A stretch of 64,000 bases of DNA. It comes from Escherichia phage phT4A. The position numbers were made by a program, and so were the translations under genes. The notes below the pieces were generated by a model that had not been told where the DNA came from, made no database searches, and saw nothing but the letters and a program-made list of their open reading frames with translations. The stretch lies in sequence record NC_055712.1; one strand, given 5' to 3'. Position 1 is the stretch's first letter, and each line of letters begins with the position of its first letter. Below are positions 1-64,000 of the stretch, in pieces.

Positions 1-379
1 AAAATCTAAATGTGGCGATCGTTTTCATCTGGGAGTTATCCAGGATATGCACAGCGAATGATTGCTTAGGATCATCCCACGCAACAGAGTTAAACTCGTT
101 GTAATCGTTTGTGCTCAACATCCATATGTAAATCCCAAGATACGATCTCATTTCCTCATCGACTACAAAGCGGATCATCAAAGGATCAAACTCAAAAGCC
201 GAACCAGGTACTTTACCTCGAACCATCATATTTGCAGGAATATCAACTGCTGGGAGGTTCATTGATGGTAGTGTAACCCCTTGAACTTGTAAAGTCAAAC
301 CTTTCATGTAACTGTTATCAGGAATATCAACCCGAAAGTTTGTAGGTGAGATTTGGTTTAAAATCATTTCTGTAGACAT
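1..379 (-). CDS. gp3-like tail completion / sheath stabilizer protein (partial; 3' end lies beyond window start)
   Basis: Minus-strand ORF with ATG at 379-377 (MSTEMILNQISPTNFRVDIPDNSYMKGLTLQ...), GGAG-type RBS just upstream, open to window edge; position left of gp2/gp4 matches T4 order 3-2-4-53-5. Identity by synteny only. Confidence 0.4.
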   Translation of the reverse strand, partial: MSTEMILNQISPTNFRVDIPDNSYMKGLTLQVQGVTLPSMNLPAVDIPANMMVRGKVPGSAFEFDPLMIRFVVDEEMRSYLGIYIWMLSTNDYNEFNSVAWDDPKQSFAVHILDNSQMKTIATFRF

Positions 380-458
380 AGGATCTCCTTTCCTCTATTT
401 AGCGGGGAACGGGATCAAAGCGGCCTGACGGGGTAATATAAAAATTTGAAGAAAATGC

Positions 459-487
459 TTGACCTTTTAAAATCTTTGATCTATAAT
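459..487 (+). promoter_or_regulatory. sigma70-type early promoter TTGACC-17-TATAAT
   Basis: TTGACC at 459-464, 17-nt spacer, TATAAT at 482-487, A-rich upstream; in AT-rich intergenic region upstream of the 749 gene. Confidence 0.55.
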
Positions 488-574
488 AATTATTAATTAA
501 AATTTTATCAAAAAGATCTAACAAGATCAAGTAAAATTTAATAAATAATTTATCAAAAATTTTTAGATCTGATC

Positions 575-603
575 TTGAATTCATAAATTTTATGATCTAT
601 AAT
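575..603 (+). promoter_or_regulatory. sigma70-type early promoter TTGAAT-17-TATAAT (tandem with 459-487)
   Basis: TTGAAT 575-580, 17-nt spacer, TATAAT 598-603; GATC immediately 5' of the -35; same module recurs at 35140-35168. Confidence 0.5.
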
Positions 604-748
604 ATATTAATATTTTATTTTATCATAAATTTTTATGAAGATCAATACTTAGATCTAATAAATTTTATGCTTTTTCTGAAAACTTTTCCTTTACCCCGTC
701 ACTAAATACTGGTACTATGTTCCCATATTGGAAATCAGGAAAAACAAA

Positions 749-1538
749 ATGACTCACTTGAAAAAATTCAAAGAATTTCTGACCGAAGGTAAAACCCTCG
801 CTCGTACCGTAGCACGTGGTCAACGCGCTAAAAACTTCCGATAAACATTCAATCGGTTTTCTTCACTTCAAACATGGTTCTGATTTCGAAGTTTTAGCAC
901 CGGATTCTCACGATCTGGCATACTTCGGTAAAAACATTGTACGTTTGAAAGGTATGACTACTGGTAAAGTTCAAGCGGCTTATGTCGATTGGGCTAAAGG
1001 TACTGTTTCTTTCTACAGTGGCAATCCGGATGATGATCTGGATTTCGACAAACCAGAAAAATTCAAAGCTGCTACTCTGTATGAAGAGGCGGAAGAAAAT
1101 CTGGATCTGTATAACCAGTTAGCAGAAGATTTCGAAATCGAGATCCCTATGGATGAAGCTCTGGTGAAAGGTAAAGTTTACAAACTCCCAAGCAACGATA
1201 TGCGTCTTCTGTACACTGGGCGTTCTAAAACTAAAGCAAGCGGTGAATATGCAGTGTTTACCGTAGTTGATGCTTCCGGCAAACCTCGCCTAGTATCTGG
1301 TAAAAAATTCACCCAAGAATATAAAGGCGATATGGTTTCTAAACTGGTTCTGGCTGAATCCGAAGATCTGAATGAAGCGGCTAAAGGCATTCGCGAAAAA
1401 GTTATTGCTGTGATGGTGAAACGCGGGTTTAACGAAAAAGATGCAGAAAAGATGGTTGACAAAAACCTGAAAGATGCTATGAAAGTTAGACCTGGTGCGA
1501 CCCCTGGCAAACTTGCAGAAATAGTTAGCACCCTGTAA
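749..1538 (+). CDS. hypothetical early protein; frame interrupted at A5 tract 830-834
   Basis: ATG 749 with AGGAAA RBS gives a 31-codon ORF stopping at 842-844; the long ORF (816..1538) continues in the +1 frame with no RBS of its own. Removing one A from 830-834 fuses them (~263 aa). Flanked by promoters and terminator. No recognisable family. Confidence 0.5.
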
Positions 1539-1542
1539 AAAT

Positions 1543-1573
1543 AAAGCCCCTTCCTTTCGGTTGGGGCTTTTTG
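1543..1573. terminator. bidirectional rho-independent terminator
   Basis: Hairpin AGCCCC-ttcctttcggtt-GGGGCT (1545-1568) with A-run 5' and T-run 3'; between convergent genes; same sequence recurs at 36189-36222. Confidence 0.6.
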
Positions 1574-1574
1574 A

Positions 1575-2429
1575 TTAGTATTTGCTCCAGACTTTTTTTG
1601 CGCCGTAAGGTTTCCCTTTGGACATAAATTGCTGAGTCGGTAGCCAAACAGCTTTCGCCCAATCTTTAGGGGCAATCTCTGCTAATGGTGATTTGAGGTG
1701 TGATGGTAGATATGCTTTGATCATTTCTGTTGCGCCTCGCATACCTTTCACGTTACCCCAGTTAATTTTAAGCACGGTCTTGTTAGAGAGGCGTTTAGTG
1801 GATCCGTACCCTCGCTTCAATAACTCTTCTAAAAACTCCTGTCGTGCTCTGGGTGGCGCATAGTGCAAGTTCAAACCATAGAACACTAAGTTACCCGCTT
1901 TCGATCTTCCGGATCCTAAGAAAATGATCAGTGGAAATCTATCCCAATACGGCAGGGTGTCTTTATATTTTGCATCATATGCAAACGTGTACAGGCGACC
2001 CGTTGCTGGTTTTGCCACACGGTGTGTTTTGATACTGGTTTTGATGAAATTACCAAACCATTCTGTTGAATCTTTCTGTCGCTTTGCCGCCGATACACCA
2101 ACAGTGATCTTTTTCAGACTATTACGGAAATCGTTGATGATCTCGATCCCGTGTTTTTTACGGTAGTCATTACGTTTTTTACGGGCTTCTGTCTCTGCGG
2201 AACGTCGTTCAATCTCATCATCAATCTGTTTTTTGTAACGATGCATTGACTTTGTGAACGTTGCGTAGTTTAATCCCTCAGAATCGGCAAAACGTTTAGC
2301 AGAAACACCTTTCGTTTTTGCCTTACGGAATTTGATCCCCAGTTCAACCCAATCACTCAATTTGCGTTTGGGTGGTGCTTTGGGTTTATCCTCTTCCGCG
2401 ATGATCTCAAACTCAAAAATAAAACTCAT
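1575..2429 (-). CDS. gp2: gp2 DNA end protector protein
   Basis: 284 aa, size and position as T4 gp2 (274 aa); basic protein; synteny 3-2-4. Confidence 0.75.
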   Translation of the reverse strand: MSFIFEFEIIAEEDKPKAPPKRKLSDWVELGIKFRKAKTKGVSAKRFADSEGLNYATFTKSMHRYKKQIDDEIERRSAETEARKKRNDYRKKHGIEIINDFRNSLKKITVGVSAAKRQKDSTEWFGNFIKTSIKTHRVAKPATGRLYTFAYDAKYKDTLPYWDRFPLIIFLGSGRSKAGNLVFYGLNLHYAPPRARQEFLEELLKRGYGSTKRLSNKTVLKINWGNVKGMRGATEMIKAYLPSHLKSPLAEIAPKDWAKAVWLPTQQFMSKGKPYGAKKVWSKY

Positions 2430-2444
2430 GTTTCCCTCCAGGGA

Positions 2445-2912
2445 TTACTGACCTCGCCACCCAAAAACTTTTTTGAGTGATTCTTCTGTTACGATTTTGA
2501 ACTGCCAGCCTTTTTGACGGCATAGCTCATTTGCGGCTTTCCACTTATCAATATTAACTGTATAGGTGTAAAGAGCATCAATAAATTTCTTTTTATTGTG
2601 TACGTTGTTGTTTACTGGCTTCGGTGGAGGCATGGTTTCTTTAAGGGGCTTAACCTCCCAAAGATATGTAGTACCATTTTCCATTTCCACATAGAAATCC
2701 ATGTAATAGCGTCTTCTCTTACCGTCTGCATTGCAGAAATACGGGATCACTATACATTCAGAATTCCAACGTTTTACGTGTGGGTTTTTATCCAGCCACT
2801 TCATAACGTAGCGCTCCCACGATGACCTATACGTAATCTTTCGCGGATCGCCTTTATACTTCTGTATGTTTTCGGGTACAAACGACCCTTTATACGTCTG
2901 TCTTCCAGCCAT
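2445..2912 (-). CDS. gp4: gp4 head completion protein
   Basis: 155 aa (T4 gp4 150 aa); synteny between gp2 and gp53. Confidence 0.75.
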   Translation of the reverse strand: MAGRQTYKGSFVPENIQKYKGDPRKITYRSSWERYVMKWLDKNPHVKRWNSECIVIPYFCNADGKRRRYYMDFYVEMENGTTYLWEVKPLKETMPPPKPVNNNVHNKKKFIDALYTYTVNIDKWKAANELCRQKGWQFKIVTEESLKKVFGWRGQ

Positions 2913-2962
2913 TGCGTAAATCCTAAATAGAATAATATAACGTTTAGATAGGGGAACTTATC

Positions 2963-3517
2963 GTGCTATTTTCATACTTCCCGCCTGTTGATTACAAAGG
3001 CACCCAGACAACTGATATTTTCCGAGACTATCGATTTTATTTTAATCGTGTGATTGGAAAATATAAAACCCGTAGTTACCAGATAACAGGCACACTACGA
3101 CCTGAACAACTTGCAGAATCATTATATGGAAACCAGCAATACTACTGGATCCTGTTGATGCTTAACTCTGTTTATGACCCTTTCTATGGTTGGATCTCCG
3201 ATCAGGAAGCCGCGTATCAGTGCGCTATACAGCGTTATTCTGAGGTTGGCGGTGAACAGGTTCTGTATCATGTAGATGAAAACAACAACAAGTATTATAA
3301 CCTTGTCGAAGACCCCAATAACCCTGGTCATTGGTATGACAAAGGTGACAAACCAATGCTGTATTTACAGTATCAAGGTGTATTAGCTCCTGTAGATATT
3401 TATGAAGATGCAGTGTTGCAAAATGAAGCAAAACGAACAATAAAAATCATTAGTCCGTCTGACATCCAGGCGTTTCTGAATGATTTTATTAAAGAAATGG
3501 AAAAGGCTAACTCATGA
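2963..3517 (+). CDS. gp53: gp53 baseplate wedge subunit
   Basis: 184 aa (T4 gp53 196 aa); immediately upstream of and overlapping gp5 start. Confidence 0.75.
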   Translation: MLFSYFPPVDYKGTQTTDIFRDYRFYFNRVIGKYKTRSYQITGTLRPEQLAESLYGNQQYYWILLMLNSVYDPFYGWISDQEAAYQCAIQRYSEVGGEQVLYHVDENNNKYYNLVEDPNNPGHWYDKGDKPMLYLQYQGVLAPVDIYEDAVLQNEAKRTIKIISPSDIQAFLNDFIKEMEKANS

Positions 3518-5283
3518 AATTAGGCGGAAATTTACACTCCCCTTTCTTTGATGGGGTGGTTGAAAACGTTGATGATCCGCGCGGGTTGGGCCGTGTTCAA
3601 GTCCGTGTATTTGGACAACACCCAGCCCAAAAACAAAAATCCGATGCAATCGGTGTTCCTGTTGAAGATTTACCCTGGATGATGCCTATTCAGGATATTA
3701 GAAGCGCTGCGATCTCTGGTGTGGGCTTCTCTCCAACTGGTATCACTCGCGGATCCTTTGTTGTTGGTTATTGGCGTGACAAATGGCACCAAGATGGTAT
3801 GATAATTGGTACTGTCGCTGGTGAATATGTCGAACAACCAGACACACAGAAAGGTTTTTGCGATCCTATGGGTGAATACCCTCGCTATGTTGGTAACGAT
3901 GTTAACTCCCTTGCTTTAGGTGGTTTGAAAGGCAAAGGATCATCAAGTGTCATCATTCGTGATTCAAACACAAGCATAGCAGTAAACCCAGACGATCGCC
4001 CACTGGATGAGATACCAGAAGATAACCGCCCTGATACGGGTGGATTTACGATCGAAAAGATGCTCAAGCAGGATGAGGGGATCCGTACACGATGGTATAC
4101 AGACAGTGAAGGATATCCGACAATCGGGATCGGGCATTTGCTTATCCGCGAAAAGACTCGCGACACTGCAAAAATTAACGCTGCGATCAGTAAAGCGGTA
4201 GGTCGAGAAGTAACAAACGGAACAATCACGGCAGAAGAGGTATCAACCTTATTTGCTCAAGATTTAGCCAAAGTAAGATCTGATATTCAGAGAACCGCTA
4301 ACGTCCGTGAAGTGTATGTGAACCTCAACCGTCCTCGTCAAATGGCGATCGAAAACATGTCGTTTCAAATGGGCGTCGGTGGTGTTGCTAAATTCACCAA
4401 TACCCTGAAAGCGATGAAAAATGAAGATTGGCAAGCGGCTTATAATGGTCTTCGAAATTCACTGTGGGCTAGTCAAACTCCAGGCCGTTCTTCTCGCGTG
4501 TCTAAAATAGTCCTCACGGGCAACCTTGAATCATATGGGGTACAAGTACCAGATCCGGAAGGGCGCTCTCTGAGTGCTGCTTACGCTGCGTATAACGGTG
4601 CTACATTGCTGGCGGCTAGTCCGGAAGATCCTTTTACTCCTGGTGATACCCGTGTGATGTTTGAAGAACCAGCATCATCTTATAATGCTGAATATCCGTA
4701 CAATATGGTTTTTGAATCGAGATCCGGACACATTCAGGAATTCGATGATACCCCAGGATACGAACGATATAACCGTGTTCACCCAGCAGGGAGTTACGAA
4801 GAAATTCGCCCGGATGGAACCCGCGTTGTTAAAATCGTAGGGGATGATTATCAAATTGTGATGCAGGGCCGGAAACTCAACGTTAAAGGCAACTTGCAGG
4901 TAGTTATTGAAGGCGACGCATTCATTTACAACATGGGTAACGTTCAACAAACGGTTGATGGTAACGTAACTGAGTTTGTTCGTGGCAACGTTCAACAAAC
5001 GGTTGAAGGTGAGTACGTTGGCCTGATTAAAGGCAATGCTGAACTAACTGTAAACAAAGATGCAACAGTTAACGTTGATCAGAATCTTACCGCAAATGTG
5101 AAACAGAATGCAACCGTGGCTGTAACAGAAGACGCAACGGTCACTGCAAAAAATGCGAAAATTGAGATTGAAGAAACGATGGATATCGGTGCTAAAGATA
5201 TCAATATCAAAGCAACGAATAACACGTTTATTGATTCTGGCGCATTAACAAAAATCACTGGCGGCACCGTCCAAGTGGGGTAA
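3514..5283 (+). CDS. gp5: gp5 baseplate hub subunit and tail lysozyme
   Basis: 589 aa; N-terminal OB region (GRVQVRVFGQHP), T4-lysozyme-like domain (GYPTIGIGHLL...), C-terminal beta-helix with VxGxxxxx octapeptide repeats. Confidence 0.9.
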   Translation: MKLGGNLHSPFFDGVVENVDDPRGLGRVQVRVFGQHPAQKQKSDAIGVPVEDLPWMMPIQDIRSAAISGVGFSPTGITRGSFVVGYWRDKWHQDGMIIGTVAGEYVEQPDTQKGFCDPMGEYPRYVGNDVNSLALGGLKGKGSSSVIIRDSNTSIAVNPDDRPLDEIPEDNRPDTGGFTIEKMLKQDEGIRTRWYTDSEGYPTIGIGHLLIREKTRDTAKINAAISKAVGREVTNGTITAEEVSTLFAQDLAKVRSDIQRTANVREVYVNLNRPRQMAIENMSFQMGVGGVAKFTNTLKAMKNEDWQAAYNGLRNSLWASQTPGRSSRVSKIVLTGNLESYGVQVPDPEGRSLSAAYAAYNGATLLAASPEDPFTPGDTRVMFEEPASSYNAEYPYNMVFESRSGHIQEFDDTPGYERYNRVHPAGSYEEIRPDGTRVVKIVGDDYQIVMQGRKLNVKGNLQVVIEGDAFIYNMGNVQQTVDGNVTEFVRGNVQQTVEGEYVGLIKGNAELTVNKDATVNVDQNLTANVKQNATVAVTEDATVTAKNAKIEIEETMDIGAKDINIKATNNTFIDSGALTKITGGTVQVG

Positions 5284-5287
5284 TTAA

Positions 5288-6910
5288 ATGATTATGGATT
5301 ATGAATCAATAATTGATGGAATTATGCAAAATTATCANNNNNNNNNNNNNNNNNNNNNNNNNNNNNNNNNNNNNNNNNNNNNNNNNNNNNNNNNNNNNNN
5401 NNNNNNNNNNNNNNNNNNNNNNNNNNNNNNNNNNNNNTGCAAATATACGGGTATGCAGGTTAACACCAACGCAGATACAAGCATTCCTCCTGTTCCTCCT
5501 GCAATGCCTTCCACTTATGGGGCATTACCGAGTGAATTAATCCGTGCTGATATTTCGTGCATTCCGGCAACTGTTGGTTTCGCATATACAAATATCAGTG
5601 ATGCTATGTTACAGGCATGGAACGAAACCCGTAATACGTTCAAGCTACAGTTTAACATGTTAACGGGTGCTGTACAGAATGGATTCGGGATCGCGACGAT
5701 GTTTGATGGTTTATCCGTATCGATGGAAGAAGTAATGGCGGGGGCGCTCGCATTGTCACAGCAAGCATGGCAAACTGCTATGAAAGTTTTCAGACAAGTG
5801 ATTAGCGCTGCATTTAACATTATCGGTGGTGCATGGGGATTGATTAATCAGTTCTTGCCTCAAGTAACCATCTTAGGTGTTGCGATCAACATTTACGATC
5901 TGGTGTTTGGTGATAATTCTGTTCAGACTTTGAAAGATGCGTTTAATGCAATCATCAAATCCGGACAACAAACATATGAAACCGTCATAAACGCAATATA
6001 CGGGGCCATAGGAAGCGCATACAATTACTCTGTGGAATATGTCAAAGCTGGCGCTCGCGACCTTGTGGATGCGTGTAGCGCGTTATTTGATTGGTGTTTA
6101 ACGATGTTCCAAAACGGTTGCGTTGCATTAATCGACTTATACGGTCGGATCATGCAAACATGGGCTATCCCTCCGGAAGTCCCAAACCCGTTATGGTCTG
6201 CGGTGCTGGCTATCCGTAACATCATGATGCAAATCAAACCACTTGATATAATTCTGGGCGGTAACTTCCCTGGATTCACTGCAATGGATTTGTATCAACA
6301 AGCACAGGAAAAAGTCAAGGCTTTTGTTGATGAGTCATACGAACAGATCCGAGGGCTTTATGAACAGGGGCAGGAACTTTACAAAACGTTAAAAAATCAG
6401 ATTTTCGAACGTGATACAATTCAGAGAAAATTCAACCAGTACTTAAACTGGATGTGGGGCGCTGTAACAGACGAAGCAACAGCGGCTTATCAATCTGCAT
6501 TGGATGCTGCAAACGCTGCTGTAGCTGCAACACAGGCCGCGTATGACGCTATACAGGAACAGATTGGATCTCTACAAGATGCAATGAAAGATACATACAG
6601 CATGGCGATGGAAGAATTAAAGAAATTGCCTTTGATGAGTACAATAAACGAGTTTTTAGGCTTCTGTGGTGTCGCATTTGACGATCTTCTCAAGTCATAT
6701 GAAAATGCGATTACTGGTGCTCAGTCTCTGTACAAAAATTTCATTGATAGTTCTCGCTCGTTTAAAGATCACTGCAAAGTAATCTATAACCAAATTTGTA
6801 CGTTGGCGTTGAGTAAAGTCACACAATATGTGAATAAATTGCTGTCTCTCATAGGATTAGCAATCAACTTTGGTTCGATTAGTGTATGTGTTCCAGTACT
6901 GAAATACTAA
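5288..6910 (+). CDS. hypothetical large helical protein with hydrophobic segments (ORF crosses 100-N gap; 5' part uncertain)
   Basis: Post-gap ORF 5438-6910 (~490 aa) is alpha-helical in composition with long hydrophobic stretches (e.g. ISAAFNIIGGAWGLINQFLPQVTILGVAINIY; C-terminal LLSLIGLAINFGSISVCVPVL) and an Ala/Gln-rich coiled-coil-like segment; no T4 counterpart recognised at this position. Confidence 0.4.
   Translation: MIMDYESIIDGIMQNYXXXXXXXXXXXXXXXXXXXXXXXXXXXXXXXXXXCKYTGMQVNTNADTSIPPVPPAMPSTYGALPSELIRADISCIPATVGFAYTNISDAMLQAWNETRNTFKLQFNMLTGAVQNGFGIATMFDGLSVSMEEVMAGALALSQQAWQTAMKVFRQVISAAFNIIGGAWGLINQFLPQVTILGVAINIYDLVFGDNSVQTLKDAFNAIIKSGQQTYETVINAIYGAIGSAYNYSVEYVKAGARDLVDACSALFDWCLTMFQNGCVALIDLYGRIMQTWAIPPEVPNPLWSAVLAIRNIMMQIKPLDIILGGNFPGFTAMDLYQQAQEKVKAFVDESYEQIRGLYEQGQELYKTLKNQIFERDTIQRKFNQYLNWMWGAVTDEATAAYQSALDAANAAVAATQAAYDAIQEQIGSLQDAMKDTYSMAMEELKKLPLMSTINEFLGFCGVAFDDLLKSYENAITGAQSLYKNFIDSSRSFKDHCKVIYNQICTLALSKVTQYVNKLLSLIGLAINFGSISVCVPVLKY
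5338..5437. other. assembly gap (100 N)
   Basis: Run of N. Confidence 0.95.
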
Positions 6911-6941
6911 ATAGTCGAATGATCAAGAGGAATTTATAATA

Positions 6942-8867
6942 ATGGCTACTGCTAAGACTAAGACTGTCAAAAAACAGATTAACCAAATCCCCGATATTTT
7001 TATCGGGGGTACTTTCGAAGAAATTAAAACAGATCTGATTGATTGGCTGGGTGGACAAGAAGAGTTTAAGGATTACGATTTTTCCGGCTCGCGAATGAAC
7101 GTACTGATCGACCTTCTGTCGTATGCTACTCTTTATATTCAGCAGATGGGTAACACGGCTCTATTTGAATCGTTTATTCGCACGGCTGCATTGCGTAGTT
7201 CTGTTGTACAGTCTGCTCAAGATCTGGGATATATGCCAGATTCTCGCACGGCTGCAAGCACAGCAGTAATGATTACGGCTGCTAACCCACTGACCCCAAC
7301 ATCGATCCGTATCCCGCGCGGTACAAAATTCATCGGTACTGTAAAGAATACAGACAGTTATTCTTTTGTTGTATCAGATGACGTTGTTATCGTTCGTGAT
7401 AGTAATAACAACTATACATCAATGCTGAACCTGGTGCAAGGCCGTTTAGTTCGTACTGAACTAATTTATGACGGTTCGAGTATCCTGATCCGAGATCCAA
7501 ACATTGACCGTAGTCAGGTACGTTTAACTGTAAACGGCGCACAATGGGAAGACTGGACAAACGAAAGCATTGTAAACGCAACAGGCGCAAGCACGATTTA
7601 CTACATGCGTGAAACTGTTGATGGACATACCGAAGTTTATTTCGGTGAAGGTGAAGCAAGTCAACAAGTGGCGGGTGGTGCATTAACCGCTGAATATATC
7701 GGGGGCTTGAAACCTGCTAATGGATCGACTATCGTTATTGAATACCTGTCAACCGATGGGGAAGCGGCTAACGGTGCAAAAGATTTTATCTATGTCGATA
7801 CATTAACCAATATTAGCATCACTAACATCGAAGAAAACCCGACTAAATCCCCTGATTATGTCGGTGCTGATGGTGGTGGTGATCCAGAAGATATCGAGCG
7901 TATTCGAGAACTGGCCCCTGTTATGCGTGAAACACAACGCCGTTGTGTAACTGCATCGGATTATGAATCTTTCCTGTCTCACAGATTTGGTTCTATCATC
8001 CAGGCGGTACAGTGCTTTACTGATAACGAAAAACCCGGTTATGCTTTCATTTCTGTTAAACCAAAGTCAGGTTTGCGCCTAACATCGGTACAGAAAGAAG
8101 ATATGCAAACGTATCTTTCGAAATATAACCTCGCGACGATCACCCCGTCGATTATGGATCCTAACTATCTGTATATTGTGCAATCTGTAAAAGTAACGTA
8201 TGATATCAGTAAGTTGACGGAATCAGAGGAATGGTTACGCGGTCAGGTTATTTCGTCGATCGACTCTTACTATACTGACAACGTTGAAATTTTCAACAAA
8301 TCTTTCAGTGTATCTAAGATGTTGACTTATGTCGATCAGTCTGATACCTCTATTATCGGTTCGGAAGCAGATATTAAATTGCTCCGTGAAATTGACAACT
8401 ATTACAGCGCCCCTATGTCTGGGATCCATTTCTTGAACCAGGTGGAATCTAAATCAATCATTTCCAGTACATTCAAGTTCACCAACGGAGAAGACGAAAG
8501 TTATGATGTTCGTTATGCTTCTACGGAAATGGATCAGGATGGTAACGCAAAAATTGTAATAGGCCCGTTCAAGGATGGGGATATTTCGATTGCTGCTTAT
8601 ACAGGCGATGACTTTGAAAAATTAACAGATGCAGGAACCCGTAATAAATATTACGAAGTTGGATCGGTTTCTCATTACACCGATTTCATTATCTTTGACC
8701 TGGGCGTTCTGAACGTATCCGCCGATAGTTTCAGCGCTGCTTATATCGAGCTAACCGCAAAGCCTCTCGAAGAAACCATTTTTACTCGCGATGGATCGTT
8801 GATCGTGTTTGAAAATGACCTGCGTCCTCAATACACCACATTGACTATGAATCCTATCAGTCAATAA
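6942..8867 (+). CDS. gp6: gp6 baseplate wedge subunit
   Basis: 641 aa; clear similarity to T4 gp6 (IPDIFIGGTFEEIK..., VGADGGGDPEDIERIRELAP, C-terminal DGSLIVFENDLRPQY). Confidence 0.9.
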   Translation: MATAKTKTVKKQINQIPDIFIGGTFEEIKTDLIDWLGGQEEFKDYDFSGSRMNVLIDLLSYATLYIQQMGNTALFESFIRTAALRSSVVQSAQDLGYMPDSRTAASTAVMITAANPLTPTSIRIPRGTKFIGTVKNTDSYSFVVSDDVVIVRDSNNNYTSMLNLVQGRLVRTELIYDGSSILIRDPNIDRSQVRLTVNGAQWEDWTNESIVNATGASTIYYMRETVDGHTEVYFGEGEASQQVAGGALTAEYIGGLKPANGSTIVIEYLSTDGEAANGAKDFIYVDTLTNISITNIEENPTKSPDYVGADGGGDPEDIERIRELAPVMRETQRRCVTASDYESFLSHRFGSIIQAVQCFTDNEKPGYAFISVKPKSGLRLTSVQKEDMQTYLSKYNLATITPSIMDPNYLYIVQSVKVTYDISKLTESEEWLRGQVISSIDSYYTDNVEIFNKSFSVSKMLTYVDQSDTSIIGSEADIKLLREIDNYYSAPMSGIHFLNQVESKSIISSTFKFTNGEDESYDVRYASTEMDQDGNAKIVIGPFKDGDISIAAYTGDDFEKLTDAGTRNKYYEVGSVSHYTDFIIFDLGVLNVSADSFSAAYIELTAKPLEETIFTRDGSLIVFENDLRPQYTTLTMNPISQ

Positions 8868-8872
8868 TCGTT

Positions 8873-8905
8873 AACCCCTGTCTTCGGATAGGGGTTTTTC
8901 TTTTT
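8873..8905 (+). terminator. rho-independent terminator after gp6
   Basis: Hairpin CCCCTgtcttcggatAGGGG followed by TTTTTCTTTTT. Confidence 0.55.
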
Positions 8906-8912
8906 ATAAATA
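8905..8912 (+). promoter_or_regulatory. T4-type late promoter TATAAATA
   Basis: Exact TATAAATA about 36 nt upstream of gp7 ATG. Confidence 0.5.
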
Positions 8913-8947
8913 CGTGATATACATAACCGCAAATTTGGAGAAATATA

Positions 8948-11900
8948 ATGATTAAAGCGCCTTCGATTACGAGTTTGCGCGTTGATAAGCTGGCTGCTAA
9001 CTTCGTTTACCTTAAATGGGATGATGTTGGCATGGATTTCTATTATGTGGTTGAATTGGCCCGTAGCCGTGATATGGACGGAACTATTATTCCAGACGAA
9101 GAGTTAATCTGGACGCAGTTGGGTTATAGCTACGAAAACGAATGGTTTAGCGATCAGGTTGCCCCAAATACACGTTATAAATTCCGTATTCAAACAACTC
9201 ATGAAGGGTTTGAACCTTCTGATTGGGTGATCAGCGATGAATTATGGACGTTTGATGAGAACGCCTACGCATATACAACCATGCGTGAATTCACCCCTGC
9301 TGATTCGTTTATCAATGAAAAATTCGCCAAAAACAATCGTGATTACGTCGATTTTAACGATGATGTTATTATGGCTTCTCTGATGGTTGAGGATTTTGTA
9401 TACTCTCCCCTGTATTCTGATGTAAGCCAGATCAGCGATAAGATCCTGAAACAAGAAAGCTACCATGAAATTCAAGATCACATCGAACACGTTTGTAATG
9501 ATATAGATCGCACGTTCCTGGTATACTCAAACGGATTGCTTTACCTGTTTGAACGTTTTCAGAATATGGCTAAAGTGTCAAATGACAAAGGCCAAACGTG
9601 GTATTACTACAAAGCATTAAACGATCGTGTAGGCAATCCGGTTTCCCGTACCGTTGCTTATCAGAGCGCTAACACTACGTATGTGTTAGGATACGATCGC
9701 ATATTTTACGGGCGCACGTCAACAGATATTCGTTGGTCTTCTGATGAAGTTCGTTTTTCTGCTGATGATGTAACGTTTGCGAAGCTGGGGAACCAGTCAG
9801 GGTTAGATTTTGATGTTGATTCATACAACACGTATGCGCGTCTACCGGGCGGAGTGTCGAAGTATGCCGAAGCTATAGCTTGTTCTAGTGATTGGCTCTA
9901 CGTGGCTGCTAAGAACGTTATGCGCCGTATTGCGTTACGTAACACACCAATTGATACTGATCCTGGTTCGCCGACCTTTGGTGAACGTATTTTTGATGAA
10001 GTTTCATATACCATCGTACCAGGAAATGATAAAATTGTTGTTAAAAAAATGGACGTGCTAAATGACCGTCTGTACGTTCTGGTAACTGGTGAAGTTAAAA
10101 CGGCGATGATGGATCCGACTGTCAAAGCTAACGTGATCCCATCAAACGATGCTGGCGTTTATCTGTGGGATGAGAATGCAAAGACGTTTACCCGTGTTTA
10201 TGGTAAAACCGAAGATGAACGTTTTTATATCACTCATGAATATACCAATATGTCAACCAATGGCGATGAAGTTTACATTTCTGTTGGTAACTACAAATAT
10301 CCAGGCACTTTGTCAGATCCAGATCTGGTTGAAAAGTATCCGGAAGATGTGCATTCAGCGGTGAAATACGATCTTGTTCCTGGTTATACTGCGAGCATTT
10401 CGATTAACTTTGCTACAGTTCGTGCAAATCAGAACGATCCTACAGTATGGAACTTTGGGCCGCAAGAGTACTACAATGAAGCAAACTTTAGCTGGCATTT
10501 CCGCGATAAGGTTAGCACATGGATCACCAATGATAACCGTCCTCTGGTGGTTTATCCGGAAACCCTGTATACTCTGGTTACTGATAGCGCGTCTCCTGCG
10601 TCAACGATTCGTGTAAACCATGAAGTTTGGGACAAAGGAACAGTTACTATCTACTTGAATAATATCAAGTTTACTGGTTTTACGAAGTACACAAACGGTG
10701 TTCTGTTGTATCGCTCAGGTGGTAGGATAATTGGATTCTATGAACTGTCATACCGCGCAAGGGATGAACTCACTATTTTCTGGAAACCCGATAACACTTT
10801 AATGGTGGCAAGTCTGGTTAATCAGGAACGTGAAAATCCATATACGCCGGATATTGAACCTGGATTAATCGACCCTGATCTGAGTCACATGATCACTCGT
10901 TTTGCTCCGCAAAGCTATCTGGACAACCAACAGTTCGAAAAATTTGGTGAATACTATCTGCAATACATTTCGTTGGGAAGCAACAGTTACTATAACAAAT
11001 TGCTGAACCTCATCCGGAACAAGTATCCGAGAGAGAAAAACAACGTTGAATATTTGTGGTCTGAAATTAACCGCCGTAACATTTACCTGGATAAAACCAA
11101 ACGTGAGGCAGTGGTTAGATTTTTCGAATCACGTGCAAGTGATTTCTATTCAACAAAAGGGATCGAAGCAAGTTATACGTTCCTGTTTAAATTGCTGTAT
11201 AACGAAGATGTTTCCGTTGAGATCGAAAGCTCCAACAGTCTCGAATATGATATTTTGGTTAGTTCAACAAATATCAGTCAGGATATCGTAGGCCGGACGA
11301 TCTATACACCAACTGGACGCGCTAACGTTACATACATCGAACGTGAATATGAAAATGGTCAATTGCGTTGGTCAATGACTCTGCATAATGCTCAAGGTAA
11401 CTTTATCGAAGGACAGGTTGTCAAGTCAGAAAAAACCAATTTCACCGGAATGGTAATTCGTGGTGTTCGCGGTAAACAAATGGCTAACAACTCGATCGAC
11501 TATATCAACCGTGGACGATCTTACTATGTGATGAAAATTCGTTCAAATCTACCGACTTCCCGTTATAAGGATGACGTATTGAGGTTTGTTCATCCGGTAG
11601 GATTCGGCTTTATGGGTATCACGATGTTAACAGTATTCATCAACTCTGGTTTGTCAATGACTCATAACGAGACAATCATTGATATTCTGAGAAACTACCG
11701 TTTCGATAGTGGTTATCCTAAGTTCTGGCCTGATCGCATTGCGAGTATGGACGGTAACGGAAACCAACAATTCGACCTGGTTACTGGTGAACCTCTGTAC
11801 ACCGCACACCCGCGAGCGGGGGAACCTTTTGATGTACCTCCGGAATATGACATTGAAGAAAAACCGCTTAACGGTGTTCTTCCTTCTGCGCGACGGTTCG

Positions 11901-12034
11901 ATCAAAGCCCGTTGTTCGATTGCTCAGGCGTTAAATATTCACAGTTCCGTAATTTGGTGGATAAACGACTGAAAGATGATGCAGGAAACCCACGTGATCC
12001 AAATCCTCCATCACAGATTAAGGTAGGAAATTAA
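8948..12034 (+). CDS. gp7: gp7 baseplate wedge initiator
   Basis: 1028 aa (T4 gp7 1032 aa); synteny. Confidence 0.85.
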   Translation: MIKAPSITSLRVDKLAANFVYLKWDDVGMDFYYVVELARSRDMDGTIIPDEELIWTQLGYSYENEWFSDQVAPNTRYKFRIQTTHEGFEPSDWVISDELWTFDENAYAYTTMREFTPADSFINEKFAKNNRDYVDFNDDVIMASLMVEDFVYSPLYSDVSQISDKILKQESYHEIQDHIEHVCNDIDRTFLVYSNGLLYLFERFQNMAKVSNDKGQTWYYYKALNDRVGNPVSRTVAYQSANTTYVLGYDRIFYGRTSTDIRWSSDEVRFSADDVTFAKLGNQSGLDFDVDSYNTYARLPGGVSKYAEAIACSSDWLYVAAKNVMRRIALRNTPIDTDPGSPTFGERIFDEVSYTIVPGNDKIVVKKMDVLNDRLYVLVTGEVKTAMMDPTVKANVIPSNDAGVYLWDENAKTFTRVYGKTEDERFYITHEYTNMSTNGDEVYISVGNYKYPGTLSDPDLVEKYPEDVHSAVKYDLVPGYTASISINFATVRANQNDPTVWNFGPQEYYNEANFSWHFRDKVSTWITNDNRPLVVYPETLYTLVTDSASPASTIRVNHEVWDKGTVTIYLNNIKFTGFTKYTNGVLLYRSGGRIIGFYELSYRARDELTIFWKPDNTLMVASLVNQERENPYTPDIEPGLIDPDLSHMITRFAPQSYLDNQQFEKFGEYYLQYISLGSNSYYNKLLNLIRNKYPREKNNVEYLWSEINRRNIYLDKTKREAVVRFFESRASDFYSTKGIEASYTFLFKLLYNEDVSVEIESSNSLEYDILVSSTNISQDIVGRTIYTPTGRANVTYIEREYENGQLRWSMTLHNAQGNFIEGQVVKSEKTNFTGMVIRGVRGKQMANNSIDYINRGRSYYVMKIRSNLPTSRYKDDVLRFVHPVGFGFMGITMLTVFINSGLSMTHNETIIDILRNYRFDSGYPKFWPDRIASMDGNGNQQFDLVTGEPLYTAHPRAGEPFDVPPEYDIEEKPLNGVLPSARRFDQSPLFDCSGVKYSQFRNLVDKRLKDDAGNPRDPNPPSQIKVGN

Positions 12035-13027
12035 ATGGCACAACAAAACTTGTATCGGTCGGTAATTACTGCAAAATTCCGAACCGAAAACTTGATGAAC
12101 TTCAAAGATATGATCGGCGATGCCGCCGATCTAAACACGATTTATATGTCTATTGGGCGAACTGAATCATGGGCGGATAACGAATCCGACCCTAACTTCG
12201 CCCCGCCATATCCAAATGATAGCACCGATGGTGTTAGTGATATGTGGACGCATATGATCGGGGCTACTAAAGTTCCTGGTGATATGATAGATGCAATTTT
12301 ACCACGTAAAGACTGGGGTGATACTCGTTATCCAAACCCGAAAATCTTTTACTTTAACGATATTGTCGTTGTAAACACCGCGCCTTATAACCGTACTGAT
12401 CCGGGTAAAGGTTGGATGGTTTATCGTGTAGTCGATGTTCCTGATATCGGTTCTTGCTCCATTTCGAGCATTACCGGAAAACTTGAATGTATCAGGATCG
12501 GCGGTATCTGGAGTCCGTCTCATGAATCTAGTGAACCTCCACGCGGAGAAGCTAACGGGATCGACATGGGCGACGGTTATAAATGGGAATACCTCTACAC
12601 AATCCCGCCAGATGTCGTGATCAACCGCTGTACAAACGAACATATCGTAGTTCCTTTCCCTGGCGAACTGGAAGAGGATCCGGTACGTTGGGGTTATGAT
12701 AACGTGATTCAATGGTATCCAGGACAATACGATCTAGTGTATCGGTTGAAGGTGAATTCAATGCGTTTTCGTGCATACATGGATTCTCTTTTCTTCCCGC
12801 AATCTACGCTTCCTGGTAACAAAGGGTTCCGTCAGATAAGTATTATTGTAAACCCGTTGATTAAAAAGGCAAGCCCGACCGAACCTGAAAAGAAAGCAAC
12901 TGGTGATTACTATAATGCTAACGCGCTTGAACCTGATTCCGGACGTATGATTTACATGGAAAACAGACAACCTATTATTCGCTCCCTTGATCAGACTGAG
13001 GAAGTGAGTATTGTATTCGAATTCTAA
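12035..13027 (+). CDS. gp8: gp8 baseplate wedge subunit
   Basis: 330 aa (T4 334 aa); synteny. Confidence 0.8.
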   Translation: MAQQNLYRSVITAKFRTENLMNFKDMIGDAADLNTIYMSIGRTESWADNESDPNFAPPYPNDSTDGVSDMWTHMIGATKVPGDMIDAILPRKDWGDTRYPNPKIFYFNDIVVVNTAPYNRTDPGKGWMVYRVVDVPDIGSCSISSITGKLECIRIGGIWSPSHESSEPPRGEANGIDMGDGYKWEYLYTIPPDVVINRCTNEHIVVPFPGELEEDPVRWGYDNVIQWYPGQYDLVYRLKVNSMRFRAYMDSLFFPQSTLPGNKGFRQISIIVNPLIKKASPTEPEKKATGDYYNANALEPDSGRMIYMENRQPIIRSLDQTEEVSIVFEF

Positions 13028-13036
13028 GGAAAAACA

Positions 13037-13900
13037 ATGGCTTACCAAACAGCAAAAAAACTAATTGATGTCGGTGAAATCGGCAACCCATCAACAGGCG
13101 ACCCGCTTTATGATGGTGGTGTTAAACTGAACGAAATGATCACCAACGTTTATAATGCGTTTGGTGATGTGCGTATGCTGTCTGCAAACGAAGGTGTCGG
13201 TAACATGGTGATCCATGCTACCGGATACTATCAGAAACTACCACGCACTTACTATTCAAGCACACCGATCGAACTGGGTTCCTTGCATGACATGGATACT
13301 TCAACAGGTTCGATTACCGTTGTTCTTCCTTCTGGTAAGGTTGGAGAAGGTTGCTACTTCATAAATAGTACGGGTAGTGTCTCTGTTGATCGTCCTATCG
13401 CGTTTCGTCCTCAAGTTGGCGATACTATCGCGGGGGTTGCAGACCAGTTGTATATCACGTCACCTTACACCTTTGTAAAAATCTGGTGTACCAAAAAAGA
13501 AGGTGCGGTAACAACATGGGATTATTCTGTAGAATCTATGTTCGGTTCTAAAACGATGCCTGTTGACACTACGGCGCTTGTACTGAAAGCAAACCCGACT
13601 GCTATTCCTATGTTCGGATATAGCGAATTTAGCGGGGCTAAGGTGCTCGTATACGCAGAAAACGTAGCTGGTACAGTTACCAAAATGGCAGAAGTTTTAA
13701 TGACCGTGGATCGTGTAAACAAAACGATTTATTCAACGGAATACGCTATTTTGAAAAACAGTGAAGATGAAATGTTTACATTAAACTTTACTGTCGGTGC
13801 TGGTGATGTCGTATACGCTAACGTGCAAGCGATCAAAGAAGATCGAATTAAATTCACGATTAAAGCAATCGATACGATTAAATCAGGGATCGCGTCATGA
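13037..13900 (+). CDS. gp9: gp9 baseplate wedge tail fibre connector
   Basis: 287 aa (T4 288 aa); synteny. Confidence 0.8.
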   Translation: MAYQTAKKLIDVGEIGNPSTGDPLYDGGVKLNEMITNVYNAFGDVRMLSANEGVGNMVIHATGYYQKLPRTYYSSTPIELGSLHDMDTSTGSITVVLPSGKVGEGCYFINSTGSVSVDRPIAFRPQVGDTIAGVADQLYITSPYTFVKIWCTKKEGAVTTWDYSVESMFGSKTMPVDTTALVLKANPTAIPMFGYSEFSGAKVLVYAENVAGTVTKMAEVLMTVDRVNKTIYSTEYAILKNSEDEMFTLNFTVGAGDVVYANVQAIKEDRIKFTIKAIDTIKSGIAS

Positions 13901-15714
13901 AACAAGAAATTTTAATAGGTCAGGTTGTAGACGATGGTACAGGCGATTACCTGCGTCGAGGTGGTCAAAAGACTAACAGCAACTTTACAGAATTGTATAA
14001 CATGCTGGGGGATGGTGAGATCCCCCATCCAGCAGGTGCCTGGAAAACTTTTGCGGGTACGACGCTATCACCAAAATTTGGTGAATCATGGGCGTTGAAT
14101 ACCAGTGCAAACAAAATCACCGTAAACCTCCCGAAAGGCGGCGTAGGCGATTATAACAAAGTTATTCGTCTGCGTGATGTGTGGTCGCGTTGGGCTACCA
14201 ACAACGTTAGACTGATCCCCGCAACTGGTGATACTATCAAAGGTTCCCCAACTCCTAAAGATCTGTTTAAAGATTTTATGGATGTGGAATTGGTGTATTG
14301 TTCTCCGGGCCGTTGGGAATACGTCGAAAACAAACAGATTGACAAAATCACAACTTCGGATCTGGCAACAGTAGCAAAAGAAACGTATATTGCTACTCAG
14401 GGACAAACTGACTTCCCTAACGTATTCGGTGTTGGTAATGAATACAACCTGCAATCGTTCGAAGTTTACTATCGCGGTAACTTGCTTTTCATCGATGAGA
14501 AAGACGGATTCAATGCTGATAACTCAGACTATGGATCGATTGGTTCTGCTCCTGGTGAACTGGTTGCACTTGATGGTAATTCAGTACGTCTTAAAAACCC
14601 GTGTAACGCTGGTGACACGCTTCAATTTGTTACCTATCTAGATGGGTTAGCAACATGGCGTTCGAGCTATGAAGCGTATGTGATGCGCATGTATCAGACT
14701 GGTGATACTTCTCTGGAAACCGTTCCTGGTGAACAGTGGGTAGGTGATCTGGCAACCAAAAAAGAGTTTACACCTGCTGAATTTGGTGTTAACCCTCGCG
14801 TGTTGATTAACCCTAACTCGTTTGAACTGCTTCTCAACGGTAAACAACTGGTTAAAGGCGGTGACGCTGACTATCCGGCGTTTTCCTGTGAAGGTGCGGA
14901 AGGTGTTGATGAAAGTACGTGTGTTGGTAACTCTGGTGTATGGGTTCCGTCAGGACAGGATTATAGTTTAGTATTCACTGATTCTGTAGTGACTTCAATC
15001 AAGTTTGCTCAGGAACTGGAATCCGGCGACGTTGTAACGATCCGTTGGTTTAACAATGATATTGGTACTCTGATGGATTGGGAAGGAACTGGCGGTATTA
15101 AAGAAAAAGCTGATAAGGTTTATCTCAATAACGAAGAAGAAGTTATATTGACGAACCGTATCGAATATACCGATTATAATAACCCTTCTCAGAAAACAAT
15201 GCGTAATACAGGGGAAACCTATCAGGGACGTATTCTGGATATTCAGGCTATGTTTGATATTATCCACCCGATCGGAACCATCTATGAAAACGCACACAAC
15301 CCGGCAAACCCTGCTGATTATATGGGATTTGGTGGTTGGAAACGTTACGCAGAAGGTTATTTCCTGGCTGGCTGGACATCAAATGCAGCGGATCCTGATT
15401 TCGCATTAAACAATAATGATTTAGATAGTGGTGGTCAACCGAGTCATACGGCAGGTGGTACAGGCGGTGATCGTGGTACAGAAATCAAAATCATCAACGT
15501 TCCTGAACTTGTATCAAAAGATAAAGTTCTGATTGCTGATGAAAATGGTGCTGTGATCATTGGTGGTTGTCAGTTAGATCCTGATGCTTCTGGCCCTGGA
15601 TACACTAAATACCGTGAGGATACATTGAAAGTGAATCATGGTAACACATTACCTGATAAAATCAAAACTATTCCACCGTATATGACTGCACATCGCTGGA
15701 TAAGGGTTGCATAA
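13897..15714 (+). CDS. gp10: gp10 baseplate wedge subunit and tail pin
   Basis: 605 aa (T4 602 aa); synteny. Confidence 0.8.
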   Translation: MKQEILIGQVVDDGTGDYLRRGGQKTNSNFTELYNMLGDGEIPHPAGAWKTFAGTTLSPKFGESWALNTSANKITVNLPKGGVGDYNKVIRLRDVWSRWATNNVRLIPATGDTIKGSPTPKDLFKDFMDVELVYCSPGRWEYVENKQIDKITTSDLATVAKETYIATQGQTDFPNVFGVGNEYNLQSFEVYYRGNLLFIDEKDGFNADNSDYGSIGSAPGELVALDGNSVRLKNPCNAGDTLQFVTYLDGLATWRSSYEAYVMRMYQTGDTSLETVPGEQWVGDLATKKEFTPAEFGVNPRVLINPNSFELLLNGKQLVKGGDADYPAFSCEGAEGVDESTCVGNSGVWVPSGQDYSLVFTDSVVTSIKFAQELESGDVVTIRWFNNDIGTLMDWEGTGGIKEKADKVYLNNEEEVILTNRIEYTDYNNPSQKTMRNTGETYQGRILDIQAMFDIIHPIGTIYENAHNPANPADYMGFGGWKRYAEGYFLAGWTSNAADPDFALNNNDLDSGGQPSHTAGGTGGDRGTEIKIINVPELVSKDKVLIADENGAVIIGGCQLDPDASGPGYTKYREDTLKVNHGNTLPDKIKTIPPYMTAHRWIRVA

Positions 15715-16382
15715 TGGCTTACAACAATATTTCAAAAACAAGGGAGGGCGCTCGCGTCCTCTCTAAAGAAGCAGATTACTTACAGTATGATACTTATGGT
15801 AAGTTGCCTCTGATCGGCGGTAAACGTTCGATCGGCGAACCAAACATTGACCAAACAAAACGCGGTGTTCTGTATGGAAACGTACAATCCGCAATTGATG
15901 ACCTGTATACGCTTATCGAGCAAATCCCGATTAACGGCGTTGTTACCATGACTGAGGATGCACCTCCAATCGCCGTACAGCAGGTTGAGAGCGTTTCTTT
16001 TGATGGTATTGTACAGAACATCGATTCAGACCAAGAACAGGCTGTAGTTCACGTATACGGCTTCCCTTTCATCTTTGATAATGGGACTAACGCCGCAACC
16101 GTTTGTGAAACTGCATACAACAAATTTACTGAATTCGTTGCAGCGGAAAAATATTTCGCAGAAGTTAACCGCAAAGGTGTTGATGGTACGATCCTTGAAT
16201 GTCGATTTATTGATAGTGTTCCGCACCCGGCAACAAATATCTCAGAAAACGGTATTCGTCAAATCGGAACTATCGACGTAGCCGCAAAAAATGGCTATGG
16301 TTCATGGGTTAAGTTGGGTTCTGGTTTCTTACCTGATGTTACTCCGCAAGTAACCGTGTATTACTTCAAACGAATTGCATAA
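15714..16382 (+). CDS. gp11: gp11 baseplate wedge subunit and tail pin
   Basis: 222 aa (T4 219 aa); synteny. Confidence 0.8.
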   Translation: MAYNNISKTREGARVLSKEADYLQYDTYGKLPLIGGKRSIGEPNIDQTKRGVLYGNVQSAIDDLYTLIEQIPINGVVTMTEDAPPIAVQQVESVSFDGIVQNIDSDQEQAVVHVYGFPFIFDNGTNAATVCETAYNKFTEFVAAEKYFAEVNRKGVDGTILECRFIDSVPHPATNISENGIRQIGTIDVAAKNGYGSWVKLGSGFLPDVTPQVTVYYFKRIA

Positions 16383-16391
16383 GGATAACAC

Positions 16392-17777
16392 ATGAGTAAC
16401 AATACAATCAACCACGTAAGTGATAAATCCATTTACGTGACATTTGACCCAACAGGTACTGATTGGCCTGATACCATAACCAACGTACAAGATGCGTTGG
16501 AAAAAATAGGTAGTTGGGCGCGTACTGATACTGGGCTTCCTATCGCAACAACTTCTGTTCGTGGTATTGCTCAGATCGCAACCGAAGCTGATATTGACGC
16601 TGGCACGGATAACACTAAGATTGTTACTCCGAAACTGTTAGCATATCGTATGCAGAACCCTAAAGCATCACAAACCGTATGGGGTTATACGAAGTATTCG
16701 ACTGATGCGGAATCTACAACCGTAACTAACGATGCATCGTCTATTACTCCGCGATCTCTGAACTATGTGTTCAATAACCGTAAAGGTACAGAATCGGTTT
16801 GGGGTTCTTCTAAAATTGCTACCACTGCACAGGCGGTTGCTGGTACAGATAACACTGTAACTATGACTCCGCTTAAAGTCAAGCAAGCGATCGCGTCCCT
16901 GGTTCCTGTTCAGTCAAGCGCGACCGAAAGCTCGCAAGGTTTGGTACAACTGGCAACAGTTGCACAGGTTCAGGCTGGTACGATCCGTGAAGGGTATGCA
17001 ATTTCACCTTATACGTTTATTCGTTTAACTGCAACTGAAAGCAACCTGGGCGTTATTCGTATCGCATCACAGGCAGAAGCAAACGCGGGTACTGATGACA
17101 CCAAAGCGATTACTGCGAAAAAATTAATCAATACCCGTGCAACTGGATCTCAGTTCGGTGTTGTCAAATTAGCAACAACTGTTGGTTATGTGGCAAACAC
17201 TGCACTTTCTTCAAACGCTGCTGTATTACCTAGTGATCGAAATGCGGTAATTAACGGTTCTCTTTATGAGAATAGCGCAATATATAACAACAAATATCAG
17301 ACGTGGACAGATCTTGATTGGCATTTCCCAGTAGGTGCTATTGTCATGACTGGTTTTCAGACTGACCACGGTAGTTTGTATATTTGTGATGGTCGCTCAC
17401 TGAATAAAAATAACTATCCGTTACTTTTTGAGCGTATAGGTTATACATTTGGTGGTGGCGGTGATTGGTTTAACCTTCCAGATTGTCGAGGCGTTGCAGT
17501 ACGTGGTCATGACCGTGGACGCGGATTAAACCCTAATCGTGGGTATGGTACATATGAAGGCGATATGTTGGGCTGGCACGAACACCCATTACAGCTTATC
17601 TACCAGAACGGCGGTAATATTCCGAAATGGCAAGCAGTTTATGAACTTAAAAGCGCCGAGAAAAACGATCAGAGTGCTCGCGTGTTTGATTCTTCCATAA
17701 CTAAAGCTACTGGTGTGGGCGGAGAAGAAACCCGCATGAAAAACATCGCATTAAACTACGTAATTCGCGTATTATAA
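16392..17777 (+). CDS. gp12: gp12 short tail fibre
   Basis: 461 aa; N-terminal fibre repeats (xGxAxIAT...AGTDNTKxxTPxKL) shared with gp34; synteny. Confidence 0.8.
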   Translation: MSNNTINHVSDKSIYVTFDPTGTDWPDTITNVQDALEKIGSWARTDTGLPIATTSVRGIAQIATEADIDAGTDNTKIVTPKLLAYRMQNPKASQTVWGYTKYSTDAESTTVTNDASSITPRSLNYVFNNRKGTESVWGSSKIATTAQAVAGTDNTVTMTPLKVKQAIASLVPVQSSATESSQGLVQLATVAQVQAGTIREGYAISPYTFIRLTATESNLGVIRIASQAEANAGTDDTKAITAKKLINTRATGSQFGVVKLATTVGYVANTALSSNAAVLPSDRNAVINGSLYENSAIYNNKYQTWTDLDWHFPVGAIVMTGFQTDHGSLYICDGRSLNKNNYPLLFERIGYTFGGGGDWFNLPDCRGVAVRGHDRGRGLNPNRGYGTYEGDMLGWHEHPLQLIYQNGGNIPKWQAVYELKSAEKNDQSARVFDSSITKATGVGGEETRMKNIALNYVIRVL

Positions 17778-17790
17778 CAGAGGTTATTAA

Positions 17791-19543
17791 ATGATCATCG
17801 ACAAATTAAACCCGTTGCCGAAGATCCCGTTTGTTGATGGCGTCCCAGATGACGCCACGACTCAAACGAAGATTATTTGGATCAAAAACGGTGAAACTCT
17901 GGACGGTTCGCCAGATAAAGTGTCAAACACTGGTAGTCTTAACCGAACTGGTGTAAACATCCAGCAGAACGCGGTTCAGTTAGAACAAAATACCATCACC
18001 CATAATGATAAAATCAACGAAGTAATCGATCAGGTTAACTTGATTACTGAAAACATTGATGCTATTGGTGATGAGAGCGTAATCAAAAAAAGTTAACCAG
18101 TTGGATCAGGATGTTCAGGCATTAACTTTATCTAACACCCAAACACAGAACAAGGTAGCACAGTTAACCCTTTCTGTAAATGCTCAGAACGATGAAATTG
18201 GGGAATACGATCCAGAAAAGGATCCTAAACACCGCACAATTCGTAATGATATCATTTACATTAAGAAAGAAGTTGGTTCATATCCTGGATTTAACGTTGA
18301 TGGTGATGTTGACCCCTCTTCTACTGGTACTGGCCTTAAATACCGCGTACTGAGTAACCAACGTGCTATTTCTATGCAGGAAACTCGCATAACCAAACTG
18401 GAAGATGATTGGGCGCTTTCCGAAGTAGGACAACTGACAGAAGAGGTAAAAGAACTTCGTGCTGAAATGGGTGATTCTGGTCTTGCCACAACCCGATCAA
18501 TCTATGCGCGAATCAAGATCCTTGAGGATGGTTCTATTGTAATGCAAAATGAACTTGATGCGATTAATAGTTATATCGGTCGCACGTCAGGTTCAACCAG
18601 TTCCATTAACGATCGTGTGAACAGTCTGGAAAACTCCGTTAGTTCTCTGGCTACACAAATCAATGATCCGGTAACTGGTATCACTGCACAAATTGCAACC
18701 ATTAACGGTCAAATCGGTACGGCTTCTGCTCAGGGTAGTATCCGTTATGATATTGCGGAAACTAAACGCAGATTGATGGATATGGAAATGATTCTGGGTG
18801 AATCCGGCGATGATGGATTGCAGGGACAAGTTGCGATCTTAACTGGTGACGTTGGTGAAGATTCAGATCCTACCAGTATCAAAGGCCGTTTGAGTGTTGT
18901 TGAGGGTGAATTACGCACCAACACTAGCGCACTCTGGGAACTGCAAGGCGTTGTAGGTAACTCTTCTAGTGGCCTCGTTGCAACTAGCCAGCAGATTAAC
19001 AAAGAAATCTATGGTGATGGTGTTAGTTCCGATCCTGTTACTCGCGCTGGTTTGAAAACAACAACCCGCAACCTGTTCACTCAGGTAGGAGATAACTCCG
19101 AAGGTAACGAAACGGGCATTTATGCACTGATTGCCGACCTTACTAAACGTGTTGAGGATTTAGAAGCGTTGAACATTGCACAGGCACTTGCAGATCGCGT
19201 AACTATCGAAGATCTGAATGCTAAACTGGCTCTGTACATCAAAGAAGCTGACGCCGATCTCCGTTATGAGAGCAAAAACCCGCCTCTGTCATTCGGTACT
19301 AACCTAACTGGTGATACTGAATACACTACTGGCGATCCATTGTCTCTAAGCGTAACTATGAATGGTGGTGTTTCTCCGCTGTCTTACCAGTGGACGAAAA
19401 ACGGCGTAAACGTTGGTACTGATGCTAACACATTTACCATCGATTCGCTACAGCCTTCTGATTCCGGAACTTACAAAGTAACGGTAACTGATGCAAGCCA
19501 TAAAGTCATCGTTTCTGATGAACTGGCGATCACTGTCGCTTAA
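17791..19543 (+). CDS. wac: fibritin (wac), reading frame interrupted at A7 tract 18085-18091
   Basis: ORF 17791-18096 (101 aa, LPKIPFVDGVPDD...IIWIKNGETL matches fibritin N-terminus) and ORF 18101-19543 (+1 frame, RTIRNDIIYIKKEVG matches T4 RTIRNDLLWIKRELG) fuse if one A is removed; C-terminus is Ig-like rather than a foldon. Confidence 0.75.
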
Positions 19544-19551
19544 CGATTAAC

Positions 19552-19570
19552 AAGGGGCTTCGGCCCCTTT
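19552..19570 (+). terminator. hairpin terminator after wac
   Basis: AAGGGGCttcgGCCCCTT followed by TTT. Confidence 0.45.
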
Positions 19571-19581
19571 TGAGGATCTTT

Positions 19582-20508
19582 ATGATTACGAACAACCCAG
19601 CACAATTAAAAGATGAAATTCTGCGCCGTTTAGGTGCTCCGATCGTCAAAATCGAAGTGACAACCGAACAGGTTTATGACTGCATTCAACGAGCATTAGA
19701 CCTATATGCAGAATATCATTACAATGGATCTAACAAAGGGTATATCATTCTCACCCTGGGGCCGGACAACCCGAAAAATATTTTCGATCTGAGTAAAGAA
19801 CACATTTTCGCAATTACTAAAGTGTTGCGTACTAACATGGGTTCCCTTGTATCGATGGATGGTACTGCGGTTTATCCGTGGTTTACTGATTTCCTGATGG
19901 GCCTTACTGGTGGTTCTCTGGGCGGTGGTGGTTGTGCATCACGTACCTACGGAATGAACGCATATGGCGCGGATATGGGCTATTTTACCCAGATGATGAG
20001 CTATCAGCGGTCAATGCAAGATCTCCTGTCTCCGCTTCCGGATTACTGGTATAACGACGACACAGGACAGTTTGCAGTATACGGAACCGTTAAAGATGGT
20101 GATATTGTTGTTATCGAAGCAATGATCAGATCCTTTGTTGATGTACCCAGTATGGTCGGTAACGTCGCTGGATACGCTACAGCGGGTTCTGATGGTGAAG
20201 ATAAGCCAACTATAGCAGATATATACAATAACCCCTACAAAGCCGTCTCAGGCGGCGTGAAGGCTGGTCAAGGTACAGGCGTTCAGAGTTCATCCTCTGC
20301 GTATAACAACCGTTGGGTGAAAGATTACGCAACTGCTCTTGTTAAAGAGGTAAACGGTCAGGTGCTGGCTAAGTTTCAGGGTATGCAATTGCCTGGTGGT
20401 GTTGCTCCGGATGGAACCAGACTGATTCAGGAAGCTATGCAAGAAAAAGAAAACCTCCGTCAAGAACTTCTGTTACTGTCTGATGCACTTCCAGTGTTGA
20501 TGATGTAA
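19582..20508 (+). CDS. gp13: gp13 neck protein
   Basis: ATG at 19582 with GAGGA RBS; MITNNPAQLKDEILRRLGAPIVKIEVT similar to T4 gp13 N-terminus; 308 aa. Confidence 0.85.
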   Translation: MITNNPAQLKDEILRRLGAPIVKIEVTTEQVYDCIQRALDLYAEYHYNGSNKGYIILTLGPDNPKNIFDLSKEHIFAITKVLRTNMGSLVSMDGTAVYPWFTDFLMGLTGGSLGGGGCASRTYGMNAYGADMGYFTQMMSYQRSMQDLLSPLPDYWYNDDTGQFAVYGTVKDGDIVVIEAMIRSFVDVPSMVGNVAGYATAGSDGEDKPTIADIYNNPYKAVSGGVKAGQGTGVQSSSSAYNNRWVKDYATALVKEVNGQVLAKFQGMQLPGGVAPDGTRLIQEAMQEKENLRQELLLLSDALPVLMM

Positions 20509-20517
20509 GGGGGAAAA

Positions 20518-21132
20518 ATGCAATTTAGATTATATCTAGTAGAGTTTAAAACTTCTACGGGAATAAAAATATATGGAGGTAAACGCCATTCTCCATTTAA
20601 TGATCCTAGACATGATTGTTATTGCGGATCTGGGGTATACATCAAACGAGCATTAAAAAAATATGGAAGAGAATGTATTGTTAATATACAATGGTCAAAA
20701 CCGTTTCCAAACAAGGATTTATTAGCGGAAGCCGAAGAATTACTTGTTGATGAGTTGATAGCATCTTATGATAATTGTGTTAATTTAGTTCGTGGCGGTA
20801 AAGGAGGTGCTTCTTTTTATAATCCAGAAGATAACCCTAATTTTGGTTCTAAACGATCTATTGAATCTAAAATAAAGATGTCAGAAAAGGCAAAAAATAG
20901 GGTTTATAGCGAGGAAGGACTAAAACGAAGACAGGAAGCCACTAGGGTCATGATTCAACACAGAAAGCCTCGTGATGTTTCTGGAAGCAAAAACCCAGCC
21001 GCACGAAGGGTAATTGTGGATGGAGTAGAATACTCAACATTGAAAGAATGTGGAGATCATTACGGGATAACTAAAAACTCCGTCTTTAGTCGAATAAAAT
21101 CTAAGAAATGGGAGGGATGGAATTATGCGTGA
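20518..21132 (+). CDS. GIY-YIG family homing endonuclease (Seg-like), free-standing
   Basis: 204 aa; N-terminal GIY-YIG-like YLVEF...IKIYGG and GSGVYIKRALKKYG (paralogous to the 33089 gene), NUMOD3-like basic repeats, C-terminal HTH-like VDGVEYSTLKECGDHYGITKNSVFSRIK; AT-rich; inserted between gp13 and gp14. Confidence 0.65.
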   Translation: MQFRLYLVEFKTSTGIKIYGGKRHSPFNDPRHDCYCGSGVYIKRALKKYGRECIVNIQWSKPFPNKDLLAEAEELLVDELIASYDNCVNLVRGGKGGASFYNPEDNPNFGSKRSIESKIKMSEKAKNRVYSEEGLKRRQEATRVMIQHRKPRDVSGSKNPAARRVIVDGVEYSTLKECGDHYGITKNSVFSRIKSKKWEGWNYA

Positions 21133-21871
21133 TTGGGATGATAATTTATTCGCACAGTTGGAATCTGGCGAAGGTGTTGATAATAGTTTAAAAACGGAAG
21201 TTACTAACAAATACGTTAACTGGTACAAGTATAACCCTACTCAACAGTTACATGATTCACTAACAGCCGAAGCAATTCAAATGAAATCTCCGGATATGTA
21301 TTACGTCCGTCGAGAATTTGTTAATATTGATAAAATTTTGGGTGAAGACCGTGAATCGAAGTTTACAAAATCGTGGAAAATTGCAGCATACATCGATTCG
21401 TATGCAAACTACGAAGGACAGAGAGACTTTTACAGCAAATTCGGTATGATGTCAAACGATGAAATGACACTTGTGATCAATCCTCGTTTATTTGCACATC
21501 AAACTGATGGCGGGATCCCTGTTCTGGGGGATTTGATTTATTTCCCTATGGATAATAGCCTGTTTGAAATTACATGGATTGAGTTTGATCCGTTCTTCCA
21601 GTTCGGTGATCGTCCTCAACGTAAAATCAACCTCGTTAAATTTATCTATACTGGTGAAGAATTGGATCCTAAACTGCAACGAAATGAAGGGATTAACCTT
21701 GCTCCAGATGCTGATCTGGATCTCGAACCTATTCGAAATCTTGATGGATTGGCTGATACCAATATTGAACAATACGAAGAAGATCAAGCCTTTGAAGATG
21801 AAGGCGATGAATTCATTGAATCGTTTGATGTTGTTAACGGACGCGGATCACCGTTCGCACAGTTCCCATAA
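21125..21871 (+). CDS. gp14: gp14 neck protein
   Basis: 248 aa (T4 256 aa); synteny between gp13 and gp15; start overlaps endonuclease gene end. Confidence 0.75.
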   Translation: MRDWDDNLFAQLESGEGVDNSLKTEVTNKYVNWYKYNPTQQLHDSLTAEAIQMKSPDMYYVRREFVNIDKILGEDRESKFTKSWKIAAYIDSYANYEGQRDFYSKFGMMSNDEMTLVINPRLFAHQTDGGIPVLGDLIYFPMDNSLFEITWIEFDPFFQFGDRPQRKINLVKFIYTGEELDPKLQRNEGINLAPDADLDLEPIRNLDGLADTNIEQYEEDQAFEDEGDEFIESFDVVNGRGSPFAQFP

Positions 21872-21874
21872 ATA
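21867..21874 (+). promoter_or_regulatory. possible late promoter variant CATAAATA
   Basis: 7/8 match to TATAAATA, about 80 nt upstream of gp15. Confidence 0.25.
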
Positions 21875-21951
21875 TAACCAGGGGAAACCCTATACATGTA
21901 AGGGTATAAGATTTCTCCTATACCCGCTTTAACCCATACAGGAAAAATAAA

Positions 21952-22772
21952 ATGTTTGGATTTTGGTATAATAGTTCGCTGCGAAATTATATTGTCTTGA
22001 TGGGTTGTCTTTTCAATCACGTGCAAGTTAAACGCATTCGCGGCGAACAAGAAAAATTTATCAAGGTTCCGATTACCTACGCATCAAAAGAAAAATTCCT
22101 GGCATCCATGAACAAGCTGAACTATGCATACAGTCAGGAAAATGTTGCTAAAACGGAAACAATTTTACCACGTATGAATCTATCCCTCGTTGATTTGCAG
22201 TATAACGCAATTCGTAAAACGGGGATCGCGGTAAACCAAAAAATGACGCAGTTACGCGCACCTGGAAAAACAGTAACGCAGTTTAACCCTGCTCCGTATC
22301 GTCTCATGTTCGAACTGGGAGTGTATACCCGTTACGAAGATGATGTGTTTCAGATCATAGAACAGATACTGCCATACTTCCAGCCGCATTTCAACTGTCG
22401 TATTACAGAATTACATAAAAACGACATTAAAATAGACCGAGATATTAAAATATCTCTGCAATCTGTTTCCCCTGATACCACGTTTGAAGGTGATACAACG
22501 ACACGGCGACACATTGAATGGTCTTTAATGTTTGAATTACAGGGCTACCTGTATCCGCCTGTTAACGAGATTAAAGGCGAGATCAGAACAGTATACACGG
22601 ATTTCTTTTCCAATATGAACCCGTTGGACAAAGACAATTTTGAATCCGTTGATGCTCAGGTGGATCCGGTTGATATGCCTATACAGGATTACACGGGAGA
22701 AGAATACGTTCAAACGTATGCTAATGATATCCCAATTCCTAGCGGTGATCAACCTCCTAAACCGAGGGGCCA

Positions 22773-22776
<4 letters not shown>
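21952..22776 (+). CDS. gp15: gp15 tail sheath stabilizer and completion protein
   Basis: 274 aa (T4 272 aa); synteny. Confidence 0.8.
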
Positions 22777-25116
<2,340 letters not shown>

Positions 25117-25132
25117 TAGAGGAAACTTAATA

Positions 25133-27124
25133 ATGGCTTTAATCTCTCCAGGCATTGAAACTAAAGAAACATCGGTACAATCTACCGTTGTTCGAAATTC
25201 AACTGGTCGTGCTGCTATTGTTGGTAAATTTTCATGGGGGCCAGCTTACCAGATCCGTCAGATTTCTAACGAAGTCGAACTGGTAAACTATTTTGGCTCC
25301 CCAGACAATGACACCGCTGATTATTTCATGAACGCTGTAAACTTTTTACAGTTCGGTCAGGATCTGCGTGTTGTTCGTGTCGTCGATAAAGAAGCCGCAA
25401 AAAACGCAACCGCGATCTATAATCAGATCAAAACCACGATCACCGCTGCTGGTTCTAACTATGCAGTAGACGATCAGATCAAAGTTAAACACAATAACGT
25501 TGTTATTGAAGAAGATGGTGTTGTTACCAGCGTTGATGATCAGGGTAAAATCCTGTCTGTGTTCATTCCGAGCACTAAGATCATCGCACATGCTAAACAG
25601 GTTGGTGTATATCCGGATCTATCTAGTGGCTGGACTACAGAAATCATTTCCAGTTCTTCTGGTGTTTCTGCTACGATTACAATCGACGGCGTAGAAGTTG
25701 ATCCGGGTATTACTCTGCTCAACCTTGATACCGCAAAAGAAACTATTCAGGCAACTGCTTTCCAGGAACTTTGCACCAAATACCAGCTACCGTCTGTTAT
25801 TGCAATTTATCCTGGCGAAATGGGTAGCACCGTAACGGTTGAAATTCTGTCTAAAGCTGCATACGATTCTTCGGCTGTCATTAAGTCTTATCCTTCTGGT
25901 AAGTCTGGTAAAAACAGCGGTCGCAGTTCGATGAACTTTGGCCCTCAGAATGATAACCAATACGCGTTTATCGTTCGCCGTGGTGGTATTATCCAAGAAA
26001 CGTTTATCGTGTCAACCGCTAAGGGTGATAAAGATATCTACGGTTCAACGATCTACATGGATGATTTCTTTGCAAACGGTGGTTCGCAGTATCTGTATGG
26101 TACGTCCCTAAACTGGCCTGTCGGATTCTCCGGCGTTCTGGAACTGGGCGGCGGTACTTCTGCAAACTCCACTGTAGGCGCTGATGAACTCATGGCTGGT
26201 TGGGATATGTTCGCAGATCGTGAATCTCTGCATGTTCCTCTGCTGATTGCGGGTGCTTGTGCTGGCGAAACTGCCGAAATTTCGTCTACTGTACAGAAAC
26301 ACGCTGTGTCTATCGGTGAAACCCGTTCAGATTGCGTTGTATTCGTTTCTCCGCCGCGTTCTGCTCTGGTTAATATCCCACTGGCTCAGGCCGTTGATAA
26401 CCTCGTAGAATGGCGTACAGGCTACAAAATCGGTAATACTACCCCAGTTGATAATAACATGAACGTAAGTTCAAGTTATGCGTTCATCGACGGTAACTAT
26501 AAGTTCCAGTATGATAAATACAACGATGTTAACCGTTGGATCCCGCTCGCGGGTGATATGGCTGGCCTCTGTGTTTATACCGATCAGGTATCGCAACCGT
26601 GGATGTCTCCGGCTGGCTACAACCGTGGTCAACTGCGTAACTGCATCAAACTGGCTATCGAACCGACCAACGCGCATCGCGATTCTATGTACCAGGTACA
26701 GATTAACGCGGTTACTGGTTTCTCTGGTGGTGCCGGATACATTCTGTACGGTGATAAAACCGCAACGACTGTTCCAAGCCCGTTTGACCGTATCAACGTT
26801 CGTCGCTTGTTCAACATGATCAAGAAAGACATTGGCGATAACGCAAAATATAAACTGTTTGAGAATAACGATGATTTCACTCGTTCTTCCTTCCGTATGG
26901 ATGCAGGACAGTATATGTCTAACGTTCGCGCTCTGGGCGGTGTATACGATTACCGTGTGGTTTGTGACACTACGAACAACACGCCGGATGTTATTGATCG
27001 CAATGAGTTTATTGCATCAATCTACGTCAAACCAGCACGTTCTATCAACTACATCACACTGAACTTCGTAGCAACCTCAACTGGTGCGGATTTCGATGAG
27101 TTGATTGGATCAACGTCAGTATAA
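25133..27124 (+). CDS. gp18: gp18 tail sheath protein
   Basis: ATG at 25133 with GAGGAAA RBS (MALISPGIETKETSV...); 663 aa (T4 659 aa). Confidence 0.9.
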   Translation: MALISPGIETKETSVQSTVVRNSTGRAAIVGKFSWGPAYQIRQISNEVELVNYFGSPDNDTADYFMNAVNFLQFGQDLRVVRVVDKEAAKNATAIYNQIKTTITAAGSNYAVDDQIKVKHNNVVIEEDGVVTSVDDQGKILSVFIPSTKIIAHAKQVGVYPDLSSGWTTEIISSSSGVSATITIDGVEVDPGITLLNLDTAKETIQATAFQELCTKYQLPSVIAIYPGEMGSTVTVEILSKAAYDSSAVIKSYPSGKSGKNSGRSSMNFGPQNDNQYAFIVRRGGIIQETFIVSTAKGDKDIYGSTIYMDDFFANGGSQYLYGTSLNWPVGFSGVLELGGGTSANSTVGADELMAGWDMFADRESLHVPLLIAGACAGETAEISSTVQKHAVSIGETRSDCVVFVSPPRSALVNIPLAQAVDNLVEWRTGYKIGNTTPVDNNMNVSSSYAFIDGNYKFQYDKYNDVNRWIPLAGDMAGLCVYTDQVSQPWMSPAGYNRGQLRNCIKLAIEPTNAHRDSMYQVQINAVTGFSGGAGYILYGDKTATTVPSPFDRINVRRLFNMIKKDIGDNAKYKLFENNDDFTRSSFRMDAGQYMSNVRALGGVYDYRVVCDTTNNTPDVIDRNEFIASIYVKPARSINYITLNFVATSTGADFDELIGSTSV

Positions 27125-27130
27125 CATGTA

Positions 27131-27148
27131 AGGGGCTGAAAAGCCCCT
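27131..27148 (+). other. stem-loop between gp18 and gp19 (no U-tract)
   Basis: AGGGGCT-gaaa-AGCCCCT; abuts late promoter. Confidence 0.4.
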
Positions 27149-27155
27149 ATAAATA
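27148..27155 (+). promoter_or_regulatory. T4-type late promoter TATAAATA
   Basis: Exact TATAAATA 18 nt upstream of gp19 ATG. Confidence 0.5.
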
Positions 27156-27172
27156 CACATAGAGGTTAGAAA

Positions 27173-27658
27173 ATGCTTACTGATATTGTACGCGCCTTTG
27201 AATCCGGTGATTTCGCACGTCCGAACCTGTTCGAAGTAGAGATCCCGTACCTGGGCAAAAACTTTAAATTAAAATGTAAAGCCGCTACTATGCCAGCGTC
27301 TACCGTTGAAAAAGTTCCGGTAGGTTACATGAACCGCAAAATTAACGTTGCTGGTGACCGTACCTATGATGACTGGACAATCACGGTATATAACGACGAT
27401 GCACACACAACCCGTGATGCAATCGTAGCATGGTCAAACATGCTGCATGGTATGGGTGAAGACATTACAGGGGATATCCCTGCAAACTACAAAAAAACCG
27501 CTACGGTTAAACAAAAAAACCGTAACGACGAAGTAACCGCCGAACATACCATTTATGGCCTGTTCCCGACCAACGTTGGTGAGGTTACTTTAGACTGGGA
27601 TAGCAACAACGAAGTGAGCACTTTTGAGTGTACTTTCGCGCTAGACTGGTGGGTTTAA
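27173..27658 (+). CDS. gp19: gp19 tail tube protein
   Basis: 161 aa; RAFESGDFARPNLFEVEIPYLG...MNRKINVAGDRTYDDWT nearly identical to T4 gp19. Confidence 0.95.
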   Translation: MLTDIVRAFESGDFARPNLFEVEIPYLGKNFKLKCKAATMPASTVEKVPVGYMNRKINVAGDRTYDDWTITVYNDDAHTTRDAIVAWSNMLHGMGEDITGDIPANYKKTATVKQKNRNDEVTAEHTIYGLFPTNVGEVTLDWDSNNEVSTFECTFALDWWV

Positions 27659-27662
27659 ACGC

Positions 27663-27670
27663 TATAAATA
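27663..27670 (+). promoter_or_regulatory. T4-type late promoter TATAAATA
   Basis: Exact TATAAATA upstream of gp20; followed by 5'-UTR hairpin GGGGTAGCAATACCCC. Confidence 0.5.
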
Positions 27671-27713
27671 TAGGGGTAGCAATACCCCTTATCATTATTT
27701 TTCGGAGTTGTAA

Positions 27714-29288
27714 ATGAACTTTTTTGGATTAGACAATGTGTTAGGGTTTTTCAAAAATTTCGCCAAACAGGATGAAATGGAATTTGAAGCCCAATTAAAA
27801 GATGATACAGGTTCGATTGCGCCTCCGAAAAATAACGACGGGGCGCACGAAATCGAAACGGACTTATCAAACCAGCGTTATTCTTCTGTGTTCCAACAGT
27901 TCTATTCCGGACAGGATCCGCGAATTCAGAACAAAACACAGCTAATAAATACATACCGTGGCATCATGACATACCCGGAAGTGGAAAACGCTGTTTCTGA
28001 AATCATTAACGAAGCGATTGTTAATGAACAAGGAAAAGATATTGTTACGATGGATCTTACTAAAACGAATTTTAGTAAAAATATCCAAGATAAGATCATG
28101 GAAGAACTCGATACCGTAATGAATATTCACGATTTCGATAACCGAGGCTCTCGTTTATTCCGTGATTGGTATGTTGATTCGCGTATCTATTTCCATAAAA
28201 TCATGCACAAAAATGAAGCTGACGGCATCAAAGAATTGCGCCAGTTAGATCCCCGTTGCATGGAACTGATCCGAGAATCGGTTACAGAAACCCTACCCGG
28301 TGGGGTTAAAATTTTCCGTGGCTATCGTGAATACTTCGTATACACCGCACCGAAAAACGGTTATAGCTACAACGGACAGATTTATAGTCACAATGACAAG
28401 GTAAAAATTCCTCGCTCTGCGATTGTTTACGCTCATAGCGGCCTTGAAGATTGCGACAACAACATTATAGGCTACCTGCACCGCGCGGTCAAGCCAGCTA
28501 ACCAGTTGCGTTTGCTGGAAGATGCTATGGTGATTTACCGTATTACCCGTGCGCCTGAACGTCGTGTGTTCTATATCGACGTAGGTCAGATGGGTGGCCC
28601 TAAAGCTACACAGTACGTAAATAACATTGCACAGGGCTTAAAAAACCGTGTTGTATATGACGCGAGCACTGGTAAAGTTAAGAATCAGCAAAATAACCTG
28701 TCAATGACAGAGGACTATTGGCTGATGCGTCGTGATGGTAAAGCAGTTACCGAAGTTTCAACGCTTCCTGGTGGCACTGCCTTCTCTGATATCGACGATG
28801 TTAAATGGTTTAACCGTAAGCTGTATGAAGCGTTGCGTATTCCGTTAAGCCGTATGCCTCGCGATGATGGCGGTATCCAGTTGGGTAACGATGGCGGTAT
28901 TACCCGCGACGAATTGAACTTTAGCAAATTTATTCGCGAATTGCAAATTCAATTCAACCCTGTTCTTGCGGATCCGTTAAAAACTAACTTGATCGCGAAG
29001 AAAATCATTACAGAAGATGAATGGGATGAAAACGTAAGTAAGATTGCTTTTGTATATCAGCAAGATTCTTACTATTCCGAAATCAAAGATATTGAGATTT
29101 TGGAACGCCGTTTAAACCTGATGGGCCAACTTGAAGGAGTGGTCGGCAAATATATCTCCCATAAATACGTAATGAAAGAAGTTCTCCGGATGTCTGATGA
29201 GGAAATTCAAAGCGAAGCCAAACAGATAGAAGAAGAATCAAAAGAAGAACGTTTTAAAAATCCAGAAGCGGAAGAGGAAAACTTTTGA
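27714..29288 (+). CDS. gp20: gp20 portal vertex protein
   Basis: 524 aa (T4 524 aa); synteny. Confidence 0.9.
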   Translation: MNFFGLDNVLGFFKNFAKQDEMEFEAQLKDDTGSIAPPKNNDGAHEIETDLSNQRYSSVFQQFYSGQDPRIQNKTQLINTYRGIMTYPEVENAVSEIINEAIVNEQGKDIVTMDLTKTNFSKNIQDKIMEELDTVMNIHDFDNRGSRLFRDWYVDSRIYFHKIMHKNEADGIKELRQLDPRCMELIRESVTETLPGGVKIFRGYREYFVYTAPKNGYSYNGQIYSHNDKVKIPRSAIVYAHSGLEDCDNNIIGYLHRAVKPANQLRLLEDAMVIYRITRAPERRVFYIDVGQMGGPKATQYVNNIAQGLKNRVVYDASTGKVKNQQNNLSMTEDYWLMRRDGKAVTEVSTLPGGTAFSDIDDVKWFNRKLYEALRIPLSRMPRDDGGIQLGNDGGITRDELNFSKFIRELQIQFNPVLADPLKTNLIAKKIITEDEWDENVSKIAFVYQQDSYYSEIKDIEILERRLNLMGQLEGVVGKYISHKYVMKEVLRMSDEEIQSEAKQIEEESKEERFKNPEAEEENF

Positions 29289-29531
29289 TGAAAGAATTTA
29301 TCGAAGCAATCAAAAGCGGTAATCTGGTGGAAGCTAAAAAAAACTTTTTACTCCATCATGGAAGACCGCAAAGAAGCGCTTCGTCACGAATTGCGCGTTG
29401 AACTTGCCGAAGCTGTACGCATCGAAGGCGAAGAAGACAAAGAAAAAGACGACGAAGGCGCTGATAAAGATGACGAAAATGGCGATAAAAAGCCAGCCGA
29501 GGATGATAAATCCGATAAAGATGATGAGTGA
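29288..29531 (+). CDS. gp67: gp67 prohead core protein, reading frame interrupted at A8/T5 tract 29336-29349
   Basis: ATG 29288 overlaps gp20 stop; MKEFIEAIKSGNLVEAKKNF then +1 frame SIMEDRKEALRHE...acidic tail ending 29531; fused length 80 aa equals T4 gp67. Confidence 0.6.
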
Positions 29532-29539
29532 GGTGTGTA

Positions 29540-29944
29540 ATGCAACTTGACATCGAAATCACCGCCGAAGATCTCCAGGAACATTTAGACGAAGCGAAAG
29601 CCCGTGTAGATATTCTGGGTATCGATGAAGGCACGGTTAAAATCATCGAAAATTTGGCGGTCACCGAACCAAATTTAGCCCTTGCTATGATGGCGGTTGT
29701 TGAAGGTTTAACACTTGATGAGGTAATTGTCAAGCATGTTGATTCCCGTGGCAACGTAGAACGCCTCAAAGACAGGAAAACCCGTGAGCGTAATGCGTAT
29801 CAGACGACCGGATTAACTAAATCCCAACGTCGCCAGATCGCGCGTCGTGCTCTCAAAACAAAACGTGCTAACCCGTCAATTGCTACTCGCGCACAACGTA
29901 AGCGCAAGAAAGCATTGCGTAAACGTGCTGCACTGGGGCTATAA
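29540..29944 (+). CDS. gp68: gp68 prohead core protein
   Basis: ATG 29540 with GAGG RBS; ~134 aa (T4 141 aa); basic C-terminus. Confidence 0.65.
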   Translation: MQLDIEITAEDLQEHLDEAKARVDILGIDEGTVKIIENLAVTEPNLALAMMAVVEGLTLDEVIVKHVDSRGNVERLKDRKTRERNAYQTTGLTKSQRRQIARRALKTKRANPSIATRAQRKRKKALRKRAALGL

Positions 29945-29946
29945 AT

Positions 29947-30594
29947 ATGAATGAATCCCAAATCAACGAAAACGGCGATATGCTTTTAATCGAAGAATGG
30001 GGTTTACCTTGCGGTGACGTTTCAGAATCTATTTTAGAATCTGTTGGGGAATCAAAAGACGGTAAATTGCGGATCGAAGGTATTTTCCTTCAAGCCGAAA
30101 AGGTTAACCGTAACCGTCGTTTGTATCCTAAAAACGTACTTGAAGAAGCAGTTAACGATTATATTAGAACTCAAGTTAACACCCGTCAAGCATTAGGTGA
30201 AATGAATCACCCTCCGCGCCCGAATGTGGATCCGCGAAATGCTTGCATCCTGATTGAAAAATTGTGGTGGAAGGGTAACGATGTTTGGGGCCGCGCTGTT
30301 GTTGTTGAAGGCGACGGTGGTGATGGTGACAAACTGGCGGCGTTGATTCGTGCTGGTTGGGTTCCTGGTGTTTCTTCCCGTGGATTAGGTAAGCTCTCCG
30401 ATTCCGGCAAAGGCTACGGCGTTGTACAAAAGGGCTTTAAATTAGCTGTAGGCGTTGATGTCGTCTGGGGGCCAAGCGCACCTGATGCATATGTTAAGCC
30501 TATAGTGGAAAATCAGCAAAGCAAACCGCTTGTTGAGAATAATAGTGCTGATGACGCTTTTCGGGAATTGTCCGAGCGTTTGAAAGGTCTATAA
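29947..30594 (+). CDS. gp21: gp21 prohead core scaffold protein and protease
   Basis: 215 aa (T4 212 aa); synteny. Confidence 0.85.
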   Translation: MNESQINENGDMLLIEEWGLPCGDVSESILESVGESKDGKLRIEGIFLQAEKVNRNRRLYPKNVLEEAVNDYIRTQVNTRQALGEMNHPPRPNVDPRNACILIEKLWWKGNDVWGRAVVVEGDGGDGDKLAALIRAGWVPGVSSRGLGKLSDSGKGYGVVQKGFKLAVGVDVVWGPSAPDAYVKPIVENQQSKPLVENNSADDAFRELSERLKGL

Positions 30595-30597
30595 ATA
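30590..30597 (+). promoter_or_regulatory. T4-type late promoter TATAAATA
   Basis: Exact TATAAATA 30 nt upstream of gp22 ATG. Confidence 0.5.
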
Positions 30598-30626
30598 CAT
30601 TAAACAAAACAACAGGAAAATCAAAA

Positions 30627-31415
30627 ATGCTTAAAGAACAACTGCTGGCGGAAGCCCAGAACCTGGATACTCCGGTCGAGTTAGACAGCATTTTCGAATC
30701 AGTTGAACTTTCTGATGACGTGAAAGCGACATTCACCACTGTATTCGAACAAGCTGTAAAAGCTGGCGCGGCAAAACTCGCTGAATCCCACATTACCCAG
30801 ATCGCGGAACGTTCCGACGAACTGGTCGAAGCTCAGGTAACTGAACGTGCCGCTGAAATCGAAACTAAGCTGTACGAAGATGCTGATAAATATTTTGCGC
30901 ACATTTCCGAAGAATGGCTGAAAGAAAACAAAGAAGCCGTTTCCCGTGACATCAAAGCAGATCTGTTTGAATCCCTGATCATGGGCCTCAAAGAAGTTCT
31001 GGTTGAACATAACGTTGTCATTCCGGAAGAACAGGTTGATGTAGTCGCCGAACTGGAAGACGAACTGACTGAGAATCAGCAGGAAGTTAAAACCCTGTTT
31101 GAAGCAAATCAGGAACTGACCAAAGAAATTTCAGAAATGAAACGCAATGCAGTAGTTTCAGAGAAAACTAAAGGTTTGACCGAATCTCAGGTCGAAAAAG
31201 TAGAATCTCTGATTGAAGGGCTGGAATATTCCGCAACCTTCGAAAATAAACTCAGCGCAATTGTTGAAATGGTAGCAACCAAAGCTGAAAAACCCGTTGA
31301 CGAGTCTGTAAATACTCCGCAAACGAAAGATGACTTTGTTCCGGTAGTCGAAAGTGTTCCGGCAGAGAAATCCAAGATCAATAAATATGTACAAGCGGCA
31401 AAAGCCCTTTCTTAA
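30627..31415 (+). CDS. gp22: gp22 prohead core scaffold protein
   Basis: 262 aa, acidic coiled-coil composition (T4 269 aa); synteny. Confidence 0.8.
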   Translation: MLKEQLLAEAQNLDTPVELDSIFESVELSDDVKATFTTVFEQAVKAGAAKLAESHITQIAERSDELVEAQVTERAAEIETKLYEDADKYFAHISEEWLKENKEAVSRDIKADLFESLIMGLKEVLVEHNVVIPEEQVDVVAELEDELTENQQEVKTLFEANQELTKEISEMKRNAVVSEKTKGLTESQVEKVESLIEGLEYSATFENKLSAIVEMVATKAEKPVDESVNTPQTKDDFVPVVESVPAEKSKINKYVQAAKALS

Positions 31416-31434
31416 TTTCAAAAGGTAAGAAACA

Positions 31435-33003
31435 ATGTCTAAGAAAAACGAATTGATGGAAAAATGGAACGATCTTCTGGAGTCTCAGGAAGGCTTACCG
31501 GATATCGCTACCAAATCCAAAAAACAACTGATTGCTGCCATTATGGAAGCACAGGAAAAAGACGCAGAAGTTGATCCGGTTTACCGCGACGAGAAAATCG
31601 TTGAATCCTTCGGTGGTTTCCTGGCGGAAGCTGAAATTGCTGGTGACCACGGTTACGACGCAACCAAAATCGCTTCTGGTAACTCAAGCGGTGCTATCAC
31701 CAACATCGGCCCTGCTGTAATCGGTATGGTTCGCCGTGCGATTCCTAACCTGATTGCGTTCGATATCTGCGGTGTTCAGCCTATGACTGGCCCTACTGGT
31801 CAGGTGTTCGCTCTCCGCGCAGTGTACGGCAAAGATCCGCTGGCTTCCGGTGCTAAAGAAGCATTCCATCCGATGTTCTCCCCGGATAGCATGTACTCCG
31901 GTCAGGGCGCGGCTCCGAGCAACGGCTTTAACGAACTGGCTTCCGGTACTGCTATCGCTGACGGCGCTATCGTGTTCCACGATTTCTCTGAAACTGGTCG
32001 TGTGTTCCTCCAGAACGTTTCTGGCTCTCCGGTTACTGTAACTGGTTCTACCGCCGATGCTCTGGATGCTGCTGTTATCGCCGAACAGGAAAAAGGTACT
32101 CTGGCTGAAATTTCTTACGGTATGGCTACCAGTGTAGCAGAACTGCAAGAACAGTTCAACGGTTCTACTGGCAACCCGTGGAACGAAATGGGCTTCCGTA
32201 TCGATAAGCAGGTTATCGAAGCACGTAGCCGCCAACTGAAAGCACAGTACTCTGTAGAACTGGCTCAGGATCTCCGCGCTGTTCACGGTATGGACGCTGA
32301 CGCCGAACTGTCTGCTATTCTGGCAACCGAAATCATGCTGGAAATCAACCGCGAAATCGTTGACATGATCAACTATACCGCACAGGTTGGTAAAACTGGT
32401 TTCACTCAGACCGTTGGCTCTAAAGCTGGTGCGTTTGACTTCCAGGATCCGATTGATGTTCGTGGCGCTCGTTGGGCTGGTGAAAGCTACAAAGCTCTGC
32501 TGATTCAGATCGACAAAGAAGCAAACGAAATCGCACGTCAAACTGGTCGTGGTGCTGGTAACTTCATCATCGCTTCCCGTAACGTGGTTTCCGCTCTGGC
32601 TCGTATCGATAGCGGTATCACTCCGGCAGGTCAAGGTCTCCAGAAGACTCTGAACGTTGACACCACTAAAGCAGTATTCGCTGGTGTTCTGGGTGGCGTG
32701 TACAAAGTATACATCGACCAGTATGCACGTGGTGATTACTTCACCGTGGGTTACAAAGGCGATAACGAAATGGATGCTGGTATCTACTACGCTCCGTATG
32801 TTGCGCTGACCCCGCTGCGTGGTTCTGATCCGAAGAACTTCCAGCCAGTAATGGGCTTCAAAACTCGTTACGGTGTAGGTATCAACCCGTTTGCGAACTC
32901 TCGCTCTCAGGCTCCGTCCGACCGTATCACTTCTGGTATGATTACCAAAGAAATGTTCGGTAAAAACGCATACTTCCGCAAGGTTTATGTGAAAGGCTTA
33001 TAA
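31435..33003 (+). CDS. gp23: gp23 major capsid protein
   Basis: 522 aa; long identical runs to T4 gp23 (IGPAVIGMVRRAIPNLIAFDICGVQPM, DAGIYYAPYVALTPLRGSDPKNFQPVMGFKTRYG). Confidence 0.97.
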   Translation: MSKKNELMEKWNDLLESQEGLPDIATKSKKQLIAAIMEAQEKDAEVDPVYRDEKIVESFGGFLAEAEIAGDHGYDATKIASGNSSGAITNIGPAVIGMVRRAIPNLIAFDICGVQPMTGPTGQVFALRAVYGKDPLASGAKEAFHPMFSPDSMYSGQGAAPSNGFNELASGTAIADGAIVFHDFSETGRVFLQNVSGSPVTVTGSTADALDAAVIAEQEKGTLAEISYGMATSVAELQEQFNGSTGNPWNEMGFRIDKQVIEARSRQLKAQYSVELAQDLRAVHGMDADAELSAILATEIMLEINREIVDMINYTAQVGKTGFTQTVGSKAGAFDFQDPIDVRGARWAGESYKALLIQIDKEANEIARQTGRGAGNFIIASRNVVSALARIDSGITPAGQGLQKTLNVDTTKAVFAGVLGGVYKVYIDQYARGDYFTVGYKGDNEMDAGIYYAPYVALTPLRGSDPKNFQPVMGFKTRYGVGINPFANSRSQAPSDRITSGMITKEMFGKNAYFRKVYVKGL

Positions 33004-33026
33004 GTTATTGAAAAATAACGATATTA

Positions 33027-33053
33027 AAGGGAACCTTCGGGTTCCCTTTTTCA
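33027..33053 (+). terminator. rho-independent terminator after gp23
   Basis: GGGAACCttcgGGTTCCC followed by TTTTTC. Confidence 0.65.
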
Positions 33054-33057
33054 TTTC

Positions 33058-33065
33058 TATAAATA
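33058..33065 (+). promoter_or_regulatory. T4-type late promoter TATAAATA
   Basis: Exact TATAAATA 24 nt upstream of the endonuclease ATG. Confidence 0.45.
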
Positions 33066-33088
33066 GTGAAAACAATTGAGGCTATATT

Positions 33089-33724
33089 ATGAAACATATT
33101 ATCTACAAAATAACAAATTTGGTTAATAATAAAATTTATGTTGGTGCTCATTCAACAGAAGACATCAACGATTCATACATGGGTTCAGGGGTGGCTATAA
33201 AGGCGGCTCAGAGGAAGTATGGTATCGATAAATTTATAAAAGAAATATTACATATTTTTGATACCCGTGAAGAAATGTATGAAAAAGAAAGAGAGATTGT
33301 TAATCTAGAATTTGTTAATAATCCACATACATATAATATGGGTATCGGTGGTGATGGTGGCCCTATGTTGGGTATGTTTCATTCAGAAGAGAAGAAACAA
33401 GAAATTTCCAAGATTACTAAAGAGAGAATGACAGATGAAGTAAAATCTCGTCTCTCTAAACTTAAAAAGGGTAAACCACAGTCCAAAGAATCCAACAGGA
33501 AGCGCTCAGAGACGTTAAAAGCTAAATATATGAATGGACGTATAGACAGAGAGTATAAACCTCTCACAGAAGCGCACAAGGCGAAATTAGGCCGTTCTGT
33601 ATCGATAGATGGAGTTGTATACTCATCCGGATCGGAGGCGGCAAAATCCCTTAGTATGTCCCACTCTGGTTTAAAATATCGGATTAATAGCGACAAATAC
33701 CCTACCTGGAAATTTGTTGCATAA
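33089..33724 (+). CDS. GIY-YIG homing endonuclease (SegD-like), free-standing between gp23 and gp24
   Basis: 211 aa; canonical IYKITNLVNNKIYVGAHS GIY-YIG motif, NUMOD3-like repeats, C-terminal DNA-binding segment; AT-rich; T4 has segD at the same position. Confidence 0.8.
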   Translation: MKHIIYKITNLVNNKIYVGAHSTEDINDSYMGSGVAIKAAQRKYGIDKFIKEILHIFDTREEMYEKEREIVNLEFVNNPHTYNMGIGGDGGPMLGMFHSEEKKQEISKITKERMTDEVKSRLSKLKKGKPQSKESNRKRSETLKAKYMNGRIDREYKPLTEAHKAKLGRSVSIDGVVYSSGSEAAKSLSMSHSGLKYRINSDKYPTWKFVA

Positions 33725-33727
33725 ATA
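33720..33727 (+). promoter_or_regulatory. possible late promoter variant CATAAATA
   Basis: 7/8 match, 30 nt upstream of gp24 ATG. Confidence 0.25.
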
Positions 33728-33756
33728 CCATTATACACTTTACGCAGGAACATAAA

Positions 33757-35046
33757 ATGAGTGAAAAATTTTACACAATTAACAAGCTGGTGCGTCAGTC
33801 ACAGCTACCGCCTGGCCTGTCTAAAAAGGTTCTTGATGAGGCAACCGGAACAGAAACAATTAACGTAGCTAATACCCGTCCGGATCTGGTATCTCTTACC
33901 CGTGCGGTAAACAACCTGATCTACGGTGAACTTGTAGCAATTCAGGAAACTAATTTGCCTACCGCAACTCTGTTCGGTGTGCGTTATCGTAACCCTAAAG
34001 GCGATATGACGTTTTCCAGCGCTGCTACCTATTCCGGTAAGTATGCAAGCCGTGATAACATTCCAGTTGGTGCGGTTGGTACTGCCTATACCAAAGGCCA
34101 AGTTTTTAAACATCCGACAAGCGATGTCGTATACGAAGCAACTGATAGCGTAACTCTCGCAGGTGCTGATATTGATGAAGCAATTATGGTCGCAGTATTC
34201 AGCAATAAATTACGCCTGGCAAGCGAAGCCGCGCCAACAAGTCAGTATGAAACCAGCGAAGATATTAGCACAACTTCTTTCGAAATGGATCGTTGGAATA
34301 TCAACGTTCGTTCCCGTAAATTCAAAACTGAAATGACCGTGGAACTTATGCAGGATCTGGAAGCAAACCAATTCAACGCAGAAAATGTGATTGAAGATGT
34401 TCTGGGTACTGTTGCCAGCGAAGAAGTAAACAAAGATATCATCCAGACTCTGATCAACGTATCACATCGTTACAACGTTGATGGTGTGGTAACAAATGGC
34501 ATTTTCGATGCTACAACCGCATACACTGCAAAGGATGCTCCGGCTTTAGGTCGTTTCCTGTATCAATTAGTGTGTGAAATGGGGCAGGAAATGAATAGAA
34601 CGACTTCATTTGAAGCTACCTATGTCCTGGCCTCTTCTCGCGTTGTAAGCGTTCTGTCTGCGTCTGGTTGGATGCATGAAACTGATGAAACCCACCCGTT
34701 AGCAACAGGTCGACTTAAAAACGGTTATTATGTCTATACTGACACCAATACACCGTTTGATTACCTGTTGACTGGTTGCAAGTACGATCTGGGTGAAATG
34801 GATCATGTTGGCTCTCTGTTCTATACGCCATACACAGAAGCTGATCAGGCAGGTTCTATCAAGATTTCTGTTGATCCTCAATCCTTACAGCCTAAAGTTG
34901 CTATTCTGATGCGCTACGGTTTATCGGTTAACCCGTATACCACTGCTGCTAATGAAAGACTTGTGAAAGGTGATGACTGGGTAAACCTCTCAGGCAAATC
35001 TAAAATGAGTCAGATTGTTGGTATCAAACTTCCTAAACTGGGTTGA
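33757..35046 (+). CDS. gp24: gp24 capsid vertex protein
   Basis: 429 aa (T4 427 aa); gp23-like fold; synteny. Confidence 0.9.
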   Translation: MSEKFYTINKLVRQSQLPPGLSKKVLDEATGTETINVANTRPDLVSLTRAVNNLIYGELVAIQETNLPTATLFGVRYRNPKGDMTFSSAATYSGKYASRDNIPVGAVGTAYTKGQVFKHPTSDVVYEATDSVTLAGADIDEAIMVAVFSNKLRLASEAAPTSQYETSEDISTTSFEMDRWNINVRSRKFKTEMTVELMQDLEANQFNAENVIEDVLGTVASEEVNKDIIQTLINVSHRYNVDGVVTNGIFDATTAYTAKDAPALGRFLYQLVCEMGQEMNRTTSFEATYVLASSRVVSVLSASGWMHETDETHPLATGRLKNGYYVYTDTNTPFDYLLTGCKYDLGEMDHVGSLFYTPYTEADQAGSIKISVDPQSLQPKVAILMRYGLSVNPYTTAANERLVKGDDWVNLSGKSKMSQIVGIKLPKLG

Positions 35047-35080
35047 TAGTATAACCCAACGGGGATAATATTCAATAGGT

Positions 35081-35106
35081 GGAGTAGGGAAACTTACTCC
35101 ATCTTT
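35081..35106 (+). terminator. hairpin terminator after gp24
   Basis: GGAGTAgggaaactTACTCC followed by ATCTTTT. Confidence 0.45.
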
Positions 35107-35139
35107 TAATAATTATTATAATTAATATTAAATTAGATC

Positions 35140-35168
35140 TTGAATTTATAAATGATTTATGATAAAAT
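35140..35168 (+). promoter_or_regulatory. sigma70-type promoter TTGAAT-17-TAAAAT
   Basis: Same GATC-TTGAAT module as 575-603. Confidence 0.45.
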
Positions 35169-35224
35169 TTATTAATTATAATAATTATAGATCAAACAAT
35201 TTTTGAAATCAAGTAAAAATAAAT

Positions 35225-35253
35225 TTGATTTTATAAATTAGATCATGTATAAT
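35225..35253 (+). promoter_or_regulatory. sigma70-type promoter TTGATT-17-TATAAT
   Basis: TTGATT 35225-35230, 17-nt spacer containing GATC, TATAAT 35248-35253. Confidence 0.45.
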
Positions 35254-35292
35254 TATTCTTTTAATAATATATTATATTAGATCAATTTAAAT

Positions 35293-35320
35293 TTGACTAC
35301 TAATTAATATAGTATATTAT
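35293..35320 (+). promoter_or_regulatory. sigma70-type promoter TTGACT-16-TATTAT
   Basis: About 30 nt upstream of uvsY ATG. Confidence 0.4.
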
Positions 35321-35350
35321 AGATCAACTGGGTAAATTGGTGAGTATGTT

Positions 35351-35770
35351 ATGAGTTTGAAATTAGAAGATCTACAAAATGAACTTGAAAAGGATATGCT
35401 GATAGATCCCCTCAAGTTGCAATCAGAATCAGCGGATATCCCGAAGATTTGGGCTAAATGGCTTCGATACCATTCAAACGCTAAGAAAAAATTGATCCAA
35501 CTTCATGCGAAAAAAGAAGCTGATGTGAAGGATCGTATGTTGTACTACACCGGAAGGCATGACAAAGAAATGTGCGAAGTGGTGTATACTGGGACTACTG
35601 AAATTAAAATCGCGATCGCTGGGGATCCGAAAATTGTAGAAACCAACAAGCTGATCCAGTATTATGACATGGTGGTAGATTTCACCAGCAAAGCACTGGA
35701 TATCGTCAAAAACAAAGGATACTCTATCAAAAACATGTTAGAGATCCGTAAATTAGAAAGTGGTGCATAA
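35351..35770 (+). CDS. uvsY: UvsY recombination mediator protein
   Basis: 139 aa; LEDLQNELEKDMLIDPLKLQ...YYTGRHD pattern as T4 UvsY (137 aa). Confidence 0.85.
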   Translation: MSLKLEDLQNELEKDMLIDPLKLQSESADIPKIWAKWLRYHSNAKKKLIQLHAKKEADVKDRMLYYTGRHDKEMCEVVYTGTTEIKIAIAGDPKIVETNKLIQYYDMVVDFTSKALDIVKNKGYSIKNMLEIRKLESGA

Positions 35771-35946
35771 TGTCTACTGAAAATGAAAAATGTGTAGTGT
35801 GCAAGTGTCCGGTTCCTTCTACTGGTTTTGTGACTGAATCTGGGCGCGTGTGTAGTACTATCTGTGCTGACTACATCGCAGAAAAAACAAAAAACGGCGA
35901 GATCAACGAATCCGATGATCTGAATGAAGTTCAAATGTTGCTGTAG
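35770..35946 (+). CDS. small Cys-rich protein (putative zinc-binding), translationally coupled to uvsY
   Basis: 58 aa, ATG overlaps uvsY stop (TAATG); CVVCKC...CSTIC; below the 60-aa ORF-track cutoff. Confidence 0.45.
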   Translation: MSTENEKCVVCKCPVPSTGFVTESGRVCSTICADYIAEKTKNGEINESDDLNEVQMLL

Positions 35947-36188
35947 GAGGATCTTATGATTGGATACGGTGAAGGAATTACAGATCGTGATGAACATCCT
36001 GATTTTTAGTGCATAAATACTAGCGTACCCGAAAGGGGCTTGATAAAAGAATGCTGGATGATAGGCGTACTCTTTTGCGCCGTCCGATGGAGTTTACCTT
36101 CGGCGGGGTGATTGATAATATACCTTCGATCAAGGGCATGTGAATAGAATAGCCAGAATAGTACAGCACTGGCGTTAAGCAAATGTAC

Positions 36189-36222
36189 AAAAGCCCCTTC
36201 CTTTCGGTTGGGGCTTCTTTTT
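36189..36222. terminator. bidirectional rho-independent terminator (same sequence as 1543-1573)
   Basis: AGCCCC-ttcctttcggtt-GGGGCT plus T-run; between plus-strand uvsY unit and minus-strand uvsW.1. Confidence 0.6.
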
Positions 36223-36454
36223 AGAACTTTTCTTCTTCTCCGCTTTCGAGTTCGGCCTTTAATTCTTCGGCTCGACCTTTCAGCGCATCGCGCATAGAAA
36301 TATCGTCTGACGGCGCAACATCAACTTCTTTTACACGATTTTTGTAATATTTTTCAAGCTCTTTAAGGCCGTCCATAGTACGGCAAGAGGCGACCTTGCT
36401 CATGAAATCATCAATAGCCGCCTCATAAAGTCGAAAATCGTTGAAACTCTTCAT
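36221..36454 (-). CDS. UvsW.1-like small protein
   Basis: 77 aa, acidic; immediately downstream of uvsW on minus strand as in T4. Confidence 0.55.
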   Translation of the reverse strand: MKSFNDFRLYEAAIDDFMSKVASCRTMDGLKELEKYYKNRVKEVDVAPSDDISMRDALKGRAEELKAELESGEEEKF

Positions 36455-36462
36455 TTTGACCT

Positions 36463-37962
36463 CTAAATTTCGATTTGTTTGATCACGTAGTCAAACTTTT
36501 CTTCATTGTAAATGCGTACTCGTTCGATTGCGTGTTTCATACCATAGTTTTTGTATGAATATTTATTTTTAGCATTTTTGGACTTTGCCAGCGTTGCTAA
36601 GTTATCAACCAAATCCCAAACAGTAGCAAGAGATTTAGAATCATGTTTACGCAGTACGCGCCCAATTGACTGTTTGACTATAACAGCAGATTTGCAAGGA
36701 TGTCCGAAGATGATGTGATGCAGGTTCTTGACAGAAATACCTGTACTCAGTACACCAATAGAACCGATTACGATCAGTCCCTTCGTTGATTCCGCGATCC
36801 GTTTCATTTCGTTTCGCTCATCAATCCCCGTTTCCCCAGAAATGTATACAACGTTGTCATATACCTTTTTGAGTTGCTCATACAGCCATTTACCATGTTT
36901 GATCTGATTGAACATCACAAACACGTTTTCATCTTTTTCCCTTGCCAGTTTCAACGCCAGCTTACAGATCCATGCGTTACGCCTGGTATGCGATGTTATA
37001 TACTTGATTTCGCTTTGGTAATCGGCCCCCTTCATTTTCTTAATCTCATCCTCTTTGTATCTCATGAAGATGGTATTAATTCGAAGGTTGGTAACTTGAC
37101 CTTCCTGCATCAACCGATTTGTATCAACTGGCTTGAAGATTTGACCAAAAGCGCCAATGTATTGCATCATGTTTGCTTTGCCTTCTTTCAGAGAACCAGA
37201 AAGGCCAAACTTGAAAATACACTGATCCATTGTGTTGATGATCTTCTGTATGCTTTGTCCTGTTGATTTGTGGCATTCATCCACCATCAAACACATGAAC
37301 TGTTGAAACCACTCAGGAGGCATTTTAACAGCCGATTGCCACGTAGACACGTAGATCAATGCATTACTGTTTTTAGCAGTTCCTGAACGTATTCCAAGCA
37401 TTGCCTCGCGAGGTAAAAGGCGATAGTTGACAATATCACCGATCATCTGATCAACAAGGGCGGTTGTTGGGACAATGATTAGTACTTTGCCTGTGTAATT
37501 TTCCAGACACCAACGAGATATCAACCCCTGGATAAGAGATTTACCCGCTGACGTTGGGAGGTTAAGCACAGCACGGCGGTTTTTAATCGCATGGAACACC
37601 GATTGTTTTTGATACCAATACGGATCAATCTGCTTGTTTCCGTCGTATACTGGGTGTTCTTCTAACCACTTGTCAAAATCTGGCTGGGTAATTTCTTCTG
37701 TTTCGTGGATCTTAGGATCCATCCAGATAGAATACCCGCGAGACTCCGCGAATTTTGTTACAAGATAGGCTAAACCGTAGGGCAGTTTCCCGTTATAGTC
37801 CATCAAGTATATGTAGCCGTTCCATCCACCATATTTGTATTTTGCCTGGTACTGATAACCTGGCGGCTGGAAGCTGAAATAGTCGCGCAATTCATAGACT
37901 ATGTTAGCCTCTGCCTGAATCTGCACATGACTAGTGTTAAGGAATTTGACTTCGATATCCAC
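36463..37962 (-). CDS. uvsW: UvsW RNA-DNA and DNA-DNA helicase
   Basis: 499 aa; helicase motifs (LPTSAGKS, DECH, LSGSL) and extensive similarity to T4 UvsW; GTG start. Confidence 0.92.
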   Translation of the reverse strand: MDIEVKFLNTSHVQIQAEANIVYELRDYFSFQPPGYQYQAKYKYGGWNGYIYLMDYNGKLPYGLAYLVTKFAESRGYSIWMDPKIHETEEITQPDFDKWLEEHPVYDGNKQIDPYWYQKQSVFHAIKNRRAVLNLPTSAGKSLIQGLISRWCLENYTGKVLIIVPTTALVDQMIGDIVNYRLLPREAMLGIRSGTAKNSNALIYVSTWQSAVKMPPEWFQQFMCLMVDECHKSTGQSIQKIINTMDQCIFKFGLSGSLKEGKANMMQYIGAFGQIFKPVDTNRLMQEGQVTNLRINTIFMRYKEDEIKKMKGADYQSEIKYITSHTRRNAWICKLALKLAREKDENVFVMFNQIKHGKWLYEQLKKVYDNVVYISGETGIDERNEMKRIAESTKGLIVIGSIGVLSTGISVKNLHHIIFGHPCKSAVIVKQSIGRVLRKHDSKSLATVWDLVDNLATLAKSKNAKNKYSYKNYGMKHAIERVRIYNEEKFDYVIKQIEI

Positions 37963-38032
37963 TATGTGTATCCTATATACGGTTTATATGAATATTTATA
38001 GGCTAAATAATGATAAACATTGGAGAACTACA

Positions 38033-38656
38033 ATGAGTATTGATTACGAAAAGGTTGAAGGTTTCAAAGCCTTAGAACAAAAAGAAGCCAAATTACAGCT
38101 TGCTACCTACGCGCAAGAAACGTTTGATGTCAAACTGAACCGTCAGAAGTCATTCGAAAATATGCTTGCTGATCTGGAAGCTGCCGTACCGGAAGAAAAA
38201 CCGGAACTGTTGATCGACTCCCCTGATCCTGAAATTGTTACATACGAAGGTGAACCATCTGTTCCTGATGTTGTTATTGATGTGACTAACGATTTCATGG
38301 ATTACGTTAAAGAGGTTGCTCCGGAAATCGCAGACCAGATTGAAATTGTTCCCGACGCTCTACAAGCTCCTGTAAGCGATTCTGAGACGGTTTCTGATGA
38401 ACTGGCATGGATGGAAGGGTTTACCCCGTCTATCATCATGATGGGCCGCTCTGTTTCGAATACTGGCTTTTATACGTGTCCGTATTGGATCTATGATTGG
38501 ATGAAACAAAATCCGGATTGGTACAAGCATCCTGATGGTTGCCCTCATTATTCAGCGCGTCAAACCCTCAAGTCGCTGGCATGGTACATGCACCGTGATG
38601 GGATGGTTACTGTACGCGAAACCAGAAATAGCCAGTTCGACACGTTCAAAAAATAA
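38033..38656 (+). CDS. hypothetical protein (acidic N-terminal half, Cys/Trp-rich C-terminal domain)
   Basis: ATG 38033 with GGAG RBS; ~207 aa; no family recognised. Confidence 0.5.
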   Translation: MSIDYEKVEGFKALEQKEAKLQLATYAQETFDVKLNRQKSFENMLADLEAAVPEEKPELLIDSPDPEIVTYEGEPSVPDVVIDVTNDFMDYVKEVAPEIADQIEIVPDALQAPVSDSETVSDELAWMEGFTPSIIMMGRSVSNTGFYTCPYWIYDWMKQNPDWYKHPDGCPHYSARQTLKSLAWYMHRDGMVTVRETRNSQFDTFKK

Positions 38657-38669
38657 TTTTAAAAAGTAG

Positions 38670-38698
38670 TTGACCTTACCCTGCTGTTCGAGTATATT
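38670..38698 (+). promoter_or_regulatory. sigma70-type early promoter TTGACC-17-TATATT
   Basis: A-rich upstream; 50 nt upstream of the 38749 gene. Confidence 0.5.
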
Positions 38699-38748
38699 TG
38701 TATTCGAAGGCGGGGGAATGGCTCTCGCAGTGAAGAAGGAAATACAAA

Positions 38749-39060
38749 ATGAACATGATGAAAAATGCTTACTACCCAGTTCTGTTTGTTTGGACTAATG
38801 GTGAAGTTAAGAAAATAGTCAATTCTAAAGCTCCTTATTACACTGTAGGTGAAGCACTTCGCCACGCTGCGGAAGCAAATTATCCTGTTCATGCTGAACC
38901 TGGTTATGCTCGTTGGAACGGTTCTAAATGGGTTGCTGATACCTGGGACAACTACGAAGAAGAAAGAATGGAGTGTGATCCTGATTACGTATCTCGTCAA
39001 ATGGAAGCTCATATGATTGCAGATCGTAGACTGGATAATGAAGCTCGCGGATTTTATTGA
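38749..39060 (+). CDS. hypothetical protein
   Basis: 103 aa ORF with promoter and terminator; no family recognised. Confidence 0.5.
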   Translation: MNMMKNAYYPVLFVWTNGEVKKIVNSKAPYYTVGEALRHAAEANYPVHAEPGYARWNGSKWVADTWDNYEEERMECDPDYVSRQMEAHMIADRRLDNEARGFY

Positions 39061-39065
39061 TTAAC

Positions 39066-39090
39066 AAGGGGCTACGGCCCCTTTTCTTTT
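39066..39090 (+). terminator. rho-independent terminator
   Basis: GGGGCtacgGCCCC followed by TTTTCTTTT. Confidence 0.6.
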
Positions 39091-39099
39091 AGGTGAAAT

Positions 39100-39669
39100 A
39101 TGAACTTAAATCACGAATGTTTAAAAGATTTGAGCGATGGTAACGAGATTGGTAACGTTATTTTTCTTGATATCGATGGCGTTCTAAATAATATGCGGTG
39201 CATGAAATTTGGTGAACATATGGACATCGAATGCGCACGACACTTACGCCGGATAGTGAATCACGCTAATTGTGATATCGTCATTTCCTCTACGTGGAGA
39301 ATCGGCAACAGTACCCATAATCTACGTGAAATATTTTATCCGTGGGGATTGTATCGGATCATTGGTAAAACTTGCACTAACTTCCCTCATAGCACTGGAA
39401 TGCGTGGTGATGAAATCAAGGCATGGATCGATACTTTCGGATGTAAAAACTATCTCATTCTTGATGATGACACCGATATGCTTTCTTCACAAAAAGATCA
39501 TTTTATTAACACTGATGGGTTTGTTGGGTTGACCGAAGAACAATCCACTTATGCGATCCGTAACATTTTCGGGGTTACTACTCCGTTTTGTCCTGAATGC
39601 AATGGGTATGGACGTGTTAACGGCTACGACAAATGCGGAACGTGTAACGGTAAAATACTCCGGCTATAA
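39100..39669 (+). CDS. HAD-superfamily phosphatase-like protein with C-terminal zinc ribbon
   Basis: 189 aa; motif I FLDIDGVLN, later LILDDDTD; C-terminal CPECNGYGRVNGYDKCGTCNGK. Confidence 0.5.
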   Translation: MNLNHECLKDLSDGNEIGNVIFLDIDGVLNNMRCMKFGEHMDIECARHLRRIVNHANCDIVISSTWRIGNSTHNLREIFYPWGLYRIIGKTCTNFPHSTGMRGDEIKAWIDTFGCKNYLILDDDTDMLSSQKDHFINTDGFVGLTEEQSTYAIRNIFGVTTPFCPECNGYGRVNGYDKCGTCNGKILRL

Positions 39670-39672
39670 ATA
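39665..39672 (+). promoter_or_regulatory. T4-type late promoter TATAAATA
   Basis: Exact TATAAATA 26 nt upstream of the 39698 ATG. Confidence 0.45.
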
Positions 39673-39697
39673 CCAATAAACATAAGAGGTTAAATTT

Positions 39698-40231
39698 ATG
39701 GCAATTCCTTCTGTAACAATTAGCGCCAACAAAAACGAACTTTTGATTGGTGAAACTTTGACCTTAGAGGTTAAAAATACTGAACTAGATCCGGGTGATG
39801 TGTTTCTGGCCTACCGTTGGCAAAAAGATGGTGTAGATATTCCAGGCGCAACCGCCGATACTTACACAACTACGGTTGACGGTACAACTGCTGGTGATTA
39901 TACCCTGATCTTAAAACACGGTGCTGATGAAGAATCAGCAACAGAAACCACGTCAGATACAATCACCGTGACCACTTATTCTGATGATCTCGTTTCTAAA
40001 TGGACGGTTCACCCGATTCCGTGGCGTGATACCAGCTTTACCCCGATCGGTTATTGGGTACTTGATGAAATTCTGTATCAGAAAGCACAGGGTAAAGATT
40101 GGAAAACTGATTATGCTGATTACAAGTATAGTGAGGAAGTACAAACGATCCTGAAAGCGTTCATGGAAAACGGTGAATGTGAGATCCAGGATTCACGAAA
40201 CGGCTATATTCATAAAATGAGTGAAATCTAA
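39698..40231 (+). CDS. Ig-like domain protein (possible virion decoration protein)
   Basis: 177 aa; N-terminal Ig-like segment (LAYRWQKDGVDIPGATADTYTT...GDYTLILKHGADEE) resembling the wac C-terminus; C-terminal domain paralogous to the next gene (HPIPWRDTSF); late promoter. Confidence 0.45.
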   Translation: MAIPSVTISANKNELLIGETLTLEVKNTELDPGDVFLAYRWQKDGVDIPGATADTYTTTVDGTTAGDYTLILKHGADEESATETTSDTITVTTYSDDLVSKWTVHPIPWRDTSFTPIGYWVLDEILYQKAQGKDWKTDYADYKYSEEVQTILKAFMENGECEIQDSRNGYIHKMSEI

Positions 40232-40241
40232 GAGGCTTTAA

Positions 40242-40517
40242 ATGGCAACTGAAAAATGGACTACGGTTCATCCTATTCCGTGGAGAAATACCAGTTTTAC
40301 ATATCTTCCATACTGGCTATACGATATTATCGTTGATGCTTTTGAGAAAGGCGACGACTGGCGCGATTATGCGGAAGAAAAATATAAATTAGAGTTTGAT
40401 ACTCTGAAAGAGGCGTTTGAAGATTATGGTGATATTCATGTAATCGAATCTCGTAATGGTAAACTGGTTAGTCTGTTGTCATTGACTCCTGCTCCTGAAC
40501 CAGATCCTGACCAATAA
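40242..40517 (+). CDS. hypothetical protein, paralog of C-terminal domain of the 39698 gene
   Basis: 91 aa; shared HPIPWR(N/D)TSF...DW(R/K)xDYAxxKY...SRNG motif. Confidence 0.45.
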   Translation: MATEKWTTVHPIPWRNTSFTYLPYWLYDIIVDAFEKGDDWRDYAEEKYKLEFDTLKEAFEDYGDIHVIESRNGKLVSLLSLTPAPEPDPDQ

Positions 40518-40530
40518 AATAAGGCAAACA

Positions 40531-41049
40531 ATGAATACACTTCTTTTTGATTTCGACGACACTTTAGCAGAATTTTCTCAGACTTTTTATGATAAGTTCG
40601 GTGTACGTCCGGAAGGAACGCCAAAAGAACGATATGACGAAATGGCGGCTTCTTTGGTGCGTACTGATTTTTATAAAAACCTTCCCCGTATTCAGGCTGG
40701 GATTGACCTCCTTCAATGGAGTTTCCAACGCCGAATCGGTGATCCTGCTACTTTGCTGCTTCGCGCGGAAGCGGTCAGCCCTCTTTGGGTTATGAAAGAA
40801 AAACTGAACTATACAGATAAGATTTGCGCTGAACTGGGGATCCCTCGTCTCGATTTTAGTCGCATTGACTATCCGGAACAGTTCGCAGAACATGCCTATC
40901 GTGGTGTTCTGATTTCCCGCAACCAGAAACATCTTGAAATCTGGAACAATTCTCATCTAGCTAATAAAGTTCCTGGTATTTTCCTTGCGGAAACCCTGGA
41001 AGAAAATATTCAGCTAGTCACGGAAGCGCTTGCAAAGGCTAATCAATAA
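40531..41049 (+). CDS. HAD-superfamily 5'(3')-nucleotidase-like protein
   Basis: 172 aa; motif I LLFDFDDTLAEF; paralog of the convergent 41082 gene (TDFY(K/E)NL(P/E)xI). Confidence 0.5.
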   Translation: MNTLLFDFDDTLAEFSQTFYDKFGVRPEGTPKERYDEMAASLVRTDFYKNLPRIQAGIDLLQWSFQRRIGDPATLLLRAEAVSPLWVMKEKLNYTDKICAELGIPRLDFSRIDYPEQFAEHAYRGVLISRNQKHLEIWNNSHLANKVPGIFLAETLEENIQLVTEALAKANQ

Positions 41050-41050
41050 C

Positions 41051-41083
41051 AAAAAAGGGAACCGCAATGGTTCCCTTTCTTTT
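41051..41083. terminator. bidirectional rho-independent terminator
   Basis: A-run, GGGAACCgcaatGGTTCCC, T-run; between convergent HAD paralogs. Confidence 0.6.
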
Positions 41084-41546
41084 ACAATCTTTTTAATTCA
41101 TCAAGCGCTGTTTTCTTATCACCAACAAAGAGGATTGCTTTACCTCCTGCTTTTCTGAAAGGCAACACCGCTTTTGCCCGATCGTCAAACAGAATTCCTT
41201 TACCAGCGAATGCTGCTTTTTCATGGCTACTTTTAACGTAGTGGAATTCTGGAACGTAACCCAATACTTTTTGTAATGCTTTACGTTTTTGTTCGGCAAC
41301 ACCGTCAGAATTGAATTTACCGACACTGGTTAGTATTGCTACATCACCAAGTGTTCTTAAATGATGGAATAATTCAAATCCTTCTTTGATTGGTTCCAGA
41401 TTTTCGTAGAAATCAGTTTTGGCAATTTTTGCTTTGCACTTTTTCAACTCATCTTCTGTCATCATAGAGGGTTCGCCATACATTGGCACAAATGAACCTT
41501 CCCAGTCGAACAATACACCATCCATATCAAAGAAAAACTTATTCAT
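41082..41546 (-). CDS. HAD-superfamily 5'(3')-nucleotidase-like protein
   Basis: 154 aa; motif I FFFDMDGVLFDW. Confidence 0.5.
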   Translation of the reverse strand: MNKFFFDMDGVLFDWEGSFVPMYGEPSMMTEDELKKCKAKIAKTDFYENLEPIKEGFELFHHLRTLGDVAILTSVGKFNSDGVAEQKRKALQKVLGYVPEFHYVKSSHEKAAFAGKGILFDDRAKAVLPFRKAGGKAILFVGDKKTALDELKRL

Positions 41547-41595
41547 ATCAATTCCTCAGTTTGTGTATGCATACTATAATGTTTAATCATTAATG

Positions 41596-42435
41596 TCAAC
41601 CCCAAGTGTCAGTTTTCGGTGCGTATGCTGCAACTTTAGCCACAATTTCCTTATCCAGTTCAGCTACAGATTTCTGAGGCTTACCACGGGCTTTAACTTT
41701 GATGTAGTTTGACTTAACAACAAACATCCCTTTGTTACTTGATTTCTTGATCTCGCTATCAACACCAACTTTGTTAAAGCTGATCCAAATGTCGCCGTCC
41801 ATATACTGTTTAAGAGAATCACCCATGTTCAGGATCTTCGCCATAGTAAGGGCCGCGCCTTCGTGGGTATCCATGAGAATTTCTTTAGGAACTACACGAT
41901 CGCGTTTCTGGTTCTGCTGCATAGCAATATGCACATCGTTCATAACCCATACGATATGTACGTTTTCTTTTTTGTATCCCAGCGTTTCGACATCACGTGC
42001 GATGCTTGCCAGCTTGCTCATGCCTTTTAACGTTACGTCAAAGATGAGGTTAGGTTTACGATCTTCTGGTGCTGCCATAATACCGGAATAAACACGGTTT
42101 TGGTTTTTGTTGGAAATGTTGAAAACGTCGGCGATCACATGATGGAGGGTAGATACGTTTTCTGGGTTTTTGAGGTTCATTGTTTTGACATCATGACCCG
42201 TTTGTTTCTTGATCTCTGCTGCGAGTTTATCGCTACCCATTACAAGTTTTTTCAGGGCGTCAACGTCCAGGGTAATACCTTCGATGCCTAGCAGTTTTTC
42301 CAGTGTGAATCCTTTACCGGAACCAGCACCGCCAGCCAGAATAACAACCTGACCGAACTTAGGATAAGCACGGCCCCCGAAGGTGATCAGCGCTTCGGTT
42401 AAGGTGCTTTCTGTGAATTGTTTAAATGACTTCAT
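41596..42435 (-). CDS. P-loop NMP-kinase-like protein
   Basis: 279 aa; ILAGGAGSGKGFT resembles the adenylate/NMP kinase P-loop GxPGxGKGT; function inferred from motif only. Confidence 0.4.
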   Translation of the reverse strand: MKSFKQFTESTLTEALITFGGRAYPKFGQVVILAGGAGSGKGFTLEKLLGIEGITLDVDALKKLVMGSDKLAAEIKKQTGHDVKTMNLKNPENVSTLHHVIADVFNISNKNQNRVYSGIMAAPEDRKPNLIFDVTLKGMSKLASIARDVETLGYKKENVHIVWVMNDVHIAMQQNQKRDRVVPKEILMDTHEGAALTMAKILNMGDSLKQYMDGDIWISFNKVGVDSEIKKSSNKGMFVVKSNYIKVKARGKPQKSVAELDKEIVAKVAAYAPKTDTWG

Positions 42436-42467
42436 GTAAAATTCTCCAGTTTATTTTCTATTATTTA

Positions 42468-42497
42468 TTGACATGCTTTCTGACAGTGGTGTATGGT
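42468..42497 (+). promoter_or_regulatory. sigma70-type promoter TTGACA-18-TATGGT
   Basis: In divergent intergenic region upstream of the 42550 gene. Confidence 0.35.
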
Positions 42498-42549
42498 TAT
42501 GGTGTTCGACGGATAGGCCGGAAGAACTTTAAACCATAAGGTATACGAT

Positions 42550-43425
42550 ATGAAAATCAATTTACATCGCTTCATTGTAGAATTTTCCCGCGACCGCGAC
42601 ATGGACTCTTTCAACTACTACTCCCGTGAAATTGAAGATCGTTTTGCGGCTCATGTTGGGTTCCGTCGCCACCATACTCCTAAAATGCGCCCTGACCACG
42701 ATCCGAAGTATAGCCCTATCACATGGCAAGCCCCGATCAATGGTTACGTTGAAGGGATCCGGATCATGACTTTTAACGCGATGTATGGAAACGCTTTGAT
42801 CCATATTGCACGTGAGAAAAGGGCAGAATTCCCTAACGGCTGGCGTATTGATGAAGTGATTCAAACCCTTATGCAGTTACGACGTGAATACAAAGCTGGT
42901 ATGTGTCTGCGTAATGAACAGTATCCGATGTATAAAACGTATGCCTATATCTCTAAGCATCTAATTAATTCCATGTTTTACATCGTTGGTAATCATGGTT
43001 CCGCTATAGATATCGGTTCTTATGAAATCGTGGCTTATGCTCGCGAACAAGGAAAGGCCGCTGCACTGAAAATCATTGAATCTGGTGCTATCATTCTTAA
43101 CCATCGCATTGATACTATTGCTTACTATGGCGATCAGGTTGAGGTTGAAGGCGTACACCATGAACGATTCAACAAAGCCGTATTTGCTAAAAATGGTTAT
43201 GCTTATGGTAATGACATTATAACTTCTGCTATTCCTTTCGTTCGTCTAACTGTTGAAGGATTTGGAGAAAGGTTGCCTTATAAACTGTCAGAAGCTCAAA
43301 TGTGTGCGGCTGCTGAAAGAATCGCCAAAAAGCGGAAAATGTATACCGATGAATACCTGGCGTATGTCAACAAGACAAAAGAAGATGTAGATCGAGAAAT
43401 TTCTTGCATGGATTTGTGCCTTTGA
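42550..43425 (+). CDS. hypothetical protein
   Basis: 291 aa; no family recognised. Confidence 0.5.
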   Translation: MKINLHRFIVEFSRDRDMDSFNYYSREIEDRFAAHVGFRRHHTPKMRPDHDPKYSPITWQAPINGYVEGIRIMTFNAMYGNALIHIAREKRAEFPNGWRIDEVIQTLMQLRREYKAGMCLRNEQYPMYKTYAYISKHLINSMFYIVGNHGSAIDIGSYEIVAYAREQGKAAALKIIESGAIILNHRIDTIAYYGDQVEVEGVHHERFNKAVFAKNGYAYGNDIITSAIPFVRLTVEGFGERLPYKLSEAQMCAAAERIAKKRKMYTDEYLAYVNKTKEDVDREISCMDLCL

Positions 43426-43457
43426 TATAATGTAAGCATCTTTTAAAGGGAGGATGC

Positions 43458-43775
43458 ATGAAAACGATACATTGCAGAAATGAAAACGTTGTTTACTATC
43501 ACGGTTCGTGTACTGCTGCTGGTATTGAAAGCATGTTATTGCCTCCCTGTGATTCTGATACTCTGTCTGAAAAAGGCAGGAAGAAAAATTTAGACCGTGT
43601 TTTCTTTACCGCTGATATCGGGTTAGCTCGTATATACGCTGGAAGGGCCGCGCGTTCTATAGGTGGGGAACCTGTTCTGTACAGGGTTGTGTGTCCGGTT
43701 GATGTTGTATGCATGAACGAAGACAAAGGCGCGAGCGTTTACCATGCAGCATGGGCGTTTTGTGAGGAATTATGA
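43458..43775 (+). CDS. small ADP-ribosyltransferase-like protein (Arr-like candidate)
   Basis: 105 aa, strong GGGAGGA RBS; motif series YYHGS ... VFFTAD ... LYRVVCPVD resembles the HGT ... YFSA ... YxVEP pattern of Arr-type minimal ADP-ribosyltransferases; recalled similarity, not searched. Confidence 0.3.
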   Translation: MKTIHCRNENVVYYHGSCTAAGIESMLLPPCDSDTLSEKGRKKNLDRVFFTADIGLARIYAGRAARSIGGEPVLYRVVCPVDVVCMNEDKGASVYHAAWAFCEEL

Positions 43776-43948
43776 ATGATAAAGTGTTGGCGTATCTCGT
43801 TTTCTTGCTGGGATATCGCTTAGAAGTGATGGGCGCGTATTCATCAATGTATGGTGATTTAACGGCTATCTGGATGGTTGGGTTAGGGGTTGCTTTTACA
43901 TTCCTTTCCTTTGCAATTGTTAATGAATCGGAAAAGGATATTGTATGA
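43772..43948 (+). CDS. small membrane protein (two predicted TM helices)
   Basis: 58 aa, ATG overlaps preceding stop and its stop overlaps next ATG (ATGA); hydrophobic VLAYLVFLLGY and LTAIWMVGLGVAFTFLSFAIV; below ORF-track cutoff. Confidence 0.4.
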   Translation: MNDKVLAYLVFLLGYRLEVMGAYSSMYGDLTAIWMVGLGVAFTFLSFAIVNESEKDIV

Positions 43949-44271
43949 AACTATATCATGTGATCTACTCTGGTGTTTTAGGCATTGACAAACAAATGTT
44001 AGTTGATGTAATGTGTAAAAAACTCGATGAGCGAATTGGAACCCGATACAAAAATCATGTATCGGAAAGTATCTTCATCAACGTTGACCATCCAAATGAC
44101 ATGGAAGAAATGGTTAATACTCTTGATGATCAGCAGATCCCGTTTGTTGACAATTTCAACATGAGCGCTGGAGTGTATACGGTAGTAACTTTTGTTCTAA
44201 AAAATGTTGACAGCCGAAACGATAGCGTGTTGAATGTAGTTGCAAAAATCGATTCTACCAAAGGAAAATAA
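43945..44271 (+). CDS. hypothetical protein
   Basis: 108 aa; translationally coupled. Confidence 0.5.
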   Translation: MKLYHVIYSGVLGIDKQMLVDVMCKKLDERIGTRYKNHVSESIFINVDHPNDMEEMVNTLDDQQIPFVDNFNMSAGVYTVVTFVLKNVDSRNDSVLNVVAKIDSTKGK

Positions 44272-44272
44272 T

Positions 44273-44629
44273 ATGAAAATTGTACACCGTAGCATTTCCG
44301 AACTGTCTCAAGCTGAAAAAGTGCAAATTCATTTCAAATTCAATGATTTGCGTAAAGGTTATGCCGAAATTGCCCGTGAACATGGGTTAGATAACGGCGA
44401 TATTTACCAGGTAGTACAGGAAATTGAACGTATCCGCGCGTTCCGTTCTGCAAATCTCCCTGTTAAAAATGCAATGCGCCGCGAAGCGATCGAAATCCAT
44501 CGTAAGCGTGTGTACAATTTAGAACGTGCTAAACGTCCGATGAAGAAAGAAAAGAAACCTCGTCCGTTTAAACGTGAACATCTTAACACCTCTATGGCGC
44601 TGGCGTTTCAAGATGCGGGGATTATCTAA
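44273..44629 (+). CDS. hypothetical protein with basic C-terminus
   Basis: ATG 44273 with GGAAA RBS; 118 aa. Confidence 0.5.
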   Translation: MKIVHRSISELSQAEKVQIHFKFNDLRKGYAEIAREHGLDNGDIYQVVQEIERIRAFRSANLPVKNAMRREAIEIHRKRVYNLERAKRPMKKEKKPRPFKREHLNTSMALAFQDAGII

Positions 44630-45153
44630 TGCGTAAATCTGCGATGGATCGTTGGGCTAGTATTGCTACTTCAAACGTAAAACCAAATCAAGCCGCACCT
44701 GATGTAGAAGCGGTTCGTAAAGCAAAAGAACCTGAGATCGTGGCCCTTAGCCCTGAACTCATCGAGCATCGCCGTCGTGCGTCTGCTATTGAACTGGATC
44801 TGCGTATTGCGCGTTCATATAATCTCAAGCATGAACACGCCGCAAAGAACAACCATTCTTTTGACCTTACTCTGGAAGATTGGAAAGTGTTGATGACAAC
44901 TGAACGTTGTCAGTATTCCGGCAAGATGTTTAGCAATAAACCAGGTAGCCCATATGCCCGTACAATGGAACGTATTAATCCACGTCTGGGATATACACAA
45001 GAAAATACAATAGCGGTTATCAACGCCGCTAATGCCGAAAAATCACAGCTTGATGCATTCGTTAAGGGTGATGTCATTCTGGATGAAGTAAAAGTGAAGT
45101 TGCTGCGTAAAGCACTTTATCAAGTCGAAAAACGTGTGAAAATGAAAGGTTAA
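44629..45153 (+). CDS. hypothetical protein with degenerate HNH-like segment
   Basis: 174 aa; CQYSGK...MERINPRLGYTQENTIAVINAANAEKSQ resembles the HNH spacing but lacks the His/Cys ligands. Confidence 0.45.
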   Translation: MRKSAMDRWASIATSNVKPNQAAPDVEAVRKAKEPEIVALSPELIEHRRRASAIELDLRIARSYNLKHEHAAKNNHSFDLTLEDWKVLMTTERCQYSGKMFSNKPGSPYARTMERINPRLGYTQENTIAVINAANAEKSQLDAFVKGDVILDEVKVKLLRKALYQVEKRVKMKG

Positions 45154-45156
45154 ATT

Positions 45157-46176
45157 ATGTTTAAGAAATATTCTTCTCTGACTAACCATTATGAAGGTAA
45201 GTTCATCAATGGTGTAATTATGAACGGGCTTACTGGCGGTGTGTGGGTTGCACGTGAAAAGATCCACGGTGCTAACTTTAGTTTTATCACCGATGACGGT
45301 ATTACCGTTACCCCCGCAAAGCGTACTGATGTTGTTAAGCCAGCCGAAGATTTTTATGGCTGTTCAGCAGTAGTTGCAAAGTATTCCCCAGGGATCCGTA
45401 AGATGTGGGAAACCCTCAAAAAGACCGGAACTTATGATGATTTGGTTATTCAAGTCTACGGTGAATTTGCGGGGCGCGGTGTACAGAAAGATGTTGATTA
45501 CGGCGAAAAAGATTTCTATGTATTCGATATCCGTGTAAATGGTGAATTCCTTCCGGATAACCTGTGCTCGCTGATCTCTCGATCTCATGGCCTGAAAATG
45601 GCCCCGCTGTTGGGATATGGTACTTTTGAAGAGATCAAAGAACTGCCGATCACGTTTGAATCTGTTGTGAATAAAGCAAATAGCGGCATTGGTAGCGATA
45701 ATACAGTATATGGTGAATTCGTATATCCTATCATGGAAGTTGAAGAGGGCAACATTGCAGAAGGTTTTGTAATGAAACCTGTTTCACCTGCTTTTATGCC
45801 AAACGGTGAACGCGTTGCAATCAAATGCAAAACAACCAAATTCACTGAGAAGAAAGCGAAGAAAGCAACCCGCTTTAATGCTCCGGTTTCATTGTCAGAA
45901 AAAGACAAAAACCAACTCGATGAGTTTGTTTGTTACCTTACAGAGAACCGTGTGAAAAACGTTCTTTCGAAACTGGATCTGGCTTCGATCACTGCGAAAG
46001 ATTTTGGTCGCATTATGGGCTTAACTGTTCAGGATGCTATCGAAGAAATCAGCCGTAATCACGGGCCTTTCCTCGAACAGTTCGAAGACCCAGCAATGGC
46101 TAAGAAGCTGTTTGTAACCGAAGCCCAAAACATGATTCGCCCTGTATGGGGCAAAATCCTGAACCATGAATTTTAA
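45157..46176 (+). CDS. rnlB: RNA ligase 2 (RnlB)
   Basis: 339 aa; MFKKYSSL...GGVWVAREKIHGANFS (ligase motif I K-x-H-G), KDFGRIMGLTVQD; close to T4 Rnl2 (334 aa). Confidence 0.88.
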   Translation: MFKKYSSLTNHYEGKFINGVIMNGLTGGVWVAREKIHGANFSFITDDGITVTPAKRTDVVKPAEDFYGCSAVVAKYSPGIRKMWETLKKTGTYDDLVIQVYGEFAGRGVQKDVDYGEKDFYVFDIRVNGEFLPDNLCSLISRSHGLKMAPLLGYGTFEEIKELPITFESVVNKANSGIGSDNTVYGEFVYPIMEVEEGNIAEGFVMKPVSPAFMPNGERVAIKCKTTKFTEKKAKKATRFNAPVSLSEKDKNQLDEFVCYLTENRVKNVLSKLDLASITAKDFGRIMGLTVQDAIEEISRNHGPFLEQFEDPAMAKKLFVTEAQNMIRPVWGKILNHEF

Positions 46177-46747
46177 TCAGATTCTGGTTGATGCAAAAGC
46201 GGCTACCCTGATCGGTAGCCGTAAACCTCCTGAACGTATCGCAAACATTGCTGTTAAAATCGGACGTGCTTTGAACGAACGCGGGATCAGGGCTTATTCT
46301 GGCGGCGCTCCTGGTATGGATAGTCACTTTCTGTTTGACTATAGTCCGGATAACAGATGTATAATCCTTCCTGATAACGGGTTTAACGGCCTTTTCTCAA
46401 ACGGAAAGGATATCATCGACTTTCGAGATTTAAACACACAGAAAGCTGCTGACGAAGCCAGAAAGGTAGCAGGTAACTTCGATACACAGAATGAATACGT
46501 TCAAAGAAGGTATGCGCGAAACACGATTCAAGTTCTTCGTGAAAATCTTGACAATCCAACTGATTTTGTTTTATTTTGGGCGGAAGAACGTGAAGGATGT
46601 GTTAAAGGTGGAACCGCGATCGCTGTAAGATTGGCTAGGTTGTACAGGGTTCCATGTTTCAATCTCTTCAAAGAAAGTGTATTGAACGATGTGTGTGATA
46701 CGTTAGGGATCAATATCAAACCCCCAACGTTGGATTTTTTATGGTAA
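46166..46747 (+). CDS. DprA/SLOG-like Rossmann-fold protein
   Basis: 193 aa; GSRKPP ... YSGGAPGMDSHF ... CIILPDNG matches the DprA/Smf/SLOG motif pattern (GSR, SGGAxGxD). Confidence 0.45.
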   Translation: MNFNQILVDAKAATLIGSRKPPERIANIAVKIGRALNERGIRAYSGGAPGMDSHFLFDYSPDNRCIILPDNGFNGLFSNGKDIIDFRDLNTQKAADEARKVAGNFDTQNEYVQRRYARNTIQVLRENLDNPTDFVLFWAEEREGCVKGGTAIAVRLARLYRVPCFNLFKESVLNDVCDTLGINIKPPTLDFLW

Positions 46748-47259
46748 TTGAACATGCGCCCTTACTTCGTGAAACATACGAAAGATGGGCTGTTAATAAC
46801 GCAATAGGTGAAAATATGATTCATGTACGTAGTATCGGTGCTGACGGCGAAACTCCAGTAGAAGGCCGATCGCCCACTCTCGCAGAACGAGCAAGAGAAA
46901 TTATCAACGATCAGAATGCTAAGATGATCGAACATGCGCGGGATACAATCACAAAAGGTGTTCTGAAACACGCGACACAACAAAACCTTATCTATGATAT
47001 GAAGCACGATATCGGCTCTTGTCTGGGTATTGAATGTACTCGCTATGCATTCCAACGAGTTTCTGAATGGTTGGAAGAAGAAGGGCTAAAATTCGATACA
47101 GAAGAAAAACGCAACGCCGCTAAGATCACAAATTCTCTGGCTAGTAAGTACAATCAAACGTATAGAAACCAGGAAGAACGTGAAGTGTTCGGTTTCAAAA
47201 TTCCTGAAAGGAAAACAGATCGCCGTGTAAGTGAATTCACTTTTTACATTAGTTGGTAA
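46741..47259 (+). CDS. hypothetical protein
   Basis: 172 aa. Confidence 0.5.
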   Translation: MVIEHAPLLRETYERWAVNNAIGENMIHVRSIGADGETPVEGRSPTLAERAREIINDQNAKMIEHARDTITKGVLKHATQQNLIYDMKHDIGSCLGIECTRYAFQRVSEWLEEEGLKFDTEEKRNAAKITNSLASKYNQTYRNQEEREVFGFKIPERKTDRRVSEFTFYISW

Positions 47260-47266
47260 AAAGGTG

Positions 47267-47295
47267 TTGACGGGGGTTGGTTATAGTAGTATTCT
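47267..47295 (+). promoter_or_regulatory. sigma70-type promoter TTGACG-17-TATTCT
   Basis: Intergenic, upstream of the 47337 gene. Confidence 0.35.
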
Positions 47296-47336
47296 AACTC
47301 CCGTAGACAAGACACTAACTCAGAAGGATAAACATC

Positions 47337-47597
47337 ATGGAAATCGTAATGAAAGCAACTTATGCTGGATACTGCCTGGAAGCAAAAGGTGTTGCTAACA
47401 ATGGTAAAGGCTTACGGGCCAATGTTGAAGCAATGCTGGATGAATTACATGCAATGTACGAATATGACAACGTAGCGGGTAGTGTTCTTATCCAGGCGTT
47501 GGAAGTCGATGGTGTTGATTGTGCTGGTTGGTGGGATGCTTACATTGACTACAACGATAACCGGGTTTACCTGTTGAGCAACAAAGATTATTTCTAA
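47337..47597 (+). CDS. hypothetical protein
   Basis: 86 aa; AAGGA RBS. Confidence 0.5.
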   Translation: MEIVMKATYAGYCLEAKGVANNGKGLRANVEAMLDELHAMYEYDNVAGSVLIQALEVDGVDCAGWWDAYIDYNDNRVYLLSNKDYF

Positions 47598-47606
47598 GGA
47601 ACCATT

Positions 47607-48056
47607 ATGAGCGATGAAGCTGAGGCTTTAGAAGATTGGGCTGATTTTGATGACGAAGAAGACGGTGAATATTTCTGCGTTAATCGTGGTGCTTATAAAG
47701 ACCGTTTAGAACTCCGTAAACTTTTATCGGGTTCCTCTCAAATATCAGGATCCAAACGAAAAAGTAGTAAACAAAAAGTTCAGTATAGTGATGGTTCTGT
47801 ACGTGATGAAACTGTTGTTGCTGAATTCCGTGGTCGGGTTATCACAAAAGAAAGACAAATTGATGTAAAGAACTTGTATGAAGTGGCTAAGGCTGCTAAA
47901 ATAGGTTCTGTGATTGTTTGCCCTGTGTGCAAAGAAAAACACACAAAGACAACGTATCACAAAGTTTTCTGTTCGAATGGCAGAAAAACCAGTAAGGATT
48001 GTAAGTCTAAATATCACAATACAATCCATCCCGAACGACTGGATCGGGTATTTTAA
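47607..48056 (+). CDS. hypothetical protein with acidic N-terminus and C-terminal Cys-rich zinc-ribbon-like region
   Basis: 149 aa; CPVCKEKH...CSNGRKTSKDCKSKYH. Confidence 0.5.
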   Translation: MSDEAEALEDWADFDDEEDGEYFCVNRGAYKDRLELRKLLSGSSQISGSKRKSSKQKVQYSDGSVRDETVVAEFRGRVITKERQIDVKNLYEVAKAAKIGSVIVCPVCKEKHTKTTYHKVFCSNGRKTSKDCKSKYHNTIHPERLDRVF

Positions 48057-48083
48057 AATAAACCTAAAACGTGGAGTACGTTT

Positions 48084-49517
48084 ATGAACAACAAAACTTT
48101 CGAAGAACTGAACAGCATCATCACTTCCGTAGATTCCTATAAGGTTTCTCACTGGTCGCAATATCCAACTGGCTCCGAAGAGGCGCTGTTTTATATTGAA
48201 TCTCGTGGTGGTAAATTTGATCAAGTAGTTACGGCTGGCTGTAACCGCCTTGCGCAAATCCTATCACGTCCGGTGACTATGGAAAACGTAGATTTTGCTA
48301 ATCGGTTGTACAAAATGCACTTTGGGCGCGAAATCTTCAACTACAAAGGTTGGAAAGAAATTGCAGAACTGGGTTACATCCCTCTTGAATTCAGAGCGAT
48401 TCCGGAAGGAACCCCAGTAGCGGTTAAAAATCCGGTTGCAACTTTCCATGCTGGGAAAAATGCGCTGTGGTTAGCAGGACACGTAGAAACCCTGGCGATC
48501 AGGGGAGTATGGTTCCCTTCAACCGTAGCAACTCTATCCCGCGAATGTAAAAAAGTGTTGAAGAAATATCTCAAGAAAACCTCCGATCTCGAAGGTGAAG
48601 CATTTGATATGGTATTACGTACCCGTTTGCATGACTTCGGCGCACGTGGAACCTCTTCTGCTGAATCTGCTGGTATTGGTGGCCTTGCTCATCTGTATAA
48701 CTTCCTCGGTACTGATACCGTAGAAGCGCTGATTATGGCTATCTCTCTGTTTGAAGATTGTCAGAAAGCGTTTGATGATGGTGAAATGGCGGCTGGTATT
48801 TCAATTCCTGCTCGCGAACATTCCACTACCGTTTCTTACGGCAAAGAAAACGAAGACCTTGCATACAAAAACAGTATTGAGATCTTCGGTGAAGGGATGT
48901 ATGCATGTGTGTATGATTCCTGGGATTTTAAAGCGGCGGTTCGCCGTATCGCAGAATATAAAGATTCTATTCTTTCTAAGGGCGGTACTCTGGTAGTTCG
49001 TCCGGATTCTGGCGATATGGTAGACAATATCATGTACGCTCTTGAAGAACTGGGCCGTATCTTTGGCTATACAGTGAACTCAAAAGGGTATAAAGTACTA
49101 CACCCAGCAGTAAGGATCATTCAAGGCGATGAAATTCATGGCCCTGAAACAATCAATCGGGTGTTGAACTGGATGGAGTCTAACCGTTGGGCGTCTGAAA
49201 ACATCGCGTTTGGTATGGGCGGCGGATTGCTTCAAGAAGTTACCCGCGACACTCAAAAATATGCGATGAAAATGTGCGCAATCAAAATTAACGGTGTGTG
49301 GACTGGTGTGTATAAATGTCCAAAAGGCGCTGAATGGAAAAAGAGTAAAAAAGGGTTGTTAATGACTATCACTGATGGTGTTAACTTTAAAACCATTGAT
49401 ACTCTGGAACAGAAAGTGCCGGAAGGCTGGAAAGATGCTATGATCACATACTATGTCAACGGAAAGATTACTGCCCGTGACACTTTAGAGGAAATTAGGA
49501 ACCGTGCCGGGATTTAG
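48084..49517 (+). CDS. nadV: nicotinamide phosphoribosyltransferase (NadV / NAMPT family)
   Basis: 477 aa; NAMPT-type motifs (RLHDFGARGTSSAESAGIGGLAHL, GMGGGLLQ). Confidence 0.8.
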   Translation: MNNKTFEELNSIITSVDSYKVSHWSQYPTGSEEALFYIESRGGKFDQVVTAGCNRLAQILSRPVTMENVDFANRLYKMHFGREIFNYKGWKEIAELGYIPLEFRAIPEGTPVAVKNPVATFHAGKNALWLAGHVETLAIRGVWFPSTVATLSRECKKVLKKYLKKTSDLEGEAFDMVLRTRLHDFGARGTSSAESAGIGGLAHLYNFLGTDTVEALIMAISLFEDCQKAFDDGEMAAGISIPAREHSTTVSYGKENEDLAYKNSIEIFGEGMYACVYDSWDFKAAVRRIAEYKDSILSKGGTLVVRPDSGDMVDNIMYALEELGRIFGYTVNSKGYKVLHPAVRIIQGDEIHGPETINRVLNWMESNRWASENIAFGMGGGLLQEVTRDTQKYAMKMCAIKINGVWTGVYKCPKGAEWKKSKKGLLMTITDGVNFKTIDTLEQKVPEGWKDAMITYYVNGKITARDTLEEIRNRAGI

Positions 49518-49806
49518 TATCCGCAAAAACGACAAAGGAACCGTGATTTTCTATGACAACATGCCCCTTGTAGCTCGCAAGGGGCTTTTTGCTAAAATCG
49601 CTGGGTATTCCTTTAAACTGGAAGAAGTCAACGACGAAACACTAAAAGAGATCGTAAGAATTGCCTTACAGTTAAGAGGTAAGAAAGACGAACAAAAAGC
49701 TATTGACATGATCAATAAATTGGGTGAAACTCAATGCTTCATAGTGAATCGTGGTTACAAGTACGATACCATTGCAAAATTTGAAAAAGGGCTTTGTGAA
49801 TTATGA
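49504..49806 (+). CDS. hypothetical protein
   Basis: 100 aa; GTG start with AGGAA RBS, overlaps nadV end. Confidence 0.4.
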   Translation: MPGFSIRKNDKGTVIFYDNMPLVARKGLFAKIAGYSFKLEEVNDETLKEIVRIALQLRGKKDEQKAIDMINKLGETQCFIVNRGYKYDTIAKFEKGLCEL

Positions 49807-50654
49807 GTTATTATGGTGTGATCCCATACACAGGAAACAAGCAAAAGCTACTTCCTGAACTGTTCAAATTATTTCCAGACAGAAACAGCTATATGCGATT
49901 CATCGACTGTTTTTGTGGTGGTTTGAGTGTGTCGCTAAACGTCCCTAAACCCGTTCTAAGCAACGATTACGATCGGACGTTGATTGATATGTATAAGCGC
50001 CTTCAAATGCTTCCTGACCTCTCTCCTGTGCGAGAATTGATTAAACAGCATGGTCTGGGTAAGAACGAGAAAGAAGCGTATCTCACATTTCGTGATGCGT
50101 ATAATAAGAACAAGGATCCTCTATGGCTCTACGTTCTGATCCTTCATTCGTTTAGTAATGTTAATCGAACCAACGATAAAGGCGATTTTAACGCCAATTT
50201 TGGTTGTAGAACGTTGAATGATTCTACCGTTAAACGGTTTGAACACTTCAAAAATAATGTTCGGGGGATTGAATTCTCTAGCGCATCGTTTAAGGATCTT
50301 GATATCTGTTTGAATGATTTTGTGTACTGCGATCCGCCGTACCTGATCACTGATGCAGTTTATAACAAGTTCTGGAACGAAGAACGCGAGCATGAATTAT
50401 ATGATTTTCTCGATAATTTAAACTCTGATGGTATCAAGTTTGGTTTATCAAACGTGACACATCATGCAGGAAAGCAAAATGATATCCTGATCGAGTGGAT
50501 GCAAAAATATAATGTGCATAACCTCGATAAAAAGTATCTGTTAGGCCAGCATACTGATTCTTACGAACAAAATAAAACGCAAGAAGTCTACGTGTGCAAC
50601 TACCAGAAACGCGACGTAAATACATACCCTGAAACACTGGATGACTTAATGTAA
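49803..50654 (+). CDS. dam: DNA adenine methyltransferase (Dam, GATC-specific)
   Basis: 283 aa; extensive similarity to T4 Dam (YTGNKQKLLPEL, FCGGLSVSLNV, DPPY motif VYCDPPYLIT). Confidence 0.9.
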   Translation: MSYYGVIPYTGNKQKLLPELFKLFPDRNSYMRFIDCFCGGLSVSLNVPKPVLSNDYDRTLIDMYKRLQMLPDLSPVRELIKQHGLGKNEKEAYLTFRDAYNKNKDPLWLYVLILHSFSNVNRTNDKGDFNANFGCRTLNDSTVKRFEHFKNNVRGIEFSSASFKDLDICLNDFVYCDPPYLITDAVYNKFWNEEREHELYDFLDNLNSDGIKFGLSNVTHHAGKQNDILIEWMQKYNVHNLDKKYLLGQHTDSYEQNKTQEVYVCNYQKRDVNTYPETLDDLM

Positions 50655-50662
50655 GGTAACAT

Positions 50663-50938
50663 ATGTTTAAGATTTTTGGTTATATCCCTTCTGTTTACAA
50701 TTGCGCTCCATGCCTGAATTCTAAACGTCTCCTGGACGCAAAACGAAAAGAATATGAGTTTGTTTCTGTAGCCGATGAAAAAGACGCAGACGGCAAACCG
50801 ATCCTGAATGAAACGGTCATTTCTGAACTCGAAAGCCTGTTAGGTACTCGTAGACTGACCATGCCTCAAATTTTCCACGATGGTAAGCACATCGGCGGCT
50901 TTGACCAACTGCGTGAGTACGTTCGCACGTTGGGATAA
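50663..50938 (+). CDS. nrdC: NrdC thioredoxin/glutaredoxin
   Basis: 91 aa; CAPC active site; MPQIFHDGKHIGGFDQLREY matches T4 NrdC. Confidence 0.85.
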   Translation: MFKIFGYIPSVYNCAPCLNSKRLLDAKRKEYEFVSVADEKDADGKPILNETVISELESLLGTRRLTMPQIFHDGKHIGGFDQLREYVRTLG

Positions 50939-50969
50939 ATATTAACACCTTTATTTGATTGGTGTTATT

Positions 50970-51452
50970 ATGCTCACTAAACGTATTACTAAGAAAGATT
51001 ATCCATCCATTAAACAAGCTCTTTTTGAACAGCAAAACGGCTTGTGCGCGTTATGTGGTCGCCCTTTAGAGGGTGACCTTGAAAAGCATCACCTTGACCA
51101 TGATCATGCTCTATCTGGCTCTAATGCCGGACGTGTGCGCGGCCTCCTATGTAACCTATGCAACGGTACAGAAGGTATTGTAAAGCACAAATTTAATCGT
51201 TCTGGTCTGGTTTCCCGTGATGTTGATTACATCGAATGGCTAGAAAGCCTGGTAGCATACCTCAAACGCGACTATTCACAAAACCGTATGCACGACAAAT
51301 TTATACCCGATAAGGTTAAATGGTTTACACGCCTGACTAAATCGGATATGATAGCCGAAATGATTTCTATGGGCTTTGAGTACTCAGAAACTGAGGATCG
51401 CAAGGCTTTAGCAAAGAGCTATAGAAGACAATTAATGAAGGCAACCAAATGA
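50970..51452 (+). CDS. gp49: endonuclease VII (gp49, Holliday junction resolvase)
   Basis: ATG 50970; QQNGLCALCGRPLE...HHLDHDHALSG...VRGLLCNLCNGTEGIVKHKFNRSGL matches T4 endo VII. Confidence 0.88.
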   Translation: MLTKRITKKDYPSIKQALFEQQNGLCALCGRPLEGDLEKHHLDHDHALSGSNAGRVRGLLCNLCNGTEGIVKHKFNRSGLVSRDVDYIEWLESLVAYLKRDYSQNRMHDKFIPDKVKWFTRLTKSDMIAEMISMGFEYSETEDRKALAKSYRRQLMKATK

Positions 51453-51711
51453 AAGTAGAAAAANNNNNNNNNNNNNNNNNNNNNNNNNNNNNNNNNNNNN
51501 NNNNNNNNNNNNNNNNNNNNNNNNNNNNNNNNNNNNNNNNNNNNNNNNNNNNNNNNNNNNNNNAAAACGTAGGTTATGGACAGGATATACCCTGGAGGCT
51601 TTACAGGCCGACCCAGAACGTTCTAAGCTACTTCCTTACATTGATGTTCTGATTGATGGTAAGTATGAAAAAGATTTGCCAACAGAAAAAGCCGTTTCGC
51701 GGTTCAGATAA
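51449..51711 (+). CDS. nrdG: NrdG anaerobic ribonucleotide reductase activase (fragmented by assembly gap)
   Basis: ATG 51449 overlaps gp49 stop; post-gap frame encodes LWTGYTLEALQADPERSKLLPYIDVLIDGKYEKDLPTEKAVSRFR, matching the NrdG C-terminus; the radical-SAM CxxxCxxC region is missing in the gap. Confidence 0.55.
51464..51563. other. assembly gap (100 N)
   Basis: Run of N inside nrdG. Confidence 0.95.
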
Positions 51712-51764
51712 TCAACGTATGATCGAATTCGCAATAAAAATTCGATAGAAATTAAAAATATTGC

Positions 51765-51792
51765 TTGACCTAATGTGTAACTATGGTAATCT
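51765..51792 (+). promoter_or_regulatory. sigma70-type promoter TTGACC-16-TAATCT (extended -10 TGg)
   Basis: TGCTTGACC as at 456-464; 45 nt upstream of the 51838 gene. Confidence 0.4.
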
Positions 51793-51837
51793 TACCACAT
51801 CGTAAATGACGATTAACTTTAATTGAGAGATAATATC

Positions 51838-52806
51838 ATGATCCTGAATTTCAAAACCCGTAAAGAAGCGCGTAACTACTGCTGGAAGTGGAACATTCCC
51901 CTGAAAACCATCCGTAATACAGGGCGCGGTTCTTGCCCGTGGACAGTTCAAGCAAATGAACTGAAAACGTTCGTGGTTGGTAAAACTTACAAACTGGTTG
52001 ACCGTGAAGGGTTTACTACCAATTCACACGGCGGATCTAACACCGCAAACACTATCCAGGCGAGACAGATCGAAAAATTCCTGAATAACGAGGTAAAAAT
52101 TATCTCGAAAACCAATTCAGATACTTTCAAAATTGAGCATACTCCGGAAATGACTTTTAGCTCTCTGCGTTCGTGGGAAGCTCGTTATTTCGTCGAAGTT
52201 GGCGCGGCTCCGGTTAAGAAAACGAAAGCTAAACCGAAAAAAGCCAACGTTACGGCTCCGGTCGCACCTGTTGCACCAGTAACAGCAGTAACAGCAGATC
52301 TTGATCAAATGCTTGATGGTGGTTCGGCAATGTCGGTTGAACTGGATCCGACTAAATTTGTTGAAGGCCGTTCGTATGTTCTGGTTAAACCGCAGCAATT
52401 TAAAAATCGTTGTGGCGCTAACCACGGGATCAAATCATATACCGATGAACACAGTAATGGTGTATACACCGTTTACCATACGACTTCGCTCGGTCATCAT
52501 CAATTGAGCAAAACGGTAGAAACCATTGATTCCCAGACCGGAAAAGTTGGTTACTATCTGCTTGATTCTGAACGTTCGTTCTTCCGTGAACTGGCGACAG
52601 GAATTGTTGATGAACCTGTTAGCGTTTCCGGTAATAGCGCTATCGCTATCAATGTAGACGAAGCGGCTAAGAAAGAAGAAATCGCAAAAGCAATGACACA
52701 GCTTGAAGAAGCGGTTAAGGCCCATGATGACGCTCTTCAAAATCTGCGTACTGCTTCCGACCTGGTTCGCAAAGCTGCTCGAAAAGTAGCAGAAGTAAGC
52801 AAGTAA
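51838..52806 (+). CDS. hypothetical protein (two domains joined by Pro/Ala/Val-rich linker, C-terminal coiled coil)
   Basis: ATG 51838; ~322 aa; own promoter and terminator. Confidence 0.5.
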   Translation: MILNFKTRKEARNYCWKWNIPLKTIRNTGRGSCPWTVQANELKTFVVGKTYKLVDREGFTTNSHGGSNTANTIQARQIEKFLNNEVKIISKTNSDTFKIEHTPEMTFSSLRSWEARYFVEVGAAPVKKTKAKPKKANVTAPVAPVAPVTAVTADLDQMLDGGSAMSVELDPTKFVEGRSYVLVKPQQFKNRCGANHGIKSYTDEHSNGVYTVYHTTSLGHHQLSKTVETIDSQTGKVGYYLLDSERSFFRELATGIVDEPVSVSGNSAIAINVDEAAKKEEIAKAMTQLEEAVKAHDDALQNLRTASDLVRKAARKVAEVSK

Positions 52807-52812
52807 ATTAAA

Positions 52813-52837
52813 CTGGGTGCTCCGGCACCCTTTTTTA
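52813..52837 (+). terminator. rho-independent terminator
   Basis: GGGTGCtccgGCACCC followed by TTTTTT. Confidence 0.65.
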
Positions 52838-52848
52838 TGAGGTGACAC

Positions 52849-53517
52849 ATGGAATTATTAGAAGGTAAATCTTATACCCTGAACATCGACGCTAAAGAAT
52901 TTGCAGAAAAAACCTGGCGAAATGCTTTAGCTGAATTGATCAAAAACAACGGCTATATTACAATCGATCGTATTGCGATTGGGGATACTGAGGACATTGC
53001 TTATGTTCTGCAAGATGATTTCGAATATGAGATCCCTAGCCATATCTGGAAATACTTTAAACCATATGATTTACCGGAAGAAGAACCGAAGATTGCTACT
53101 AAAGAAGAAATCGCCGCGCCTGATTTAAATTTCGTATCTTCCGATCCTAAAATGTGGATGACTGTAAAACCTGTTCAACAAGATATCAATGATCTGCGAT
53201 TTGATTATCCTTTTGTCAAGCGGATCACTTCGATTTCTGTACTACCAGCGCCGACGGATTCACAGGCACTTGAATTTGCATTACAGCATGTTTTCGGTGA
53301 TAATAAGCTGTACGCGATTGACAAGGAAGCTGCTATTGATGAACAGAAAAAGGAAATCATCAACCTTCTTTCTCTGCATCAACAACTTGAAGCGGTGGAA
53401 TTGATTGAGCGTATGCTTTCTGATACAAAGAAAGATATCATTAGCAAAATCACTCCGGCACGAAGGAAAGCAATTGATGAAAATCGAGATTTACGGTATT
53501 CCCGAATCGCTTCATAA
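52849..53517 (+). CDS. hypothetical protein
   Basis: 222 aa. Confidence 0.5.
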   Translation: MELLEGKSYTLNIDAKEFAEKTWRNALAELIKNNGYITIDRIAIGDTEDIAYVLQDDFEYEIPSHIWKYFKPYDLPEEEPKIATKEEIAAPDLNFVSSDPKMWMTVKPVQQDINDLRFDYPFVKRITSISVLPAPTDSQALEFALQHVFGDNKLYAIDKEAAIDEQKKEIINLLSLHQQLEAVELIERMLSDTKKDIISKITPARRKAIDENRDLRYSRIAS

Positions 53518-53758
53518 ATGTTATGGTTGTATTGAAGCTCGGAAATTACTTGATGAGCATGGATTAGAATACGAATTTTATTCTGTTCTAAAGCCAGCAA
53601 ATAACAGTGTGGGGTTTGATTACGATCGGCCCCGCATTGAAGAGTTAGCGAAACGTGTTCGTAGTCGAAGCATGGCATTTACTTACCCTCGGATCTTTGT
53701 AGATGGTAATTTTATTGGCGGTTATATGCAATTGAAAGAGTATTTGGGTGAAGCATGA
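53477..53758 (+). CDS. glutaredoxin-like protein
   Basis: ATG 53477; CYGC active-site motif, YPRIFVDGNFIGGYMQLKEY typical of glutaredoxin/NrdH. Confidence 0.6.
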   Translation: MKIEIYGIPESLHKCYGCIEARKLLDEHGLEYEFYSVLKPANNSVGFDYDRPRIEELAKRVRSRSMAFTYPRIFVDGNFIGGYMQLKEYLGEA

Positions 53759-54054
53759 ATAAAGAATACATTCGCAAAGTAGCAAACGCTATTCACGCAA
53801 CAACGATTGATTTTCTGGAAGGGTTTGATCATATTATCCATCCCGAAACGTTGGATAGTTGGGAAGCCAAACTGTTTAAAAGTATCAATGAACAGTTTCC
53901 GGAAAAGGTTAAGCGCTGGTTTATCAGACAGGAAATCGTAGCAACGATCCTTAATGAACGTGGTGTTGAGGCGTTCGGTGTAACCCCTCTATATAAACGA
54001 AACCAGATTACAGACGAAACAATCAAGAAATATAAAAAGATGGTTCGGAAGTAA
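53755..54054 (+). CDS. hypothetical protein
   Basis: 99 aa, ATGA coupling. Confidence 0.5.
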   Translation: MNKEYIRKVANAIHATTIDFLEGFDHIIHPETLDSWEAKLFKSINEQFPEKVKRWFIRQEIVATILNERGVEAFGVTPLYKRNQITDETIKKYKKMVRK

Positions 54055-54067
54055 TAAATAATCAGTT

Positions 54068-54091
54068 AAATGGCCTTCGGGCCATTTTTTG
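54068..54091 (+). terminator. rho-independent terminator
   Basis: TGGCCttcgGGCCA followed by TTTTTT. Confidence 0.65.
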
Positions 54092-54093
54092 TA

Positions 54094-54101
54094 TATAAAT
54101 A
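54094..54101 (+). promoter_or_regulatory. T4-type late promoter TATAAATA
   Basis: Exact TATAAATA 33 nt upstream of gp34 ATG. Confidence 0.5.
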
Positions 54102-54133
54102 TTGGTATTGAATACAATATAGGAAAAAAGATA

Positions 54134-57100
54134 ATGGTAGCTAAATCATTCCGCGCACGAAGTGGCCTTGATGCTGCTGGTGAAAAAGTTATCAACGTTG
54201 GGAAGGCTGATCGTAATACGCTGAGTGACGGCGTTAACGTTGACTTTTTCAATGAATTTAACGGAATCCAGCAGTATGACCCGACCCGTGGTTATTCTCA
54301 AGACATGGCGATCATTTATGCGCGTCGTATCTGGTACGCAAAACAGAATATTGCTTCCCCTGCTGGGGCTTTCGACGAATCCAAATGGATCGCAACTCGT
54401 AATGACCCGAAATGGGTTTATAGTAACGTAACCACTCCGGACGGTAGTATTATCGATTCTGGTAGTTACATTATGGCTGATGGGCGTTTTACCGAACTTC
54501 TGTACCTGCTGCCGGACAACCCGACAGAAGGCGACGTAATCACGTTTAAAGATTGCGGTGGTTTGGTTGGTGTAAACAGTATCCTCGTTAAGTCTAACAC
54601 TCGTCAGATCCGTTTACGTGCGGTACAATCAGCGCAATATAGATTAACTCATCCTTACATGATCGCAACGTTTATCTATAACGGTAACGTGTGGCGTGTT
54701 TCTGAGGCGCTGGATAACCGTGATTCTGAAATAGTAAATGCAACCGGAACAGGTTCATTCCAGTTACAATCTGGCATGACAGTTTTCCGTAATAGCGCTA
54801 CAGGTAAAATCACTCTCCAGTTACCAAAATATGCAAACGACGGTGATGTGATCACAACCTACGACGCTGATAAAATGAACTCTATCAACGTAGCCGTTTT
54901 GCAGATATATCCGGGTAGCGGACACACTATTTCTGATGGTGCAAGTACTGGTGTTACTTCGGTAACTAGCCAGAAATCCGGCTTTGGCATGTTCATCTTT
55001 GATGCACAGAATAGCCAATGGAAAGTATACGATGCGGATAACCGTGTTCGTCTACGTCGTATCTATAGTGATTTAAACGCAGTTCCAAATGATTATGTTT
55101 TTGTTACTGCAAACCCTTCTGGGGCTGTACCAAACGTTACTGTTACTCTCCCAACTGATGTTGCTGATGGTGACCGTGTTTACGTATCCCTGTATATGAT
55201 GGGTAAAAACCAGAACTGTACAATCAAAGTTAAAGATGGTACTACGGATAAGATCCGAACCAATAAAAACATGATGCAGTTCCCGCAGCGCAAAGATTAT
55301 CCGCCCGATGATTGGTTTAGCGTAACGTCTCTTGCTTTTAACGCAGGTAGCGATTACCTCCCTTATATCGAGTTTTCTTACCTGAAAGCTACGAAAGAAT
55401 GGGTTGTTGCTAACTATCGTCCGATTGTTGAACGCGTTGATGCAACAAACCGTACTCGTACTGGTGTTATTGCTCTGGCTGCTCAGGCAGAAGTTAACAA
55501 AAACCTGGAAGATAACCCGAACGACGAAACGGCTATTACTCCGATGACGTTAGCAAATAAAACAGCTACTGAAACGCGTCGTGGTATTGCGAGACTGGCA
55601 ACTACTGCCGAAGTTAACAAACTATCTACAGATACCTATCTGGATGATGTGATTGTTACTCCTAAGAAGCTGAACGAAAGAACAGCTACTGAAACGCGTC
55701 GTGGTTTGGCTGAGATTGCAACCCAGGCAGAAACAAACGGAAGTACCGATGACATTACGATCGTGACTCCTAAAAAGCTGCATAATCGTATCGCATCACC
55801 AACATTAACGGGGATCCTTGCTCTTGTTGCAACTGGTGGTACTGCAAACACCAACACAGACCGTGCTCAGGCTGGTACTGGAATTTACGATCACTCAGAT
55901 TATCAAAAGGCGGTAACGCCTAAAACACTGCGTGAATATAAAGCAACTGAATTACAATCCGGTGCTGTATGGCTGGCAAACCTGAATGAAGTTATTAACG
56001 GTACTGTTGCAAGTTCTAACATTCCGACCGTCGTTACTCCGGAAATGTTACACAAGAAAACTTCTACTGATGCGCGTATTGGTTTGATTGAGATCGCGAC
56101 TCAGGCAGAAACCAACGCAGGGACTGATTACACGCGAGCGGTAACGCCTAAAACGCTTAATGATCGTACTGCTACCGAAGGTCTAACCGGGATTATTGCA
56201 ATTGCAACCACTGCCGAAGTATCAGCAGGTACTGTAACGAATAAAGCGATCGTACCGTCTAAACTGAAAGGTTATCTGGACGATACAAGTCATATTACTG
56301 TTGCTACTGCTGACGGGTTAACTCAATCTGGTACTATCTGGACTACGGTTAACATCGGTATTCAATCAGCAACTGAAACTCAACGTGGTACTTTACGCGT
56401 TGCTACGCAGTCTGAGACGAACGCAGGGACATTAGATACAGTATTTGTCACCCCTAAGAAGTTACACGCTAAGAAAGCGACTGAGAGCGCAGAAGGTATC
56501 ATTCAGGTGGCTACGGCTGCTGAAACTACCGCTGGCACCGTTGCAAACAAAGCTGTTTCTCCTAAGAACTTGAAAAATACGATTCAGGTTGATACTTCAT
56601 GGCAAGCTACCGATCTGGTACGTGGTACGGTGAAACTGTCTAAAGGTGCTGGTACTTGGTCTGGTAATGATGTGGCTGGTTCTACTCTTCCTGATGATGG
56701 TTACGCCGCTGTAGGTGTTGCTGTTTCTCCGTATGAATTGAACTTAACGCTGAAACATTATCTGCCTATCGGTGCTAAAGCTGTTGATGCTGATAAACTT
56801 GATAATCTGGATTCTTCTCAGTTTATTCGTCGTGATGTTGCACAAACTGTTAATGGTGCGTTGACCCTGACACAAACAACCACTGTACAAGCTAACATCA
56901 ACTCAACTGCTGATGCATCTTTTCGTGTGATGAATGTCAACGGTGATTTAAACGTTGGCGACGGTTCGTCGATGGGTAAACTTCGTCTGAATGGTGGTTC
57001 AGCTAACGACTGGTCTATTCAAGCCAGTGCTGCTTCTGGGCGTATTGCGATGATTTCGACGGGTAATACTAGCACAGTTCATCTTTCTGTGTATAATGAT

Positions 57101-57907
57101 ACTCGCGGCGTTGTAGCTAACGTTAAATTTCAGGCTCCTGAAATTCAGGCAACTAGCAAAGTGTCTTTAGGTAGTGATAGCGTTATTTCTGCAAGCGGTT
57201 CTAACCTTTTACTGGGGGTGAACAGTAAGACAACGCAGATCAATACATCCGATGCAGGTAACATTGTAGCGGCTGAATCTGGGAACTCTTACAAAGTCTT
57301 TACTGAGAAGAACGCGCAAACCTTGCTGAATCCTACGTATGTACGTAAAGCAGGTGATACGATGTCTGGACGGTTGACAATCAACAACAGTTCTCTTATC
57401 ATCGCAGGTCAAGCGGCTTGGTCAACTCAGGATGCAGTAAACGAAGCATCACGGGGATACTGGACAGCAGAAATTACCTCTGCTGCACAATACAACTTGC
57501 TTCCTGGTTATGCGGTTCCGGTTCTCGAACCAGATCCGATTAACCCAGATATTATGATTGTAACCCGTTATACCTACGTTAAAGCACCTGGTACGTTAAC
57601 TCAGTTTGGTAACGGAACCGCATACACTTATCAGATTTGGGCACCTCGTCCGACCTCTGGTACTGGTGTTAACGCGTTGGCGCAATCCTTCTGGATCCGT
57701 CAAATGAATCCAATTACAGGTAAATTTGATGAATGGGGCCGCATGTATACGAGCAACAACCCGCCTACTGCTGGTGAAATTGGGGCAACGTCTGCTGTTG
57801 GTACTACGGTTAAAAACATGACTGTTACTGATTGGATCAAAGTTGGTAATGTTAAGATTTACCCAGATCCGGTTACTCAGACAGTTAAATTTGAGTGGGT
57901 GGCATAA
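54134..57907 (+). CDS. gp34: gp34 long tail fibre proximal subunit
   Basis: ATG 54134 (MVAKSFRARSGLDAAGEKVINV...); N-terminus, internal ATETRRGxAxxAT repeats and C-terminus (GNVKIYPDPVTQTVKFEWVA) match T4 gp34. Confidence 0.92.
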   Translation: MVAKSFRARSGLDAAGEKVINVGKADRNTLSDGVNVDFFNEFNGIQQYDPTRGYSQDMAIIYARRIWYAKQNIASPAGAFDESKWIATRNDPKWVYSNVTTPDGSIIDSGSYIMADGRFTELLYLLPDNPTEGDVITFKDCGGLVGVNSILVKSNTRQIRLRAVQSAQYRLTHPYMIATFIYNGNVWRVSEALDNRDSEIVNATGTGSFQLQSGMTVFRNSATGKITLQLPKYANDGDVITTYDADKMNSINVAVLQIYPGSGHTISDGASTGVTSVTSQKSGFGMFIFDAQNSQWKVYDADNRVRLRRIYSDLNAVPNDYVFVTANPSGAVPNVTVTLPTDVADGDRVYVSLYMMGKNQNCTIKVKDGTTDKIRTNKNMMQFPQRKDYPPDDWFSVTSLAFNAGSDYLPYIEFSYLKATKEWVVANYRPIVERVDATNRTRTGVIALAAQAEVNKNLEDNPNDETAITPMTLANKTATETRRGIARLATTAEVNKLSTDTYLDDVIVTPKKLNERTATETRRGLAEIATQAETNGSTDDITIVTPKKLHNRIASPTLTGILALVATGGTANTNTDRAQAGTGIYDHSDYQKAVTPKTLREYKATELQSGAVWLANLNEVINGTVASSNIPTVVTPEMLHKKTSTDARIGLIEIATQAETNAGTDYTRAVTPKTLNDRTATEGLTGIIAIATTAEVSAGTVTNKAIVPSKLKGYLDDTSHITVATADGLTQSGTIWTTVNIGIQSATETQRGTLRVATQSETNAGTLDTVFVTPKKLHAKKATESAEGIIQVATAAETTAGTVANKAVSPKNLKNTIQVDTSWQATDLVRGTVKLSKGAGTWSGNDVAGSTLPDDGYAAVGVAVSPYELNLTLKHYLPIGAKAVDADKLDNLDSSQFIRRDVAQTVNGALTLTQTTTVQANINSTADASFRVMNVNGDLNVGDGSSMGKLRLNGGSANDWSIQASAASGRIAMISTGNTSTVHLSVYNDTRGVVANVKFQAPEIQATSKVSLGSDSVISASGSNLLLGVNSKTTQINTSDAGNIVAAESGNSYKVFTEKNAQTLLNPTYVRKAGDTMSGRLTINNSSLIIAGQAAWSTQDAVNEASRGYWTAEITSAAQYNLLPGYAVPVLEPDPINPDIMIVTRYTYVKAPGTLTQFGNGTAYTYQIWAPRPTSGTGVNALAQSFWIRQMNPITGKFDEWGRMYTSNNPPTAGEIGATSAVGTTVKNMTVTDWIKVGNVKIYPDPVTQTVKFEWVA
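55561..55705 (+). repeat. direct repeats inside gp34 (25-nt exact repeat AACAGCTACTGAAACGCGTCGTGGT at 55561 and 55681)
   Basis: Encodes repeated ATETRRG(I/L)A fibre motif. Confidence 0.7.
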
Positions 57908-58843
57908 TGTCAAACTTAATGGCGGGGTTCGGCCCCGATTTTGTAGAAACGCAAATTCTATCGGAAACAAACAGCGTAACTTACAGAATAACCGCAAAGG
58001 CAACACATCCCAATGCGGTTCCTAATCAGTATGAGTTTACACTAAATCAAAAGGCGGTAGGGACACCGCCTAGTGTTGGGATCAACGTATGGAGAATTAA
58101 CAATGCTGTAGTTGATCCAATTAAAACCTTCACATTATCGAATGATAATTCAGCAACTGCAAACAAAGCGTTTGTTGAATATATGGATGCTCAACCTTCT
58201 GGGCTGTATTTGATAATGACTAACGGTGAATACAAAACAAGCCAAATCGTTGATGATTGGTTTGCTAAAAACAGATCCGTTATGTGGCAAGGCGCTGATT
58301 TCGCTCAGAGATTCCCAAATTCTGCATATGTTGCATTGTATGGGGCTTCAAAATCTCGTATACTGATTGAATCGTTTTACGCGAACGATGGAGTTTTAAA
58401 AGAAGATTCACGCGCATCAATCGATCTTGTCTATGATAACGTTGGTGATGTTGGGCGAACTGGTGTACCTTTCCGATCTGTTGAAGATACGGAAGAATAC
58501 AATTCAACCAATGGATCTGAATATAAAGTATATCCTGTTGCAAACCCAGTGATCTCTAAACTGGCTGATTATGGTATGGCTCCTGGATTAGCTATGATGA
58601 TTGCTGGTGATTTTTACGCCAGCAAAGCATTATTGGATGCTGGATCAACAACAAGGGTTACTGTTCGATGGTTTACGGGTACTGCTCAAACTTCATCATC
58701 GGTGATTGAAGTTCCTGCAAATAAACCTGATGAGTGGTTACGATTTGAACAGTTCTATACGATCCCTAGTGGTTGTGATGGATTTAACGTTGCTGTATCT
58801 CGTTATCCTAAACCCGCTACGGATAGTTTATCTGCGTATCCGT
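57907..58843 (+). CDS. gp35: gp35 long tail fibre hinge connector (3' end runs into gap)
   Basis: ATG 57907 overlaps gp34 stop; >=312 aa before the N run; position as T4 gp35. Confidence 0.6.
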
Positions 58844-58943
58844 NNNNNNNNNNNNNNNNNNNNNNNNNNNNNNNNNNNNNNNNNNNNNNNNNNNNNNNNN
58901 NNNNNNNNNNNNNNNNNNNNNNNNNNNNNNNNNNNNNNNNNNN
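58844..58943. other. assembly gap (100 N)
   Basis: Run of N; probably hides gp35 3' end, a gp36-like gene and the first codons of the next fibre gene. Confidence 0.9.
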
Positions 58944-59215
58944 TTTAGCAAAAATTCAATTCCTACGTAGCACAGTTGCGGGGAAAACACCTACTACAAG
59001 TCAGCTTGCAGATGGTGAACTGGCGATCAACATGGCTGATTATGCCATTTACACGAAAAATGGTTCTTCGATCGTTCAGTTAGCGGGTAAAGGTATCCCA
59101 GAAACAAATACCAAAAAATTAACAGTAAATGGGCCTAGTGCTCTTAATGATACCGTTACCGTAGCGGAAGGTAAAACTATTACTTTCACCAACGCGGATT
59201 TGAGCGGGGGTATGG
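58944..59215 (+). repeat. fibre 5' module, copy 1 (near-identical to 63446-63717)
   Basis: About 250 nt nearly identical (2-3 mismatches), then divergent but homologous. Confidence 0.85.
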
Positions 59216-62200
59216 TTCGTCATATCACTGGTAAAAACGCGCTTAATGATGGTTGGTACATCGGTTCTGGTGGTGAGAGCAATAAAGGGTTTTTAGAAAT
59301 CGGTACAATTGATGACGGTGATGAAGAGATCCGTTTCGTTTCCCGTGGTTCTGGTGATACTGTTCGTCGTACTCTGAAACTTATTGATTCCGGTGGTAAC
59401 ACTCGCGTACCAGGTAACATCTATATTGATGAAGCTATGGGCGGTGGTGGTTCTGCTTTTATTTCAAAAAACAAAGCATATTTCGGTGCTGGCGGTGCTG
59501 ATATCTATATGCGTAACACTGCTGGCGGTGCGACAAATCAGTTAACGATCACTGATGGCGGTGAATTGCTGTTTCAAGCAAAACCTGTATACTGGGACGG
59601 TCGTAAACCGACTTTAACCGAATTGGGGATCGGGCGGGTTGAAAACGCGCGTCAAATGCAGCAAGACAATTGGCCTATAACTACAGGTAATGAAACCCGA
59701 TGGGTTAAAGTTGCTCTTTTAAAAGATCCTGGCTCAGGTCATAGTCGCTTGCAACTGATGGTGACTAACGGCGGTAACTATGGTTCTACACGCGGATCGT
59801 TCGATTTTATCGATTGTTCTGCTCGTAGTATGCCTTCAACATTAACGGCTGCAAATATTCGTTCTTATCTGCAAATTCGTCGATTGGGCGATCCGGCAAT
59901 GGATGACACTAACCAGATGCGTTATAGTTTGGTTCGCACATCCGAAGGTTTGGAATTGTGGTTTACTCAAAGATCGTTCATCGGTAGTACAAAAATTGCT
60001 CTGTTATCTACGGCTGGCGTGACTGAATATTATATTCCTAGTGGATATACATCACAAACAACCGCTCCGGATGGTTTGATCGAGAGTAAGCCTATTCGTA
60101 TCTATGACGAAATGAACAAACCTAGCCTTGACGATGGTACTGATGGTATTCTGTCTGTTGCTAAAGGTGGTACAGGCGCAAGTACAGCGGCTGCTGCTCG
60201 CACAAACTTAGGTTTGGGTACTGCTGCAACCCGTGATGTTGGTACAGGTTCCGGACAAGTAATGCTTGTTGGTGCTTACGGTTTAGGCGGTAAGGGTACA
60301 TCATATAGCATCGCAAATGCTCGCGACTTCCTGAAACAACTGCGTACTGATGGTTCTCAGTTCATGCGAAATACGCTTGGTACTGACATTAACTATGGTA
60401 TGGGCGCAAGTTTTTATAGTTCCGTATCAGATGTTCATGCAGTGATCTCGGTTGATTGGAATACTGGTCGCGTTAAAGTTGGTGCAACTAATGATACTAA
60501 CCTTAACTCAGATACAGGAAGAATCAACTTCCAGGAACTGTACGGTACTGCATTTAAACCGACTCCGGATGACGTAGGGGCTGTTGCACGTGCTGGTGAT
60601 ACGATGTCTGGTGATCTGACGATCTCTAAAGTGTCGCCTGGTTTCCATTTGAATGCTGAGAGCGGAAACTCCGTAATTTGGTTTAAGTATAAAGGGGTTG
60701 AAAGTGGTGCTGTGTGGGCGTTGCCTAATACTGCCTCTTCTGGTGAAGTTCGCATTCGTGCCAGAACGTCGGGCGGAACGACTGGGGGCGAATTCTCATT
60801 TAAATCAGACGGTACATTTACATCACCTGGTAATATCAATATTACTAGCGGCGCTTTCAACGGTAAAAGTGTCAATACTCAGTATGCGAACTTTAATAAC
60901 ACAAGTTCAACAACAACCGAACAAACCGTTTCTATTAGTGGTTCGCAGCACACTCCTCTGTTACTGAATAGACCGACTAACTCGAACTTGTCTATCGGGT
61001 TTAAACTTTCCGGAATGAACATGAAACGTTTGGGTATCGATGTAAACGGTGATATTCGTTACGGTGAAGCCGAAAACCAGACACAAAACGCATGGCTGTT
61101 GACTTCGGATACCATAAACAGATGGAGTGTTAACTTCGGGCGTGATATTAACGTTGCAGGTGTAGTTAATTCAACTGGTGGATTTACTGGCCCTGTTACT
61201 GCATATGATTTGACCGGGGTAACTCAGGATCTTGATGCTTTAACATTGAACAATGCCGAACCAGGACATATTAAAGTTTATTCGTGCCGTAGTATGGGTG
61301 GCGGTGATAACATCACCAATAAACCTTCCGGCGTAGGTGGTAACTTTATTGTTATCGTTGAATGTCTCCGTAAAGTCGGCGATACTGATTACACTAACCG
61401 TCAAGTATTACGCGCATCGGACAATAAACGCAGTTGGGAACGTTGGTTTACTGTTAGCGGTACTGCTAAAGCCTGGACACCGTGGAGAATGAACGTTGTT
61501 AGCGGAAACGATGACGATGTATCATTTAAATCTGTTACCACAACTACAGGAAACCTGAACAGTGGAAACGATCTGATTGTTGCGAACAACGCTCGCGTAG
61601 GTGGCAACTTAGGGTTAGGTGGTGCTTCTTCCACGACATACACTGATAAAGGTGTTGTGATTGGTAACGGTAGTGCGCTGTTAGAATCCACTGATGGTCG
61701 CATGATTATTGGTAGTTCTGGTGCTGGTCGTGCTGTTGAATTGCGTCCTGGTGGCCCAACTCAAACCAACAACGGGATCAAAGTGACTGCTACCTCTGGA
61801 AGTGGTGGTGATACTGCGATCGAGTATGCGCAAGGGGTGAAAATCCGGGCAAATAACGGTGGTGCGTTGATTATTTCTGCTAAAGCTGGACAAACGATTT
61901 ATCTACGTCCTCAAGGAGATACATCCAGCACAAACGAAACAAGGATTGATTCTAGTGGTAACATGATAGTTAATGGTAATATCAGTGCAAACGGAAATAT
62001 GTCTGCTACTGGTACGTTAACTGTTTCTGGTGCTACTACATTAAACAACACATTAACGGTTAATAATGTAGGGCCAATCGAGAAACGGGGGATCAGGACG
62101 TATACAGAAGGTTCTGTTACTGTCAACGAAACCGACGGCATTACGATGTTTGGTAATGGCACAATTCATGGCACAATGCGATTAGTTGAGAGAGTGAATA

Positions 62201-62817
62201 ATACTACTTTCATCGGTCTGCAAACTTCCATTAATGACACTACAAACGGTTGGTTTGAATTCCACCACACAGGAAAATTCAAATCAAACAATATCGAAGC
62301 CTCTGGTAATATTGTTAGTTTGACTGGTTCCATTGGTGCTGTTGGTGCATTGACTGTAACGGCTCCTTCTTCTGATAACGGTACTGACCATATTTGGTTC
62401 CGTAACTCTGATGGATCTGAACGTGGTGTTATCTATATGCCAGGCAATGCTAATATTGGCGGTTTCCGCGTTCGTGGTGTGGAATGGCAATTTGATGGCG
62501 GTGCTAGTCAGTTTATCGGCCCTGGTGCTCGTTGGCGTATTCACCCTGATGGTAATATTCAGGCTGATGTTTTTAGCGGTTATCTGAATAACTACATCAA
62601 TGATCGGTTTAACGCGTGTGCTCAGTGGGTTCGTACTGGTGCTCAACAGGACTTTGGTCAGATCGGTCGTCCTGCTCCTGGTTTAACAGTTCCTGCTGGT
62701 TGGGTTTTAGTTGGTCTTAACGCCAACGGTAACGAAGCTAACCAGAACATGCAGTTAATCGGTGGTCGTTTGCAGGTATGGAAGAATAACGTTCAATGGG
62801 TTGATTCTGCAACTTGA
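58944..62817 (+). CDS. gp37: gp37-like long tail fibre distal subunit (5' end in gap)
   Basis: Post-gap frame begins LAKIQFLRSTVAGKTPTTSQLADGELAINMAD, matching T4 gp37 residues 3-35 ([32 protein letters not shown]); ~1290 aa; C-terminal receptor region unlike T4. Confidence 0.8.
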
Positions 62818-62822
62818 TAAAA

Positions 62823-62847
62823 TAGGGGCTTCGGCCCCTTCATTCTT
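62823..62847 (+). terminator. hairpin terminator after gp37-like gene
   Basis: GGGGCttcgGCCCC followed by TTCATTCTT. Confidence 0.5.
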
Positions 62848-62859
62848 AAAGGTAAAATA

Positions 62860-63261
62860 ATGATTGTTAAACAAATGAAAGGTATTCGCTGGCATCATAA
62901 TTTTGAAGGTGGTGCTTACTATCGTGATTGTAATGACAAGTGCTGGTATGAATTTCGTAATTCTTTGGATAAAAATTCCCATATCATTATAGTTGATGCT
63001 AAAACCAATAAAATCATTAACTATTATAACGGTGATGATCCTACGATGATTGGATTGTTTGCTGATAAAGAAATGATTCTTAATGTGTATCAGCTATCAG
63101 AATTTCCTGTTAATGACTGGGGAGAATTCTCTAAGCGAGAATTTAAGTTCGAAGATGATAAGGTAGTCATGACGAAAGATGTTGAACTTCCGAAATCTCG
63201 AACAAAAGAAGATATCATGGCAGATTTGATAAAACTTCAAAAAGAGCTAGAGGTAATGTAA
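62860..63261 (+). CDS. hypothetical protein, low-GC insert between tandem fibre genes
   Basis: 133 aa; visibly AT-rich codon usage relative to neighbours; terminators on both sides. Confidence 0.5.
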   Translation: MIVKQMKGIRWHHNFEGGAYYRDCNDKCWYEFRNSLDKNSHIIIVDAKTNKIINYYNGDDPTMIGLFADKEMILNVYQLSEFPVNDWGEFSKREFKFEDDKVVMTKDVELPKSRTKEDIMADLIKLQKELEVM

Positions 63262-63266
63262 TTTCT

Positions 63267-63296
63267 AAGGCTACCTATATGGTAGCCTTTTTGTTG
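63267..63296 (+). terminator. rho-independent terminator
   Basis: AAGGCTACCtatatGGTAGCCTT followed by TTTGTTG. Confidence 0.6.
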
Positions 63297-63339
63297 TATG
63301 CTAAATATACCTATAGCAACCTAAGAAGAGTCTTATAAA

Positions 63340-64000
63340 ATGGCTNNNNNNNNNNNNNNNNNNNNNNNNNNNNNNNNNNNNNNNNNNNNNNNNNNNNNNN
63401 NNNNNNNNNNNNNNNNNNNNNNNNNNNNNNNNNNNNNNNNNNNNNGGCTGATTTAGCAAAAATTCAATTCCTACGTAGCACAGTTACGGGGAAAACACCT
63501 ACTACAAGTCAGCTTGCAGATGGTGAACTGGCGATCAACATGGCTGATTATGCCATTTACACGAAAAATGGTTCTTCGATCGTTCAGTTAGCGGGTAAAG
63601 GTATCCCAGAAACAAATACCAAAAAATTAACAGTTGATGGGCCTAGTGCTCTTAATGATACCGTTACCGTAGCGGAAGGTAAAACTATTACTTTCACCAA
63701 CGAGGATTTAAGTGGTGGAATAACTCGTCATATCGTTGGCAAATGCGCCACTAATGATGGTTGGTACATCGGTTCCGGTGGTACAAGCAACAATGGTATT
63801 CTTGAAATCGGTACTATTGATGACGGCGTTGAAACCATCCAGATCGTACAGCGCGGCGCAGGCAACGTTGAAGCCAGAAAGTTAGTCTTGCTTGATGGTT
63901 CGGGTAATACGAATCTTCCTGGTGATTTAAGATTAACCACCAATAAAGCTGTTAAAATTTCGAATGGAAGCACTCTTACACTAGAAATGGGCGTAGGTGC
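63340..64000 (+). CDS. second gp37-like distal tail fibre gene (partial; interrupted by 100-N run; open to window end)
   Basis: ATGGCT before the gap, then GGCTGATTTAGCAAAAATTCAATTCCTACGTAGC = (M)ADLAKIQFLRS..., same N-terminal module as 58944 copy, then a divergent sequence. Confidence 0.7.
63346..63445. other. assembly gap (100 N), possibly spurious
   Basis: Flanks share GGCT; joining them gives ATG GCT GAT TTA ... in frame with the T4 gp37 N-terminus. Confidence 0.85.
63446..63717 (+). repeat. fibre 5' module, copy 2
   Basis: See 58944-59215. Confidence 0.85.

Follow-up and report, generated by a model that had tools for sequence, protein, structure and literature searches.

T4-like phages are the classic model of ADP-ribosylation in host takeover, with Alt, ModA, and ModB as the enzymes involved. 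These NAD-dependent ADP-ribosyltransferases (ARTs) are used early in infection, belong to the R-S-E clade, and are ~200–680 aa in length; Alt is packaged in the phage head. Tpt1/KptA proteins have two lobes, and the N-terminal RNA-binding lobe carries the catalytic Arg-His-Arg-Arg. The C-lobe binds NAD and is represented by PDB 9LD3, 7KW9, and 8TG3. AcrIF11 (PDB 6KYF) is an anti-CRISPR mono-ART of ~130 aa and is also among the closest known systems to the protein described here. Arr, the rifampicin ADP-ribosyltransferase (PF12120; PDB 2HW2, 9IAF, 9IBA), is a minimal single-domain ART of ~143 aa encoded by a resistance gene. Its H19-Y49-D84 triad is cited as needed for activity (Baysarowich 2008, as cited in PMC13246000), and its Ala57 lines the floor of the nicotinamide pocket (bioRxiv 10.1101/2025.02.20.639278).

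The p0068-like family is among the most frequent viral ART families and was put in the H-Y-[EDQ] clade by Iyer, Burroughs, Anantharaman, and Aravind (2022; PMC9503650), who predicted its ART status. In Escherichia, Shigella, and Salmonella phages, the p0068-ART is paired with Dmd, and a toxin/antitoxin relationship was proposed (PMC9503650). No experimental work on any p0068-like member was found in the literature.

The window, meaning the whole stretch of DNA analyzed (64,000 nucleotides), comes from a Slopekvirus. Over positions 42400–45200, identity is 100% with Klebsiella phages that include Roth22 and Roth23 and 99.5% with phage Miro. The locus contains the following features:

43404–43431, + strand: promoter-like site identified by sequence reading, with TTGCAT (43404–43409), a 16-nt spacer, and TATAAT (43426–43431)
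43448–43453, + strand: Shine-Dalgarno sequence GGGAGG, 4 nt 5′ of the ART-gene ATG
43458–43775, + strand: ART-fold ORF, 105 aa, p0068-like family, relative of Arr and Tpt1, PHROG 2110
43772–43948, + strand: small hydrophobic protein ORF, 58 aa, PHROG 7619
43945–44271, + strand: next ORF of the early cluster, 108 aa, given for context, PHROG 7467

The ORFs, the strong ribosome-binding site, and the overlaps of the 58-aa ORF with both neighbors were all described in the original prediction and are present as claimed. Both junctions are ATGA overlaps that join the stop codon of one ORF to the start codon of the next. Overlapping same-strand junctions account for 5 of 11 in the annotated neighborhood. 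Start/stop overlaps are therefore routine in this phage genome, and the overlap between the ART and 58-aa genes is real but ordinary gene packing. The 58-aa ORF had been called unannotated. The ORF is real, but public records do include it: in Roth22/Roth23-type records each of the three ORFs carries the label hypothetical protein. PHROGs 2110, 7619, and 7467 are all of unknown function.

Close homologues of the 105-aa protein (65–100% identity) were found in 608 phage records. Their phages infect Escherichia, Klebsiella, Acinetobacter, Aeromonas, Enterobacter, Shigella, Vibrio, Yersinia, and other hosts. The family takes its name from one of these homologues, ZZ1p0068 (P0049) of Acinetobacter phage ZZ1, which has the UniRef name "ADP-ribosyl transferase" and was matched by BLASTP at E 5.1e-43 with 76% local identity over 90% of the query (69% over the whole alignment). 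The p0068-like proteins are of the same size and come from the same T4-like phage hosts. In Mosigvirus and Dhakavirus records, dmd immediately follows the ART homologue. Because this is the ART-then-Dmd order of PMC9503650, assignment of the 105-aa protein to the p0068-like family by homology is secure. GenBank records of Phynn, Konradin, Octan, Xman, and VAC13 already list an ADP-ribosyl transferase or putative ADP-ribosyl transferase, and the RB43 record describes the ART orthologue as "similar to RB69ORF040c". The ART prediction for the family was published in 2022, is partly annotated, and is not new; the sequence finding made here repeats that computational prediction.

Compared with RB16 and GAP161, the ART gene has a dN/dS of 0.04–0.055; against orthologues from other genera, synonymous sites have reached saturation. 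These values indicate very strong purifying selection on the gene, including codons of the predicted pocket residues H15-G16-S17, F49, T51, A57, and Y60. With a dN/dS of ~0.05 and 65–100% identity retained among phages that infect Klebsiella, Escherichia, Acinetobacter, Aeromonas, and Proteus, the gene is constrained like a core gene.

The ART fold was recovered from structure prediction and from profiles of the widened family. The query alone had no significant match in Pfam, NCBIfam, PADLOC, or PDB sequences, and an alignment of 32 close homologues had no significant PDB match either. The AF2 model, for which the 32 homologues served as input, has a pLDDT of 85.6 and a pTM of 0.78, with lower confidence at residues 31–50, the counterpart of the Arr D-loop. 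The modeled order of strand, strand, helix, and four strands is that of a minimal ART. A Foldseek search of the PDB with this model returned Arr (2HW2/9IAF) at the top with probability 0.99–1.0 and TM-score 0.55–0.57, followed by Tpt1 and ARR-2, and Arr and Tpt1 are thus the nearest solved structures. In BFVD, the first match beyond close homologues was a 94-aa phage protein named after Arr (E 1.8e-7).

When 1.84 billion representatives were searched exhaustively with a profile, 236 relatives were recovered. A family profile of 100 sequences was then aligned to the single ARR-2 sequence using hhalign, with probability 96% and E 4.5e-9, and family residues 7–84 matched ARR-2 residues 14–89 (of 150). 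The narrow alignment gave a probability of only 24% against ARR-2, and the link to Arr emerged only once the exhaustive search had widened the family. Several distant relatives, found at E ~1e-27, exceed the PF12120 gathering threshold with this domain (26.9–31.5 bits vs 25). Among close homologues, PF12120 was matched by 3/32 (best E 0.013); the query had no match. Modeling and profile evidence together assign the 105-aa protein an ART fold, the split beta-sheet NAD-binding fold, and profile alignment identifies it as a distant homologue of Arr. The first proposal, a minimal Arr-like ART, holds as far as fold and distant homology go, given the top Foldseek match and the hhalign result. The profile search and structure prediction suggested as checks were both run, and they returned a predicted ART fold with the pocket residues listed above.

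Four segments of the ART gene correspond to active-site positions:

43500–43508, + strand: codons for H15-G16-S17, ART motif 1, placed by alignment and conservation
43599–43610, + strand: codons for V48-F49-F50-T51, ART motif 2 on strand 2, with F49 on Arr Tyr49
43626–43637, + strand: codons for A57-R58-I59-Y60, with A57 matching Arr Ala57 and Y60 as the second aromatic
43734–43736, + strand: codon for S93, putative canonical catalytic-Glu position of ARTs, the residue before predicted strand 5 (94–97)

All 100 representatives of the family have H15 and G16, followed by T or S at position 17. H15 aligns to ARR-2 H22, equivalent to Arr-ms H19, in HMMER and hhalign alignments. By analogy with Arr His19 and Gly20, H15 would be the NAD-binding His and G16 the Gly that makes a backbone contact to the nicotinamide site. 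Column 49 is F in 98/100 representatives and Y in 2/100, and column 51 is T in 97/100 and S in 3/100. A57 is present in 99/100. Y60 is present in 100/100 and lies 11 residues after F49, the spacing of the nicotinamide-stacking Tyr pairs in diphtheria toxin (Y54/Y65) and PARP1 (Y896/Y907). Residues P29, P30, T33, E38, R41, K43, N44, V48, A61, R63, G69, G70, G91, and V94 are effectively invariant across the same 100 representatives. The original prediction listed three motifs. HGS (residues 15–17) and aromatic-aromatic-[ST]-A (F-F-T-A, 49–52) are found as described. The third, Y-x-V-x-P, is present in that form in more distant relatives only; the 105-aa protein has Y75-R-V-V-C-P80, or Y-x-V-x-x-P.

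A Phe had also been reported where Arr has Tyr, and the alignment does place F49 on Arr Tyr49. Since Phe occupies this column in 98/100 representatives, it reads as the family norm and not as a lesion of one gene. F49 could still stack on NAD+, with the Tyr hydroxyl gone. The triad of the T4-like members reads H-F-[S/T] in these data, compared with the H-Y-[EDQ] clade to which PMC9503650 assigns the family. No third acidic catalytic residue is conserved across the 100 representatives. Predicted secondary structure points to position 93 as the catalytic-Glu site, and this position is S or T in 32/32 close homologues. Glu is found there in 18/100 representatives, mostly copies in giant proteins, and in 9/12 copies within giant polyvalent proteins of at least 900 aa. 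Arr Asp84 aligns to a hydrophobic column at approximately M86. Other candidate acids are D/E88 (27/32 close homologues), D82 (29/32), E38 (invariant), and E103 (invariant within the T4-like subfamily only). The early caution over activity was justified by the Phe at the triad Tyr and by the lack of a conserved acidic third residue.

Like Arr, the 105-aa protein is, by prediction, a minimal single-domain ART, and the two share H-G-[ST], a strand-2 aromatic-x-[ST], Ala57, and a (V/I)-x-P strand. An E-x-G-R..N loop motif is also common to the 105-aa protein and the D-loop region of Arr. The C-terminal third of Arr is absent from the shorter phage protein, however, and the alignment covers only positions ~1–67 of 99 in the Pfam model. 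Arr Tyr49 is replaced by Phe, and Asp84 has no equivalent. Relatives score ~26 bits against the NCBIfam model rifampin_ARR (NF033144), which has a cutoff of 130. Arr is a resistance gene, whereas the 105-aa protein is encoded by a putative early phage gene, judged from its promoter. Membership in Arr proper was rejected on the curated thresholds, Tyr49, Asp84, and the C-terminal part.

Alt, ModA, and ModB differ from the 105-aa protein in both motif and size, as it has an H-type signature and a minimal domain. No link to the Alt/Mod families was found in Pfam or PHROGs. Alt/Mod identity was rejected because motif 1 is H-G-S, not Arg, and the R ... S-x-S ... E-x-E signature is missing. The original prediction had set the protein apart from these larger T4 enzymes, and fold and profile evidence indeed place it beside Arr and Tpt1. 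The family would be a fourth ART type in T4-like phages, unrelated to Alt, ModA, and ModB; T4 has no member of it at its own 41-dmd junction.

Upstream of the ART gene, the −10 element TATAAT comes right after the stop codon (43423–43425) of a 291-aa ORF. The promoter-like site was not listed in a stricter sigma-70 scan because its −35 element agrees at only 3/6 bases. Promoter-like sequences directly upstream of the ART orthologue, consisting of a GTTTAC[A/T] or GTTGAC −35 and a TATAAT-like −10, were read in 9/10 other lineages. The Vibrio phage was the sole lineage of these 10 in which no promoter-like elements were found upstream of the orthologue. In EcWhh-1, phiR1-RT, and PEi20, the promoter of the orthologue is preceded by a terminator-like hairpin. 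The sites are labeled early promoters on the strength of what is established for T4 early promoters. The ART gene would have an early promoter of its own and be transcribed as infection begins.

Copies of the domain in larger proteins were used to examine context. One fusion contains Phage_portal_2 followed by the ART domain and a 2H/Acb1-like domain. The domain also co-occurs with ART-PolyVal, NUDIX, and CHAP; with GNAT and Toprim; and with DUF7178. No macro-domain, ARH, or NADAR partner was found beside stand-alone relatives on metagenomic contigs, and their neighbors were only small unannotated phage genes, none of which recurred as a partner. These domain contexts fit an injected or early effector. 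The position of the ART locus changes with lineage: places recorded for the gene are the 41-61 region, the hoc/inh-srd region, and the vicinity of tk.

The best explanation is probably that the 105-aa protein is an early-expressed minimal p0068-like ART, able to bind NAD+ and to mono-ADP-ribosylate a conserved molecule of the host or of its defenses; fold, homology, conservation of the pocket, and genomic context are established here, and activity, timing, and target are inferred. After binding NAD+, the protein would move ADP-ribose to a conserved host or defense macromolecule, in host takeover or counter-defense. Mono-ADP-ribosylation is expected because Ser/Thr replaces the canonical catalytic Glu. 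A reactive nucleophile, for example a phosphate or carboxylate, would accept the ADP-ribose; alternatively, catalysis may be substrate-assisted. A more specific form of this proposal is possible but doubtful: the T4-like subfamily may be an H-F-[S/T] minimal ART that works without a catalytic acid and does chemistry new to phage ARTs. It could ADP-ribosylate a phosphate of a nucleic acid or nucleotide, or an immune signal, and could act in a broadly conserved immediate-early counter-defense in >600 sequenced Straboviridae, including RB69. Knowing the substrate would reveal a new reaction of host takeover or anti-defense, and work on it would show whether an ART can be active with Tyr exchanged for Phe and Glu for Ser/Thr. 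RB69-type phages provide a tractable system for study of the ART orthologue.

An unlikely alternative, and the strongest of those considered, is that the protein binds NAD+ or an ADPR derivative without catalysis. It would act as a sponge or decoy that sequesters an ADPR-based immune signal or blocks an NAD-using defense protein. Sponges encoded by phages against ADPR-derived signals form an established class (e.g., PMC13243611). In favor are the very small size and high conservation of the protein, the Phe at its triad Tyr, and the Ser/Thr that every close homologue has at the canonical Glu position, where giant polyvalent copies keep Glu. However, the invariant H-G-[ST] and both aromatics are typical of active ARTs. 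Arr also lacks the canonical Glu and uses Asp84 from a neighboring loop; absence of Glu therefore does not imply inactivity. Candidate acids are also available in the acidic residue at position 88 of most close homologues and in E38.

A Tpt1/KptA-like activity is still less likely. The protein would resemble the NAD lobe of these enzymes and would ADP-ribosylate a terminal phosphate of RNA or DNA and act alongside the nearby RNA ligase 2 in RNA repair or end-capping. About 75 residues of the 105-aa protein align to a 179-aa Tpt1/KptA chain, and these lie in the NAD-binding C-lobe. The N-terminal RNA-binding lobe is absent, so the 105 aa correspond to the NAD lobe only, and Tpt1 identity was ruled out on this basis. 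There is no reproducible link to RNA-repair genes, as in most lineages the gene is between 41 and 61 or near tk and not beside an RNA ligase. Foldseek and profile evidence also favor Arr over Tpt1.

Inactivation of a rifamycin-like or other anti-phage metabolite by an Arr-type small-molecule ART is highly improbable. Arr is the closest system by profile and Foldseek and shares the E-x-G-R...N motif and Ala57, but only the first two-thirds of its model aligns, the NCBIfam score is far below the cutoff, Tyr49 and Asp84 are not conserved, and fusions to injected polyvalent proteins suggest macromolecular targets. The preferred reading, an early ART with a host or defense macromolecule as target, is consistent with these fusions.

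The original prediction also coupled the ART to the 58-aa product as a two-transmembrane protein. The 58-aa ORF has a dN/dS of 0.075–0.18 and on this evidence is a real gene; conserved positions include R16, E18, and D29-L-T-A-I-W-M-V. One strong transmembrane segment is predicted at residues ~30–50. The N-terminal hydrophobic stretch at residues 5–19 is shorter, marginal, and broken by the conserved R16 and E18, and the two-transmembrane description is secure only in part. The 58-aa protein was found by tblastn in 174 phage records, all of the Slopekvirus/Pseudotevenvirus group, compared with 608 for the ART. The two genes are adjacent throughout Slopekvirus and also in RB16 and GAP161. The downstream partner is not conserved across the p0068-like family, with a 58-aa membrane protein in the window and Dmd in coliphages. 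The following arrangements were recorded:

RB43: a 45-aa ORF lies between the ART and the 58-aa gene
GAP161: the ART is followed by the 58-aa gene, an extra gene, and then the 108-aa homologue
Mosigvirus and Dhakavirus: the ART is followed by Dmd
Acinetobacter phage Octan: the ART is followed by a 36-aa ORF
Aeromonas phage 65: the ART is followed by a 124-aa protein
Yersinia phage phiR1-RT: the ART is followed by a 96-aa protein
Edwardsiella phage PEi20: the ART is followed by a gene annotated as spackle
Aeromonas phage Aes012: the ART is followed by a gp30.6-like gene
Vibrio phage 501E54-1: no same-strand gene follows the ART, and the next gene is convergent

In T4, dmd lies directly after gene 41, and the ART is absent there. 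No Dmd was detected in the 64 kb of genome in the window. Dmd was rejected as an obligate antitoxin, as T4 has dmd without an ART at this junction and the ART in the window occurs without a Dmd detectable in these 64 kb.

A dedicated pairing of the ART with the 58-aa protein, either toxin/antitoxin-like or as enzyme and anchor, is scarcely credible: the ATGA overlap, the adjacency described above, and the proposal that dmd, at the same position in coliphages, is an antitoxin to the ART (PMC9503650) speak for it, but the 58-aa protein is present in 174 of 608 ART-bearing records, an ORF intervenes in RB43, other lineages have different downstream genes and the Vibrio phage has none, T4 has dmd without the ART, and the overlaps are generic. 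A dedicated partnership was rejected on the same record counts, since the partner is not conserved wherever the ART occurs, and functional coupling of the two products was not borne out. By its distribution, the 58-aa gene appears to be a separate lineage-specific early gene that shares a transcript with the ART gene and is not a dedicated partner. It is probably translationally coupled to the ART gene.

The third catalytic position was compared across the p0068-like ADP-ribosyltransferase (ART) family. Glu occupies the canonical catalytic-Glu position in 9 of 12 ART-domain copies within giant polyvalent proteins, and stand-alone phage copies carry Thr or Ser, which in the window protein is S93 (codon 43734–43736). 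Relatives with Glu at this position are P0131, P0158, P0172, P0188, P0191, P0194, P0198, P0201, and P0219. Because Glu predominates in the giant-protein copies and Thr/Ser is found in the stand-alone ones, the comparison suggests two functional grades within the family. The metagenomic relative P0166 (954 aa) encodes, in order, a lambda-type portal, a p0068-like ART domain, and a 2H/Acb1-like phosphodiesterase. The last domain is probably cyclic-nucleotide-degrading, and by its predicted architecture P0166 is a head-packaged fusion joining an ART to this putative activity.

Genes near the window ART are as follows.
41596–42435, minus strand, zeta-toxin-like P-loop protein of 279 aa, matching Pfam Zeta_toxin at E 2.8e-7
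42550–43425, 291-aa protein directly upstream of the ART (PHROG 7439)
44629–45153, annotated 'decoy of host sigma70' (Srd-like)
48084–49517, same strand as the ART, nicotinamide phosphoribosyltransferase (NAMPT_N and NAPRTase)
49803–50654, Dam-type methyltransferase
50663–50938, glutaredoxin

The zeta-toxin-like gene runs divergent to the ART cluster. Its product is named 'anti-RM protein dam3' in some Roth phage records and hypothetical in others. The 291-aa protein had no match in Pfam, NCBIfam, or PADLOC; RB16, RB43, and GAP161 each have a gene at this position. Downstream, the Srd-like product also matches the PHROGs HNH endonuclease, endonuclease, and endonuclease VII (E 2e-20 to 6e-7), so it may have a nuclease fold and not be solely a sigma decoy. 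The nicotinamide phosphoribosyltransferase gene lies 4.3 kb downstream of the ART, so this phage is predicted to combine NAD+ salvage capacity with an NAD+-using ART; the methyltransferase and glutaredoxin genes follow it.

Reading 85 nt upstream of ART orthologues revealed a T4-early-type promoter-like site in nearly all lineages, independent of genomic locus (L003, L004, L005, L006, L007, L009, L010, L016, and L017). Its elements are GTTTAC[A/T] or GTTGAC, followed after ~17 nt by a TATAAT-like element. In the window, the putative ART promoter has its -35 element inside the 3′ end of the 291-aa gene. A terminator-like hairpin precedes the promoter-like site in EcWhh-1, phiR1-RT, and PEi20. 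Judged from these upstream sequences, the ART gene seems to travel together with its own early promoter.

The RB43 orthologue (locus L018, 784–1208) gave a tblastn match split into two pieces, and its annotated length is only 95 aa. An inserted 45-aa ORF separates it from the gene for the 58-aa small hydrophobic protein. A frameshift, sequencing error, or decay could account for this picture in RB43.

Follow-up and report, generated by a model that had tools for sequence, protein, structure and literature searches.

The window analysed, a stretch of 64,000 nucleotides from Escherichia phage phT4A (NC_055712.1), derives from a T4-like phage of the Slopekvirus group; across bases 45000-49600 it shares 99.5% identity with Klebsiella phage Roth22 and ~99% with phage Matisse. 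An ATG-started open reading frame of 193 aa was located by ORF listing at 46166..46747 on the plus strand, and profile matches identified the product as a single-domain DprA-like SLOG protein. The gene is already annotated in >100 near-identical genomes, and its GenBank product name implies a recombination mediator. Directly upstream, also on the plus strand, is the gene encoding RNA ligase 2 (rnlB, 45157..46176), assigned by matches to Pfam RNA_ligase (5.3e-19) and T4_Rnl2_C (7.1e-15). The original prediction had placed the SLOG gene next to this ligase and two genes from NadV. The ligase adjacency was confirmed, with the SLOG gene overlapping the ligase stop by 11 nt. The distance to NadV required correction, since three ORFs lie between (46741..47259, 47337..47597 and 47607..48056) and NadV is the fourth gene downstream. 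The first of these (plus strand, 172 aa, phrog_7671) overlaps the SLOG gene by 7 nt and is kept 3' of it in all Slopekvirus-like loci; its product matched no Pfam family, and no informative Pfam or PHROG match was obtained for the three intervening ORFs or for other ORFs of the cluster.

The plus-strand gene encoding NadV (nicotinamide phosphoribosyltransferase, 48084..49517) was identified by Pfam NAPRTase (6.9e-41) and NAMPT_N (2.6e-22). A sequence scan detected no terminator-like site on the plus strand between the SLOG gene and NadV, and a strong terminator-like hairpin following NadV (49563..49585, plus strand) with a 9-bp stem containing 6 G-C pairs and a subsequent T run. The hairpin is possibly the end of a transcription unit holding rnlB, the SLOG gene and NadV. 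Promoter-like sites were not enriched, numbering 13 compared to 16.9 in shuffled sequence. The same accessory cluster contains, 2.4 kb upstream of the SLOG gene, a plus-strand gene of the 'p0068-like' family encoding a 105-aa protein with the ADP-ribosyltransferase fold (43458..43775). No NADAR, Macro, DUF4326 or MazG gene was found within the 64-kb window, and no ShosT-type toxin gene lies beside the SLOG gene.

The SLOG protein matched PHROG 768, 'DprA-like DNA recombination-mediator protein', with an E value of 1.5e-60, residues 11-188 aligning with profile positions 4-187 of 191. The match to Pfam DprA (PF02481; E 1.6e-4) was limited to residues 10-54 and scored 21.4 bits against a cut-off of 29.6, and the score for TIGR00732 was 18.7 bits, below the threshold of 191.15. 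PADLOC matched the protein weakly and in part to two DprA-like antitoxins, ShosA and PsyrA (residues 4-53; 9-53 for ShosA). At E values up to 10 the protein matched neither LOG (PF03641) nor YspA/DUF2493 (PF10686), and DUF2829 was likewise absent from the Pfam matches. A sequence search of the PDB with the protein alone gave no significant match. The family profile searched against the PDB aligned the GSR motif to 'GTR' of Helicobacter pylori DprA, SGGAPGMD to 'SGGALGVD' and KGGT to 'KSGS'. The predicted structure is a three-layer alpha/beta fold with SLOG topology that matches solved SLOG proteins, and of these DprA matches best in both fold and profile. The protein consists of one compact domain and a short tail, without SAM or C-terminal DNA-binding domains. 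Assignment to the SLOG superfamily (Rossmann-type, TIR-DrHyd-SLOG class), on its DprA-like branch, is secure, and the placement in the DprA/Smf/SLOG family made originally was right. Membership in DprA proper is not supported; the protein is not a full multi-domain DprA, and its scores fall under the curated cut-offs.

Relatives were detected by tblastn in 1,210 phage records, including phages of Klebsiella, Pseudomonas, Escherichia, Aeromonas, Vibrio, Acinetobacter and others. An exhaustive profile search returned 6,430 cluster representatives at 50% identity, most of them stand-alone proteins of 165-200 aa. The distribution of the family is patchy and that of an accessory rather than a core gene.

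Conservation was computed over 191 homologous domain instances. The near-invariant residues were G17, S18, R19, P22, S45, G46, A48, G50, D52, P69, R118, N119, Q122, G148, G149, T150, A153 and N166. The GSR, SGGAxGxD and GGT loops were conserved at 94-99% in the 191 domains, a level indicating a family signature and not chance. The GSR and SGGAxGxD series reported earlier for this ORF was verified and corresponds to two plus-strand segments. G17-S18-R19 (46214..46222; 94-98% conserved), which aligned to the 'GTR' of DprA, is the equivalent of DprA ssDNA motif 1 (G-S/T/A-R; Arg52 in HpDprA), and S45-G-G-A-P-G-M-D52 (46298..46321) is a glycine-rich loop following strand 2 in which S45, G46, A48, G50 and D52 are 95-99% conserved. 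Two further conserved segments lie on the same strand. The likely equivalent of DprA motif 2 (F/L/Y-x-x-R-N/D) is R115-Y-A-R118-N119-T-I-Q122 (46508..46531), with R118 conserved at 99% and N119 and Q122 at 97%; in 146 of the 191 relatives the hydrophobic position, three residues ahead of R118, holds L or F, but in the phT4A clade it holds R115, with Y116 adjacent. The loop K147-G-G-T150-A-I-A153 (46604..46624; G148, G149 and T150 98-99% conserved) is the equivalent of the DprA KSGS and of the LOG motif PGGxGTxxE minus the Glu. The position of the LOG catalytic Glu, three after T150, is occupied by Ala in 185 of 191 domains, and the neighbouring position is acidic once only (one Glu).

The structure of HpDprA with ssDNA identified the motifs G-S/T/A-R (Arg52) and F/L/Y-x-x-R-N/D (Phe140, Arg143 and Asn144), and Gly164 also touches the inserted base (PMC3950713). 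The phage family retains DprA ssDNA motif 1, the glycine loop and, apart from the R115 departure in the phT4A clade, motif 2. Since these motifs are kept and the LOG Glu is replaced by Ala, the residues of the pocket suggest binding of the DprA type rather than hydrolysis of the LOG type.

The C-terminus of the SLOG protein (...IKPPTLDFLW) ends in the peptide P-P-T-L-D-F-L-W, encoded at 46721..46744 on the plus strand, that by its sequence resembles peptides binding the gp45 sliding clamp, in particular the tails of gp55, gp33 and gp43. In T4, hydrophobic and acidic C-termini are interchangeable epitopes that bind gp45 (PMC2988020). The corresponding tails in Roth22 are ...FPTLEDFL (gp55), ...TTLDGFM (gp33) and ...SLNDLFGDW (gp43). 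The SLOG tail varies in step with the tails of clamp ligands in phages CC31 (SLOG ...APTFDIFAL; gp43 ...SLDNMFDF; gp55 ...NLDFLYEADD) and W115 (SLOG ...SDLSWLDI; gp43 ...SLTDLFDI; gp55 ...PSLDQFYEIEN), and the likeness follows phage lineage. The clamp-like tail is absent from SLOG proteins outside T4-like phages and from that of the T4-like Acinetobacter phage Meroveus. A pattern describing the tail, written post hoc, matched 7 of 151 predicted Roth22 genes compared to 0.3 expected in shuffled tails, and the matches included gp43, gp55, gp33, the SLOG protein and Dam methyltransferase. Since the pattern was devised after the tails had been seen, the enrichment lends support but falls short of a clean test. 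The pLDDT of the predicted structure drops to 81 and then to 60 over the tail, as expected of a flexible peptide.

Gene neighbourhoods were compared in 80 viral loci, sorted into 48 groups at SLOG identity of at least 70%, and in several annotated phage regions. An RNA ligase (PF09414) was encoded within 5 kb of the SLOG gene in 10 groups. Rnl2 was directly upstream in six T4-like groups, with abutting or overlapping stop and start, down to SLOG identities of 33-40% (for example CC31), and ~1 kb upstream in a seventh. The remaining three groups are unrelated, and encode a ligase of another architecture (PHA02142 OB-fold and RNA_ligase) 0.4-3 kb from the SLOG gene. In T5-like phages of two genera the SLOG gene is located inside a split locus for NAD-dependent DNA ligase, in two arrangements (JSF10 and M4H10_20). 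The order inh-hoc-...-rnlB-SLOG is common to T4-like phages, and in Krischvirus W115 the SLOG gene occurs without rnlB. Movement of the rnlB-SLOG pair as a unit between genera was considered as an explanation, and the inherited gene order explains the pairing equally well within T4-like phages. Part of the T4-like adjacency is accounted for by this inheritance, and the weight of the ligase association thus rests on the cases outside T4-like phages.

NADAR adjoins the SLOG gene in two loci (L076 and L078), Macro is located 1.5-2.8 kb from it in three groups, and DUF4326 is near or fused to it in four groups. SF1B/Dda-type helicases also recur near SLOG genes. In the Pseudomonas Pakpunavirus SCUT-S2 the genes for NadV, Macro and SLOG occur in that order within 3 kb; the link between NadV and SLOG is not unique to phT4A, yet is not general. 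Unbiased clustering of the neighbours returned mostly T4 structural genes and no universal partner. Among the multi-domain representatives that were scanned, five contained NADAR, five DUF4326 and one MazG. In two giant proteins (P0044 and P0045) this SLOG domain occurs alongside NADAR and SLOG domains of two other types, and the PF10686 matches in both correspond to another SLOG copy. The SLOG motifs are retained in all fusions. NADAR was shown experimentally to be a hydrolase that strips ADP-ribose from guanine in ssDNA (PMC11543638), and phage NADARs defeat DarTG1 by cleaning phage DNA (PMC11825919). A DprA-like module binding ssDNA would make mechanistic sense as the targeting domain for a fused NADAR.

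From the fold, the conserved motifs, the missing LOG Glu, the genes and domains that accompany SLOG and the likeness of the tail to clamp-binding peptides, we infer binding of nucleic acid and of the clamp, cooperation with ligases and a benefit against host defence. It is tentatively proposed, with confidence somewhat short of even, that the protein is a stand-alone, phage-specific DprA-like SLOG protein that holds a nucleotide of single-stranded or damaged nucleic acid without cutting it, is tethered to the clamp in T4-like phages and aids enzymes that seal ends or reverse lesions. The pocket formed by G17-S18-R19, R118-N119 and G148-G149-T150 would hold the nucleotide without cleavage, the likeliest ligand, by comparison with H. 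pylori DprA, being a base that is unpaired or damaged in single-stranded DNA or RNA. For T4-like phages, attachment to gp45 at forks and nicks would be through the hydrophobic and acidic tail PPTLDFLW, and the protein could there serve enzymes that seal ends or reverse lesions as an accessory factor for recognition or protection. The partner enzyme in phT4A would be the co-transcribed RNA ligase 2; in other phages that part would be played by a DNA ligase, by NADAR or Macro domains or by DUF4326. The phage would be expected to gain by having its nucleic acid repaired or protected when host defences damage it, for instance by nicking or ADP-ribosylation. Ligase genes nearby, fusions to NADAR, the ssDNA motifs of DprA and the clamp-like tail favour this nucleic-acid role over that of a sponge for soluble signals.

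The main rival is that the pocket binds soluble NAD derivatives (cADPR isomers, ADP-ribose cyclic phosphate or ADP-ribose 1''-phosphate) and sequesters them or cleaves the ribosyl-adenine bond, with the outcome of blunted Thoeris-like signalling or clearance of by-products of NAD-dependent RNA repair. This agrees with a published prediction for viral SLOG domains (PMC9503650) and with the NAD-themed neighbours, including the ADP-ribosyltransferase-fold gene. Several results render it doubtful, however. The catalytic Glu of LOG-type N-glycosidases is absent, and the nearest proteins by sequence and fold are the ssDNA binders DprA and ShosA, not ThsA. A clamp-like tail and ligase and helicase neighbours are unexpected for a sponge of soluble signals, and the partners NADAR and Macro are known to act on ADP-ribosylated DNA. 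The literature search found no description of a phage sponge with the SLOG fold, and degradation of these NAD-derived signals has been reported for another family, the RyR-domain proteins. Regarding the anti-defence role by NAD or nucleotide signalling that was originally predicted, a link with NAD or ADP-ribose is plausible in view of the computational prediction for viral SLOGs, the fusions to NADAR and DUF4326 and the NadV-Macro-SLOG order in the unrelated Pseudomonas phage, whereas the role of a sponge is disfavoured. The supporting premise that a SLOG protein of the DUF2493 type is a Thoeris sponge was wrong, two DUF numbers having been confused: Tad2 (Thoeris anti-defence 2) is an 89-aa DUF2829 protein that binds gcADPR.

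A true recombination mediator, an ssDNA-binding dimer that loads UvsX or host RecA in the manner of bacterial DprA, would be consistent with DprA as the best fold and profile match, with conservation of the ssDNA motifs and with ShosA, also DprA-like, that binds both ssDNA and RecA. The sub-threshold scores (Pfam and TIGR00732), the single domain and the presence of both UvsY, the canonical T4 mediator, and UvsX in the near-identical Roth22 nevertheless indicate that a canonical mediator role is unlikely; together with a sequence match limited to residues 10-54 and the patchy, accessory occurrence of the family, these results make the mediator reading improbable. Two minor readings are less probable still. 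Hydrolysis of AMP or a modified nucleotide to the base and ribose 5-phosphate by a LOG-like phosphoribohydrolase, the activity proposed for the anti-Avs3 protein ORF83, is very improbable given Ala at the Glu position, the lack of a Pfam LOG match and an Arg-Thr spacing of 32 here compared to 23 in ORF83. The least probable is an antitoxin mimic that replaces unstable ShosA or PsyrA after host shut-off, thereby neutralising abortive infection of the ShosTA or PsyrTA type. The matches to these antitoxins are confined to the strand-helix-strand and glycine loop at residues 4-53, the SAM domain that ShosA requires for stability is missing, and the phage family is far broader than the host range of ShosTA and PsyrTA.

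The nucleic-acid role extends to a more speculative reading, more doubtful than the soluble-ligand model, in which the protein would be a clamp-riding sensor handing lesions inflicted by host defence (nicks, ADP-ribosylated bases and RNA-DNA junctions) to ligases, NADAR, Macro or DUF4326, and the family an unrecognised accessory class in counter-defence and repair. The scale of the family, >6,000 clusters at 50% identity and ~1,200 sequenced phages, adds weight to the question of its function. If the protein is a clamp-bound recognition factor, it would supply a missing targeting component in phage repair of defence-inflicted damage, and R19, R118 and the C-terminal tail would be testable targets. 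If instead NAD-derived signals are bound, it would be the first anti-signalling protein with the SLOG fold. Under either reading the public label 'recombination mediator' rests on weak grounds, and the softer 'DprA-like SLOG domain protein' is advised.

The family is already catalogued and has been discussed computationally; no experimental study of a phage SLOG protein was found in the literature search. As far as found, the ligase association, the ssDNA motifs without the LOG Glu and the clamp-like tail are new leads that make the function testable. Compared to DprA/Smf (PF02481; HpDprA, PDB 4LJK/4LJR), the phage protein is sub-threshold and of one domain, lacking the SAM and C-terminal domains, and has an extra segment (approximately residues 70-110) and ~10 extra residues before the GGT loop, to which the SLOG proteins of T4-like phages add the clamp-binding-like tail. 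ShosA, the antitoxin of ShosTA (PDB 8ZVA), is also DprA-like and binds ssDNA and RecA, with its SAM domain needed for stability (PMC12961424). It is a bacterial protein with this domain at the N-terminus and a PRTase toxin as partner, whereas the phage SLOG protein has no SAM domain and matches it in sequence over residues 9-53 only. The LOG phosphoribohydrolases (PF03641) differ in the Glu of PGGxGTxxE, which is Ala in the phage family, and gave no profile match. Tad2 shares with the SLOG protein that both are small phage proteins, but is unrelated to SLOG or DUF2493; the latter occurs as a domain fused to a helicase of phage ICP1.

The closest published counterpart is the survey of viral SLOG domains by Iyer et al. 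in 2022, which described Macro, NADAR and DUF4326 as fusion partners, with helicase, HNH and exonuclease domains as sporadic ones, placed most viral SLOGs in a YpsA-like clade and predicted computationally that they sense soluble ADP-ribose derivatives or cleave the N-glycosidic bond of these (PMC9503650). The phT4A protein is like those surveyed in being a stand-alone phage domain, in the fusion of relatives to NADAR and DUF4326 and in having Macro and NadV as neighbours. It is unlike them in that the closest family found here is DprA and the LOG-type Glu is absent, and the ligase neighbours and clamp-like tail point to nucleic acid. A further parallel comes from the EVADES preprint, in which the anti-Avs3 proteins of Gao et al. 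2022 are given as ORF55, DNA-ligase-like, and ORF83, annotated as DprA/Smf. The preprint describes ORF83 as having the SLOG fold, a pocket of the R-N and G-G-T type and relatives fused to DUF4326. By this description ORF83 resembles the phage protein in annotation, fold, pocket and DUF4326-fused relatives. It differs in the Arg-to-Thr spacing already given and in an Asp two residues after the Thr, where T, Q or I occurs here. ORF55 and ORF83 parallel the ligase-SLOG pairing, and the link to ORF83, compared by description, is only a lead; a clamp-tethered sensor, if true, could account for the recovery of both a ligase and a DprA-like protein among inhibitors of the Avs3 nuclease system.

The SLOG gene, which encodes a single-domain DprA-like protein in the window, was found disrupted in a related phage (L014, 5001..5584; IMG/VR UViG_638276010, 180,500 bp), where a frameshift after approximately residue 35 splits the gene and separates the GSR motif from the remainder of the protein. 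Unless this frameshift is a sequencing error, it is evidence for dispensability of the SLOG gene. Two public proteins of 143-144 aa (P0019 and P0021) are likewise short at the N-terminus. The same SLOG domain is also included in giant phage proteins of 1,269-1,581 aa (L063, 4263..9008; L049, 2268..6077; P0044 and P0045), and in P0044 and P0045 it is combined with a YspA-type SLOG domain, a 'cluster4' SLOG domain and a C-terminal NADAR domain.

NadV is encoded at 48084..49517 (+). Across the 64-kb window, no gene for an NMN adenylyltransferase or for a Nudix, NADAR or Macro protein was seen. The known route of NAD salvage in phages has a second enzyme, which may be encoded elsewhere in the genome or supplied by the host. 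The gene directly upstream of rnlB (44629..45153, +) is annotated 'decoy of host sigma70' (phrog_4592), and its further PHROG matches were to HNH endonuclease and endonuclease VII (E 2e-20 to 6e-7); it may have a nuclease-fold origin. On the opposite strand, a 279-aa ORF (41596..42435, -) assigned to phrog_5268 matched Pfam PF06414, the family of Zeta-toxin P-loop kinases, at E 2.8e-7. The counterpart of this ORF in the near-identical Klebsiella phage Roth22 adjoins a gene annotated 'anti-RM protein dam3'.

A scan of the 151 predicted Roth22 genes, with a pattern written after the tails had been seen, revealed a further clamp-binding-like tail (...KKRSLDFLDI) at the C-terminus of a 110-aa hypothetical protein encoded after nrdB (Roth22 43964..44296, +), outside the window. 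In the window, the DNA adenine methyltransferase (49803..50654, +) terminates in ...YPETLDDLM; the homologue in the Krischvirus W115 is without such a tail. The methyltransferase may also ride the sliding clamp, since its C-terminus is hydrophobic and acidic in the same pattern as the tails with which gp43, gp55 and gp33 bind the clamp.

Follow-up and report, generated by a model that had tools for sequence, protein, structure and literature searches.

The gene nadV, at 48084..49517 (+ strand) of the 64-kb stretch of DNA analysed here (the window), very likely encodes one half of an ordinary KVP40-type, two-enzyme NAD+ salvage pathway (NARP2) rather than an orphan enzyme, with its partner, NatV, encoded beyond the window. 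The apparent absence of the partner reflects where the window ends. Judging from close relatives, natV is almost certainly also present on this phage's genome, and the NadV/NatV pathway is itself already known, such that the finding is an already described NARP2 pair. An earlier note on this DNA had recognised a full-length NAMPT-family gene, which is borne out by matches to Pfam, NCBIfam, PHROG and solved structures; had reported that the window contains no NMNAT, NatV-type Nudix or Prs partner, in agreement with negative tblastn searches; and had judged the P-loop protein at 41596-42435 not to resemble a PRPP synthetase, consistent with its Zeta-toxin-type fold (PF06414). It had left three options for the partner, namely that it lay outside the window, in an assembly gap, or was of a different type. 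The first is almost certainly correct, as natV lies approximately 24 kb off-window in Raoultella phage Rpl1, and the other two lack support. The accompanying implication that NadV might be an orphan, or unusually partnered, is likewise unsupported, as a canonical natV was found in both of the near-identical genomes examined from end to end, from which its presence in the genome studied here is deduced.

The window can be assigned, on sequence similarity, to a Slopekvirus, a T4-like Straboviridae phage of Klebsiella and Raoultella with a genome of approximately 174 kb. More than 100 complete Slopekvirus phage records match the 8 kb surrounding nadV at 95-99.6% identity; their hosts are Klebsiella, Raoultella and related bacteria, and those records that were examined are classified as Straboviridae; Slopekvirus. 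Across its entire 64 kb, the window is colinear with Rpl1 (OK631812.1, 174,270 bp), the closest of the complete relatives examined, at 92-99% identity, and approximately 99% overall, running along that genome from 151662 to 174269, then through the permuted end and onwards from 1 to 46489. Baseplate, neck, terminase, tail and head genes are followed by an early-type block that includes nadV, and then by the long tail fibres. The sequence is interrupted four times by exactly 100 N, at 5338, 51464, 58844 and 63346, and the window is therefore a scaffold rather than a finished sequence.

The nadV gene is intact, with a GGAG Shine-Dalgarno sequence (48073..48076, +), read directly from the DNA, 8 nt upstream of an ATG start, and encodes a Nampt-type nicotinamide phosphoribosyltransferase of 477 aa. 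The family architecture is present at full length, with the NAMPT_N domain (PF18127, 2.6e-22) preceding the type II phosphoribosyltransferase barrel (NAPRTase, PF04095, 6.9e-41). With NCBIfam NF006629, for which the curated threshold is 405 bits, the protein reaches 463.7 bits, and it is assigned to PHROG 448 ('nicotinamide phosphoribosyl transferase') at 7.6e-166. Its best matches among solved structures are the NAMPTs of Xanthomonas (2.9e-104) and humans (6e-87, 40% identity), with the alignment extending end to end over residues 8-475. In human NAMPT, Tyr18 contributes to the dimer interface and, with Phe193, to stacking; Asp219 specifies nicotinamide; His247 is autophosphorylated; R196, R311, D313, G353-D354, G383-G385 and R392 bind phosphate or PRPP, with R392 also at the dimer interface; and the lysines bind phosphate. 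A phmmer alignment against 3dgr_A found the human residues D16, Y18, H191, F193, R196, D219, E246 and H247 to be retained in NadV, as were R311, D313, G353, D354, G383-G385, R392, K400, K415 and K423, with the phage counterparts including Y19, F185, R188, D211, H246, R306, D308, G348-D349, G379-G381 and R388. Hence all the catalytic and substrate residues checked against human NAMPT are conserved, making it very unlikely that NadV is inactive, and the protein is an ordinary, intact nicotinamide phosphoribosyltransferase by these criteria of similarity, with its enzymatic activity being a prediction. The resemblance to cellular NAMPTs (human PBEF/visfatin; Xanthomonas campestris, PDB 7yqo) therefore covers the full-length alignment, the active site and the dimer-interface residues Y18 and R392, whereas NadV differs in being encoded by a phage, and in having an alanine in place of human S275, which is an inhibitor contact and not a catalytic residue.

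The partner was sought from end to end in two near-identical genomes, those of Rpl1 and Klebsiella phage vB_Ko_K41P2, and natV was found in each. In K41P2 it is locus 80 (48314-49375), annotated as a 'cytidyltransferase' of 353 aa; in Rpl1 it occupies 126663-127721 (- strand), encodes 352 aa (UJP30555.1 equivalent), and is annotated only as a 'hypothetical protein', its product being 96% identical to that of K41P2. The K41P2 protein contains a CTP_transf_like domain (2e-10) followed by a NUDIX domain (9.4e-13) in Pfam, and aligns along its entire length with the models of NCBIfam for bifunctional NMNAT/Nudix proteins (7e-77). The Slopekvirus sequences fall below the equivalog cut-offs of these models, at 259 bits compared to 397, and are therefore diverged members of the family. 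Similarity to NadM-Nudix structures was nevertheless evident, with Synechocystis 2qjo matched at full length (6e-53), and Francisella 2qjt also matched; identity to KVP40 NatV was 40.3% over 350 aa. Both the Rpl1 and K41P2 proteins carry the expected motifs, with FHYGH at the HxGH position, LSSTNLR at the SxTxxR position, and a Nudix box of GHKNGNETFLDCAIRELLEE; the equivalents in the aligned KVP40 protein are FHNGH, ISATDFR and GHKHEKETFLDAAIRELQEE. As the window begins at position 151662 of Rpl1, natV lies approximately 24 kb past its left edge, at a locus conserved with K41P2, with 72-99 kb separating it from nadV if the map is taken as circular. This locus adjoins a conserved 915-nt ORF and is on the thymidine-kinase side of the cytosine methyltransferase gene. 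The two genes recur in parallel across the phage collection, with 110 records containing NatV at an identity of at least 95%, and 108 containing NadV at an identity of at least 99%. Phages of Citrobacter, Enterobacter and Cronobacter contributed a further band of matches at 60-80% identity, comprising 64 records for NatV and 67 for NadV. Both genes were seen in K41P2, Rpl1, KLB13 and Roth27, and a scan of IMG/VR with a 40-mer from nadV returned three contigs, 96-99% identical to the window, one of which, of 174 kb, also carried a 40-mer from natV.

Within the 64-kb window, by comparison, no ORF resembles an NMNAT, a NatV-type Nudix protein, Prs/Adps, NadR or PnuC. A tblastn search with Slopekvirus NatV at E<=10 returned only a single noise match from the window, and KVP40 NatV, two phage Adps (Prs-like) proteins, KVP40 NadR and KVP40 PnuC all failed to match it. 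The search for other types of partner was extended to relatives, with the FelixO1 and BPS10C Adps sequences (E<=1) matching nothing in the window, the complete genome of K41P2 or the two-thirds of Rpl1 covered, and KVP40 PnuC matching nothing in either the window or K41P2. The sole match to KVP40 NadR was the 39-aa HxGH region of natV, and NadR is absent from both the window and K41P2. The failure to find PnuC and NadR means that NARP3, in which a PnuC-like transporter is combined with a NadR-like enzyme (PMC13464706), is excluded as well; this resembles the NadV/NatV pair in being a NAD+-restoring pathway of Enterobacteriaceae phages, but employs other enzymes, homologues of which are absent from the window and the K41P2 genome.

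In the pathway as it would operate in this phage, NadV is predicted by homology to condense nicotinamide and PRPP to form NMN. NatV, a bifunctional NMN adenylyltransferase/Nudix protein of the ADP-ribose pyrophosphatase type, would then convert NMN and ATP into NAD+, while its Nudix domain would be expected, again from its homologues, to act on ADP-ribose. The pair should thereby raise NAD+ in infected cells, and may neutralise defences that deplete NAD+, among them Thoeris, DSR and SIR2-HerA, a putative anti-defence role. These expectations derive from the Vibrio phage KVP40, the NadV-NatV salvage pathway of which is credited to Lee, Li & Miller 2017 (J Bacteriol 199:e00855-16), as cited in PMC11845039. 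The activities of both KVP40 enzymes have been demonstrated biochemically, and, acting together, the two genes eliminated protection by Thoeris and DSR2 and led to higher NAD+ levels during infection (bioRxiv 10.1101/2024.02.11.579819, Osterman et al. 2024). The same study named the pathway NARP2, found it in approximately 1.1% of phage genomes, and reported that, among phages possessing a KVP40-type Nampt, an Nmnat is encoded as well by 94%, but is not detectable in the remaining ~6% (bioRxiv 10.1101/2024.02.11.579819). Additionally, a 2025 survey of Klebsiella phages stated that all Klebsiella Slopekvirus phages encode enzymes converting nicotinamide to NAD+ (PMC11845039).

The Slopekvirus and KVP40 systems share the two-enzyme scheme, the NMNAT and Nudix architecture and motifs, the lack of Adps, and the distant placement of the genes on a T4-like genome. 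With natV at 94507 and nadV at 138214, these genes are 43 kb apart in KVP40, and their separation is therefore normal for the pathway; in T4-like phages they are normally tens of kilobases from one another, and failing to see a partner within 64 kb of a 174-kb genome is no evidence of its absence. The systems differ in their hosts, being Vibrio for KVP40 but Klebsiella and Raoultella for Slopekvirus, and their sequences have diverged. KVP40 also carries NadR and PnuC, which Slopekvirus does not, and its activities have been characterised biochemically, those of the Slopekvirus pair being predicted from sequence. The nadV/natV pair would mark the phage as a NARP2 carrier, predicting resistance to Thoeris, DSR1/2, SIR2-HerA and similar systems, and this predicted resistance to NAD+-depleting defences is relevant to choosing therapeutic phages against Klebsiella. 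Beyond enabling correct annotation, the significance of the finding is small.

Alternative explanations for the lone nadV differ in where, or whether, a partner exists. Were natV to have been lost, then NadV would be a true orphan, making NMN from which host NadR/NadD would complete NAD+ synthesis. There is no NMNAT in the window, the ~6% of KVP40-type Nampt carriers that have no detectable Nmnat provide a precedent, and the assignment of natV to this genome relies on its relatives; yet Rpl1, itself ~99% identical, shares natV with K41P2 at the same locus, the 108 records of NadV agree with the 110 of NatV, and the published survey credits all Klebsiella Slopekvirus phages with the salvage enzymes (PMC11845039), leaving loss of the gene highly unlikely. 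An elaborated version of this reading, in which NadV feeds NMN to host NadR/NadD while the P-loop kinase and two HAD/NT5C nucleotidases at 40531-42435 constitute an unrecognised accessory branch of NAD or nucleotide salvage, is likewise highly unlikely. It is more improbable still that the partner is hidden within one of the four 100-N gaps. This could seem plausible for the second gap (51464-51563), which is only 2 kb downstream of nadV and corresponds to approximately 4.45 kb of Rpl1 (29175-33626), but this stretch contains nrdD, six small ORFs and the start of nrdG. The first gap is equivalent to 544 bp (156997-157540) inside a baseplate-region gene of Rpl1, and the third to 0.9 kb (40901-41823) of tail-fibre connector genes, while no Rpl1 stretch could be defined for the fourth, before which window positions 63267-63345 match Rpl1 46410-46489, upstream of the holin gene. 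In the mapped Rpl1 stretches, covering gaps 1-3, there was no natV, nor any NMNAT, Nudix or Prs gene, such that a gap-hidden partner is ruled out wherever the gaps can be mapped to this baseplate, nrdD-nrdG and tail-fibre DNA. Similarly, NadV proteins of identical sequence occur on 10 other contigs in the same neighbourhood, and none of the called genes within +-10 kb of these had a cytidylyltransferase, NUDIX or Prs-type (Pribosyltran) Pfam domain.

Other alternatives concern the nature of NadV itself. The Namat enzymes of the NARP1 pathway are usually annotated as NAMPT, and hence it was tested whether NadV could be one of these, using ADPR-PP supplied by an unrecognised ADP-ribose pyrophosphokinase, for which the P-loop protein at 41596-42435, lacking an assigned function (PHROG 5268) and any PDB match, might be a candidate. 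The weak use of ADPR-PP by KVP40 Nampt in vitro (bioRxiv 10.1101/2024.02.11.579819) lends this a degree of plausibility. However, NadV is 48.8% identical to KVP40 NadV (E 6e-152), while its identity to two Namat proteins, from FelixO1 and Bacillus phage BPS10C, falls to 27-29%; each of these two is encoded adjacent to a Prs-like Adps gene. Namat enzymes are characterised by an aromatic 'selectivity clamp' helix, GS-X-f-X-f-X-f-TRD, in which f is a small polar residue (PMC12774641, a 2026 structural paper). The corresponding regions of the FelixO1 and BPS10C proteins, GVGSYTYQYMTRD and GVGSYTYAYNTRD, contain the motifs GSYTYQYMTRD and GSYTYAYNTRD. The equivalent region of NadV, GMGGGLLQEVTRD, is instead of the Nampt type, GGGLLQxxTRD, similar to those of KVP40, GMGGGLLQQLDRD, and human NAMPT, with the aromatic clamp GSYxYxYxTRD being absent. 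The P-loop protein is encoded 6 kb from nadV, in the reverse orientation to it, and is Zeta-toxin-like rather than having a Prs fold; the Adps searches described above were negative; and no phage carrying both NARP1 and NARP2 has been found (bioRxiv 10.1101/2024.02.11.579819). NadV shares a NAMPT fold and catalytic core with the NARP1 enzymes (Adps and Namat, as in Bas63, SPbetaL1, FelixO1 and BPS10C), both pathways serving to rebuild NAD+, but is distinguished from them by its low identity, the lack of the aromatic adenine clamp, and the lack of any adjacent or distant Adps/Prs gene. These comparisons place NadV in the Nampt type, within the clade of KVP40 as opposed to that of the Namat proteins, with PRPP rather than ADPR-PP as its predicted substrate. 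The identity, the clamp motif and the Adps search together led to rejection of a NARP1 role, the probability of which is very slight. That NadV is catalytically dead, a possibility mentioned in the earlier note, or repurposed has next to no likelihood: no point was found in its favour, and it was rejected by the mapping of residues onto human NAMPT, in which every position checked was conserved, including H247 and D219. That an identical protein occurs in 449 blocks of the public index of assemblies also fits with strong purifying selection; its neighbourhood was the same in every case, over flanks reaching +-10 kb. Hence the KVP40-type salvage pair, divided between the window and the rest of the genome, is the preferred explanation.

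The immediate surroundings of nadV contain RNA ligase 2, a DprA-like protein, a Dam methylase and proteins without assigned functions, with no NAD enzyme detected among these neighbours by Pfam and PHROG scans. Sigma-70-like promoters were no more frequent than expected by chance in the region 43400-51400 (15 found, against 17.2 expected from shuffled sequence), and nadV is therefore probably transcribed by read-through from upstream genes in the same co-directional array. Terminator-like sites around the gene were also not in excess of chance (9 found, 7.2 expected), and since neither count is elevated relative to shuffled sequence, no expression class is claimed for nadV. The consensus scan did identify a possible intrinsic terminator or RNA hairpin at 49563..49585 (+), with a 9-bp stem containing 6 G-C pairs that is followed by TTTTT, located 46 nt past the nadV stop codon. 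This is inside a downstream ORF (49504-49806, 100 aa) that shares 14 nt with the 3' end of nadV and is annotated as a gene in relatives. The hairpin may represent an intragenic attenuator or terminator. Further downstream, in the region of the second gap, relatives vary through insertions of GIY-YIG/SegE and other homing endonucleases, which may explain the break in the assembly at this point.

The 279-aa P-loop protein (41596-42435, - strand) is a Zeta-toxin-type kinase by its match to Pfam PF06414 (2.8e-7; 30.6 bits, relative to a cut-off of 22.3). It belongs to PHROG 5268, 'unknown', has no sequence match in the PDB or in NCBIfam, and is not needed to explain nadV. It forms part of a small nucleotide-handling cluster at 40531-42435, alongside a 172-aa protein (+) and an NT5C-like HAD nucleotidase (-). 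The 172-aa protein is a '5'-3' deoxyribonucleotidase' in the annotation of relatives, with no Pfam match here, and no link between the cluster and NAD metabolism was found. Outside the window, the K41P2 genome encodes a 157-aa Macro-domain protein at 44406-44879 (Pfam Macro 5e-7, with a weak match to ThsA_Macro), annotated as a 'phosphatase', and a separate 135-aa NudE-type Nudix hydrolase at 27046-27453. These Slopekvirus genes provide further ADP-ribose-handling functions, which might act alongside NadV and NatV.

Differences from Rpl1 and one internal repeat were evident elsewhere in the window. A 204-aa homing endonuclease (PHROG 314, 4e-34) is encoded between neck genes at 20518-21132 (+), where window positions 20523-21197 have no counterpart in Rpl1, the matching interval of which (172625-172692) is only 67 bp. 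The Hoc-like head-decoration gene at 39698-40231 (+) encodes 177 aa, compared to 353 aa with Ig-like domains in Rpl1, and a 527-bp stretch corresponding to Rpl1 17162-17689 is missing; both lengths occur among contigs with an identical NadV. Finally, past the fourth gap, the 5' end of the distal long-tail-fibre gene (58944-59325) appears again at 63452-63833, in the last piece of the window, where it is 91.6% identical to the first copy and in frame as a fibre N-terminus. This duplication could be an artefact of scaffolding, stem from a mixture of phages in the population, or belong to a further fibre gene.

Follow-up and report, generated by a model that had tools for sequence, protein, structure and literature searches.

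A probable Tfa-type tail-fibre assembly chaperone with a reduced or alternative C-terminal module downstream of gp37 in Escherichia phage phT4A

The open reading frame (ORF) at 62860-63261, which starts with ATG and encodes 133 aa on the plus strand of the analysed stretch of Escherichia phage phT4A DNA (64,000 nucleotides of record NC_055712.1, hereafter the window), was identified as the gene of a Tfa-type chaperone whose C-terminal module is reduced or of an alternative kind. The N-terminal ~108 residues of the product are homologous to the N-domain of Mu Tfa U and have the same fold, and the protein co-varies with the tip of the fibre encoded by the preceding gene. It is very likely that the protein acts in trans as the assembly chaperone of gp37 and so does the work for which T4 has gp38, lambda has Tfa and Mu has U. 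It is an ordinary, already annotated tail-fibre assembly chaperone in the expected place. The features of the region are collected in Table 1.

Table 1. Features of the ORF and its surroundings in the window.
Feature	Coordinates	Strand	Basis
Tfa-type tail-fibre assembly chaperone, 133 aa	62860..63261	+	PHROG 136 match and identical RefSeq protein
Beta-rich N-terminal domain, about residues 1-108, fold of the Mu Tfa U N-domain	62860..63183	+	
C-terminal helix RTKEDIMADLIKLQKELEVM, residues 114-133, in place of Caudo_TAP	63199..63258	+	Helix 116-132 in the model; conservation; no Pfam match
Shine-Dalgarno-like AAGG, 7 nt 5' of the ORF ATG	62849..62852	+	Sequence; KLB23 has an annotated RBS here
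gp37-type distal long-tail-fibre subunit, about 1290 aa	58944..62817	+	Identity and synteny; first 8 nt lost in a gap
Last 64 aa of gp37, tip domain ending IGGRLQVWKNNVQWVDSAT	62623..62814	+	Common to JD18, F48, IME523 and TG1
C(UUCG)G tetraloop hairpin between the gp37 and chaperone genes	62824..62839	+	GGGGC-UUCG-GCCCC; conserved
Intrinsic terminator, 9-bp stem and T-run, ending the late fibre transcription unit	63267..63296	+	Folding; annotated in KLB23; conserved in KP27
Exchangeable host-range segment relative to KP27 (approximate): distal ~730 aa of gp37 and chaperone gene	60620..63266	+	Identity drop
Holin gene t, first 5 nt (ATGGC), cut by the gap	63341..63345	+	100% identity to Lemur_ER36 and KLB23; holin CDS start in both
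100-N scaffold gap, not length-true	63346..63445	.	N run
KP27-like 5' end of another gp37 allele, on its own contig and not adjacent to the ORF	63446..64000	+	Sequence identities

The product of the ORF is identical to RefSeq YP_010089172.1, 'tail fiber assembly protein [Escherichia phage phT4A]', a name that is given in RefSeq and also by two GenBank submitters. The submitters of Klebsiella phage KLB23 recorded HHpred similarity to 'tail fiber assembly protein U'. Purifying selection acts on the gene; comparison with the homologue of phage JD18 gave a dN of 0.13, and dS between homologues is saturated, which precludes a numeric dN/dS. The protein is highly charged (15 K, 13 D and 11 E). About 47 records in the phage collection carry an ORF at least 80% identical to it. 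Two chaperone homologues bear other labels, 'single-stranded DNA-binding protein' in VAC13 (MZ322895.1, 78059-78457) and 'long tail fiber' in phiA85 (PQ678658.1, 76908-77306), both of which are probably mis-annotations.

The ORF matched PHROG 136, 'tail fiber assembly protein', with an E value of 5.8e-13, its residues 1-130 aligning with positions 3-132 of the 178 of the profile. A Pfam scan of the ORF returned no match at E <= 10, Caudo_TAP (PF02413) and Gp38_N included, and the NCBIfam scan gave nothing usable; the Caudo_TAP controls (lambda Tfa, Mu U and the homologues P0011 and P0017, described below) all matched in Pfam. Pairwise BLAST of the ORF to lambda Tfa and Mu U was not significant. 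A HMMER scan of 1.84 billion representatives recovered only 19 clusters at E <= 0.001. With the HMMER profile of the family, the top PDB sequence was 5YVQ_B, the Mu Tfa U chain (E 2.9e-5). Since three family members possess a canonical C-domain, the profile was rebuilt from the short-type members only; in hhalign, the C-domains of the Caudo_TAP-bearing relatives inflate the matches to both Mu U and lambda Tfa, and similarity of the ORF to lambda Tfa appears only when they are in the profile. The short-type-only profile matched 5YVQ_B with a HMMER E value of 1.3e-4 and Mu U with an hhalign E value of 3.7e-6, ORF residues 18-106 lying on Mu U 26-105. Matches of a shallow five-sequence profile to designed TIM-barrel repeats in the PDB were spurious, and the Mu Tfa match needs the deeper profile. 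Comparison of T4 gp38 with the ORF gave a BLAST E value of 0.57 and an hhalign probability of 0.2% (E 0.26). Among the functions considered in the original prediction was a fibre chaperone of a different family. The interpretation given there was partly supported.

The AlphaFold model of the ORF is confident (pLDDT 92.5, pTM 0.75); its beta-rich domain gives way to a helix spanning residues 116-132. The top matches to this model among the viral predicted structures of BFVD were annotated tail-fibre assembly proteins, and Foldseek aligned it with the TG1-type protein at an E value of 2e-8. In 5YVQ, as described in PMC9608196, the resolved part of TfaMu is the N-terminal domain bound to the distal fibre. 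The ORF has this N-terminal fibre-binding domain of TfaMu fold, and its gene lies directly 3' of a fibre gene with whose tip it co-varies. The C-terminal Caudo_TAP domain, however, is absent, the ORF ending about 45-60 residues earlier with one helix. Because the Tfa N-domain is present and Caudo_TAP is missing, we filed the protein as Tfa-type with a reduced or alternative C-module. Mu U (TfaMu, PDB 5YVQ chain B) resembles it in the fold of the N-domain, with an identity of only 16-19%; Mu U has 175 aa and a Caudo_TAP C-domain (E 7e-37), whereas the ORF has 133 aa and a single 20-residue helix.

The preceding gene encodes a gp37 with 99.4% DNA identity to that of KLB23 and 90.5% amino acid identity to gp37 of phage Lemur_ER36. 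A Pfam scan of this gp37 found no domain, and the intramolecular chaperone Peptidase_S74 is absent. A chaperone acting in trans is therefore expected for the gp37 of the window, unlike that of phage KP27 (locus L016, 5602-6768), which contains Peptidase_S74 (E 1.8e-14) followed by a coiled-coil tail, VKELSAEVKNLKAEIEELKSK. Several gp37 genes with the tip found here are labelled 'chaperone of endosialidase'; the window gp37, 86% identical over the last 160 aa, lacks a Pfam S74 match.

The ~64-aa tip (...IGGRLQVW..WVDSAT) is common to the fibres of the window, JD18, F48, IME523 and TG1, with identities to the window of 37-70%, and is absent from the fibres of T4, KP27 and Patroon. It occurs in five T4-like genera infecting Klebsiella, Enterobacter and Yersinia and has no Pfam family. 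In JD18, F48, IME523 and TG1 a homologous chaperone N-domain is encoded directly 3' of the fibre bearing the WVDSAT tip. Homologues of the ORF directly follow the fibre gene in Slopekvirus, Jiaodavirus JD18, Marfavirus F48, Kanagawavirus IME523 and Tegunavirus TG1; in the T7-like Teetrevirus Patroon the homologue lies between the tail-fibre and holin genes. Across records, the identity of the ORF and that of the last 160 aa of gp37 go together (100/100, 85/86, about 80/74-76, 50/63-67 and 39/37%). These data show that the ORF co-varies with the fibre tip and suggest that the last 64 aa of gp37 are the binding target of the chaperone N-domain.

Two longer homologues, P0011 (193 aa) and P0017 (175 aa, of the Yersinia TG1 type), have their N-domain in common with the ORF (E 8e-22 and 3e-14, respectively); between the N-domains of the ORF and of the TG1 type, hhalign gave an E value of 7.9e-23 at 33% identity. 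In both, the N-domain is followed by a Pfam Caudo_TAP domain (E 4e-30 in P0011, E 1e-9 in P0017), in place of which the ORF and most relatives have a 20-residue terminal segment. The protein of Yersinia phages TG1 and phiR1-RT (Tegunavirus, 175 aa) occupies the same slot between gp37 and the holin gene and accompanies the same 64-aa tip of gp37, but it carries a Caudo_TAP C-domain where the ORF has the RTKEDIMADL...L helix. Since TG1 shares the tip and the N-domain and differs in the C-terminus of the chaperone, the comparison suggests that tip specificity resides in the N-domain and that the C-terminus is generic.

Five residues of the helix (R114, K116, L123, E129 and L130) do not vary in an alignment of 21 short-type sequences, and three more (I119, D122 and L126) reach at least 90% conservation, while the identity of the N-domains goes down to 23%. 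The conserved hydrophobic residues 119, 123, 126 and 130 have a 4-3-4 spacing, which, judged from the sequence, would correspond to the a/d core of a coiled coil. It is equally conceivable that the counterpart of this helix is the final helix of the TfaMu N-domain and not a reduced C-domain. The 133-aa proteins may possibly constitute an undescribed 'minimal Tfa' subfamily, a proposal that we regard as tentative, in which a near-invariant helix RTKEDIMADLxKLQEEL replaces Caudo_TAP and the N-domains drift with different tips. So delimited, it numbers about 19 clusters (50% identity) in a set of 1.84 billion proteins, from T4-like and T7-like enterobacterial phages. The 128-aa homologue of Patroon (locus L021, 3414-3800) has a C-terminal helix, RTKEDIMADLLALQAELQKL, nearly identical to that of the ORF. 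Despite this near-identical chaperone helix, the Patroon fibre tip has no sequence similarity to the T4-like tips. The T7-like Autographiviridae with a homologue also include Erwinia, Yersinia and Pantoea podophages of about 39 kb.

We propose that the chaperone gene would be transcribed late together with gp37, the UUCG hairpin between them being a conserved T4-type mRNA element and the 3' hairpin the terminator of the unit. The N-domain would dock on the C-terminal tip of the nascent, unfolded gp37, that is on its last ~64 aa ending with WVDSAT. The C-terminal helix, with I119, L123, L126 and L130 at the a/d positions, may then bring three chaperone-fibre units into register, the amphipathic helix taking over the role of the helical Caudo_TAP domain of canonical Tfa; alternatively, it may make an additional conserved contact with the fibre. 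Folding of the trimer would start at the C-terminus of gp37 and run toward the N-terminus, as was proposed for Tfa proteins and Pam3 gp25 (PMC9608196). The roles of the N-domain and the helix are taken from their co-distribution and from the Mu and Pam3 literature (PMC9608196). Cyanophage Pam3 gp25 and the Peptidase_S74 chaperones are comparable by description, combining a fibre-binding beta domain with a helical oligomerising element that sets the trimer register (PMC9608196); in the intramolecular Peptidase_S74 chaperones this element is joined covalently to the fibre until its cleavage.

The protein might chaperone gp37 and afterwards stay on the virion tip as a cap or co-receptor binder, a role proposed for TfaMu and the Alteromonas fibre chaperones. 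TfaMu, which has the same N-domain fold, stays on the fibre (PMC9608196, PMC10579305), and the ORF is strictly paired with one type of tip. Retention is nevertheless unlikely: T4 offers the nearest genomic analogue, and its gp38 is absent from the particle (PMC9608196). Release of the assembly chaperone after its action on gp37 would be in keeping with that analogue.

The original prediction located the ORF between two fibre genes. The region 62400-63345 is, however, 100% identical to the Klebsiella phages vB_KpnM_Lemur_ER36 and vB_KM5a1-KLB23, both of the genus Slopekvirus (Straboviridae), in which the order is gp34, gp35, gp36, gp37 (1288 aa), the 133-aa gene and holin gene t; about 170 further Slopekvirus records match it at 80-95%. 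Four stretches of the window each consist of exactly 100 N (5338-5437, 51464-51563, 58844-58943 and 63346-63445). The run at 58844-58943 replaces about 930 nt of reference sequence, in which gp35 ends, the whole of gp36 lies and gp37 begins with its first 8 nt. For this reason the runs are scaffold gaps whose lengths are not true, and the record is a scaffold, not a finished genome. A '1640-aa fibre ORF' at 57895-62817 was rejected as an artefact, in which gp35 is read through N into gp37. Downstream of the chaperone gene, the holin gene starts at 63341, where the reference reads ATGGCTGAGAGA, and is interrupted by the gap 5 nt later. The sequence after the gap starts with GGCTGATTTAGC; its first letter is base three of a gp37-type start codon, and its frame differs from that of 63341.

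The fragment 63446-64000 encodes a sequence closer to KP27 gp37 (93.5% amino acid identity to its N-terminus) than to the gp37 of the window itself (80%), and the best DNA match of the fragment to any phage record is 94.2%. The window holds gp37 5' ends of two kinds, with 91.6% identity across 382 nt, which would be expected of a phage with two tandem distal-fibre genes forming a dual host-range module, the chaperone serving one of them. Such an arrangement is very improbable: the two copies are split by a gap within the holin start and the second begins, as a contig end would, at the gp37 start codon; this gp37 5' end is present in one copy per genome in 166 of 166 related phage records; and all ten gapless contigs, metagenomic or isolate, that encode the identical 133-aa protein have the order gp36 - gp37 - ORF - holin. 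The placement between two fibre genes was hence mistaken. Most simply, the assembly would have combined two Slopekvirus variants with different host-range segments, and the alternative branch would have been scaffolded end to end. The fragment 63446-64000 probably comes from this second variant, which is plausibly of the KP27 type, and the missing shared piece of 930 nt may have fallen below the contig-length filter. Before the second gap, window positions 48500-51463 gave no blastn match at E <= 1e-10 to the syntenic stretch of Lemur_ER36, and the sequence after that gap (51464-51563) matches Lemur_ER36 at 97%. This part is either a variable region of accessory genes or a misplaced contig.

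The ORF lies, as the original prediction had it, in the position of T4 gp38, the slot gp37 - gp38 - t being common to both phages. With T4 gp38 it has in common the slot, the presumed job, the preceding UUCG hairpin and a similar GC deficit, but no detectable sequence similarity, so that the likeness of the proteins is one of position and presumed role alone; the tip of T4 gp37, a His-rich needle, is unrelated to that of the window. The slot is not reserved for chaperones. In KP27 an adhesin of the T2/S16 type lies in the identical place, between the UUCG hairpin and the terminator and holin leader (Pfam Gp38_N, E 1.3e-23), and is paired with the gp37 ending in Peptidase_S74. About 54 records in the phage collection carry a KP27-type adhesin with an identity of at least 80%, and the genus Slopekvirus has both the chaperone-type and the adhesin-type arrangements in the one slot. 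The swap of tail-fibre assembly protein and gp38-like adhesin within Slopekvirus was already described in a 2026 preprint (10.64898/2026.05.12.724579). The occupation of this slot by a Gp38_N adhesin in sister Slopekviruses such as KP27, together with the persistence of some Tfa proteins (Mu, Ur-lambda) on the fibre (PMC9608196, PMC10579305), could suggest that the ORF itself is such an adhesin, a part of the virion that sits on the fibre tip as a cap and itself recognizes the receptor. We consider this scarcely credible, as the ORF has neither a Gp38_N domain nor glycine-rich motifs, its Pfam search was empty, BLAST against KP27 gp38 gave an E value of 4.0 and its fold is that of the Tfa N-domain, not the gp38 polyglycine sandwich. 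The lack of the Gly-rich character of gp38 adhesins, noticed earlier from the sequence, was thus confirmed (6 Gly in 133 residues).

The stronger AT-richness of the ORF was confirmed by calculation: its GC content is 32.8%, compared with 42.4% for the window and 44.5% for gp37, which corresponds to the 1.8th percentile among 402-nt windows and to the lowest value (z about -3) among the 57 window ORFs of at least 100 aa. The check by codon position agreed, GC2 being 0.24 and GC3 0.29 against means of 0.37 and 0.39, respectively. Other low-GC spots of the window are ~35001-35400 (21.6%), ~281-680 (24.9%) and ~32941-33340 (30.3%); 20518-21132 has a GC content of 35.9% and a GC3 of 0.235. The chaperone gene is 5-13 points below its own fibre gene in six of six genera checked. 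The chaperone/fibre values are 33.8/43.6% in JD18, 35.1/43.7% in F48, 29.4/42.0% in IME523, 33.1/41.6% in TG1, 45.5/50.7% in Patroon, a phage of 50% GC, and 33.9/40.9% for T4 gp38. The GC deficit is a property of the gene class, in which a protein rich in Lys, Asp, Glu, Ile and Asn adjoins a fibre rich in Gly, Ala and Thr, and not the mark of a recent import.

Hairpins were indeed found on both sides of the ORF. The upstream one (62824-62839) has a folding energy of -11.7 kcal/mol and a weak T tail, and 15 of 200 shuffled sequences fold as well; the downstream one (63267-63289; -15.5 kcal/mol, z -4.4), with its T-run, is a canonical intrinsic terminator. A UUCG hairpin is kept after gp37 in T4, JD18, KP27, F48 and IME523, whichever gene follows, and in F48 and IME523 the stem has undergone a compensatory swap from GGGGC/GCCCC to GGGCC/GGCCC. 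The terminator and holin leader from 63267 are 92.5% identical in KP27, where they lie downstream of a different gene. Between the gp37 of the window and that of KP27 the first 560 aa are 66% identical and the remainder 22-31%, and DNA similarity returns at 63267. The unit exchanged is the distal part of gp37 with the chaperone gene, and both hairpins belong to the conserved backbone.

These results do not fit the independently acquired cassette that had been suggested, in view of the GC deficit in all six genera, T4 gp38 included, and of hairpins conserved around other genes. Clear homology to a known tail-fibre assembly chaperone, or a GC content no different from the average, had been named in advance as what would speak against the cassette; the homology was found (PHROG 136, Mu Tfa U) and the GC difference is real. 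The roles in superinfection exclusion or receptor modification that had also been proposed found no support, since the protein has no hydrophobic, transmembrane or signal segment (Kyte-Doolittle maximum 19-residue mean 0.63) and matches no such family. That the ORF is foreign cargo of this or another accessory kind, a terminator-bracketed low-GC cassette between fibre genes, has next to no probability, for although it has the lowest GC of 57 ORFs, hairpins on both sides and a place within the segment that differs between Slopekvirus lineages, the deficit scales with genome GC (45.5% in Patroon), both hairpins persist when a gp38 adhesin occupies the slot, the Tfa-like homology and fold are unambiguous, and the setting between two fibre genes is itself a scaffold artefact.

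For T4-like late operons these findings mean that low GC and flanking hairpins are unreliable signs of horizontal acquisition. The dual-fibre appearance and the 1640-aa 'fibre' of NC_055712.1 are scaffold artefacts, which probably reflect two co-assembled host-range alleles. In the engineering of Klebsiella phages, the gp37 tip of Slopekvirus or Jiaodavirus should be swapped together with the chaperone gene, because the last part of gp37 and this gene travel as one unit. The sole point of interest, and a modest one, is the short conserved C-terminal helix, which provides a modest lead on the mechanism of the chaperone. Should this helix alone set the trimer register, perhaps by forming a three-helix coiled coil, no smaller trans-acting element of fibre trimerisation would be known, and the helix would also offer a portable tag for the expression of engineered fibres.
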